From Owenia fusiformis (taxonomy: Eukaryota): a stretch of 64,000 nucleotides of DNA. Shown here piece by piece: positions 1 through 64,000 of this stretch. The stretch is from assembly GCA_903813345.2 (NCBI GenBank), contig CAIIXF020000001.1, positions 27,528,001 to 27,592,000 of the forward strand, written 5' to 3'. Below the pieces are notes generated by a model, which saw nothing but the letters and a program-made list of their open reading frames with translations, was not told the origin of the DNA and ran no database searches. The position numbers were made by a program, and so were the translations under genes. How positions within the stretch are numbered: position 1 is the first letter of the stretch; every line of letters begins with the position of its first letter.

Positions 1-1094
1 TTTCAAGATATCGTTGATGTGTAGTGTCTACGCATGGCATATGACAAAATGATCATACGTTTGATGATATTATTATATCTCGAGAATTCAGCAAAATATT
101 TGCTGAAACTTCAAGATAATATCGTTAATCTTACCAGTAAGCGATACTTATGCCCAGAAAAACGACATTTGAACAAGAAAGAAATGGACACTCGGAGAGT
201 TTGACAATGAAGGTGGTGGCAATTTTGAAGTTTCGCAAGATATTTAGCAAGAAAAACAGAAATCGTAGATGTCTTTCAGGGTTTTACTCATCCGAACAAA
301 GCCCGGATGACAAAACAAAGCCCGGATGTTATATAACATCATATTTTCGAAGTTTGTTTTTGCTCGGTTGATTTCACTCGATTCTCTCGATCTACATGTA
401 CTTCAAATGGCACCCTTCAAATCAAATTTAATTTCATGGCGGAGAAAACAGATTGCTTTTCTCGAAACTTTAAATATGTTTTATGTAATAAATAATGGCA
501 AACTAAATAGAGAAATTACTAAAACAGTTTTAGTTTAAAATAGTTTATTTAAGTGTCACACGTATACAATAATTTACACTAAAAAAAATCAAAACTAGTT
601 TTGTTATCGTTCGGGATATTGTTCGGTGTTTTAGCGGAATTCTTTTTAAAATTATCTCAAAACCATTTCTTGAAACAATTTTTTAGCTCTTCTCCCTTTT
701 AATCATGTGACAAACTAGAAGCTTTGTAAGGGCCTTAAATCTTAATACCTGTTTGAGCCTCTACTTTTTGCAATTTTTTTCAAAGAATGGATTTACGTGT
801 TTGCTCAAATATTTATATCATTGGTAACCTATGAATACCTGTACCAGTACGCACGGTTTCCGGTAAAATTGTGATATTTTTGGATTAACGAACAAGAGTG
901 TTATTTTCGTGAAATATCTACACATGTAATATGAATAATATCATATAATTCATATTACACGTATACTTTTTATATTTTTCAAAATATATTTTTAAATTGC
1001 ATTTATCTGATCAAGAATGAGCTCTGAATTTCTTTTGACATAATACAAAACAAATCTTCGTGAATTTTGTTTTCGATTCAGTGCATTGCATACA

Positions 1095-1473
1095 CACGCG
1101 GTCCTAACTTCGACCGTTAATTTGAATTTTTGACCTACCGGATGTTTGAAAATCGAGGATTACGAGTCTCATACTGCACCGTTTTTCTTCAAACTTGTTT
1201 CATTCAAAGCATAACAAAAATCCCTTTCTGATGGTACATTATTCTCTTAAACAGAGTCCCTACTTCCAGCGGCATTTCGGCCCCCAGCTGTAAGAAGGCA
1301 TTCTAACAGCTGGGAACCAAAACGCTGCTAGAACGAGGGACTCTTTACAATAAAGTAATGCACCGACAGAAAGGCAATTTTGTTTTGCTTTTAATGGTAA
1401 AAGTTTGAAGAAAAACGGAACAGTATGAGACTCGCATCTGGTAGGTCTTAACGGTCGAAGTTAGTACCGCGTG
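1095..1473. mobile_element. Foldback/MITE-like element, palindromic over nearly its whole length
   Basis: cacgcggtcctaacttcgaccgttaa at 1095 is mirrored by ttaacggtcgaagttagtaccgcgtg ending 1473. Internal arms also pair (cgagtctcatactg/cagtatgagactcg, agagtccct/agggactct, cccagctgt/acagctggg). Confidence 0.75.
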
Positions 1474-3324
1474 AGACAATCACATATAGGCCTCTAAGTG
1501 TTGTACAGCATAAGATGAATATCGGACAGTGGCACTTGGGACGAATAAAAAATTGAACTCATTTCACAGTGAACTTGGCTCTGTTTCTTCGAGGATAACC
1601 TCATGTAATTTTTGTTATAAATTCCCAAGGTCCTTAAAGTGATGACAAAGCTCAGTTGTCACTTAAGTTCAACTAATTTACAATTCAATTTGTCTTAAAC
1701 TGATTGATGTTTTGTGGTTAAGGAACAGGATATAATTGTGACTTATACAACACTTAATTTTAAATGTGTCAATTTTATGTCATTGAATATGTCAAAAAGA
1801 TACCAGACTTATCTTTTTAATGTTGATTGTGTTAATATGTTTGACGTTTAGTGTCAATTTGTCATATTTATAGTAAGAGGGATGCTAATTGTCGTTACAC
1901 GACTGTTACATTTTCTCTTGCAACGTTTCTTTTAGTCTGTGTTTAAAATACTTTTAACGTCTATGTCATTGACAGGGATATATGTTGTGTTGGTGAAGTA
2001 GATAAAAGTTCACGGGCTTGAAACAAGACTATGTGTTGTGGGTCTGGTATTGTGATAATGGAACTTGGATTATGGTTTGGGATAGTTTTTTTTCTTATGA
2101 CTGGGATACAGACCTTAGATATTTTCTTTTACTTGATGTAACAATATCATAGAGGCCAGTGGAACAGTAATATTTAGAACCTAGTCAGACAATCAGCATT
2201 TGTTTATTTGGGAAGTTTAACATATTTAAAAAAGATTGACTTTTTAACAAAATTTTTGCAACATTTTTTAATATGCTATTGACGTGGTACATTAAATATG
2301 ACCTTATATTAATTGAAATAGTATATCAATCTTCGCAATAGTGTTAAAAATAATGTGTTTGTTGCACGGTAAAATGGAACATTTTATGATTTAAAGATCT
2401 CAAGTTTTATTTGAAAAGTTACGGGAAATAAAAAGCCGACAACTTTTTCCCACCAATTTTTTCAAAAATCTTTAAAATAACCTTTAAAGTCCTGAAAAAT
2501 AAAACGAATGATAAAAACATATTTTCAACTAAACTTTACATAGAGCCTTTAAGGAAACGTTCATTGTCTGTCATGGTCCACCATGTTATCTGACCCTAAA
2601 TAGCCACCTGGTGGTGAAAGTGATAACTCCCTACCTATTGGCACCTAGCACATCTTCACAATTTCAAGCACATCTTTCACGTCATTCAGACCGTAATAAG
2701 GAAGCTCCTAAACAAATGTAAGTACCCTAAAACGCAGATGATGTGAGACACATTCTGCTAATATACTATCAGGAATAAGCTAGGTCGATAAACTTACAAG
2801 ATAGAGCCTTTGTTTTGCGAAAATCTGTCAATCTTTCACTGAACCGTACGGTAATTGTACCGATAACAGTGGTTTTTACCGGAGAGCGCTGTTTGATCCC
2901 TGCCTATGCCAATGCAATTATTGCAGTATTATGACCTTTGTGATTTTTACCCATTTTTTTTACTGGGTCTTGCGGATTATACCGGAGGGTGTTGTTTTAT
3001 CCATACCTGTGTAAATGTAAATATTCTATTTTTTTCCTCAAAAATGCCAAAGTTTATTAAAATAGAAATTCAATTAAAATTTGATGGCGTCAATTGTACT
3101 ACCGAACTTGGGTAAAGGGTCACAATCCTACACCTATGCTGTTCTTAACTTGCTTACAGAGTTATTTCATGTTTGTTACGTTACAACATTGAACTATGGG
3201 TGGTCTGATAAAACTTTCAGATATTTATGATAAATAGTCTGTAAGATGATTGAATTTATTTATTGCTTTCAGATGTTTATGACAATTAAATTGTCTTTCG
3301 AGAATTGATATTCATTTTTATTGC

Positions 3325-3625
3325 ATAATACTACTGGTTTCCCAGGGAAATACTAGTATGAAGGAATAAAAATCGTATTACATGAAAAAATCGTATTGTC
3401 CCCGGGAAAAATCTTATTGGAGCATATTAACCTATTTTCGGTTTCCCGGTTATTTTTTCCCGGTTGTTTGCATCATCACAATGTAGCATTTTAGAGGGGT
3501 GTATTATGGAATGCAATAAATAGGTTATTTCTGGTCGGGATTGAATATGGGTTTTATTCCGTGCGCTCCCTCGCTCAATATCATATTACCCTTCGGTCAA
3601 TATCATATTGTCCCTCGGAATAACA
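3325..3625. repeat. Dispersed repeat, copy 1 (copy 2 at about 53105-53510)
   Basis: The run cataatactactg...aaaatcgtatt...aaataggttatttctggtcgggattgaatatgggttttattcc...cccttcggtcaatatcatattgtccc recurs in the same orientation in an ABCA intron. Confidence 0.8.
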
Positions 3626-4158
3626 ACATATAAAACTGAAATACTAAACTGTTATAAATGCAAAAATGCATAGGATATGAATCAAAGTTTAAAATGTCAT
3701 TATAAAAAAACATGGCTTACATCTTGCAAAAAAAGGTGGCCGGTTTCAAAATGGCAGTGGTACAATATCATTCATACATAGTGTACCAATGGAATGGAGA
3801 AACCAAATGAAAGAATCGAAACAGACGCAAATTGATGCAAAAGAAGACTCTATTTCATTCCAAGGCACTAGTACAGACAATGACCAACAAGGATGTATAA
3901 TATTTATACAATGGTCAGAGCAATATCAGGTATATAATAGCACGTGGTAAATCACATATTTGGGACAGGGATGGTATCAGGATTAGAGGGATGATATCGG
4001 GGATGAAAATATTTCGCACTACTTCCTCAGTGATCATTACCATTAGTTAAAAGTTGGTCCTCTGGGAATGAGTAAGTAAGCCTTTTGGAAGTCAATTGGA
4101 CCTGATAGTACAACATCACGGCATATTGGACCCGACATTACATCGGGCACAACTTTCC

Positions 4159-5187
4159 CTATCTGAACTTCTTTTTCTGTGCAATTTTCCGCAATGCATC
4201 TTCCGCTTCTCGGGTATGGAGTATTGATATCGCTCTGCCTTTTTTACTATCGCTGCATGACATTATGTCCAGAACTTTTTTCCAGTACGAACGATACGCG
4301 TTCCTGAGAGGACTGTGATGCACACAATAAACAAACGGACTGTAGGATGTCGTTGCCAATGTAAAGATGCACCGCAGTGTAAAGTTGAACGACTTCCATT
4401 TCGATTGAGCAAGTTCATTTCCAGGAAAACTGTCTAAAATCGAGAGTATAAAAAACGGTCCCCATAACAAAGCAAAAACTGCAGACACGACGATGAATAC
4501 TTTCTCCAGCTGGCCGTATAAAGCAGTGTACGGTGTATTCAGGGGGCGCACCTTATGTACTCTTCGGACAGTTAAAACTAGATGGGCGAGGCAGCTTCCT
4601 ATTGTAATAAACGGCAAAGTATATCCAAAAATAAACAGCGTGACGATCAAAAAATTGTTCGTGTCAGTTGGGATAGCAAATGGTTTACAAGTTGCGTGAA
4701 AGGTTCCGTTGTCAACATTTGTTATTTCCGAGAACTGATAAAGTCTAGGAGCAGAGGCGAAGATGGCCATTGTCCAGATCAGGAAAATACAATACTTGCC
4801 ATGTTTGATCTTGATCTGTGCTTTGAATGGGTACACGACGCGTCTGTGCCTGTCTATAGCTACGAACATGAGCGTGTAGATGTGCGAAAGAACGCAAGCC
4901 ATTGAAGAAAACTTGAAAACTCTACACATAAAGTTGCCAAAACTCCAACTTTGCCGTTCGTGAAGTATGTCGACCAAATGAAGAACATCCGTGAAGGAAA
5001 TCATTATTAAGTCAGCGATTCCAATATTAAACATCAAAATATACGAGAACTTTTTAAACTTAATCTCTTTGTGTAGAATTCGACATGTGACAATGTTTGT
5101 ACATGCGTTAAACACGGTAAGAGGAACTCCAATAGCGACGAAAATGACTTGTACAATATGTAATGGTAAACTTGATTTGCTGTTCAT
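4159..5187 (-). CDS. Class A (rhodopsin-like) GPCR, peptide-receptor-like orphan, single ORF, about 342 aa from the first ATG
   Basis: Seven hydrophobic segments with TM2 IADL, ECL1 WSFGNFMC, TM3 AIDRH, TM4 W, ECL2 Cys, TM5 GYTLP, TM6 LLWGP and TM7 SPFVY. The ORF track starts at a non-ATG codon (5229); the first in-frame ATG is at 5187. An upstream exon cannot be excluded. Confidence 0.9.
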   Translation of the reverse strand: MNSKSSLPLHIVQVIFVAIGVPLTVFNACTNIVTCRILHKEIKFKKFSYILMFNIGIADLIMISFTDVLHLVDILHERQSWSFGNFMCRVFKFSSMACVLSHIYTLMFVAIDRHRRVVYPFKAQIKIKHGKYCIFLIWTMAIFASAPRLYQFSEITNVDNGTFHATCKPFAIPTDTNNFLIVTLFIFGYTLPFITIGSCLAHLVLTVRRVHKVRPLNTPYTALYGQLEKVFIVVSAVFALLWGPFFILSILDSFPGNELAQSKWKSFNFTLRCIFTLATTSYSPFVYCVHHSPLRNAYRSYWKKVLDIMSCSDSKKGRAISILHTREAEDALRKIAQKKKFR

Positions 5188-7426
5188 CCTTCCGTTTTTC
5201 TGATTAATTATCCTTATGTCTATTTCCAAAGTGAATATTCCTTTTTGTATTTCAATTTATTTCATTTATATCACAAAGCCTTCAAAGAGTTACAACTAAA
5301 AGTATCAAGAGCCTAAAAGAAGACTGAGAAGTGTTACTATTACTGCGTGTTTCTGCATCCCGGGTTAATAATGTCCAACTAGACTGCTGCGTTTGTTGTG
5401 GAGTGTGATTATTTGTGCGCCTCGATATATTACCCTGTGCAGATCGAAAGGTATTGGCTGTCTGTTCTCACATTAAAACAATTTGCTATGATCTAAGCAT
5501 ATGCTTAAAGGCAGAATCAGATCTATGGGGTTGACAAAATCACTAGCAGTAGCAATGTGTACAATTTACCTACCAATCTATTCCTTACAATCTCAATTAC
5601 AATATCTCCCAAAAGGTTCACAATATGTTATGAATTGGTGAAGTTATTAATGATTCAAAGTGCAAAAATGAGTGAAGTATGTTTAAATTCTGCCAAATAA
5701 TAAGAATGGTAACCATTCTTAAAGAAAAATAATACATTGTAAAAATGTTTAGTTTTCTTGGTATAAAGTACTCACTTTTGTGATTTTAGAAAATAGACAT
5801 GAAAAGGAATGACATGAGCCAATATATTCTAAAATTGAAACAATTTTTTGTTTAGCCTGCTCGCTATATATGATTCTCTCTTTAAATAAAAAAATTAACA
5901 ATTTAGATCTCATCCACAAGAAAATCGCAAGATATTGTAGAAGTTCTACAATAGACCCAAAGAGAAGCCTCTAAACAGAATTTAGTTGATTGCCTTTTCA
6001 CATGTAATTTCACTGAAATAACTGATAACAAATATCCATGAAGTTCTCCAAAAGACACTTAAACATCTTCCTTAATTTCAAGCTTTTGTCATACCCTTAG
6101 CTTTCAAATTTATAATAACATACATCTAACCATCTAACACAGTACTTAGTTGTCATAGTCCCCCGGGCAGGTTATAATATAACCAATCATGCATCAGGTG
6201 CAGACTAAACAAAAAAGTATAAATTATCAATTATCTCGGGACAAGGACATATGACAAAGAGATAGTCTCCATAACAAGAAAATAAATTGTTTGGGGAAAA
6301 ATGTAGCCAGAAGATATAATCCTCATGGGGATCACTTAACTAGAATAATAAGATCTAGTTAGTCAGCTTAAATCTGGGGCCAAAATTCTCTGGAAATTAA
6401 TTGCTCCCCCAGACACGCATTTAAAAATGATCTTAGGAAATCTGGACACCAACAAACAAAAGGACATCTAACAAATGAGATTTGAACCACCTTAGTTAAA
6501 TACTAGTACACATATTACTTGCTTGACGACTCGACAGTAGATGACATCTATATATAGATTTAAGATAAGCTTAGAAATAGTACCACACATGGGTATTTGA
6601 CTCACATGATTTATTTTCAATAAAAGTTGCAACTTCTCCAATTCTTTTGCATTATTTATGTAAAAATATTTGAAAATAATTCTTTGGAAGGAACCAAATT
6701 CAAAGCTGGTAATTAACGATCCAGAACAAATTAATTGCATCATGTGATATTTATATGTTTATAATTTATAAATAAAACAAAACGACGTGAATCCAACTAT
6801 CTGAATGTCAGTTTGCTGTACAATTCCAGAGTAGAATATTTTATAAATAACACTGACTAAAATTAAGCAGTAGAAAATAATTTCCATCATGGGAGACAAA
6901 ATGTTTCTACTTTCCTGGTGAATGTCGAGTCTCACATCATACGAATGTAATTTTAGGCGATCTGTCTGCATGGGGTGCCTTATTATATATGGGCATTGCT
7001 ACTGCATGCAGTCAGAATCAGTTCCCAAATCGTTTATTGTTAATCGGTGAGAGTGAGCTACGAAGACTTTACCCTCCAATCATGAAGTGATGATTCCAAA
7101 TTCAGTGCCAGTTAACAATCATTATTTTAATCAAAATGTCTTATATATCTACTGTACATGATTCGCGTAGCTAGTTGGATCTGAATAGTAAACACGGGTG
7201 CTTTATCACAATGTCCGTAGATGTCCATTTTCTCAACTTGACACCATGAAAACAGATAAAACCTCAAGTACTCAAACCAACACAAGAAAATACCTAAACT
7301 TACCGAGCCTGTGTTAGATAACTAATGGACTTTCGTCAGGATATATACGATAGATTTCTATGTTTATTTTTGAGTAGGTTCTGATATTCTATGTGATCCA
7401 GGCTGCAAACGGTGCATTGTTTAGAA

Positions 7427-11643
<4,217 letters not shown>

Positions 11644-11951
11644 CATTATGTGGAAAAGTTTGGGACAATTTATGAGGTGCCAGGGAATGGGATACCCAAT
11701 GGACAGAGGCAGTACATGTACACAGACACATTTATCTTTCTATGGATGTTGGGTACGACCTTGGAAAGGCTAATCAACATCGGATATGTCTTACAATCTT
11801 CTTATTAAGTCGTTCTTGATTTTCTTCATGGGGCATTAAAGGAATATTCCTAGCAAGCCCATTGCTGTCTTCATATAGTTGTTTTAACTTAGCATCTGCC
11901 ATCTTTAACTCAGAAAAATTTGAGAAGAGGTTTTAGTATGGTTTTTGATCA

Positions 11952-13681
11952 TTATGTCACCACCAAAAGTGGTGACATATTGTTATGGTCTCCGTTTTTT
12001 TTGCGACGGCGGTTGGTGGTTGGCGTCCGGCGTCTGGCGTCCGGCGTCTGGCGTCCGGCGTCCGGCGTCCGGCGTCTGTAACAATTTCTTACAACTTCCT
12101 ATAACTTAACAAATACTGTTTAGACTGACTTCAATTTTTTTCTAAATCATCTACATGTTCTCAGAAGTTCAAATCTGACTTTAGATTTGACATTTGACCT
12201 TCAATGACCTTCTCAAGGTCAAAAAGGTCTTTTTTCAACTTGCTTCACATTGACTAAAATTTTTTTCAAAATCATCTACATGTTCTCAGAAATTCAAATC
12301 TGACTTTAGATTTGACTTTAGATTTGACATTTGACCTTCAAATCTGACTTTAGATTTGACATTTGACCTTCAATGACCTTCTCAAGGTCAAAAAAGGTCA
12401 AAAAGGTCTGTTTTCAACTTGCTTCAAATTGACTAAATTTTTTTTTCAAAATCATCTACGTGTTCTCAGAAATTCAAATCTGACTTAAGATTTGACTTAA
12501 GATTTGACATTTGACCTTCAATGACCTTCTCAAGGTCAAAAAAGGTCAAAAAGGTCTGTTTTCAACTTGCTTCAAATTGACTAAAATTTTTTTTCAAAAT
12601 CATCTATGTATTCTCAGAAATTCAAATCTGACTTTAGATTTGACTTAAGATTTGACATTTGACCTTCTCAAAGTCAAAAAAGGTCAAAAAGGTCTTTTTT
12701 CAACTTGCTTCAAATTGACTAAATTTTTTTTTCAAAATCATCTACATGTTCTCAGAAATTCAAATCTGACTTTAGATTTGACATTTGACCTTCAATGACC
12801 TTCTCAATGTCAAAAAAGGTCAAAATGGTATTTTTTCACCTTGCTTCAAATTGACTAAATTTTTTATTCAAAATCATCTACATGTTCTCAGAAATTCAAA
12901 TATGACTTTAGATTTGACATTTGACCTTCAGTGACCTTCTCAAGGTCAAAAAAGGTCAAAAAGGTCTTTTTTCAACTTGCTTCAAATTGACTAATTTTTT
13001 TTTTCAAAATCATCTACATGTACTCAGAAATTCAAATCTGACTTTAGATTTGACATTTGACCTTTAATGACCTTCTCAAGGTCAAAAAAGGTCAAAAAGG
13101 TCTGTTTTCAACTTGCTTCAAATTGACCAAATTTTTTTTTCAAAATCATCTACATCTTTTCAGAAGTTCAAATTTGACTTTACAAGTTCTCAGAAGTTCA
13201 AATCTGACTTTAGATTTGACCTTTGACCTTCAATGACCTTCTCAAGGTCAAAAAGGTCTTTTTTCAACTTGCTTCAAATTGACTAATTTCTTTTCAAAAT
13301 CATCTACATGTTCTCAGAAGTTCAAATCTGACTTTATATTTGACATTTGACCTTCAATGACCTTGAAAAGGTCAAAGAGGTCTTTTTTCAACTTGCTTCA
13401 AATTTACTTAATTTTTTTTTCAAAATCATCTACATGTTCTCAGAAGTCCAAATCTGACTTTACATTTGACATTTGACCTTCAATGACCTTCTCAATGTCA
13501 AAAAAAGTCAGAGGTATTTTTTCAACTTGCTTCAAATTGACGAATTTTTTTTTCAAAATCATCTACATGTTCTAAGAAGTTCAAATCAAACCTTCTCAAG
13601 GTCAAAAGGTATTTTCCAACTTGCTTTAAATTGACCAAATTGTTTTAGGTGGTGACATTTTGTCATGTTAATGCCTTGTTT
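11952..13681 (+). mobile_element. Non-autonomous Helentron-associated (HINE/DINE-1-like) element carrying a tandem array
   Basis: 5' stem-loop tgtcaccaccaaaagtggtgaca, (ggcgtcY)n microsatellite at about 12022-12077, central tandem array, 3' subterminal inverted repeat ggtggtgacat plus a short terminal hairpin, T-rich flanks, no TSD seen. Confidence 0.7.
12140..13640. repeat. Tandem satellite, about 11 units, mostly 125-150 bp (modal about 135 bp)
   Basis: Recurring aatcatctacatgttctcagaa...caaatctgactttagatttgacatttgaccttcaatgaccttctcaaggtcaaaaaaggtc...caacttgcttcaaattgact. Confidence 0.95.
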
Positions 13682-15059
13682 AAAAATGTACTGTTTATTC
13701 CAAGTAGGCTGCCATCTTTTCAGATTTCTCACATAAATTGATATCATTGATTAGAGGTTTGCAGAGTGGTTATCTACTAGTTCCAATATTAGAACCTCAC
13801 AGGGGGGCTATATTGCCACAATCTTTGAAACATTGACCTCTATTTAACAGAACGATGAACATTGAACATCATACATTGTAAAGTGACACAAATCTTTTAG
13901 AGCCTGGATATGAATGTAACCTTAGCAGTTGAGAAAAAAATATTAAAATATTAATACTAAGATTCGTTCTTCTTTACATCAGTACATCTTCACACCCCAA
14001 AGGTGAAAATTTGCAAACTTATGATCAACAATGTTGAGATACACTTCATCTTTCATCAAAATACATTTGAAATTGTTAAATATATGAAAAATTGTCAGTT
14101 TCTTTCTTTATTTTGATACATTTTAGTGAACAATTTTAAATGTATAATTCTCACATACAGATTTAGTTTGGCACTTATTTTTTACTCAAAGGCTCCTTCA
14201 TTGTACTTATTATTATCAATTGTTATTTTTCAAAAAATGATGTTTTAAAATAGGAAGTTTATTCACTAATTTGTTATTTGGACAACTTTTGTAACTTGTG
14301 AATCTCTGTAAGTAGACCAGGTCCTCCAATAGAGTAAGAACAGAACTCGTAAATGCACAAGGAATGTCTGTATTATACTATCAAATACATCACATGTTAC
14401 ATTATTAATGCAAACTAAAAAGAAAACTTAAAATGACATTATTTCATAACTTGATACACAACTTTCTGACATACATAAGATGCCTTTTATTTTGAAGGAT
14501 CTAGATAATTTAGCAGAGATGACATGGCAACAATAAGTCATAATATGCATCTCTCTCTGGCCAATAAAACCTTCTAAAATATCAGATCATGCATTTAATA
14601 TCTTTTAGGTAAGGCGTACATGTTCATTATTTGACACCATATGAAGTCTAAACAAACTCCTGTAATATATATGTCATATATGTACAAATCATACTCAAAA
14701 TTCTATAAATGTTATGCACTCAACTTTAAAAATTTGTGTATAGAATTAGAAGTGCGTACATTTATGAATAAGTTACATCTGAATATATTTTACATACCCT
14801 TATCATATAAAAAATTGAAATTCTGAGAAACTAATGAATTTGGTTCATAGAAGTACATGTACTTAATATTCATTACCTTTACTGTTTATTGATAACACTG
14901 GCACGTAAGTTAAATAAGTAGGCTTTTTAAAAACAATACATTATAGAAATGTACATCTCTTTATTTATATCAATACAATATAAATAAAAAATATTGACTA
15001 GACATTTTTTTAATATCATATTGAATGAGATGTTTCGAGGAAGGGCAAAAAATTGAACT

Positions 15060-15158
15060 GAACCTTTTACAAACAGTTTCTCAAGAACCTTTTACAAACA
15101 GATTCTCAAGAACCTTTTACAAACAGGTTCTCAAGAACCTTTTACAAACAGATTCTCA
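15060..15158. repeat. 25-bp minisatellite, about 4 copies
   Basis: gaaccttttacaaacagattctcaa repeated. Confidence 0.9.
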
Positions 15159-15424
15159 AACTGTCTTACTCTGGCAACTTTAATACGTGTAAATTGAAAT
15201 ATAAAATGATGGCACATAAACACATTAGTTCATGCAATCCTTGCTCTACAAGATAAACATGATTTGCATGTATCATAAAATATACACTGCATATACGAGC
15301 ATGTACTAAATATATCAAGAGTTGAATTTATCAAATTAGAATATTCATCTTTGCTTTATAATATATTACAGATGTAAGTTCACAAGTTTTAATACTGCAA
15401 TAAATGATATAGAGAAATTGTATA

Positions 15425-15535
15425 TGCAAAATGTCACCACCTACCATTTGTTACAGATACCGACCGCCAAACTCCCAACACCATCTGCCAGAAAGTTGGA
15501 GGCTATAACAATATGTCAATCGTGGTGGTAACATA
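15425..15535 (-). mobile_element. Short HINE-family copy, reverse orientation
   Basis: tgcaaaatgtcaccacct-accatttgttacaga...ataacaatatgtca...gtggtggtaacata is the reverse complement of the family ends. Confidence 0.55.
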
Positions 15536-16047
15536 GTAACCAACAGAACACATCGGTAACATGAACGATATTAAAATACATCCAATTAATTTGTCCAATT
15601 GATCTGCACGTTAAACTGAGATTTTAACTTGAATTCACACAAGCTAAAATAAACTTGAGTAAAATTAACACCTCATACTGTTGCACTTCATGTACATGTA
15701 TACATAAATATGAGGAATTGTTGTTAAGACCTAAATATCATAAATATAAGCTACTTTTTACTGTCTTTCTAGAGATTCATGTCAATTTAAACTCGATGGA
15801 GAATTTATGCAACCTGAGCTTGGTTATGTAAACTGTACTTATTTTCAGAAACTGATACTGCATGTTATAAAAGATCCATCGATGGATCCACCACCAAGAT
15901 CTCAGAGTTAATTATAGTTTATAATATTATAAACTGTGATCTTAATGGCATTGTGCTTTTCTGCACTAGCCATCAGTAAACTTCTGTCCTAACCACTAGT
16001 GCAACTCTCTATTAACCACTAGTACATAATTCTTCATTGGAGGTATA

Positions 16048-19000
16048 TTAGTCTACAGAAGTATTAACATTTCCTAATTGTACTGATCTTGAAGTTTTAT
16101 TCTCTTCTGTCTGTGAGATTTCTTTGTAATATACAGATTGCTCGCGAAGTCCTTCCTGAAGTCTTGCATCCTAAAAAATAATAAAGTGTTTCTCAACTGA
16201 AATTCATTCAGAACTCACTCAATTATAAAATCAGCTAGAACAATATTTGAGCATTCTATCAAAATTTATATATTGTATTTCAATCCAGACTAACATGTTT
16301 AATTTCAATAAGGATTCACATATTAGGATTCATACAAGATTGTATTTCAGTCAGAACTGACATATTTAATTTCAATAAGAACTCACATATTATATTAGGA
16401 CTCATATATAGTACTTCAATCAGAAATGACATATTTGATTTCAATAAGTACTCCGCTGTGTATGTGCCATTTTAGGATGATGGTTACGGCTATGGTTATT
16501 TCTGTAAAGATCTGAATGCATCTTGGGGATCCTTTTTCATTTTTTGAGTCCTTCAATCAAAATCCAGGACCTCTCCATTGTATAAAGGAGGTGTCCTTGA
16601 AAGAACTGTGTCTATCTTGCAATGTATTCTCACTTACCCTGTGTTTAAACCAGGAAAGAAAACTGGTCCATAGCAATGTGATTGCGGCTACGTAAACAAC
16701 ACGTAATTTGGTTGGCAAGAAATAAAAGTTGATACATTGAGCAGCAGGCCAAACACACCAATCAACCTGAAGATAAACAGAACATCACTTATACTGATAC
16801 CATATTTTCAGTAATAGAAGTACATGTACATAATTATTAAGGATTAAGCATTAAAGAAATGCTCATGAGAAGCAATTTTTTAGTCAAGACCTTCTCTGAA
16901 CCACGGGGCTCTCGCTAGGCTAATTAGAATGTGGTGTAGCACCACAGTCTATTTAGCTCCCACCACAACCAATTGGCAAATCATGATTGTTCCCACAGTC
17001 TAAACTTGACTAAATACACAATAACAGTGTGTAAAAAGGTTAAAGCATAACTTAAAAATGATTTATCACGATTCAACAGTTATGCTGAAGATGTTTCAAC
17101 CACAGTCACCTAAATATTTCCTGGTGAGAGCCCTGAACCACATCTGAAACATTAGTGTGTTAATCCAGAACATAATATGCATTTATTTTTTTGCTGTTTT
17201 AGAATTTTGAATGTTTAGTTTGAAAACTCCAAGATAAATAATCAAAAAAAATTCATGATAATTCACATTTTTAATTTTCCTATATTGCCAAAATAGTACA
17301 GGGTGGTCCAAAAAATGGGACACTCGTATTTCAAAAATAAATATTGATGTTCTTGATGAAAACATGTCATATCATATACCAGTGGATAGGGAATTTACTT
17401 ATCCTTCTGTTAGTTCTCATCATACGTGGTAGCCACAGACATCGGGTGATCTTGGGGAGACAGTGATTAAGGGAGATCTGGGCACATTTTCCTTTAAAAT
17501 GTTGACACTCTTGTGGGATGCAGTAAAACCTGTCTAATCCGAACACCCATGGGACCAGCCAAAATCGTTCAAATTGGCAGGTGTTCAAATTTCGAGTATA
17601 TTGTTGGTCGGGGGGGGGATTTTCATTGTTCAGTCCACTATATTGAACACTTAATACTTAGTCAGAAAACAATACATTTTGTTGATGAGTTTATTCTACA
17701 ATAGGCCTATAGCCTACATGTATATGCTATGTTTTATTTACATTTTGAACAATTTCATTATTTTTGGAAAAATAACTCTTTAATTTTGGCAAAAACTTTG
17801 TAATACACTGAATAAGTATATGATAGTCTTGTACGAAATCTTATGCTTATTAAATCACTTATCTCATATTATAATAGCACTGCTTTACTTTAGCTTGAAA
17901 AAGTCGTTCATTGTTGTTTGTTTCTTGGCACTTTTAGCATTAGCAATATTTGAGTAGATACCCTCTTCAATTAAAAATAACTTTTCATGAGTGCTCATTC
18001 GAGATGATGCATAATCTTTCAAAATATCAAGGGCATTCAGGATGTCAGATGTGCCTTTTTAGGAATTTTTTCTCTTTCTCGTGATATAATTTTGTCTGCA
18101 AATGTGTCTGTGTTGTCTTTGTGATTATAAAACATTTACTGATTGAATCCTAGCTATCATAACAGACCCATTGGATATAAAACAGTTAAGACTTGTTCAT
18201 AATCCAAATCAAAAACATCCAGTTAATTTAAAATAAAGATAAACCAATTATCTCCCAGATTCTCACATCTCTCTTAATCCAAATCAAAAACATCCAGGTA
18301 ATTTCTAATAATGATAAAACAATTATAATCTTGTCTGCAAATGTGTCTGTGTTGTCTCTGTGATTATAAAACATTTACTGATTGAATCCTAACTATCATA
18401 ACAGACCCATGGGATATATAACAGTTAAGACTTGTCCATAATCCAAATCAAAAACATCCAGTTAATTTAAAATAAGGATAAACCAATTATCTCCTTGATT
18501 CACACCTTTCTCTTAATCCAAACATAAAACATTCAGTTCTTTTCTAATAGGATAAACCAATTAACTCTCGTATTCACACCTTTCCTGTTGTTTTCCACAA
18601 TTAGGGATGTCATTGAGACTTAAATAAGTTAATTAGGACAATATTAGTTACATTGCATATGCATTACATTGCATATGTACAGATAATAAGAACTATAACA
18701 TTGACTCAATATGTGGCTATTATTGAAATGTCCATGCAGACATTTGATTTCTGATAAAATGTTCAGATAAGACAGGTCAGTTTTTCAAATCTGGTTGTTC
18801 ACTGTTCAGATTAGGAGGTGTTCAGATTTCAAGGTTTTTTTAACATGGGAGTCAATGGGAGGAAATAATGGGACCGAAAAAAAGTGTTCAAATTGGAAGG
18901 TGTTCGGATTAGCCAGGTGTTCAGATATACAGGTTTTACTGTATATGGCTTGGAGCCCCATCTTGTTGGAAAATATAATGACTAGAGAATGAGTTCATAT

Positions 19001-22000
19001 CAGATTGGTCTAATACAACATAATTGGATAATCTGATGTAAACGTCTACAACTTCCACGTATTGGGAGAACTAACAGAATTGGTTTACCACAAACCCCTT
19101 ACATCTACTCAGTCCCTTATTAAAGATAGAATTGTTGAGAAGTGAAATGCATTGTCTTAACAGCATATCAATAATGCTATTGGCCAGTTTAGGCCAAAAT
19201 GGAGAGCTATAATTGACCAAAATGGTGGACATATTGAATGTTAGCTAAATAAAGTTGACAAAAAACTCACTTTTTGCAAGTTTTGGAAAACCCGTTTTGA
19301 AACAAAAATTACACCATTTATATTATGGACGCTGGTTGACAGACATTATAATAAATCTGAACCTATGATATACCAAATTAAAGATAAGTAAATTCCCTAT
19401 CCACTGGTACATAATATGACATGTTTTCATCATGAAAATGAATATTTATTTTTGAAATACGAGTGTTCCATTTTTTTGGACCACCCTGTATTAGATTTAA
19501 CATTTTCTAAAGGGCCATGTGCTTAAGTATTGGGTTGTATTTATGTGTGTAGTTATTTTCACACTGTAATTGGATGAAGAAGAAGAAAGGATTTAACACT
19601 GCACTTACCATGTAAACTGTAGGAAACTTTCTGGCAAACTCTTCAAAGCTGCTTTTGGGTGACTGGCCCTCTAGAATACCAGAAGCTGGAAGAAAAATAA
19701 CACATTTTACAATTCTTTCACATTTACTTACTATGATTTTACTTATTAGTTAATATACAGGGTGGGACCAAAAACAAATGTAACTTTTTTATTATCATCA
19801 TTATCATCATCATATTTATCATCACATCCTAAACTTACTGTAGATGAAGTCCTATTTCAAGAAGTGAAGTTAAATTGAGGACAATAATTTTGCATGAGCT
19901 TATAAGGTTATCATTCATATTGAATTGTTATATATTATTTATTATGTAAAGAAATAATAGACTTGGAATGGTTATATAAACCATGGGCGTTCTATTGAAA
20001 GCCCATGTACAAACACACCATACTTGATTAGATCAAATTAGTTCTAATATTGGAATACATGGTGTTAAGCAAAGCAAAGTAATTTAAGGACATAGGGTCC
20101 CTGTCTATTATTAAATGTATAATCTTCATATAATATTTAATATGATTAACATTTACCTCAAAGGCTTATATATAAAGTTGATTAACATTCACCATGTAAG
20201 CCTAAGAAAAGTAAATTATACACTGTGATGTCAACTGTAATTTCACCTTATAGATTAATATTCAATCAATACACTGCCCCCCCCCCCCCCGCCAAACAAC
20301 TGTATCAATTAAAACATTTTTATCAAACTTTTTAACATTGCATTATTGCTATCATACATCTTTTGCTGCTGGGGATGCAGCTGATGGAAATATCAGCAAC
20401 AGAGAACAGAGTTCCTGTAAAATTGCTTTGACTGTAAGTAATTTTATCAAAATGATCATCAAATAATCTAAGATAGAAATATACTAAAAGAGAGCAAAAA
20501 GATCTGGTATTCAAGAGGTTAAAATTCCAGGAAAACCACTCTCATGTTAAACTTGGTTTTGTGAATGCTGGATAAATTACTTGGTGGTCAGTTTAAATTT
20601 ATTCTTTATAAAAAGTGTGATATTTATTATTTATAAAGTGTACATCTGTATCATGTTAATTTTGTGGTAAAATTAGGCACATGGGTCACTAATTAATGCA
20701 AAACAAAGAGTCTCTAATAAAACCCTCATTCCAACTACATGTACAAACAAATACCTAATACCTTGCACTTACCTTCAAAAAATATAAATGCAAATAATGG
20801 CGATCCTATTATTTGATCAGTCAGAATTTTCTTAATAATTGTTCCCCTTGATCTACCAAGTCCTAGCTTCTTGTCCATGATGAGATAGAAATAGTGAGAT
20901 ATTGGTCCTTGTATGGCACCAACAATAAACATTCTGCCTGAAAAAATAGGTCTTTAGTTTATCTTAAATGTTCATAAGAAGCCTTTATATAAATGTAGCA
21001 GAATAATACAGACGACACAGATGTGATAGCCAAACTACATAATAAACCCCCAAAAATACAAAAGCTAGGGTAACCCCATGTGCACCGAGGATCCCTATCA
21101 AGGTTTATATACAGTGAACCCCCTGGAGGTAAAATGTTGCAATGTGGTCCTTCAGAATTGCTTTTATTTTAAATTCAAAGTTGTCAAGAAAATTGTGAGG
21201 AAGACTGTCATGGCAAAAAATATTGAGTTTTGAAAAATAATGAAGGGCTCATTGAGATGTACATGTAGTCTGCAGTTTTTCCCTTAAAGGGGCAACAAGG
21301 ACTGTAGAGAGAAAATTCGTAAATTTTTATTTTTTCTGGGCTATCAGGTCAATAGTTGGCTTAACACCTTCTTTGAAAAACCTTTTTTCTTGAAATGTAT
21401 GTATAAACTTTCAATTTCAGCATTAAAAAGTGTAAATTCTGTTCAAAGCTTCTATAAAAGGAGTCCCACTTATAGATTTTTTAGATCCACTATGTTTCAA
21501 GAGGAATATCAGCTGAAATAATGTTCATCTTGGGGCCCTTTAAGGTACAGTCTGTTAAGGAGCAGGGATACTTAACAGGAAATGACAAAACAGGAAGTGA
21601 CAAAAAATGTGGCATTTTTAGAAATTTTTTGAACAAAGATTACAGAGTTCTGTTTTGACCTCCAGTCAATTCAAATAATTCCACATATCATTTACAGGGC
21701 CATGGTCACAATTAGCTAGTCACAATGTCCATGGTCAGAATGACCCTAAACATGATGAAATAATTTTTAGCCTGATATGACCGTGATAATGATTGCAAGG
21801 CCTTTCATGACTGTGGTAATGTTAAAGCCTGAAATGACCGTGACAATGGTTGCAAGGCCTGTCATGACCGTAGTCATGTTAAAGCATGATATGACCGTGA
21901 CAATGGTTATATTATATGACCTTTATTAGCATGAGAATACCGCAATGAAAAATTTCATCATTTAACTACCTTAAATGTGTAAATCTAGACTACTACTACT

Positions 22001-23882
22001 TTAACTCATAATCCATTTCCATAAACTATAATTCTAATCTCATTCAAGAATGTGAAAATTGTCATAGGCGTAGTGCCCAGTACGCTGGGTACGCACAGGT
22101 GTATCAGATGGTTGCATATTCGCTCCAAATACAACCAAATTTCAAACTTTTCAGACCCCAGATCCCCCTAAACACTTGTTTTTTGCTTCGCTCAACTCTT
22201 GGTCCTGTGGTGGCGTACTACTTAGAAATATAGCCCTAAGCCCATGATTGTCACTGTCATATCAGATTGAACATTACCACAGTCATGACAGGCCTTACAA
22301 CCATTGCCATAGTCATATAAGGCTTTAACATTACTACGGCCATGACAGGCCTTGCAATATAATACAGCATTGTCAAGGTTATATCAGGCTTTCATGATAA
22401 CACTACCACAGTCATGGCAGAATCCTTGTGAAACTTAAAAACACTTTTTAACATGGTGACGGCTGTGCCAGGCATAAGTTTTGCAATAGATAGCATGTGT
22501 GAATATGTTTTTCCATATATTATTGCACAATAGATCAAGTTTAGATTTCTTATTTTTTAGGTTCAACTTGTCAACAAACTGTAAGCATTTGATAAGTATA
22601 GTATGGGCCTGAATTACCTTCTTCTAAGGCCACTGTTTCGTGGCCTTCCTGGAGAGATAATTTCCTGCATGAACAATTGGTCATGTCGTAATCATAAAAT
22701 TAGAAATCATATGTCCGCCATTTTTCCACATCACAATTTGAATTGCGAGTTTTGGTCTTATTACCTCACCAAAAATTCCAAAACACACATGAAGTGATCA
22801 GTGTATTAGTTCACATCTTCTGGATCACTAACTTAGAATTTACAGCCAGTTACTAATGTCAGACGTTAACGACATTTCGTCCAGTTTTCGAATATCGCCA
22901 TTTTTCTTGGAGCCATTTTGTTTTAATTTTAGGCGAAATCCTGACGAAATCATGTCATATCTCATCAAGGAGTTGAGTCGGTTCCGATTTAATTTATGAT
23001 TTATTTATACAATAAATTTATGACACTCCGACCAGCTTTTTTCAAATGGAGTTCATTTATCCCGTTCCCGGACTATAGTCCTGCACTGAGCGCATTCATT
23101 TGCCTGTACGATTACAACTTGGGAGAATTATCTACGCCCCTTACACTTAAGATACCTACCTCAATGCATTATAGAACTCAAGATGTAACTTCTAATATAT
23201 TGGAACCGCCGATTGTCTGGGTATATCGGCAGAACGGGAACATTTCACTTTTTCATCGAGAGAGATTCCATCACTTTTCAAAATGGCGGTTGGATTTAAA
23301 AGGGGAATCCCCCCTTTGGCTGTCCCGGATGTAGCCCGGAAGTACCAATATGGAGGAATTTGACGGTTGAAATAAGTTAAATGTTACACGCAAATATTGC
23401 GATGAAAAACGAAAATGTCTTCGTTCTGCCGATAAACCCAGACAATTGTGGATTCAACTACACGAAAAGGATGCTAAATTACCAAGGAATCTATTGAAGT
23501 AGGTATCTGAAGTGTGAGATCAGTAAAAAATTCTCCCATGTTGTAATCGCACAGGCAAAAGATTGAGATGTTCACAGGACCATAGTCCGGGAACGGGATA
23601 AGAGTTCACAGTATTCCAGATGAAATCACCTCTAGCCAAGTATTGGCTAGAGACTCGAGTAAGGCCTGAAGACATGAAAAGAAACGCTACTAAAAGTTAA
23701 AAAATACCTGTCCTTTTCCAATCATGTGGTGGTCTTTTCTCCTTTGGTATTCTGAACTTTTCAAGCTTCTGGACACCATAATCTCCGATGGCTAAAAGTC
23801 CTGCACTTGTGAAAATATTTGTTGCCAACAAATGTTTTGTAAAAAGTTTTTCTACCAAATGTTTTGCTGTTCTCAAAGCCAT
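16048..23882 (-). CDS. MPV17L2: MPV17-like protein 2 (Mpv17/PMP22 family); 5 exons
   Basis: Exons 23882-23708, 20937-20773, 19685-19609, 16766-16638, 16170-16048 are in phase. Translation includes KHLLATN...GDYGVQKLE...DWKRTGRMF...GPISHYFY...KKILTDQIIGSP...KFPTVYMVDWCVWPAAQCINFYFLP...FLSWFKH, typical of MPV17L2. Confidence 0.9.
17299..19488 (+). mobile_element. Decayed Tc1/mariner element with about 105-bp TIRs and TA flanks
   Basis: ta|cagggtggtccaaaaaatgggacactcg ... cgagtgttccatttttttggaccaccctg|ta. A stop-interrupted transposase C-terminus (...INNAIGQFRPKWRAIIDQNGGHIEC*) lies near 19120-19245. Confidence 0.8.
17521..18941 (-). mobile_element. pogo/Tigger-like non-autonomous element nested in the Tc1/mariner copy
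   Basis: TIRs cagtaaaacctg...caggttttactg|ta. Minus-strand remnant AKKQTTMNDFFKLK* near 17885-17930. Internal about 240-bp tandem duplication (18091 and 18331). Confidence 0.7.
21770..22415. repeat. About 57-bp units in direct and then inverted orientation, flanking a nested MITE
   Basis: catgactgtggtaatgttaaagcctgaaatgaccgtgacaatggttgcaaggcct units at 21770-21910 are mirrored by acattaccacagtcatgacaggccttacaaccattg units at 22250-22415. Confidence 0.7.
22063..22246. mobile_element. Small MITE; related copy in opposite orientation at 48958-49107
   Basis: Ends cataggcgtag...ctaagcccatg. Internal cagatggttgca, accccagatccc and gtggcgtactac occur reverse-complemented at 48958-49107. Confidence 0.65.
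23057..23601. mobile_element. Foldback MITE with long inverted arms and an about 8-bp target duplication
   Basis: ttatcccgttcccggactatagtcctg ... caggaccatagtccgggaacgggataa. The arms pair over about 200 bp. Flanks are gagttcat / gagttcac. Confidence 0.75.
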
Positions 23883-24983
23883 TCCACTGTTCACTTTGAG
23901 GAAATATGTACCAAGAATTTGAAGAACACCTTAAATTGGCCTCAAATGAACTCATTTTAGAGTTATTGGGGAATCTTCATAGCATTTTGGAAATTTTCCA
24001 AACATGTGAAAAGACTCATTTACAATACCATTATCAGCTGATAGATTGTCGTAAAACTGTAAAAAAATTGCAGTTTAAATCAGTTTTGATATAAATTTGA
24101 TGATGAATGACTATTATGAACTTCATGTTGTATAATATATTATTTATTATAAAAGTTTAAAAGTATCGTTATGTAGCATATAAGTCGTAATTGTGCGGAA
24201 TAATATAAATAGTTCCCTCAGTAACATAAACATAAATATCCTAGGCCATAAAATTCACCAAATTGCTCTCGTTTAGCTCTCATTTATTGACTTTGAATCA
24301 CAATACTTGAATGGGTTACTTAATGATATTCCAATATCCCTTCAAAAACGAACCAGACAAAAATATTGTTTGTTATATTTATATGCGAATTGACAAAACC
24401 CTCTCACAGAGGTCAAGAAAAAGGTTGCAAAACAGAGACGTTCTTGTTGACAGCATCGATTCATGCGTCGATTATCTGTATAAAAGATAGTGAACACACA
24501 TATCTCCCATCAAATTTCACTTAGTGTATCTTCAGGTAGGTGCTGTATATTTAACATATCTTTTTCATAAAGTTATTTATGTGTATTTTGAGCCCAAAAA
24601 TTATGTAATTTTTCAAGATTTTGCTGAATGCTCACGTTTTTTGACACACGGGTCGAAAAGTACATCAAGCTTACCAGCAAAGCAAGCAATTATGAAATAC
24701 AACCATGTTGTTGAAAGTGCATCATTTCCATTTGTACAGTCGATACATACTTTGAAAAGTGGAAACTTATATCACCATCACATAGAATGATAATGTACTG
24801 TAGAGTATCCAACAGACTGACAAAAAGTCAGCACAGGCAATGAGAGTCCAGCGCCCCCACCTAACACTTTGGTACATATTGAGCCCGAAATAGAACCGCC
24901 TGTCTCAAATAGTAAACATATACACTTCAATCAAGAAATCGGCCAGTATTTCAAAATGTTCACCATGTCCACAGGGATTATAT

Positions 24984-24997
24984 TGACGTCACTTCCG
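24984..24997 (-). promoter_or_regulatory. Overlapping ETS-CRE motif (CGGAAGTGACGTCA) between the divergent MPV17L2 and ABCA genes
   Basis: The plus strand reads tgacgtcacttccg. It lies in the 2.8 kb between the two ATGs, about 70 bp upstream of a plus-strand donor-like ag|gtaatt at 25069. Confidence 0.45.
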
Positions 24998-26691
24998 ATC
25001 AACAGACTACTTAAACTTACAAGTACGTAATATATAGAGTACAACAGGGAGGCAATGTCGTCCATTTAGGTAATTGTTGAACATTCAGTGTATGCAGTCA
25101 TTTGTCCGACAATAACATACATGAACGACATTCCCTCCCTGTCCTCTAAATGAAGATTGGTTCGAAATATTCAGCTTTAGCAGTTGGGACAGCAGGTTGC
25201 ATATTTACAACAACATGTCAAATATAACAGCAATTCTTATTGAAATCATTCAAATTGTTATGTTTATAACACTCATAATATGTCAGTTTTGCTTGACTTG
25301 ATTCCGTATTTATTAAGCCGACTGATTCAAGAAGATTGAAGTGTATATCTCTGCAATTTGGGACAGCCATTTCTTTTTTGGCTTTGAGAGAAGGTTTAGG
25401 CTTGTACATGTACCTGTGGGGTTCAGGCATTTTTTATATCACCGCCAGAGGTGGTGACGTAGTGTTATAGCCTGGTCTCCAACATTTGTGGATGGTCTTC
25501 AGCGCTCGACAATTCTTTAACAAATGGCAGGCCAGTAGCCAGCCTTTGCCAATGGGGGGGGGGGGGGGGCCAAGTTTTTAAAAGATTGAACCCCCACCCC
25601 CTAAGTACGAGCCTGCCTTCACAACCACTCCAAAGAGAGTAGATATGGCAATGGCATTTCTAATTTGATCACATGAACTGTTGGTGGCAGATGTTGGTAA
25701 AACATGGTATTACAAGATATATTTTATCAAGCTAGTTATCTGATTAATTTGATAAAACATTGTCACAAAGCATTGTCACATGTGAAATGTTAAAGTAAAA
25801 GTAGAAATTTATCTTAAGTATGTACTTCATTAACCTAAGTAAACATCTTATAATGACAACTATCAACCGTCAAGTCTTATTGTGAGTTGATAATTTACTA
25901 ACCTATGGTTAAGACATATACATATACATAGTTCTTTGTACAAGGAAAGTTTATGTACAGTACATTAAAAAACATGGAATACATTTGCAACAGCAAATTA
26001 ATAATCCTATTTATAATTTTTTTTTATTATTTTAAGTATTCAAATCTGTAAATTTCGTGTGAAGATTTTGATTTATTTCATTAATAGGTCCTTTATTTCA
26101 TTACATTTTCAATGCCACGTTAGAAATTGAATTAAACCACTATTTATGTCTCATTACAATACAAACTATCAGTTCCCCCATTGAAGGAAAGTTTTGACAT
26201 ACAATTTCTTGAAAATTATGTTATGCTTTAAATAAGCATTTCTTTTGAGTAATTTTGAGCTCTACTCAAAATTAAGCACCCCTAACTGATGAAAGTTAGC
26301 TTTTGGTATACAGTAAAATAATAGGCATTATATATTAATGCCTATATGAGAGTCTGATTCCTTAATGGGTAAGGTAAACTATACCATTGCACTTTTGGAT
26401 CATGATTCATTGCAACATCATTTTTATTTTGCTGTGTCATGCTAATATATTGAGCATGAACTTGACATATATATTACTTTAACAAGACATAGTATTTATG
26501 ACATCAACATTTGATTATATTAAATTATTTATATAGGAAAAATTAATGAAGATATATAGAGTACCAGCTGGTATGTTACTTTAAGTACATGTGCACCTGC
26601 TTGTTTCAGATATCACAAACATGCTGATATGACGGGACGTTTTCACTAATCTTCATACAGTACCTACAGTTGAGGAATTTAGTACCCCACC

Positions 26692-29600
26692 ATGAGCTTT
26701 TTGAGACAGCTAAAGCTTTTATTATGGAAGAACTTCACCCTCAGGAGGAGACAGCCAGTAAGTTATAAAAGGAGAATTTGGAATGTTTTATTCTATAAAT
26801 GTAATATTAGTTTTCCCAGGAAATAATAAAGGAATTGAAATATTATATTGACTGAACATGTATTGGCTCTGAAAAGGTTGTAATAATTTAATTTGCCGGT
26901 AGTGAGTTCTTTTGACACATTTAACACCTAGGACTTTTAGTTAGTATGAGTATGGAAATATTCTCTGAGAAATGTTATATTGACCTTGAGTAAAATTCAC
27001 ACTCAGTTGCTACACTCACACGGCCAGACGTTTTCCCTCAAAATAAAGCTCATATTGTGTCCCTCCCCAGTACACAACCTATAAGTCTACTCTGTCGTGT
27101 TCAATAAAGTGAAAAGGTACCGAGAGCAGTATTTGAAAAACAAAATGCTAATGGGACTTCTATGGTCATTTTATTGTTGCCATAAACAAGCGACTATTGC
27201 GCAAGTTAATATGATTATTACAATGTATGTCAATCAGTATTTCCTTCATCAAACCTCAGATTATTCCTCTTCATAGCAGGATAATCACTGGTGTATATAT
27301 ATGTTGCTCTCAATGCCTTTGCTAATGTACTAGACATCATACACTTTTATTTTTATTTTATTTTATTCAATGAAAAAAATATAGATTTGTTTTGTAATTC
27401 GTTTTTTGTTAACTTCTCATATTCAAAAGAAATGTTTTATTAATGGGGATAAAGCTTTAATTTAAAATGAATAAACATCATCACATCCCTCTTTCAGAAA
27501 CTCTGCACTGCACCCAATTTAGAAAAATTGGTTATTTGCATGCACTTGTAGCATATTGAAAATCCATTTTTCTTAAGAGGTTACTTTTCAAAATGTTTGT
27601 CATTTTTAGCTCACATATTTTATTTGTGAGAATGAATGTCAGCAGAATAGAATGTTTTTCATGAAATACATTCCCATTTCTCTCCATTCCAGGGCAGAAT
27701 TGTCATAGAGATTGCTTGGCCCCTAACATTATTTATTATCCTGGCTTGGGTGAAGTCAAGAGGCCTTCAAGAAATGAGACATGAATGTAAGTTCAATCTA
27801 AACTTAGGGTCTGAGTATTGACAAATTACATGTAATATAACCTAAATTATTATATAAAGACATCACTGGATTTTAGTCTTATGAATAAGCTCAAGTTTCG
27901 GATCATGAAACATCTCATTTATTTATTCAAATGCAGAGTTAAACTAAGATATGACATATACAGTAAAGCTTTAAAATAATTCTTTACTAATAAATATACT
28001 GTACTATTTTATTTCCTGTTCAACATTTGAATTATTAGAAAATCTGTTAATTGCAAATAAGTCAAACTAACATTTAATATTATTGTAACTTGTGTACTCA
28101 TTTCAAAAACAGAATGTATTTTAACCTTTGTACACATTTCCTAAAGTCACACTGATAAAGCTTTCAATCTAATCACTCAGAAAAAGCATACATATTATAT
28201 TAATTATCACATGATTCTATCCTTATTTTCTCAGCAAAATCATTGAAGTACCAAATTATAAAGGACAACAAAATGACCATGAGAAAACTTTTTGGAAGTT
28301 TATGACAATTTTACAATCTTTTCTGTTTTTTCATTTTTATACAGGTCACTTTGATGGCAAAGCTATGCCTTCAGCGGGGCTGGCCCCTTTTTTGCAGGGA
28401 ATTATATGCACAACCAACAATACGTGTCATAAGAAGGAAACAGATGGAGAATTTGCTGGACAAATTCAAGACTTCAATACTTCATTGTAAGAGCTTTCAT
28501 ATATTGTAGTTTGTCTTGTATTTATTTACATATTTAGTGTTGTTCATAGATTTTATGTAATTTTTTTCCAAGGGTGCATTTAATTCTGCGATAAATGAAT
28601 TATTAATCTAATGTCAATATATTATACTACATACATGTAATACAATATGTTATGTCTGGTTATATGCCTGATATTTCCCCACTTCAAATAAATTTGTATT
28701 AATGTAATTGCCATACTCTGCTCCAAAAACATATTTCTTTACTATGTACACATACATTGTCAAACCCAATTTCCTGCTAATATGCTCTCCCCATATTGAT
28801 ATCTCCGAGGCCCAGCACCTCCATGTATTTTATGAAACCAAAATGCTCCCCAATTCAATTAGATGGGCCTCCTAAAATGTCACTATATAAAATAAAGAAA
28901 TTCTAAAATGTTGCACAAAAAATTCAAAAATGTAAAATGTTGCACAAAAATTTACAAAATGCTAAAATGTTGCATTAAAAAATAACAAAAAATCCTAGAG
29001 AGAGCACTCTACTCTGAATGTGCCAATACTAAGTCAATGTCATATTACCAATGGATTATTCATGAAATATCTTGACATTGAAACCCATTAATCTGTAAAT
29101 CTGTATCTGTATATATATATATAAAGAGTACAAGATTTGTATGACCAATCCACATCATTCAGAAAGTAATATGATGTAATATATAATGTTTTTTTCAGAT
29201 TTTTCAAATTGTTTCGTGATTCTGAAGTGCTCTTCAATAATCAGTCAATGGAGGATGAACTGTTACGGTTGATAGATGATATTAAAGTTCTACAAATATT
29301 AGGGGAAGTAACCATTAATGGGACCCTACAAGGTAAGAACCAGCAGTTTTTTTGTTTAGAATTCAAAATATTTTATCTCATGTACAATATGTGCTCATTT
29401 TGTATAATATGATAACATTTTGTATATACATTTACATCTAATGGTTAAGATACATGATTAGTTAAATTTTAAATGTCTATTCTTCCTTCCACTATAGACA
29501 AACTATTTTCATAAATATCACAGAGTATTATTATCCTGCAATAAGTTCCCTCTTGTAAAAAATGAAATCTATGAAGATGTACTGTAAATTATTTAATTAT

Positions 29601-32600
29601 TTCTAGGTGGGTTTACTGTCGGCAGTATTCTTGTGGACCCCAATGTGTTGAGAGATCAAGTGATAAGCCAAAACATAAGCCTTACTCCAACTATTGTAAA
29701 TGATATACTCAATGCTTCACTGAATCCTATTGGGGTAAGATTCAAAAAGTTTTAATATCTAGGCATTTCTTGAGTATATTTAGGAATCTAAGTGTACATC
29801 ATTTTGGAGAAATCACTTTTTTGCTATCAAAATATCACAGTTTTGATTATTTGTCGAATTTTAAAACAAGGCCAAGACACCAACATTTCTCAAGGATTAA
29901 TGTTTACCCATAATTCATTTTCAGCTGTTGAACATTGCCACCAATATGTCCAACCCTCTAGGGTCTTTAAACAGGGAGCTAGTTTGTAACACATCGTGGC
30001 TGGAGAATATCCTGGTATTCTCCGACCCCACTACTCTGAACAATGTGTCACAGGCTCTATGCAACCTCACAATGGATGAGATGAACCAACTGCAGGCTGA
30101 TTTTGTGCAGGATTTTGATATCGTCAAAACTCTTACAGAGGTAGGATTTTTTGAATATTAAATGATAGCCACTTCTAAATCATCAATAAATTTTTTAAAT
30201 GAACACATGTTGTTAATGAAAGATTTTCAATATACATGTATGCTATTTGGGATACTCAAGAACAGTTTTCTTAAATATACAATATTTAGTCTTTAAATGT
30301 CTAATACATTAGTACAAATTAGTTCATGAGGATTAACCTATATTCAAAAAATAAGTTAAAGTAAATTTAAAGAAAAGTCAGAATTTTTGTATGATTTGGC
30401 AGGATATCTAGGAAATACCATTTAACTTCTTGAACCCAGGCTCTAAAATCGATTGAAACCAGAGAATTTTTCATTTTGGCAGCTTTTGACATTTTAATAC
30501 AAATATATACAACATGTGATGCTCATTTTAGTGTAATTTTTGTGTAGAGTGTATGAGCATTGTTCAAATAAGAGCAATTTTAGTGAAAAATTTTGTGAGC
30601 GATTATTTCGTCACTCTGGGTTTCAAGGTCATTTCTGAGGTGACAAGAAATCTTGTCATTCTGGGTAATCAAGAGGCTAATACCAAACTCATTTAACAAT
30701 GTTGAAAAATTTACATGACATGACTGTCATTACAGCAGGAGATCATAGACGTCATTTCCATTGTTCTCTGCATATTTCGCGTAGTAATCTACGTTGATTA
30801 GCCCTCGCGATTTTCGCATGAATGAACGTCATGGTTGATGTACCCATTTTTACATGACTGTATCTCCCTCGTATTATATCGGTTTTTCATAAAATAAATG
30901 GTTAGAAAGCTTATATCAAGTACTTTCAGATGGTTTTCTCATTTTTAATCATATTAAAGGTCAAGACTCCAAAGATAAAATCGCAACTGGTTATGTTTAT
31001 TGTAGGTGAGGAACCTGACATGTAACAATGCTGGGGAGTGTGTTAACTTTGATGAGGAAACATTTGAACTGTTCAGGAGATTCTCTCAGGATGTAAGTAA
31101 CTAAGCCTGATAATCATAATACGAGGGCATGGGCATAAATGTACATGGGCTTTAATAAATAGACACATCTGGACTCTGAAATTATAGTACCACATATGGT
31201 CAGTATGTTCTTTATGGTGCCATTTTTATTTAGGTACTCCATGGTACTATTTGAATATGGTACCAACTCTACCTAAAGTGAACTCCCTATCAGCCACTTA
31301 ACTATGCCATACATTGCCACTGTACAATAACCTAATAGTTTCTCCATATACTGATTACTTATACTCCATAAGTGACTTCAACTAGCTGGTTGATTATTTT
31401 CATTAACTGCCCTTCTTACATTCTTATATATTACCTTTCAGCAATTGAAGAATTATAAAACCTTGTATGTATGATAATTGATTGTAATTGAATAAATAAA
31501 TAGCTCTGTCTAATCAGATTCTATCAAATTCTTATTTCTCTAGGTATCCAACCAGGATAGTTTCAATGCGCTGTTTGTTGAGGGGGCTCGCCTGTTGGCA
31601 GACATTCAGATGTTACAGAACAGTAGTAATGCTGATGAGGAATTAAGCATGCTGGTCTGTGGGCGCAGGGAGGGTGCTCTGTTCCCAGCCTCCAGCCTGT
31701 TTGGGGCTTTAACGAATGGGGTGAGTCATTATGTTTCTTCACATGGGTTAAATTGTAAAATTCACTGAAAAATTTGGACAAATCTGTCGTGAGGTTTTTG
31801 GGGAACCAAGCCTTATCAACTTGTCATATCTCAAAAGCCCAAGTAGAGTACTACACAAAGCAGTAACTTGGTTGAGTGGAGTTATACATACTTAGTTTTG
31901 CACTTGTTTTTGGAAATGCAACAAGGTGAAAGTGAAACACTCAGCCCTTGATCCCAAAACTTGCAAAGGTCATTAAAACACCTGGTACATGTAATAAGCC
32001 CGGGCATGGAATGAAATTTTCTCAATGTTGCTTAAGTTTACTTATTTATTCAATGTCAAATCAATGTTATATTTTCAAAAACATAGTACAACACTATGGC
32101 AATTAAAATGGATAAAATTATTGAGTCATTATTGCTATTTAGATACAAAGCTCTTGTGGCCTGGAAGCCTTTATTACCAAGCCAAATCATTTTTGTCAGT
32201 TATGCACAAAACTGTGATTTGCCACCGGACTAGTCAGTCCATTTGGTGCCAAAATTTGGCACCGAAACGGCGTCGAAAATCGGATTGCATTTTGGGGGTG
32301 TACTATTTACATGTGTTTTTGTTAGAACGTATGAAGGCATTTCACAATTCAAATATTTGGAAAAAGAGAAAATTGGTTCTAAAATGTATCTGGAATATGT
32401 TTTTATTACCCATGTCAAAGATACAAATACACATTTCAAAGTTGTTATTGCAAACTAAAATCCATTAGATCTTCCTCCCTTCCTATAGTCAGAGATAGCA
32501 TGTATAGGATTATGTCCAGTGTTTGTGTTATGAATGGCTTGACTGATGGATCCTGCACTCTTTAACATATATACGTCATGTCCTTTGCTTAGCAACCCAT

Positions 32601-35600
32601 TTATGTATTTCTGGAAACACAGGCGTTTATGCATTATTAATGAGTAGTTTCTACACACCAATCAAATGGTAAGGTGCTGGTAGGGTTGGAGAGAGTGGAC
32701 ATCTATTTGCCTGTATCAGTTTCCACAAAAACATGGTCTCTCAATACAAGGCTTCAAAAATTAATTTAAAAAGAAGTGTGGTGTTTTAGTACAACACATG
32801 AACTTTCTTGAATTAAACATAATATGTATAATGGGTGACATATTTGCAAGCAACATTTTAACTTTAAGGTTTTCAACTAATGTACTTTAAAAGATTTAAA
32901 AGATAATTGTATTGTTACAGTATTAATAATTTAAGATGCAGGTCGGTATCAATTCAAAGATAGGATGCTTGTATTAGTATCTGTTGACTTTCTATTATAG
33001 AAAGGCCAATTTCTGTCCTTGAAAATCTATTTTGAATGAAAATCTAGGTACCTTCGGAAAACCGTGCTCTATCTCTATGTATGGTGGTGTTAATTGGTGA
33101 TGGATTCTGGGATAGTCTACAGCCTCCTTTACAGTCTTACCAAGCCATAGATTCTGTATAATGTTCTGAAATAGCAAGAATGTGTGCAATTGAGTGTTGT
33201 TATTACAGAAAAATACAGTTATTTATAATTGAGTGCAGTACTGTACATGCAATGATATTTCTCTAAAATATGTACTTTCATGATTATTCTCAAGACATAA
33301 TATATTATACAAATTGACAATCTGATGAAATTACCAAAATGGCGTAATTCAAGCATCTATTTACTTGAATGATTAATTGCTTACATATGAAATCGCTGAA
33401 TTAATCTTAGAACCACCTGATGCTCCTATGATCAATACCACCCTTCCCTCTCTGTCTGTAATGATAGTTGGAGCCATTGAGGACATTGGTCGTTTTCCTG
33501 GTTTGATGTAATTAGCAGGGGATGCTGGGATACCAAAGTGGTTTAACGTGTAAGGTGTGGCAAAGTCATCCATGTTGTTGTTGTACAAGATCCCCGTCTT
33601 TGTTCCCAGCACTTTTGAGCCATAACTAGAAGTACCAGTCAGATGTAATAAATAATTGTTCAGATTCCTGTTGAACATCTCAATCGTATTTAATGGTGTT
33701 TAAGGAGAAAATAACATTGTAAATCACATGGAAGAGGTCACTGAGAGGATCTCACCTGTTGGTTTGATGAGGATTGATTTTGATTTTAAATTTAGGGACC
33801 CTTATCCAAGTACACTATAGATCTGAATTCATAGAGCCTGAAACACCAAGGCTGACTTACAATGTATTTATGGTACTCGTAAGGGAAACTGCAATCCCAT
33901 CAGGCCCCAGTATTGAAAGGTGTGATGTCCCATGATTCTCAACATTATCATACTCCGCACCATAGTAGTTATAATCATGTGTTTCTTCATCTGTGATAAT
34001 GTCACGTATATGGGCTGCATAGTCTTTGGACATCATTAGTTTTACAATCTGAAATCACCAAAGTGCGGATCAGGTAGGGTAATGGTCACCAGTGTCTGAG
34101 GTATTGACCTTTCTCTAGTATTGTACCATATTCAGTTTCATTAGCAGCAGGCAACAGGCGATTTTCACCAGTTGTTTTTAGGGACTTTTTAACTTTTCCA
34201 TGTTAAATATATGATTTCCATTAATTTTTGCCTGTTGTTTTCATTTATTTAGCCTGTTGTGAGAAATTCTTGTGAAACCCCTTATATTGAACTATAGATA
34301 TAGTTTAATTATTAATATTTATTCTAAACAAGAAGTATTAAATCACAAAATTGATAACCTCATCTGTGTTAGTGAAACGCTCATCTCCCAAAAGAGATCG
34401 TTTGGCAAAAGCAAATTTGAATGCCTCTATTATTCTATGGTAAGTAAGTACTGACTTCTGGGTTGTTGCCAAACTGTCAGCACTGAAGTTATAACCTAAA
34501 ACAACATTTTTATTTTTATTTACATTAAACAATTACATATTTTTAATGTTGTCTAGAGCTTGAAATAGATAATCCATCCACTATATGTTCCTGCCAGACA
34601 TCATCTTCCTTTAAGGAAGAAACATAGTGGATGATACAGGGACCCCTATGTTTGTAGAATGTAAACTACTTGAAACCATATTCAGTCCCTCCGAATAAAT
34701 GAATTACATCTGTTGACAAAGTAATTAGTTTAAAGCCCCTATGTTTGAAAGTGCTAAAGTGCAGTTAACTGCATGTAGTTAAGTTCTGCACAAATTGTCA
34801 TTGTAATGCGAGTCAGTTTATGCAAGTAACTTACCATCTAAAATGTTCAGCACATACAATAGGGTTGCCCCACCAGAGGGAGGTGGAGGACACAATACGG
34901 TGTAGTTACCATTAGCTAGAGTGAGGTTCAGTGCTCTTTTAACCAGCACATTATAACTCCTTAGATCTTTTAAGATGATTCTTCCCCCTATTGAATAAAG
35001 AACATGATCATGTTTTTAATAATTTGAAAGTAGCAGTTTAATCTCCCTCTTACAAGTAAGTAGTACAGTATATGTATGTGATATGTCATAATTTGGCAAA
35101 TGTTGACAAAACAATATCTTCGATATGTTTGATAGATGTATGTGATCGTGATTTGGCGGTCTTATTGTTGCATCAGAATCAACCAATCATAATTAGATGA
35201 GCGTTGATATGACTATTGTAGTCGCAATTTTCTCCCCAAACTTCAGTTAGATACATGTAAATGTACATTATGTGACCGCCTTATTGTAATCTTATTATAG
35301 TCACACTACCCTCACCAAACCAAACCATAATTAGATGTGTGTCAATGTGACAACCTTATTATTACATAACCACACCATCATCATTCTACCTGCTTCTTGT
35401 ATCTCATTGACAACACTCCTTGCCAGGTCCCCATGGTAGAACTCCTGGGCTCCTTTCTCAGCGATCAGCTCCAATGTGTCTGCAAGATCAGGCATTCTCA
35501 TATAATCACCCTCCTGGTAGGGTTCATCTGTGTCAGGGTTGATAAATATCCTGAAATAATATTGACTGGAATTATTCTACTTTAATGAAATTGGATAGGG

Positions 35601-38600
35601 GCTTTAATATAATAATTTACAGGAAATCTATCAGACAGTATGATTTCCTGATATGTTTAGTTAACATACCTGAGGCCACATGGTAGCATTCATATACATG
35701 TGCACTGGTACTACACTAGATTACGCAGACGATTGTACATTTTAAGGTAAAAAGAAAAATCATACCTTCGAGGTTCAGACATTTTGTTACTGAAACAATC
35801 TGTTCCGGTAACCAGCGTAATCGAGTTGAGTACCAGCGTTCAATAAGGTAAGATATTATGTCTTGTTACTCATACTAATTACACACTAACTTCATCCCAG
35901 GGTTCAAAGACTCTCTTGTTTGACGTTCTAATCCAGCTCCCATTGCTTGACCAATCTTAAAGCCCTCTCTGCATATTTCTATAGTAGGCTGGAATAGTGC
36001 CTTCCATGGTAAGGTACCATATAGCTCATGCATCTTTTTGTAACAAATTGCTACTTGGGAAGGGACTCCAATAGCTAACCCACCTGGAAAAAGGGAGCAT
36101 TTTGAGGATTTTCAGCTCTTGGTTAAGATTAAATCCCTGATCAGTTATAACATTTTTAAGACCATGCTAAAATATATGTCTATCAGCTGTGTGCCGAAGG
36201 GTTGTATTTTATGATTACCACTGCACAAAACGAAGTGATAGCAAGGGAGAAATGAATGATTACGTTGATTCAAGGATGTCTCTGGATTACCGAAAATTGG
36301 TCATGAGTTGTGATAAATAAACACCAATTTCTATTTAGTTTGACTTCATCATTATAATTGTGAGAAACATACCTGTTAATGAAGCATCCATGTTTTGAAC
36401 AAACATGTGCGTATTTGAAATAGATGGAGCCTCTTCTCGACAGTCCAATGTCAAAACATCACGCTTTTTACTGAAATATTGCATCAAAGGAAAATCTGTT
36501 TACTTTTTTCATTTGCTTTTGCAATGATACATTTAAGCCTCAGTCACATGTGCTCTACGGCCATCGTACGGTTGTCATAGATTAAATGAGGCTGAGGCAT
36601 AAACCTTAACAATAAAAGGAACACCCACAATAATGGATGATCTTTGCTTGCTGCATATGACATTGATTTGATGATTGCATTTGGTTTATATATTTTTGAA
36701 CAACCCTAAATGAATTTATTGCTCACATTCATGCAGGATAAACTTAAACAAAGACTGCCCAAAACGTGGATAAAAAAGGACATGTCATGTGGCCATAACA
36801 TACCCCCCACAGGAAGAAATTATAACAGTTGCAAACTAATGATGAGAAGTCAGAATAGCGATGTAAATGAAATATGTAGGTCAATATGACTGAAAACACA
36901 GTCGTTATATTAGGCACTTACGTATCATAGATTGTTGCAAGAGAGCCACCTCCAATACCAGCACTCTGTGAATGTAGCACCCCAATGCACAACATAGCAG
37001 CTATAGCTGCATCTACTGCCGAGCCCCCATTGTACATCATATCTCTAGGATATTGAAAATTATTGATGATGTATTCACTGTTTCAGAATTTCTCCAGTTA
37101 AATCAGTATTAAATTCACACATTTTGTAGTGATTGTAGGAAAAGGGTGTAATTTGTAATGATTTAGGTATATTGATGTGTTAATATTGAAGATGATCTGA
37201 AATACTCACTTCCCTATCTTGGAGCATTTTGCATGATCTGTGGCTATTGCTGCGTTTTCATACCTCCCCATTGGAGAGTTAGAGGAAGGAGGTTCATGTA
37301 TCCCATCTCCTAGACCTCTCACATACACCTCATGTAGACTTCTACCACTTGTCTGTCCCTTAAAAAATTTACATTTCATTTATAACAGTATCCCAGTTGT
37401 CAATATTGCCATTATTCTTTCACATGTAAGTTTAAAACTACAAAATACTTAAAGTTCATATGTCATTTAGAATAACTATATAAACCAGGATTTTAGCATG
37501 TACTCATAAAGTTCATAATATACATTTAATTTGTCCTAATGTTCATAGTTCAACTATGAGAATATATATGAATACATGTAGAACCAGTCGCACCTTTCCC
37601 TCATCTTAAGCAAACTGAACAATGCTTATCTAAAAGAGCTACTTACCAAAATCAGAGTGCCTTGTTTTGGAATTTTTGCTTGATAAAAGTAAAGGCTTGC
37701 TAAAATCAAAATACACACCGTAAGAAACAAGTAAAGAAATTGTTTTCCTGACATTGTGAACTTGATAATCGATCAGTAATGTTCTATAATTTAATTTACT
37801 GTACTTATGATAAATGTGAAGGTGCAGGTGCTTTATGTGGGTATCGTTACGGGTATTTAGTTAATTAAACTCCAGATGAAGTCTTGAATCTGCTGTTTTA
37901 GCCATTTTATTTATTATTCTTAATTATAATTATAATATTGTGCAGATTTTCTCGACAACTGTAAGGTCTTGATTTAAATTAAGACAATTATATGGTCTGA
38001 TTTAAGGTACAATATCTACAGTTGGTTGGAAATTTGGTCAAATTTAATGTAGGTCAAACTAGATCAAATCTTATGTTTTCAGCATTTTGTCATTTTTGAT
38101 ATTTTTTGATTTTTTTTTGTCATTTTGAAGCTTGGAAATAGACAATTGGAGAGTGTGCCATTTTCGATTACTCTTACTGATTTTGAGATATCTGAATCTG
38201 AAATCAAAATTGAAATCTGACTTCCGGTTCGCGAACTATGACCTTTTGAAATATCGAAAAATTGATATTATTATATCCCCATGTTAAGTCAACAGCACTG
38301 ATGAAAATTAACGAAATGGGAAATACCAGATACAGATTGGATTCAAATGAATAAGGCAAATGCACTCAATAAGAATAGTATTCATCAAACCTTATGGTTC
38401 TGCAAATAAATTAATATGTAAAGTAAAGCCTGTCTTAGTGAACACCTTTCTCTAGTAGACACCTATCCTCCACACATACCCTAAATTACCTCTGTATAAA
38501 TTACCCTCTCTGTAATGAACACCTACCTACCTACTGTGAACATATTTTATGAGCTCCATAGGTGTTCACTATACACAGGTTTTACTGCATATTTCAATAC

Positions 38601-41600
38601 GAAACAGATTGGAGAAAATAAACTACAAAGTTAACAGACAGTTATGCAATGGATTCTTTCTGTGTTTAGACTTCTGGAGCTATGCCGGATTTCAGCTCTT
38701 ACCAACAGGGAGCATTTGAGAGACGTAGGAAGAAACGTGATACTGATGACAGTGACACCTATCAGAGAGACAACACAACCAGTAAGACTTAACTTTATTT
38801 CATAATTTGAAAGTTAAACATTCTTCAGTTAATTATTGATATAAAATATTAATTCAAATCAGTAATTTTTCCATTATTCTGCCATTTGCGCATTTAGTAT
38901 TCTACATGAATATATGATGTTTTTGATGAGATTAAAAATAGAGGCTAATAATGAAAACATATAATGAGCATTTATATTACAGCTGACTATTGCAATGACC
39001 TCGAGGCCAGTCTGAAAGATAATGCTGCCACCAGGGTGCTCTGGAACCAGGTTAAACCTCTCATCAGGGGTAAGGTGCCCTTCACACCAAACACTCCTGC
39101 CGTTCAGAAAATTGTCAAAATGGTAGGTTGTGTTGTTAAATAAAAGGATAAGAGTAACTCTTATTATCCCACCGAACAAAGTTTATAGGGATATATAGAA
39201 GCTGTCTTTCCATTTGTTTATCCTTTTGTTCGTTCATGTGTCTGGGCGATAACTCAGATACTGGTCGATGGATTTGATTTAAACTTTTTTTAGCCTTATG
39301 CCTTATGGGTGTAGGACTGTTGAAAATGACAAGGTATTTAATAAATATATTTTGTTCTGTGGGATTTGCTACTCTAGGAGTTGCTGTTTTCAAGTTAAAC
39401 CACATTTGAAAGAATATTAATTACACATATTTAATGAATACTCAAATTAATCACGTTGCCATGGTGTGTCATCAGCTCCACATACTATTGACTGACAATG
39501 CATTTCACAGTTAACTTTTATTGACCATTGATTGACCAATCAGAGTTTAGAAGTTCATTTGAAGTAATTGAAATATGTGTTATTCACATTTTAGGCGAAT
39601 GGTACATTCGAAGATATTGGTAGAATTCGCACTCTAGCAGAGGCCTGGTTGGAAAATGAACCAGCTATCTATAACTTCCTTGACACCAACCCTGCTGTCA
39701 GAGGTGCCTATGTAAGTTACCTTTCAAACAATCTTTAATAGATCAACTAAAAATGTGTAAACCTGTAGAATTTAATCTAAAATCTAAATTTAATAAAAGT
39801 TCTTAAGTTGTATGGTTGTATGATCGATAATTCATGATATTAGGATCATTTAAGTTCTAATGTCTCCTCTCAGGTCAAAGGTAATCCATTCCTCTCTTAC
39901 TTCAGATAATTATGAACACCAGGTGCCAAGCAGGGGAAACATGGGCTTGTGTATGGGCCAGGTTTCTCTACAATGGACCTAAGGCCCCTGGCAGCTATGA
40001 CTGGAGGGACAGTATTAAGTCTGTCACTGATATACTCAATATGACCAAATCTCTTGTTGAGGTAAGGCAGTTCAAATGACAGTTGTGTGATAATACAAGT
40101 TATGTTGACATTCAAATGTATCTCAGTGGAGTAGATTTGAGTAAAAAGATGCACAAATTGCCATTGTATAAAAATGACCAGATTGTGTAAAAATATGAGT
40201 TATGTTGAGATTCGAATATATCTCTGTCGAGTAGGTATGAGTATACAGATGCACAAAATCGCAATGTATGTTTGTTTTTTATTTCAGTGTTTTGAGGTTG
40301 AGAAATTTGTTGGCTACGACAATGAAACTGAACTGGTAAAAGCTAGCTGGAAACTTATATCAGAAAATAAATTCTGGGCAGGTATGTTTATTGTCTAATA
40401 CTCAGCTATAAAGCTCTCTTATTGGCCAGCTATAAAGCTCTCTTATTTGCCAGCTATAAAGCTCTCTCATTGGTCAGCTATAAAGCTCTCTCATTGGTCA
40501 GCTATATAAAACTCTCTCATTGGTCAGAATTAACGTGGTGATATGAAACTGAATTTCATGACTCTATACATTCCAATGTTTTAAACAACCCATTATCAAT
40601 GGAAATTAAAATATAAGAAACTAAATATATTTTGAATTGAAAAATCACATTTTATTAACAAAAAACATATTTGTTATACAAAAACAAATTGATAACAAGT
40701 CAGAGTCATTTTACTAAATTGCCCCACGTGTTGTTTAAGCTATTGAGTTTGATGCTGACCAGTTTGGTGATGATGGTGAAACTATTCCCCAACACCTTAA
40801 CTACAAGATTAGGATGGAGACCAAGCGAGTAGACAGCACAAAGTCACTCATGGACAGGTATGTGAATGACGTTATGAGGAACCACGCTCTTTCATTTAAA
40901 GTTAAACAGTAAATAAAATTTAATGTTTATTCTAGTATACTAGAATATACTATATATTTTGTTACAGTTTATGGAATAATACTTTACAAACCTTTTTGGT
41001 TTTTAATTTATCGTAGCAGCAACTTATGCATTTGGTTGACAGTATAATGTATGTTGAAATAAACTCCAAAATCTGTTTGAAACCAACTTTTTGTTTTCAA
41101 ATTCAATAAAATGACCTGAATATAATTTTACTTGAAATATGGAAAATTTGGAGGCTTCCTTCTTATCGTAAAATTCTGTCACTCGAATGGTAGTTGGGAT
41201 TTAATGATATTTTTCTCTAGATTTTGGAGACCTGGGCCTAGGAGGCGCCCAACATGGGACATGAAGTATGCAACATCTGGGTTTGTCTACCTACAAGATG
41301 TCATAGATCATGGGTTCAATAGACTGATGGACAATCACACAGAACGTGTGGGGGTCTATGTACAACAGTTCCCATATCCTTGTTATATATATGATACGTG
41401 AGTCAAGTGATGATATACTTGAGTTGCATGCTTTGCTTTAATGTCTTCCCCATACACTCAGCTTGGACCTTTTGCCTTATACATGTAGATACTGACAGGC
41501 ATGAAAAAGCATGAAAAGGAAATTTATATTATATACTAGCCTCGTATATGGAATGTTGTTATGATGTTAATAGTATAATTTAAATATGATTATTTATAGG

Positions 41601-44600
41601 TATATTATTTCTGCTAAAAGCCTTGAGGACCAGATGATCCAGATTAAAATAAGACTGTGTTTATGCATCTTTTTTTTTATTAATTTCATATTTTACTCGG
41701 CATTGTCCTAGCATCATGATTGTTGATTTAAATGCATATTTAGTCGGAATAACCGCATGAATCAGCAACTAAGATTTAATTTTGCTTATATCCTGAAAAC
41801 CTCGCTTTATTTCAATCCCCAGCTTTTGGAAACCTGGCTCTAGGAGAAGCCCCCTCACAGATATGAAATATGTCGCCTATGGCTTTGTATACCTGCAAGA
41901 CATGCTTGATCATGGCTATGCACAGGAGCTGAATAAAATGGAAGAAAAGGTTGGGGTGTATCTACAACAATTCCCATACCCTTGTTATATTTATGATACG
42001 TAAGTGGCTTCACCTGGACAGTCAATTTTGTTTTATTACAAATATGTGTTTTATGTATTTAAAATGTTAATGAAGCAGTACAGTTATGCATGCTATTAGT
42101 ATTCTGATGCATGTTGCATTTAATTTTGAATGTATTTTTGAAAAATAACATTTAACTGACATTAGATTTTAACAATTATGTATACAAAATTAATCGAATT
42201 CTATACTTAATAAATGGTATTTATATCTGATGTTAACTCTCTATACTAACAAATATTTCAAAAATAGGAATGCAAAACTGTATTTGTCTTGTAGTTTTAC
42301 CCGGGCAATATCAAGAAGTCTGCCACTATTCATGGTGCTGGCTTGGATCTACTCAGTGTCGATGATAGTGAAGGGGATAGTGTACGAGAAAGAGAAGAGG
42401 TTGAAGGAGGTGATGAAGATGATGGGATTAACCAATGGGATCCACTGGCTGGCATGGTTTATCACCTGCTTCATTATGATGTTCATCACTGTCATATTGC
42501 TTGTAGTCGTCCTATCAGTAAGTACTGTTTGACGCTATTTACCATATCTAGAGATGGGGCAGTGATTATCCCAGTTGAGTTTATCACTGTCATCATGCTT
42601 ATAGTTTTCCTTTGTTAATGAATGAGTAACTGTTTGCGACTATTTATTATGTGGCAGTGATTTTCCCAGCATTAGGGCAACTGGGAACTGCGCCTTGTTG
42701 AAATTCACATGTCACTCTGTTGAAAAATTTTTGTTTCCTGTCCGAGGATGAAATATTGTTGAAATATTTTTAAACAGAATCGATAAAAATTGTACTCTGA
42801 ACCTGTTGAGAAAAAATTGAGGTGATTTCTGATATGAGAGATGAAGCACAGTGTATCTCAATACCTCAATGTTACCCAGTCAATAATCAAATTTTGGAGG
42901 AAATCCTAATGAATATTTGACTAAAAGGTTTCATGTCAACAATATTTCCCTATTAAATATTTATTTGTCAACCTTTATTCCAGGTGGGTAAAGTTCTGGC
43001 CCATTCTGACCCAAGTGTGCTCCTCGTGTTCATGATCTGCTTCACCACAGCCACCATCATGCAGTGTTTCCTCATCAGCGTTCTCTTCAGCAGGGCCAAC
43101 TTGGCTGCTGCCTGTGGGGCTATCATATACTTTGTCCTTTACTTGCCCTACACTATCATGTTGAGGTGGGAGGAGGACCTCACTGTCACTGCAAAGAACT
43201 TAGCTGTAAGTTGATTCCCTAATTAACCTACACTATTTAACCATGAATATCTTAGAATAATATATATACTATGTGAATGTCTTGTTTATTAAACAACACT
43301 ATTTATGAGAATTAATCTTCTACATAAGCATTTGTCTATATATGAATGTTCATACCAGAATGCTCTAACCCAGTTGTGTTTTGGTGATGTAGGGTTTGTC
43401 ATCAACTGTGGCATTCAGCTGGGGAACCAACTATTTGTCTCGCTATGAGGAGCAGGGAGTAGGGGCCCAATGGAGCAACATTTGGAAGAGCCCTATCCCC
43501 AGTGACAACTACAACCTGGTTATGTGTATGTTAATGCTGTTGATAGATTCTGTGGTCTATATGGTACTTGCCTGGTACATAGAGGCAGTATTCCCAGGTA
43601 TGTGTGGAATATATGTTTATGTTATATATGTGTGGTATGACTGTAGGCCACTTAGCAAAGGACTAGACTCTCTTATAGTTTATGGACATTAAATGATGGA
43701 TTATGAACCCTGATTTAATTTTTACGAGATATAGATATATGACCATGCCCCATATTTAGGTATACAAGCATTTATATCATATATGGCTAAATGAGACCTA
43801 AATCAGATATAAGCAGACCCTTGATCCAAATGGTGAACTTGAATTTCATAGATAGAATGATAAACTTGTATGTTTCAGGTGAATTTGGTGTTCCAAAGCC
43901 TTTCTACTTTCCATTCACAAAGTCCTACTGGTGTGGCCATAGCTACAGGGCAGAGGATAGGGAAGCAAACAATACGTACAATGTCGACCATACGTTTGAG
44001 ATGAATGATAATCAAAGAGGTATTATGCATAGGATCTCACAAATTGAAACATATGTGAAGATCTTTTGTGTTCATTTTCATAAGTATTGAATCATTTCTT
44101 CAAAATAAAAATCATATTTAACTCCTCCAATGAAATAACCCTTTGACATGCATTTCATTTTTAGGGTCTGAAGAATTTGAAGCTGAGCCAAGAGATAAAA
44201 AACTGGGTGTTGCCATTAAGGGTTTGAAAAAGGTGTATAGTAGAGGCAAGAAGCTTGCAGTGAATCAACTCTCTATAAACTTCTATGAGGATCATATCAC
44301 ATCATTTCTGGGCCATAATGGAGCTGGGAAGACAACAACCATGTAAGAATACGTATGAATAATATAGAGGAGCAGTCATATAGCTAGCAACTTAGAGAAT
44401 ATTGAAACTTGAAACTGAATATTATGGATCTTGTTGATATTGCTTGTAATGTAAACCAAGGGTCACATGACTTATCGAAAGACCTCCATCCACCTCAACC
44501 CTCATTAATTTAACACATTTAAAGATATTTTAGTTGGATGAACACTTCTAAACATTGAAAATAAACAGCAATTAATGCTATGAACTATCACTTATGAATT

Positions 44601-47600
44601 ATTGATTATCCATACTGTTAAACTGCTTTTACTTGTAATGAAAACCGTCATGTTGAAAATTTTGCATTTGTTTCCAGGTCTATTCTGACTGGTCTGTTTC
44701 CACCAACAGAGGGCACTGCTTACATCTACGACAAGGATATTCGCTTAGACATGGATGAGATTCGACAAAGTCTTGGAATGTGCCCCCAATATAATGTCCT
44801 GTTTGACTGGTAATGTTTCATTATTAACCATTTCAGACTGAATTTTTAAAAACAACTAATTTTGATGTTCTCAATTTGTGGGTGTTTGATAATTTGACAA
44901 ATTCTCTTATATCTCTGGATTGATGGTCTTTTTGGCTTATTATGTATTGTCTGTTCAGAATGTTTTGCAGGTTTTCTATACATGAAAATCTAATAGGGTA
45001 TTGCATTGTAGGTAAATACCTTATTTCTAATCAGGCAACGTGATATAGTGGATTGTTAAGCTGATTGATTAATCTGTGATTTTTAGCCTGACTGTTGAGG
45101 AACATTTGTGGTTCTATGCCAGCCTGAAAGGTATGGATACAAAGACAATACAGCCTGAGCTGGAGAAGATGGTTGTAGATATAGGACTACCACATAAAGT
45201 CAAAGAAGAATCCAAGAATCTTTCAGGTTTGTATCTTAAGTGTATTGTCCCATTGATTTGAGATATATAAAGATGATGTTTCAAGCAGATTCCAATTTGA
45301 GAGTCTATTTATTTTATTTTTTATTCAGACATCTTGTTCTATTTCATCTTTAGAATTTCAACTTCTGAATATATTGTTTCTTCATAAAAATATGTTTCAC
45401 TTGAGCCAATATTGCAAATAGAAAATAAGAATGTCAAATTGATATTTCCAAACTTGTATAATTTTACTGTTTCCTGTCTTGAAATGTTCCCGATTTACAG
45501 ATGAAAGTTAATATGTTGTATTTGTCTAGGGGGTATGAAAAGGAAACTGTCTGTTGGTATAGCATTTGTTGGTGGCTCTAAGACCGTGATTCTGGATGAG
45601 CCAACTGCAGGGGTGGACCCATATGCCAGGAGACAGATTTGGGAGCTGCTGCTCAAGTATAGGAAAGGTACAATTTAGATCATTCAGTTGTCTTATCCTA
45701 TTATTGCAGAGCTGAAATTATGTATGATTAAATTCATTTTTAAAATTGCGGCAGATGTAGTTCATCCTAGTTTTTTTGACATTCATGTAGAATGTTGATA
45801 ATTGCATGTAGTGATGTTTTGTTCTAGGGCGAACAATTTTGTTGTCAACACATTTCATGGATGAAGCAGATATCTTGGGGGACAGGATAGCGATTATATC
45901 CCAGGGAAAGCTGAAATGCTGTGGATCCAGTTTGTTTCTTAAGGTAAGAAACTGGGCGTGTAAGGCAAATATCTATATCTGCAATGTTGATGTGGAAAAG
46001 GCAGTCAGCTCCATAGCTCAGTGGTAGAACACTCATCCGGCAAGGGAGGGGTGGTGTGTTCAATCCCAACTAGGGTGAACTGTCTTTTTCACATCAGCCC
46101 TCAGCGCAGAATTTCATTCTGTGTTTTCAAAACATTTCATCAACAAATTAAAATCCAAGATTCCAAAAAGACTTCCAAAAAATCAATATCAAATAATGAT
46201 CATATTCTGAACACATGTTACATTTACTTCACTTATAGAGTCGTTATGGGAGTGGCTACTATCTGACAATGGTGAAAGGTGTGCAGCCAGCATACAATAC
46301 TGGACCCGAGACTGAAAAGAAACCTGATACAGATGAAGCAATAAGACCTGGCAGTTCTCTCAGTGCAGCAACCATCAAAGAAATACATGTAAGTTAAACT
46401 TGATGTATTGCTTTCATAGAGAAAATGCTCTTAACTTTTGAAAAGTTCTGTTCAGTTAAGTTAGCATTTTAAGAAGATTGATCATAAGAGACTGAAATAT
46501 ACATATTATTTGATATGAATGAGTTTAAGAGCATTTTTTATGGTACAGAAGTAGTTTACTTGTTTGCATTTACATTAATTCATCAGTATATTTTTATAAT
46601 TCTGTAGGCTGAGCTAGATGGGGCATCTGAGGTTGATGAGGGAGTGGCAGATGTTGATAAGTCTGATACAGCATCCAGTAGAGACACCCCTCCTGCTAGT
46701 GAAACCAATGAAGGTATGTAACAGACAGGATCATCAATTCATTAAGGTCTGGTTTAGAATCTATGGAAATTGGAGACCAAATTTGAAAGGTCTCATATTA
46801 TGATATTTGTTATAAATCTTTGTATTGCAGTTGAGGCTTCCTATCTGAATATACAAGTATGATATAATCTCAATGTTTCCACATTTTCAAGATTTTCTAA
46901 GTCCAATAGATGTTAATACCTGAAATTACTCTTAGCAAAACTGTACCATAATGTACAGGGTGTTAAAAAAAACGCAACCCAAAGAAATCGCTATATCTTG
47001 GAAAATACTAGTCCAATTGTGTTCATTTTTTCAGGAAGGAAAGAAGAGACTGTGTATGTATAGCTCATGTTATTAGTTAGTTGTAAAACATGATGCCTTG
47101 GACAAATGCTCAAAAGACATTAGTATTGGAAAGATACGAAAAACGCAGTCAGAGACTACTGCCACAGCAATAAAACCAAATAACTTTCTTACCATAGTGT
47201 TTTAGCTATTCAAATTTGGCACAAATCATCTTCATTCAATGTATGATAAATCTGTAGAGTGAAATCAAAATCACTCCAGGGACTTTACAGTTTTGGTTGA
47301 AATGCTTTCAAAACCCAGTCAAACACCCTGGTTCAGTCAGACTTAAGAAGGCATTTTGACCATGACTGTAAAGTCCCTGGAGTGATTTTAATGAAACTCC
47401 CCCAATTCACTACAAATTATATGAAGATAATTTGTGGTGAATCTGAAGTGCCAAAACACCATGGTTAGAAAGTTATTAGGGTTTATTGCTCTGGCAGTCA
47501 CCTCTGGTTGCGTTTTTCGTATCTTTCCAATACTAATGTCTTTTGAGAAGGTGTCCAAGGCATTATGTTTTACAACTAACTAACAGCAGGAGCTATACAC

Positions 47601-50600
47601 ACATAGTCTCTTCTTTCTTTCCTGAAAAAATGAACACAATTGGATAAGTATTTTCCAAGATATAGCGTTTTCTTTGGGTTGCGTTTTTTTTTGAACACCC
47701 TGTGAGTACTAATTCTTACATTTCAGTGCTGACTCCATGTGATGATGACAAAGTAACAGAGTTTGTAGAACGCTATATTCCTGATGCTGTACTGGTAGAG
47801 AATATCGGCACAGAGCTCTGCTACCAGCTCTCCAGTGATGGCGCCAGTGACGGCTCCTTTGAGAGACTTTTCAGGGGCTTAGATAAGAACATGGCTGACC
47901 TTGGGGTGTCCACTTATGGTGTATCAGATACTACACTAGAGGAGGTATGTACCCATAAGGCTATTTTTTTTTGTTACCACAATGGGCTACTTTTTTATTG
48001 TATCTCTATTAAATTAATACCTGACAGAAATACATCCAAGAACTGAAACCACGTGAAAATCACTGAATTAACTAATGAGAACATTCTCAAAATATTTTAT
48101 CGATTATGAAATGTGTTTCTTTGTCATCTCTGAGTTCATAAGATGGCTGCCTTTTTGATTATTAAGTAAACGATCAATAAGATATTATTGCAATTCAAGG
48201 TGTTCTTGAAAGTGGCTGATGAATCTGAGAATGGAGAGCTGACAGATGAGACAAGACGTAGTACACTGGACATTATGACAGAAGGTAGATATTCTCATCA
48301 TTCTACAAAATAGGTTTATGATTTTAGATCATTGATATGATATAGTCAAAGTCACTCACCATTTCTGCTCTTCTTGAAATGTTGGCAACAATTTTAAGAA
48401 TATCATGTGAACTGCACAGTATATATCTGATAGTAATTTACAGAGGGTATACCTGTCTATTCAACCTATCAATTACATAATAATTAGTTGCCCCAAACTG
48501 AAATATTTTATTATCTGCTGGTCAATAATTTGTCCCTTTTCAACATTCAGTGAAAAACTTTCAATTCACAGGTATCATAGATGGACATTTATTACATAAC
48601 ATTTGAAGGGATGAACTTAATTTCTGCATGAGTATATTTGTACTCACAGTACATCATCTATTAAATGCCTATATTTCCCCAGGTAGAAGGAATGCCATAG
48701 CAAGATTTAGGAACTACAGGCAGATAGGACATGTTAACAAAGCATTTGTGACAGATGATCACATGACTGTAGATGATGGTGATTTACATAATAGTCCCAC
48801 ATTTAACCCCTAAACACCACAGCATATATATTACTTAAGTTGTACACATTATAAGCATTAAGCCCTCTTATATGGAAATCCCCAAAATGTCTAAAACTGA
48901 CCTGATCTGTCGGTTATTTTTATTCAAGCTTTTGTGATGGACTGTACACAACCCTGTCATGGGCGTAGCGCTATTTTTATGAGTAGTACGCCACAAAGGG
49001 AATACAATGTGAGCAAGCGTTCATGGGATCTGGGGTTGTCCCCCCAGAATATTTTGAAGTGTATTTGCAACCATCTGGTATGCATGGTACTGAGCGCTAC
49101 GCCCATATATAGTATATTTTAGGTAAATTGTAAGCTGTGACCCCCTTTCACTAGTTCCATATAAGCAGCACACCACCAACCAATCCCATCTCACTTGTAC
49201 TTTAGGAATTGCAGATCACCTTATTTCATTCTTTATTTTCCCCTGCACATTTATTCAGCTACATAGGTATTGCTTATTTTTCTCCCAATAGGTGGCAGGT
49301 ATCCAAGACCAATCTCCCGACTGAGCTTTCGAAGCAAATGCCGGAGCTTCTTCGGCAAGAATGGCAAGATTGATTCAAAAGGCTTGCTGAGCAGTAACCC
49401 ATACTTAGATGATTCAGGTCTGTTACTTAGTGTACTCTCTCATTTTTTAAATATTCAATGATTCTCAATATAATTTTGGATCCTTAAGCCATTTTCAAAA
49501 TGTATGCTATGAAATGTAAGCCTATTTTGAGTTTGATTGTTGAATTATTGTTGAATTGAACCACCTCTAGAAGCCAATTGAACTACAGTTAGGTACAAAA
49601 ACTACTATTTCAATGTGTGGTAGGGGGTAAGACATTGCTTTTCCCTTGCACAATATTACAATCTTTAGTTAAGATTTTAGTGTAAACATGTTTTGTTGCA
49701 TATTTATAGTTGGAAATATAAGTTAGATATTCTACATTTAAGAATTTCTACATTTTATATCCTAAATTGGGAATTCTCCCAATATAGATGTTAATACCAT
49801 CATAATTTTCTCATGCTAGGTTAATTTTTTACCATTGTATCATCAATCAAACAAAAAATATTTTTTGTATTGAGATTTATTCATTTTTCTGTTGTTATTA
49901 TTTCAGTGTCTATTGGAGGTCAGTCTGTTGACAGAGGTACACTTTTTATTTACTTTTAGATTTTTTATTTCTAATTTTTCATTATCTTTTATAATTCATC
50001 ATATTTATTATTTCTTTAGAAACCTCATTCTGTTGTTAGAGATAAAAGCACTTAAAAACATTGACATTTAGTTCAAGATCAATCAGCTCCTCTGTTATTT
50101 TTGCAAGGAATCGTGGACTCTTCTATTATTTTGCAGCCTCAACATCAGTTGATATCGGCTCTGAAGTTGAAAACTGCAATGGTACAGGTTCATACAAGAT
50201 CTCAGGATTCCCCTTGATTCGTAGACAGTTTGTTGCCCTGTTCATCAAACGTTTCCATCATGTTAGAAAGAGCAGGAAGGGTTTTGTTAGTGAGGTGAGG
50301 AAAAACTGGTAGTTGATTGGATAAAAAGATGAAGGATTAATGAATAAATTCAAAATATAAATCTTAGTATCCTTACTAAACTGGACGAGAGAGAATAGTT
50401 TGTATTTGTAATTCCAATGGTTAGCGAATTTAAATGAACCCATTTATCCTTTCTTGAGAATTCTGCCAGTTCAACCAATCTGAGAATGTAACACCATGGT
50501 TACTTGATTAGTGGGTCATCCAGTCCACCTATATGCAAAATTATGTCTCCACCAGAAGTGTTGACGTATTGTTATCGTTTCCATCTTATTTGTGGATGGT

Positions 50601-53600
50601 GTTCGGCGGTCAGAGTTGGCAGTCACTGTTTGGCAGGTGGCATCTGGTGTCTGTTATAAATGGCAGGTCGATGAAGTTTTGCATGTTAAAGCCTTTTATA
50701 TTAATAAATTGAACAGAATGCCGATTTCCACCCTCCTTACATGACCTTCTGATTCTATTCCAGATTCTCCTCCCTGCAGGGTTTGTTTGTCTAGCTTTGT
50801 TAATTGCTAGTATTATTCCACCGTATGAACAAGACCCACCCCTTGAGCTTCATCCCTGGCAGTACAGCAACGTGAAAGGCAAACAGGACCAACAACTCTT
50901 TACATTCTACAGGTACTGAAGTTATCTTAATTTGGGTTTATTAACCAATCATTAATCAGGTAGTAGTAGGTTCTCTTAATTTATTCACCAATTGGTTCAT
51001 TCACCAGTTGATGTTGTGTATTATAGGGATGTAAGCAACATATTTTCCAGAGAACTTGAACGTGAACAAAATGATGTTTATTATTTCAGCAATGATGCCC
51101 CAGATAACAAGTATGCTGCAAGGTTTGAAGAGTTAATGCATACTGGTCCTGGACCTGGCACAAGATGTATGAACTCATCCATCTATGAAATAAGGTACTT
51201 AAATCTAATTAATCTAATCTAATTACATGTAAAACTTAACATGCATGCATTAGCCATAAAGAGCTACTTGTATTGTTCTGTTGAATTAAACCAGTTGACA
51301 GTTTTCTTGTAAGTTGAAAGAGGAATCAATTAATATGAATAATTTTTTGAAATTAAATTATATTGATCTTTTCAGTGGTTTCCCATGTCAGAACCAGTAT
51401 GCAAATAGCAAATGGTCTCCTATCCCAGAATACAATGCAAATATGACGTCTGACTGTGACTGCAGTACAGGACGCCAGGAATGTCCAGCTGGAGCAGAGG
51501 GACCTGAACCACCATATAAAACTTTGCAGACAACAGACTTCCTGTATAATATGACAATGAGAAACATTTCTGATTGGATAAGGAAAACAAGATGGGATGA
51601 TCAGTATTTTCAGAAGAGGTAAAAACTTGATGTTTTGGATAAGAAGAGCAAATTAATACTTTTGCCGAAACTTTCTTAAGAAATGTCTTTTTACTGAATT
51701 AAAAATGCATACCATATCATGGTACTCTTTTTAATATACCTGTTCATGTACCTAATTTTCGCCTTTACATTAAAAATGATACAATAAAGATTTTACATGA
51801 TAGGAGTGTCTTGAAAGCATCATTATATATCACTGAATTCAAACGTTATACTCAGGTATGGTGGGTTTTCATTTGGTGAGGTCAACCAGGATGTCAATGT
51901 GAATGTGACAGGAGTGAATAATCTACTACAGAGGATCTACAAGGAGTTCAATGACAGGGACATCCCAGGGTTACAGTTCAATGTCTCACAGAACATCACA
52001 GAGGACTTTGAAAATCTACTTAATGATTTGTATACGAGGAATAATGCAAAGGTAGGTCTTAGTAGTGCTCTTCGCTTTAATAACATGTACATTGAAGGAT
52101 GAGTGAAACATTCTGTTCAATATTACATGTATCAGGCATAATGTACTATATACTAATGTACTATTTTTCACTTGATCCCTTCCATATTGAAGCATATAGA
52201 ATTGGATGGAATGAAGAATGCAAAAGTTCACAGTTGTGTCTATAATTTTGATAAGCCTTTTTCTTATATCTATACCAGGTGTGGTTCAACAACAAAGGTT
52301 GGGCATCTATGCCTATCTACATGAACGTAATGAACAACATGATCCTACGTGCCAACCTCCCTGCCAGTGAAGACCCCCATAACTATGGTATCACTACATA
52401 CAGCTTCCCTGTCAATCTCACCAAGTCACAACTTGATGATAAATTATTGTAAGTACTGCTAGTACATTTGTACTTGATTCAAGTTATTCAACCAATACAT
52501 GGCCTTCCAATTGATGTTCATTGGCATTTGCATCGCCATAATTGTCCACTACACCCTATTCAGATGCAGTCTATTTTTCTAGTTTTCTTCTTATTTAATT
52601 TTCCCCTATAGTCATTACATGCATGTATTTTATGGGTTTCATTAGTATTTTTAATAATAGAATAACAATAGGTAAAATATTGAAAATTGTAATTTTAGTA
52701 TGAAAACAGTTGCAAAATTCGCATGTCGACTTCAATCCTAATTTAATAATTTTGTCCATTTTCTTTCCAGGGACTCATCTGTGATAGATGTCTTAATTGC
52801 GATCTGTGTAATCTTCGCGCTGTCCTTCATTCCTGCCAGTTTTGTCATCTACCTCATTGAAGAGAGGACGTCTAACTCGAAACACCTCCAGTTCGTCAGT
52901 GGAGTGAATCCTGTTATCTATTGGTTATCAAACTTTGCCTGGGATATGGTGAGTCCATCTCTTGTTTAATCGTATTTATTTCTAATTAGGGTGCAAAATG
53001 TTAGACATATTTAGGGTGCAACATATTTTTAGTGTCAGCTAGAAACATTACGATACTGCAACAAGTCATAGGGAAACACACCTCAGGGTTCCAATAGATA
53101 CCATTATTCCATAATACTACTGTTTTCACAGGGAAATATGAAGAAATAAAAATCGTATTGAATCGTATTACATGAAAAAATCGTATTGTCCTCGGGAAAA
53201 ATCGTATTGGAGCGTATTACATGTAAAAATCGTATTGTCCCTGGGAAAAAATCGTATTGGAGCATATTAACCTATTCTTAGTTTCCCGGTTATTTTTTCC
53301 CCGTTATTTACATTATCCAAATGTAACATTTTAGACGGATATTTTATGGAATAAATAGGTTATTTCTGGTCGGGATTGAATATGGGTTTTATTCCTCGGA
53401 AAATATGACCTTGGTCAATATCATATTACCCTTCGGTCAATATCATATTGTCCCTTGGAATAAAACCCTGGTTTTAATATTCAATCCTTCCCAGTAAATA
53501 ACCTGTATTTCTTGTTTAATATTAAATATATATATTTCAGTTGAACTATGCCATCCCTGCCATTCTTGTGATATTGATATTCCTGGCATTTAACCAGAAG

Positions 53601-55330
53601 GCATATGTATCAGCAGCAAACTTCCCTGTGCTTCTTCTCTTGCTGTTCCTCTATGGGTAAGTAAACAAATCAGAGGCTGCACCTTTGTTTCATAAATGGG
53701 CTTAACTTCTATTTTATCATAAACACTCAGTTCTCAGTTCTCGGCTCCATAGTCTTAATTTTGTTTCAAATTTCAATAGATGGCTTTAAATTGTTTTGAT
53801 ATAATTTTTACAGAACATTTATCACTTATAATTACTTTCAGCTGGTCCATAGTGCCGATGATGTACCCTGCCTGTTATGTATTTGAAGTTCCCAGCTCTG
53901 CCTTTGTTGGCTTGTCCTGCATCAACGTATTCCTTGGCTTCACCTCCACCATTGCCACCTTCACTCTACAGCTCTTCAATGATGATGTGAGTAGATGGAG
54001 ATTCATTTAGTGAAGAAAGCTTACTTTCAATGTCATACATGACAATGTTCAAAAGCATCAAGTATGACTCAAATCCCCAAAATTTCTGGATTTCATTATG
54101 GGTACTGACCAGACCTCATGATACCGTCAGTTTTAGCAGTGATATTACAGCTAGGGGGGAGGGTTATATGTGTTAGGAACTCGGCAATATGACCAGCTCA
54201 GCAAATATCCTAAAATGCTCAGGGGTAGGTCAAGCTCTGGATAATAAACCTTGTTTATGCATGCTATCTGCGGTTATGGAGAAATGATTATGAAAATAGA
54301 TTTTAAATCATTGTTTATTCTGGCTTAATCTAGTGAAGTAATTTGAAAGAGTAATGTCACTTCCTAATGTGTTATTCAATGTTGCAGGAGTTGACAAATA
54401 TCAACAACATTCTGATGCAAGTGTTCCTTGTTCTCCCTCACTATTGCTTAGGGAGAGGGCTGTTTGATCTCACAAGGAACCAACTGCAGTCAGATATTCT
54501 AGCCCAATATGGTAAGAAGTTATTATCTTTTATGGCCATGACCAACAAATATAAACAATATAGCACCAACATATCTCAGTCCATGAATTCTTGACTTTTA
54601 TTATTTACTATTCAAAATCTCATTTCATTGTGCATGCGCATTGTCCATTTTTATCTCTCGTATAGTATGGGATTTTCAATACCATGTGATGAGTTAGTAT
54701 GTAAAGTTTAATTATAACTGTTGTTGTTTAGCTCAACCTTAAATTGTTGGTATTAAGCCCATCACTACATTTGTATTTTGCCATCACATTGAAATAAAAT
54801 GATGGATTGTATCATTGCAGGGGAGAGTAGTTTTACAGACCCATTTAAGTGGGACCTTGTTGGGAGGAACCTTTGTTGTATGGCTATACAGGGGGTGGTA
54901 TTCTTTGCCTTTAACTTACTCCTCCAGTACAGATTCTTCTGCAGTCCAAGGTAAGTTAGTTAATATCAGAATCTAGGTTGCAACCAGTGTTATTTATGAA
55001 TCAAAGCCAGGACAGTTTTCATTGAATTGTGAACATCTTTGGAAATGGTTAACAAGCGTGCAGAAGCAATATTGACATCTTATAGTAAAGGAAGTCCATC
55101 CAAAATTGTTTGGATGAAAATAAAATTGTTCATTGTTCCTATATACATGCACCTTTAACCATGTACTTGATCAATGATCTTACTCATTAATTAACCTTTT
55201 TTCTTGCAGGTTTATCAAACCTAGAGAGACTAATTTAGATGATGAAGATGAAGATGTGGCTCGTGAAAGGCAAAGAGTTATCACAGGAGGAGCCAATGAT
55301 GACATGTTGAGAATTGAAGAGCTTACAAAG
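26692..55330 (+). CDS. ABC transporter subfamily A (ABCA1/4/7-like lipid transporter), 3'-incomplete in this window
   Basis: Phase-consistent exons: 26692-26757, 27693-27786, 28345-28486, 29199-29332, 29607-29734, 29925-30140, 31006-31092, 31544-31720, 38670-38781, 38983-39122, 39595-39711, 39906-40061, 40288-40381, 40740-40857, [41221-41397 or 41823-41999], 42295-42517, 42984-43205, 43393-43597, 43879-44019, 44165-44342, 44678-44809, 45087-45226, 45530-45667, 45828-45943, 46239-46388, 46608-46713, 47727-47944, 48200-48284, 49292-49417, (49907-49936), 50137-50294, 50764-50912, 51090-51194, 51376-51618, 51856-52051, 52279-52448, 52771-52948, 53541-53656, 53842-53986, 54388-54511, 54821-54950, 55210-55330. 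Motifs: [40 protein letters not shown], Walker [10 protein letters not shown], signature LSGGMKRKL, Walker [62 protein letters not shown]. Confidence 0.95.
32455..37754 (-). CDS. GGT: Gamma-glutamyltranspeptidase / glutathione hydrolase (GGT1-like); 12 exons, nested antisense in an ABCA intron
   Basis: Exons 37754-37647, 37358-37210, 37044-36922, 36470-36373, 36083-35891, 35550-35390, 34987-34835, 34495-34359, 34048-33861, 33625-33385, 33165-33052, 32610-32455. N-terminal signal anchor, [42 protein letters not shown], catalytic [38 protein letters not shown]. Confidence 0.92.
38421..38587. mobile_element. Small pogo/Tigger-type MITE
   Basis: aagtaaagcctgtcttagtgaacacc ... ggtgttcactatacacaggttttactg; same terminal type as 17521-18941. 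Confidence 0.6.
40403..40527. repeat. About 24-bp minisatellite, about 5 copies
   Basis: cagctataaagctctctcattggY repeated. Confidence 0.9.
41221..41397 (+). CDS. ABCA alternative exon 15a (177 nt, phase 2-2)
   Basis: ctctag|ATTTTGG...GATAC|gtgagt; encodes (R)[58 protein letters not shown](T). Confidence 0.9.
41823..41999 (+). CDS. ABCA alternative exon 15b (177 nt, phase 2-2), paralogous to 15a
   Basis: ccccag|CTTTTGG...GATAC|gtaagt; encodes (S)[58 protein letters not shown](T). It is absent from the supplied ORF track. Confidence 0.88.
45989..46095 (+). other. tRNA-like (pseudo-tRNA) core enclosed by a 17-bp inverted repeat
   Basis: A box tagctcagtggtaga and B-box-like gtgttcaatccc at 46008-46078; flanks gatgtggaaaaggcagt / actgtctttttcacatc. 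The stems are too mismatched for a confident tRNA gene call. Confidence 0.5.
46956..47702. mobile_element. 747-bp palindromic Tc1/mariner-type MITE
   Basis: ta|cagggtgttaaaaaaaacgcaacccaaagaaa ... tttctttgggttgcgttttttttgaacaccctg; the arms pair almost to the centre at about 47330. Confidence 0.85.
48683..48778 (+). other. Candidate alternative ABCA exon (96-nt cassette, or terminal exon to the stop at 48813)
   Basis: Acceptor tttccccag in the correct phase (1); open frame [32 protein letters not shown]; weak donor G|gtgatt at 48779. Confidence 0.45.
48958..49107. mobile_element. Small MITE related to 22063-22246
   Basis: TIR catgggcgtagcgct ... agcgctacgcccat. Confidence 0.65.
50541..50697 (+). 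mobile_element. Short HINE-family copy (other fragments near 25432-25531 and 62813-62874)
   Basis: ttatgtctccaccagaagtgttgacgtattgttat ... aaatggcagg...ttttgcatgttaaagcctt. Confidence 0.55.
53105..53510. repeat. Dispersed repeat, copy 2, with nested hairpins
   Basis: Matches 3325-3625. Internal inverted pairs are ttattccataa/ttatggaataa and aggttattt...gggattgaatat / atattcaatcc...aaataacct. Confidence 0.8.
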
Positions 55331-56565
55331 GTTAGTGTTTCACCTTGCATAAAAATTGAGAAATGTGAATAACATTGCATCATCTTCCCATTTCCAACAA
55401 TCAGTTTGAAACCTTTTTGAATTTTTCCCATATTTTTAAAGATTCGCAGTTCAAACAGTTCACATTTTAAACTATTCACATTTTTCACATCTCCAAAGTT
55501 TCATATTTTAAACAGGGCCTACACCTTTAGTGATGAAAATCACATTATATAGATGTCTCCACCTTCCTGTATTTAAGCAGAAAGTGGAGGCTAATACTCT
55601 GCTCAATAGTCAGGAATATTTAGGTGAAAATATTTCAAAAATATATAGAAGCAATTTTAAGGTGGATTTCAAAACTTCATACCATTCTTTTGAAAACCTG
55701 AAGTGGCACCAAGCAATCCATTGACTTTTTCACCAAAAATCCAAGATGGCCGCCACGATGTATCGAAAAATCATAAAAATTGACTAAAGTTGTAATTTAA
55801 TAAGTCAAAATAGTTGTATACTGATCAAACATGACTAATAATAGTACCTATTAGATGTTCATATGCAGTTAAAGTCACTGGATCATTTTTGTATGAAAAC
55901 TGGAGTCCCACAAGGCTCAATTTTATGTCCGCTACTTTTTTTGTCTAATGACTTGCATTGACCATGGCATTTGCACATAGCAGTGGATACTTATCCATTT
56001 TTGAAATGTAAGCACCCAGGACCACATTTCACCGTGCACCCATACTTGACCAATGCTTGGCATGCCTTGGCTGCTTGAGGAAGGGATGTCAATAGTGGCA
56101 CCAGTAGAGACATGTCATACTTCCAGCCCCATGTTGTGAACTCCTATACCAATTTTAGATGGAGATTGTACAGTTGCCCTCAAACAATACCACCTTGGTT
56201 AGCAAGTTCTTAAGATTTTCTGAGCAAGGCCTCCTTTTGTTGGTTGTATTCTGTCAATGACTGTATGGCCGCCACAGAACATTAGTCTTCGTGCTGCATT
56301 GATATCTATCTGGTTGCTGGTTCGATCATATAATAGAACAGTAAAACAGTCTAGGGACTGAATGGTCTGAATTTACAAAACCAGGTTTGTTGTAAGCATT
56401 TGTGCCACTCTTTTGTAGAAAAGCTGGAGTAACTTCCTTGAACACATTCCATAGCTTGAAGGCAGATCCTTTGCTATGGCCAAAGAATGATGCAGTTAAT
56501 ATAATTTAATATCTGTAATTTTTGAGAGGTTCGAAGGCAATCCAGATTGACACTTATTGGGCCTT

Positions 56566-56879
56566 AATTATTATTATTATATCTTGGTTACCGCCATATT
56601 TGGCGAGCAATAGCTCATTGGTATATTCTGTACTTTACATATTTTACATTCGAAGACAGAGCCAGAAACCCCTCCTTGGAGGAGCCCTGTGTTCTTTTGT
56701 GTGCACAGGTACACAGACATACAGGTACACACCACAGCCTTTTATACGAGTCGCGAACCACTCAGTCAAACACCCAGAATTACATGACGCACAAACAAAC
56801 TTGTCTGAACCGGGAATCGAACCCGGAGCCAAGCGATATTGGTAACCTTGACTCTGCCACTGAGCCATAGCGGGTGGAC
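56566..56879 (-). mobile_element. tRNA-derived SINE, central region resembling the Meta/MESC domain
   Basis: Minus strand: A box tggctcagtgg, B box ggttcgattcc, core taaaaggctgtggtgtgtac...ctgtgcacacaaaagaac, (AAT)n tail. It is absent from the mirror arm at about 58065-58090. Confidence 0.8.
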
Positions 56880-58578
56880 TAATGCTGCAGCCATGGCAAG
56901 AACTACTACATCAGTATCTCCACTTCTGATTATGAAGTCTTTTTTTCCCTCTGAGGTCATCTGTTTTACATGAACAAAGAGTCTAGTGTCAACTTCTTCA
57001 TGAGTACAAGGTTCAATCATTGCTGTATCTGGCAAGTGAGGAAATCACTGAACAGATTCCACAATAGTAGTTATCATTTGCTTGTCATTTACATCAACCT
57101 CAAAAATAGAGTTGGCCAGGAATGCTAACAGCTCAGTCTTGTTCTGGCCATTTCTTAGAAAGCCTAGCCAATTCTTGGGCATCGGATTCTCTGCATAACC
57201 CATCCAGTGCCACGATGAATCCTTGTCAGGGACTTCCCACTGTTTTGTTGGTAGACATCCCAGATAGCATCTAATCTTGAAACACCTTCCATAAGCTGCC
57301 TTAACTTGGGATGAGACATTGGTAGCATATTCTTGGAAGTTGGTAGCCACACCAGGACGCATCACATAGACCAGAAGGGTGCCAACTATTAAAATTGCAT
57401 CTGCAGGTTTTTTCCAATACTTCAGATCCATCTGGCTTAGCTTCTCAACATTTAAGTAAGTCTGCTTCTGTTGTAGGTCTCATGGCTCCATGCTTAGCTA
57501 GGGATGGCCTGAACTCATGTTTTTCATGTTTGAAAAACTCAGACATGTCAACGTGTCTTGATTGGCATCCCGTCATCCCTAGCTAAGCACAGAGCCATGT
57601 GACCTACGACAGACTTACTTAAATGTCTAGAAACTGGTCCTTTCATCCCAAGTTAAGGTAGCTTATGGAAGGTGTTCCTAGATGTTGTCTGGAATGTTTA
57701 CCTACAAAACAGTGACAAGTCCCTAACAAGGATTCATTGTGGCACTGGTACTAGAAGGATAGTTTATGCAGAGAATGTGATGCCTAAGAATTGCCCAGCT
57801 TTTCTAACAATCAACGGAACAAGACTAGGCTGTTTGCATTCCTGCTCTATGTCTGAGTTTGATGTTAATGACAAGCAAATGATAACTTCTATTGGAGAAT
57901 CTATTCAGTGCTTTCCTCAATTGCCAGATACAGCAATGATTGGACCTTGTACTCATGAAGAAACTGACACAAGACTCTTTGTTCATATAAAACATGACCT
58001 CAGAGGGTAAAATACTTCACAATCAAAAGTTGAGATACTGATGTACTTGCTCTTACCATGGCTGCAGCATTTAAGGGCGTAATAAGTGTCAATCTGGATT
58101 GTCTTCAGACCTCTCAAAAATTACAGGTATTAAATTATATTATATTAGCTTCACCATTCTTTGGCCATAGCAAAGAATACCACCAACAAAAGGAGGCCTT
58201 GCTCAGAAAATCTTAAGAACTTGCTAACCAAGGTGGTATTGTTTGAAGGCAACTATACAATCTCCATCTAAAATTGGTATAGGAGTTCACAACATTGGGC
58301 TGGAAGTGTGACATGTCTCTACTGGTGCCACTTTTGACATCCCTTCCTCAAGCAGCCAAGGCATGCCAAGCATTGGTAAAGTATGGGTGCAAGGTGAAAT
58401 GTGGTCCTGGGTGCACACATTACAAAAATGGATAAGTATCCACTGCTATGTGCAAATGCCATGGTCAATGCAAATCATTAGACATAAAAAGTAGCGGACA
58501 TAAAATTGAGCCTTGTGGGACTCCAGTTTTTATACAAAAATGATCCAATGAATTTAAATGCATATGAACAACTTATAG

Positions 58579-59231
58579 TAGTGGTCGGACTCGCCAGAAA
58601 ATCTCCACTCGAGTGGGCCATGAAAAACCACGATTATATTCGCGATTTGACTTAGTTGAGTTACTTCCGGTTTCAGTTTCCCAATTAGCGGCAGAATTCA
58701 TCAATTTGATCAAGTCTTTCAAGTGTCTCTATACTTTTTATTGTCTAAATCGTATTGCACATCCCTATAGATCGTTAAAGTTCACCCCTAGTCCCCTATA
58801 GATAGTAAAACTTACCGGATAAGTAGTGAAAACAAACTTCGTCAATCCAGAAAGTTCCAGGATGCACCGCGGTAGACAAATTTTAAAATTCCCGGCTGTT
58901 GGATATTCCCAGAATGCATCAAAGCGGAAATGAAACTTTTGCATAAAAATAACGAACGCAGAATAAAATCCAAGTATGTTTGTCTTCCGCACATGGCATT
59001 AAATAGAAAATAAGTTGTATTCTATACAGATAAAGCAGAATATTACAACTATAAGCATGGAAATAGCGAATAGGAGAGATGAATCGCGAGTCAAGGTAAG
59101 GTGAAAACGAGTGAAAAATATTTTTTTGGTAGAAATTTCAAATCGTGAGTTCAAGTTTTCAACTCGATCAATTGATTTTTAGGACAAATGCGAGTAAAAC
59201 TCGAGTACACGAGTCAGTCTTCCAACCACTA
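58579..59231. mobile_element. Non-autonomous hAT-like element, 653 bp, with an 8-bp TSD
   Basis: acttatag|tagtggtcgga ... tccaaccacta|acttatag. The corresponding empty site is present in the mirror arm at about 55845-55865. Confidence 0.85.
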
Positions 59232-60387
59232 ACTTATAGGTACTATTATTAGTCATGTTTGATCAGTATACAACTATTTTGACTTATTAAATTACAACTT
59301 TAGTCAATTTTTATGATTTTTCGATACACTGTGGTGGCCATCTTGGATTTTTGGTGAAAAAGTCAATGGATTGCTTGGTGCCACTTCAGGTTCTCAAAAG
59401 GATGGTATGAAGGTTTGAAATCCACTTTAAGATTGCTTCTATATATTTTTGAAATATTCTGTGAACTTATCTCCTATTCAAACCCGACTACAAGGAGTAT
59501 AGCCGGGTGTGAAATTGTCAATTACAATAAAGTGTTACAAGGTGATGTTTTTGATAACAACCCACCTACACATTATTCTATCCTTTCTATGGTTAATTTT
59601 TGATCTATTTGACTTCAGCGGATTAAGTAGTTTACATTGTCTCATAAATCAGTTTCCACAGTTTGAAATGTATATCCTTAAATGAGTGAATATATTCTCA
59701 GTGACAAATTCTTTCATTTGTTTCCTACGGTATTAATGTAAAAATAATCCATTTCATATAATGTCCTTGTAATTAGACCTGCCTCTAGAAATGTGCAGAT
59801 ATTACAATAAGTCCATCTTGGTGAAGTGTGTCAATGATAGACGTCATTGAGTTCTTCTCTGCAGGGTGTTTTATAATGGCTATAGACATATAGGTCAGAT
59901 TTGTGTCCCACAATTGAATGTGAAGGACCTTATTTAAGACTTTTTTTTACCTTTAAAGGGGTGGTAGGGAACATATTGCAAATGATATAATTTTTGTTAT
60001 ATTTAATTGAAAGTATAGTTTTTATACATTAGTGAAAAATGAAGCATTTTCTTAGACAGCAGATATTTTAACATAACTTCCAATGCAAAAGTAATTGTTC
60101 AGAATAATAATTCTTTTATTATTGTCTTTTCACAATTTGCCTTGAGTGCAATAAATGGAATATTTGAATACAATAATTATTTTGAAATAGAACACTACCC
60201 TTCAAGCTATTTTGAATATCAAATGACACTAATGTTTATCTTGGACTTTAAAGTTGACACAACAAACAATACTATGAGCACAATAAGTCAAAATAAAGAA
60301 TGTACAGTGTACTTTGGAATTGAAAATACCCATTCAAATACATCAGATAGATCATTATAAGTACAGGAGTCTTTTGAAGAACTACTG

Positions 60388-60722
60388 TTAAATCATTGCT
60401 GGCCAAAGCTATTTTTGGAAGTTTTCTGCTGGCAATTTTGATGGAAAACTAAGCAAAATCGCATGTTTTTACATTAGCATAAAATAGTCTGTATCAACAC
60501 CCTATGCGCTAAGTTATATGCCATTTATGAAGCCAATGACAAAATACTTCAATTGCACCCTACCAGGTTCCCCAAGTGACCACTAGAATATTTGGTAAGA
60601 TAACTGGTACAGATTATATGACAAAATATACTGGACAGCACCCCGAGATATCTCGGGGTTAGTCACATACGATTATGATGTCATAGACGAAATATCTCGG
60701 GTTTGGTCAGCAATTAGTTGAA
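60388..60722. mobile_element. Possible piggyBac-type MITE
   Basis: ttaaatcattgctggccaaa ... tttggtcagcaattagttgaa, with the subterminal palindrome ccccgagatatctcgggg. Confidence 0.4.
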
Positions 60723-63700
60723 AGAATGAAAATCAAGATTGAAAATGATCTGATTATGAGCTGTGCATTACTTACAGAATTGATGTTAATTGTTCCAGTG
60801 TAGGTGTGTCAAGGCATACTTTTGACAATGAATAAAATAAGCAGGGCTTGTAAAAAGTTTTCAAAATTTAAGTTATAGGGTGTTCAACTTATTCGGGTCA
60901 GGTGTTGTATTCTCAGGGAATATCCTTAAAGAGAAACTAAACCAATAGCCTGAAGCTACTTTGTTATTGTCATAGAAATTAAGTGATTTCTGATTTATAT
61001 CAAGAGCACTTCAATCCTTCATATTATTTCTAATAAATATGATAATTGGACACATTTTATGAGCTCATTTTTAGATTTATACACTTTTCTGTCATGTTCA
61101 ATAACAAGTGCTATTCTATTTGTTTCCTTTTACCCCTACTTACACACTTCTTTGTTTAATTCTAATTCTTGTTTGTAAATCTCACAAAAAATTCATGTCA
61201 GGTTATCAAGTACTACAATGAGTGAAAGTAGAAAACAATGTATGAAAGTATAGCTTCTGGGAAGAGTAATTGTAATGAATGTACAGTATTTATATTTACA
61301 ATTCATTTAGGAAAGTAGGGAGACATTTCATTTTATGTCCTTAGTTACGCTGATGTTAATAACATCATCCCCTTGCAGATGCCAGTCCATTTATGGTAGT
61401 TATGGCCATATATAGTCATTGTGAATAACTCAGAGTAACTGAGTTCATTTCGCAAAGGATGAGTCTGGGAATGAGTCTGGGTATCGACTTAGAAAATATT
61501 GAAAACTGTAATGTCTGAAAAACCAACTCAATCACACATATTATTAAACTTCAATATCTTATCCTTCTTCTGAGATTACAAAAATATCAATTTGTATCAC
61601 AATTGATGAAGAATATTGGCATCAAAGACAGTGCATATCACTTTGTCAAAAATGAAAAAAATCAATGGCAAATATTAAATAAATGAATTATTTATACAAA
61701 AAGTTCGAAACATATCCTCCAAAACATTGGTTACTTTCTTTGTATAGCCATTGAATGGTATTTCTGGATAAGTGAATTGGTGTTTATCTGGGTAATCAAG
61801 GGATTATAGTCACTCAAAGTTACTGAGCATCCAGTTTTGAGACTTCAGTTGTGTTGGTGAAGTTACACATATTTCAGTCTAATTCATGCTGAGCACAACA
61901 TTTTGGTTTCAATTTTATAATCTCCATACATGACCCTGATGATGAAGAGTCAGAATCAGTCGAAAAACCTAAACCGGAAAACTGTGCTCATTGTGAAAAC
62001 TAAAAGTGAAGCAACTTTTTTTCTGATATTCCTTACATCAAATGGCAGCCATCTTGTTTTTCCCCCTTCAAATTAAACTGGCGGGAAATTCAAAAATTTG
62101 AAAATTTTTTATTATCCTTAAATATATTTCAAAAATTTGATTTTCTTTTTAATTCTTCTTGGGTCTTAAGTTATTTCTTCTTTGTATGTCATACATGTTG
62201 CCATTAGTGTTCTTTTCTATGACAATGACTATTTTTTGGTTTGTTAAGATACTTATTCTGGCTCTCAGCAGGAGGTTAATTATGCATCAAAACTTGTGAA
62301 AAAGTAAATATACTTATCAAATATAACTAGGACAGTAATAAAAACCATATTTCACATACATTTGACTGAGGGACCAAAAGGGCATATACCCGGACACATC
62401 CTTTACGAATTTGTGTACAATTGTTCTGTCTGAAAGAAATTATTTTTATATAATGTATGGAAACGTATTAAACATATTAAATAACCAGCAATGACATTAG
62501 TTTTGTGATAATAACATCCCTTATAAGTATTTATTACAGGTCATGTAGACCTTTTTTGCGTGATTAAGAACAAAAACATTGACATTTGCTCGTTGGTGAC
62601 GATGCACCTTTTTTAATTGATCTCGTATCTTAGAACGGTGTCAGTTCTCCAAGAAGACCTTACATATTAAACGTGTCTTGCGCCTGTTCTTTAGTAATTC
62701 AATTGTGCACTTTCTCTTGAAAAAATAAATCTTTCAGATTTGTTGAATTTTCTCGCAGAAATCGCCTACTCCCTCTCTATCCATTTTGTCTGCTTACCAG
62801 GTGTGATTGTGATTGGTGGTTGGCAGCTGTAACAAATGGCATGTGGTTACATTTTGCATGTTAATGTCTTGTTTCATTTGTATCTTGCTCATATTTTAGT
62901 ACAACTTTTAGTACAACTTCATAGTTTACAGATCGTTTTTTCACGATAAGTACACCTCGATCATTGGATATCCAAAATACATGTAGCCTCAACAATGGGC
63001 TAAGACCTTAGAGTATCAATTATGCCAAAATTTCTACTTGATTTCTACAATGGTATTAATTTTGTAACTTTAACAAATGGCATTATTTTGCTTAAACGTT
63101 TGCAGCACAACATTTTTCTGTATTAATGTTTCCTAAAAACCAAACTGTACAGATTTGAACTGAAACATACTGACCGATGCCTAAGAATCAAAATACACTA
63201 CCATTTTGGTACAACGTTGAAGCCCTAATTCAATCCCTCTGACAACCTGTACAACCATTTTCTATTGGTTTCTTATTAATAATGAGTAAAAGTCAATGCA
63301 CTGAAGAAAAATGAACAAAAGAAGGAAATCTAATAATTGTTCAACAAATACAGTTGTCTGGGTGATTAACTTGGATAGAGTACCAGTAAATATTAAGTAA
63401 AGGTTTTTTAATGTTCTAATATGAAAAACGCATCAATGAATAAGACCTGGAGAAATTATTGAGGTTTAAAGTCAGATGAGAATATTCTGTGTCCAAGGAT
63501 TATATTGAATCTAAATAATATCCCTGTGTGGATTTCACAAGAGATTTTTCTCAAATTGTGGTATCATACTACAGTTATTTGAACAACCCTGATATAGAAA
63601 TGTCCGGAGCTGGTCAAATATTTGAGTCTTCACCTTTCCAAATTCTCAACAAACATATTTCACATCACTTAAAGGCACACCATTGGGTTAATGATTTGGA

Positions 63701-64000
63701 CACCATTACACTTAAAATGTTAAATAATCCACCATAGTACACGGAATTCATTACAAAAAATGGCCCTTATGATTTTGGATGGAACAAATCGTGAATTTTA
63801 TTTTAGTGGATCTGTGAACCATTTAAAACATTTTTATCCGCATGTACAAAGTTCTAGAGCTGTTTTTGGGGAGAAAATTGATTTTGTACCCCCTACCCAT
63901 AATTTTCAGAGGGGTAAAATTTCAAAAAATTATAATAAAATAATCCTCCTTGATTCTGGGGAATCTTATGTTGCCACAACCTAAATATGTTATATTTTAG

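What the first reader, a model, noticed from the sequence alone, without database searches (positions are those of the whole stretch)
41221..41999. Tandemly duplicated, probably mutually exclusive exon pair in the lipid-entry segment of an ABCA transporter
Seen: two 177-nt exons, both phase 2-2, both with canonical AG/GT and no stops, separated by a 425-nt intron. Their translations match at 38 of 60 positions by hand count. Identical residues are often encoded by different synonymous codons and the flanking introns are unrelated, which suggests an old duplication with both copies kept under selection. Established: this segment corresponds to human ABCA1 [26 protein letters not shown]...QQMPYPCY, the end of ECD1 before TM2, which contains the Tangier positions R587, W590 and Q597 and lines lipid entry to the ECD tunnel. 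The differences cluster there (PRRRPTW...YATSG vs SRRSPLT...YVAYG) and in the next helix (FNRLMDNHT vs YAQELNKME). Inference: one gene makes two transporters with different lipid or acceptor specificity by exon choice. I know of no described case in ABCA genes but cannot search.
Basis: partly seen in the sequence, partly recalled or inferred. Interest (0 to 1): 0.85.

Follow-up and report, generated by a model that had tools for sequence, protein, structure and literature searches.

The report
Swappable duplicated exon in ABCA transporter
An invertebrate relative of the cholesterol and phospholipid exporter ABCA1 carries two diverged copies of one exon and splices in one or the other, so the loop where lipid is thought to enter the transporter comes in two versions.

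Summary
Exons 41221-41397 (A) and 41823-41999 (B) are both 177 nt, open, AG/GT-flanked and in the same phase. They match at 37 of 58 whole codons (38 of 60 with the split codons) and have unrelated introns.

They lie in a collinear ABCA1-like gene and align to human ABCA1 residues 573-630.

RNA-derived contigs bear on the splicing:
- In 3 of 3 spliced runs, from three studies, the long transcript joins 40857>41823 and 41999>42295, so it has exon B and skips A.
- In one run a 197-nt contig holds exon A followed directly by the first 12 nt of the downstream exon, so it skips B.
- Exon A's 5' junction was not seen directly.

Pairwise dN/dS is 0.11 with synonymous sites near saturation. A and B are sister sequences among 160 homologous segments. 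None of 77 loci from other animals has a second copy.

Best reading: a lineage-specific, old, tandem-duplication-derived alternative exon pair. I found this device described for ABCC transporters but not for ABCA. It swaps most of the lipid "gateway" loop and the next helix. Different lipid specificity is untested.

The parts
26692..55345 (+). ABCA1-like full-transporter gene. This is the part visible in the window; NBD2 was not found in it.
   Evidence: tblastn of three named ABCA1-like proteins (P0044, P0035, P0015) gives collinear hits from 26692 to 55345. Pfam finds ABC2_membrane_3 at 42296-42517 and 52742-52966, and ABC_tran pieces at 44134-44343 and 45505-45675.
40740..40857 (+). Constitutive upstream exon. 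It ends with the two bases AG of a split codon and encodes ...[11 protein letters not shown].
   Evidence: Spliced contigs of X2, X3 and X9 have joints 40379>40738 (cut +2) and 40854>41820 (cut +3). Translation.
41221..41397 (+). Alternative exon A, 177 nt. It encodes (R)[58 protein letters not shown] and carries an N-H-T sequon.
   Evidence: X3 record 14 covers 41219-41397 and runs on with TTTTACCCGGGC, which equals 42295-42306.
41398..41822 (+). Intron between the two copies, 425 nt, GTGAGT...CAG.
   Evidence: It is skipped together with exon A in the main contigs.
41823..41999 (+). Alternative exon B, 177 nt. It encodes (S)[58 protein letters not shown]. This is the form in the long transcript contigs.
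   Evidence: Joints 40857>41823 and 41999>42295 appear in X2, X3 and X9.
42295..42517 (+). Constitutive downstream exon (start of TM2, [20 protein letters not shown]...).
   Evidence: Joint 41999>42295 GT..AG. Pfam ABC2_membrane_3, E = 4.8e-10. The 3' end at 42517 (GTAAGT follows) and the next exon from 42984 come.

Best explanation
A single exon of an ABCA1-like lipid transporter gene was duplicated in tandem in this animal's lineage long ago. Both copies have been kept as coding sequence, and the pre-mRNA uses one or the other.

Exon B gives the form that assembles as the long transcript in the sampled RNA. Exon A gives a second form in which A is spliced straight to the downstream exon.

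The two proteins are identical except for 59-60 residues at the end of the first extracellular domain. These cover the last two thirds of the loop that in human ABCA1 is called the gateway (residues 564-592), plus the helix and strand that lead back to TM2.

Shown:
- the duplication
- the intact frames and splice sites
- purifying selection over the A-B path
- B-only transcripts
- an A-to-downstream junction that skips B

Inferred:
- that exon A is also joined to the upstream exon
- that the two exons are not normally used together
- that both proteins are made
- that the swap changes lipid handling, net loop charge (+5 against +3) or glycosylation (N-H-T only in A)
For: Anatomy: equal length, phase and canonical sites. 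64% identity, E = 2.5e-25, only two copies.

Selection:
- pN is 0.22 against pS 0.72, giving dN/dS 0.11.
- Among the listed variants in independent contigs, 3 of 4 in exon A and 2 of 2 in exon B are synonymous, and neither exon has an indel. The flanking intron carries a 26-nt deletion and insertions.

Transcripts:
- Contigs of 4538, 1955 and 2051 nt in X2, X3 and X9, from three studies, join 40857>41823 and 41999>42295 across exon A.
- X3 record 14 (197 nt) is exon A followed by 12 letters identical to 42295-42306.
- That contig's alignment starts at 41219. Its last 6 letters do not lie on the intron.

Gene identity and position:
- Both exons hit the same residues of three ABCA1-like proteins.
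- Both align to ABCA1 573-630, ABCA7 483-540 and ABCA4 588-645.

Function of the region: passages of PMC9381790 define the ABCA1 gateway as 564-592. They report that D581K/E584K/D585K lowers efflux by 80-85% and F583K/W590E lowers cholesterol efflux by 95%. The A/B differences fall at the equivalents of 575, 578, 581, 583, 584, 589, 590 and 591.
Against: - Exon A's spliced form rests on one short contig in 1 of the 4 runs laid.
- Its 5' junction is inferred from 6 unlaid letters.
- In X2 and X3, exon A is also covered by unspliced contigs that run into both introns (41020-41640). Some exon A signal is therefore pre-mRNA.
- 177 nt is a multiple of 3 and the intron between the copies is 425 nt. 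Neither frame nor steric hindrance enforces exclusivity.
- I found no unusual intron pairing.
- No relative close enough to test conservation of the pair was reachable. None of 77 distant metagenome loci has a second copy.
- The acidic residues that the ABCA1 model relies on (D575, D581, E584) are not conserved in either exon. The gateway mechanism may therefore not transfer.
- The A/B differences lie mostly at positions that vary across the family. Mean top-residue frequency is 0.41 at differing positions against 0.70 at shared ones.
Confidence: 0.75

Rival explanations
1. Exon A is a little-used or decaying duplicate. It is spliced in occasionally as noise, and only the exon B protein matters.
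For: All three long transcript contigs carry B. The only spliced exon A contig is short. Unspliced cover surrounds exon A in X2 and X3.
Against: - Exon A is open, without indels, and has good splice sites although synonymous sites between the copies are near saturation (pS 0.72, dN/dS 0.11).
- Exon A is no more aberrant than B. At the 21 differing positions, A has the commoner family residue at 10, B at 10, and they are equal at 1.
- A has the shorter end branch in both trees (0.18 against 0.43; 0.25 against 0.55).
- 3 of 4 listed variants in exon A are synonymous.
- Only four runs of unknown tissue were laid.
Confidence: 0.17
2. Both exons are normally included together. The protein would then carry a tandem repeat of this 59-residue segment.
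For: Double inclusion would keep the reading frame, since 177 = 3 x 59.
Against: Contigs in three runs join the upstream exon to B across A. One contig joins A to the downstream exon across B. Among the best 150 listed of the 218 family proteins that matched the profile, none has two adjacent copies of the segment.
Confidence: 0.04
3. The second copy is an assembly artefact, such as a collapsed haplotype or paralogue.
For: No independent contig spans from exon A to exon B. 41641-41714 is uncovered.
Against: - The copies are only 68% identical in DNA, far beyond allelic difference.
- Each is found with its own intron flanks in contigs of other runs: X1 records 3 and 4, X2 record 10.
- Each is spliced to the same neighbouring exon sequence.
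Confidence: 0.02

Closest known systems
Tandem duplicated exon substitution events (homologous mutually exclusive exons), including those of ABCC transporters (ABCC9 and its Drosophila and C. elegans orthologues)
   Same: Adjacent homologous exons of equal length and phase. One or the other is spliced in, giving isoforms that differ only in one homologous segment of a membrane protein. Passages of PMC9741552 name ABCC9 and its orthologues and describe enrichment in membrane transport proteins.
   Different: - The subfamily is ABCA, not ABCC.
- The swapped part is extracellular (end of ECD1), not a transmembrane or nucleotide-binding part.
- The pair appears lineage-specific. That paper calls most human events ancient.
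- Strict exclusivity and the way it is enforced are not shown here.
Human ABCA1 gateway loop (residues 564-592) and the following ECD1 helix (PDB 7tbw, 5xjy)
   Same: The alternative exons align without gaps to ABCA1 573-630. The conserved frame W574, P576, G577, R579, P582, D585, Y588, G592, F593, Y595, L596, Q597, D598 and QQ.PYPCY is kept in both copies. D571 is kept in the upstream exon.
   Different: - ABCA1 has one exon version.
- Its loop segment 573-592 is acidic (net -2). Here it is basic: +5 with exon A and +3 with exon B, counting the junction residue.
- D575, D581, E584 and W590 are replaced in both copies.
Invertebrate ABCA1-like proteins (Argopecten irradians XP_069128746.1, Nucella lapillus KAL8576510.1, Nymphon striatum KAG1680699.1)
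   Same: Collinear with the window's gene over about 2000 residues at 40-89% identity per exon.
   Different: Their protein models hold a single copy of the segment, and it is at most 56% identical to exon A in the tblastn rows. Their genomes could not be inspected for a second exon.

Membership tests
Tandem-duplication-derived mutually exclusive exons | Two neighbouring exons are homologous to each other | tested here: met
   37 of 58 residues identical, E = 2.5e-25, start-to-start spacing 602 nt.
Tandem-duplication-derived mutually exclusive exons | Same length and intron phase, each with its own functional splice sites | tested here: met
   177 nt each, phase 2-2, AG...GTGAGT and AG...GTAAGT. 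Both 3' junctions and B's 5' junction are seen in RNA contigs.
Tandem-duplication-derived mutually exclusive exons | Transcripts with the first exon only and transcripts with the second exon only both exist | tested here: inconclusive
   B-only: contigs in 3 runs join across A. A-only: one contig joins A to the downstream exon across B. Its join to the upstream exon is inferred, not read.
Tandem-duplication-derived mutually exclusive exons | The two exons are not spliced together | not testable with these tools
   Contigs show presence, not absence.
Tandem-duplication-derived mutually exclusive exons | Both copies maintained by selection | tested here: met
   dN/dS is 0.11 with pS 0.72. 5 of 6 listed exon variants are synonymous. 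This is measured over the whole A-B path, so recent loss of constraint on one copy is not excluded.
Tandem-duplication-derived mutually exclusive exons | Pair conserved in related species | not testable with these tools
   No close relative's genome was reachable. In 77 distant metagenome loci, 38 of them with at least 1 kb on both sides, no second full copy was found. A and B are sisters in the trees.
ABCA subfamily full transporter (ABCA1/4/7-like) | Large extracellular domain between TM1 and TM2, followed by an ABC-2-type membrane domain | tested here: met
   Collinear tblastn hits to ABCA1-like proteins cover residues 1 to about 830 before TM2. ABC2_membrane_3 is found at 42296-42517. The segment matches the ECD1 end of ABCA1, ABCA7 and ABCA4 structures.
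ABCA subfamily full transporter (ABCA1/4/7-like) | Nucleotide-binding domain with Walker A, signature and Walker B | tested here: met
   GHNGAGKTT at 44134-44346 and GGMKRKLS...[10 protein letters not shown] at 45505-45678. ABC_tran pieces score below the Pfam whole-protein cut-off because they are single exons.
ABCA subfamily full transporter (ABCA1/4/7-like) | Second half with TMD2 and NBD2 | tested here: inconclusive
   TMD2 is present (52742-52966, ABC2_membrane_3, E = 1.7e-14). No NBD2 exon was found between 55345 and 64000, so it presumably lies beyond the window.
ABCA1-type gateway loop (Segrest et al. 2022 model) | Charged loop aligned to residues 564-592, with the acidic relay D571, D575, E584, D585 and the aromatic pair F583/W590 | tested here: not met
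   Only the D571 and D585 equivalents are kept. 575 is R/K, 581 is R/S, 584 is W/T, 583 is T/L and 590 is T/A in exons A/B. The model's residues are from passages. The segment is homologous, but the proposed salt-bridge relay is not conserved.

The most novel reading that the evidence does not exclude
This animal makes two ABCA1-like lipid exporters from one gene by swapping the gateway loop and the helix behind it. One version has a basic loop with a tryptophan at the 584-equivalent position and an N-glycosylation sequon. The other has the family's usual Leu and Tyr at positions 11 and 19 and no sequon. The choice would set which lipid or acceptor is served in which tissue. This would be the first homologous-exon substitution described in the ABCA subfamily. 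It would also be a natural domain-swap experiment on where ABCA substrate selectivity resides.
Probability: 0.3. Interest if true: 0.65.

Novelty: new member of a known kind. Interest (0 to 1): 0.5.

Why it matters
Alternative use of tandem-duplicated exons is rare. It is among the few kinds of alternative splicing with consistent evidence of function (abstracts and passages of PMC9741552 and PMC8373072).

Here the event falls on the part of an ABCA1-like exporter where, in the human protein, Tangier disease mutations (R587W, W590S/L) and engineered mutations abolish lipid efflux.

If both isoforms are made, evolution has supplied a matched pair of transporters that differ only in this segment. 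Such a pair could be used to test whether the gateway loop sets lipid or acceptor specificity in ABCA transporters.

It also adds the ABCA subfamily to the transporters that have evolved this device.

Tried and rejected
Sequencing runs: no RNA holder listed. All 13 rows are 'RNA?' guesses.

Laid contigs:
- No contig in the 4 runs laid shows 41397>41823 (both exons) or 40857>42295 (neither). This is absence in contigs only.
- X1 gave no spliced joint and covers introns, so it behaves like DNA or unspliced RNA.
- X9 has no cover on exon A.
- Contig depths (18.8 for the exon A contig, 633.5 for the B transcript in X3) are not a measure of level, so I give no isoform ratio.

Searches for relatives:
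- The window's own genome is not held.
- Word-index protein searches gave 1, 1 and 4 hits, none from a close relative.
- The first metagenome scan found 0 relatives among 121 pattern matches.
- The second found 77 loci. 6 of 77 have a second hit. The two hits cover complementary or partly overlapping parts of the exon, which I read as one exon split by an intron, not a duplicate.

Competing RNA structures:
- Inverted repeats in 40858-42294 are short and AT-rich (12 pairs).
- Best duplex energies between the three introns are weaker than the shuffle means (-85.8 against -95.6; -62.8 against -74.3; -76.5 against -84.1). 189, 196 and 188 of 200 shuffles reached the observed value. This is a crude whole-intron test.

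'Exon A is the more ancestral copy' was suggested by branch lengths. The per-position count does not bear it out: 10 against 10, with 1 equal.

Earlier findings of this scan: nothing for this genome or sequence. One unrelated arrestin case turned up by words.

Literature:
- Six searches gave listings dominated by generic splicing-event tables.
- Judged from titles and abstract starts, none describes homologous alternative exons in an ABCA gene.
- 'ABCA' occurs 0 times in the main texts of PMC9741552 and PMC8373072.
- Their supplementary event lists could not be seen and may hold ABCA genes.
Full report
**Observation**

Exon A is 41221-41397 and exon B is 41823-41999. Each is 177 nt, preceded by AG and followed by GT (GTGAGT, GTAAGT), and open in one frame.

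The upstream exon ends at 40857 with two bases (AG) of a codon. Each alternative exon supplies the third base and ends with two bases (AC). The downstream exon, from 42295, completes that codon. The phase is therefore 2-2.

The whole codons give 37 identical residues of 58. The 5' split codon reads Arg with A and Ser with B, and the 3' split codon reads Thr with both.

DNA identity is 120 of 177, and 15 of the 37 shared residues use different codons. The 100 nt on either side are 32% and 21% identical, which is unrelated. tblastn of either exon on the window finds the other at E = 2.5e-25 and nothing else below E = 0.5. Among the + strand open stretches of the gene I found no other duplicated exon.

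**Gene**

Three named ABCA1-like proteins were used: dog whelk P0044, bay scallop P0035 and sea spider P0015 (names). They give collinear tblastn hits on the + strand from 26692 to 55345. A and B hit the same residues of each protein.

Pfam finds ABC2_membrane_3 in the exon after the pair and again at 52742-52966. It finds ABC_tran pieces at the Walker A and signature/Walker B exons. NBD2 was not found in the window.

A profile of A and B aligns without gaps to human ABCA1 573-630, ABCA7 483-540 and ABCA4 588-645. The numbering agrees with the residues named in PMC9381790.

**RNA evidence**

The run search listed 13 runs of one coded organism and one run of a second organism. None is on record as RNA. 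I laid four runs on 40100-43250.

- X2, X3 and X9 belong to three studies. Each holds a long contig (4538, 1955 and 2051 nt) with introns removed at GT..AG. These contigs are therefore RNA-derived.
- All three join 40857>41823 and 41999>42295. This is exon B with exon A skipped.
- In X3 a separate 197-nt contig covers 41219-41397 and continues with TTTTACCCGGGC. That is the first 12 nt of the downstream exon, so exon A is spliced to it with B skipped.
- At that contig's other end, 6 letters do not lie on the intron. The alignment begins at the AG that is shared by the intron end and the upstream exon end. This fits a join to 40857 but does not prove it.
- X1 gave only unspliced pieces, but it confirms both exons with their own flanks in independent data.
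- X2 and X3 also hold unspliced contigs around exon A (41020-41640).
- Contigs cannot show that a junction is absent, and their depths are no measure of level.

**Selection and age**

Nei-Gojobori counts give pN 0.22 and pS 0.72, so dN/dS is about 0.11 with synonymous sites near saturation. The duplication is old and the A-B path has been under purifying selection.

The variants listed in the contigs are synonymous in 3 of 4 cases in exon A (the fourth is N33S) and in 2 of 2 cases in exon B. The introns beside exon A carry a 26-nt deletion and single-base insertions.

**Other species**

- A profile search of 1.84 billion representatives gave 218 proteins at E <= 0.001. Among the 58-residue segments compared, the closest to exon A shares 36 of 58 residues. 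Among the best 150 listed, none holds two adjacent copies.
- In trees of 128 and 162 segments (58 columns, poorly resolved overall), A and B are each other's sister, with SH-aLRT 92 and 95.
- Of 77 animal-derived loci found in metagenome contigs, 38 have at least 1 kb on both sides of the exon and none has a second full copy. In 6 of 77 a second hit covers the other part of the exon, which I read as a split by an intron.
- These animals are all distant. No close relative could be examined, and the own genome is not held.

**What differs**

The 21 differing positions are 3, 6, 9, 11-12, 17-19, 27-28, 32-40, 42 and 47. Eight of them lie in the part aligned to the ABCA1 gateway, at equivalents of 575, 578, 581, 583, 584, 589, 590 and 591. 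Nine form one block in the following helix, equivalent to 604-612.

PMC9381790 (passages) defines the gateway as residues 564-592. It places the Tangier mutations D571G, R587W and W590S/L in it. It reports that D581K/E584K/D585K and F583K/W590E cut lipid efflux by 80-95% without loss of surface expression. The exon choice therefore replaces positions that matter in the human protein.

There are limits to this comparison:
- Both copies replace the acidic residues of the human model. The loop here is basic: +5 with A and +3 with B, against -2 in ABCA1 573-592.
- Differing positions are on average variable across the family. Top-residue frequency is 0.41 there against 0.70 at shared positions.
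- Neither copy is closer to the family consensus (10 against 10, with 1 equal).

Exon B keeps the common Leu11 and Tyr19. Exon A has Thr11, Trp12 and Ser19, and alone carries an N-x-T sequon (N-H-T at positions 38-40).

**How exclusivity could work**

Because 177 is a multiple of 3, including both exons or neither keeps the frame. Nonsense-mediated decay therefore cannot enforce the choice. The 425-nt intron is too long for steric hindrance, and both exons have ordinary U2-type sites.

Short AT-rich inverted repeats link the regions upstream of each exon with the downstream intron. Duplex energies between the introns are no better than shuffles. The mechanism is therefore open.

**Comparison with the literature**

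Homologous exon substitution is a known device. PMC9741552 (passages) names ABCC9 and its fly and worm orthologues and stresses enrichment in membrane transport proteins. 'ABCA' does not occur in the main text of that paper or of PMC8373072.

Six searches listed no paper that, by title or abstract start, describes such a pair in an ABCA gene. Supplementary event tables could not be read.

**Verdict**

This is a real tandem-duplicated alternative exon pair, with transcript support, in the lipid-entry region of an ABCA1-like transporter. It is a new member of a known kind. The functional claim of different specificity remains a hypothesis.

Noticed in passing
window 33373-37379, minus strand: A gamma-glutamyltranspeptidase gene lies on the opposite strand inside a large intron of the ABCA gene (about 31900-38900). 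The ORF at 33373-33696 matches Pfam G_glu_transpept at E = 5.7e-28. Further GGT-like ORFs run up to about 37379.
   Followed up: partly
window 55848-58578: A large palindromic structure sits in the region after the last ABCA exon seen. It has inverted arms of 405 nt at 95% complementarity (55848-56252 and 58174-58578) and four further inner arm pairs. GC rises to 0.42. The ORFs have no Pfam match, so it looks like an inverted duplication of a mobile element.
   Followed up: partly
window 41020-41640: Unspliced RNA-run contigs cover exon A together with about 200 nt of intron on each side in X2 and X3. The other intron stretches of the laid region have no cover in these runs. This may reflect slow or regulated removal of the introns around exon A.
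   Followed up: no
window 42985-42986: All three spliced contigs read CA where the window has TG, at the second and third bases of the exon that starts at 42984. The aligner therefore printed a TA..TG joint. The real intron is 42518-42983, GT..AG.
   Followed up: yes
window 41109-41134: A 26-nt deletion polymorphism lies in the intron just upstream of exon A, in contigs of X1 and X2. It comes with several nearby substitutions, and the population appears highly polymorphic at about 2-3%.
   Followed up: no
window 40371-40541: An intronic open stretch reads as a short tandem repeat (SYKALL... repeated), probably a minisatellite. A second local repeat around 40080-40395 showed up in the ORF self-comparison.
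   Followed up: no
L049, L050, L052, L053, L054, L063: In these 6 of 77 metagenome loci from other animals, the homologous exon appears to be split by an intron of about 180-350 nt. The exon structure of this segment therefore varies among animals.
   Followed up: partly
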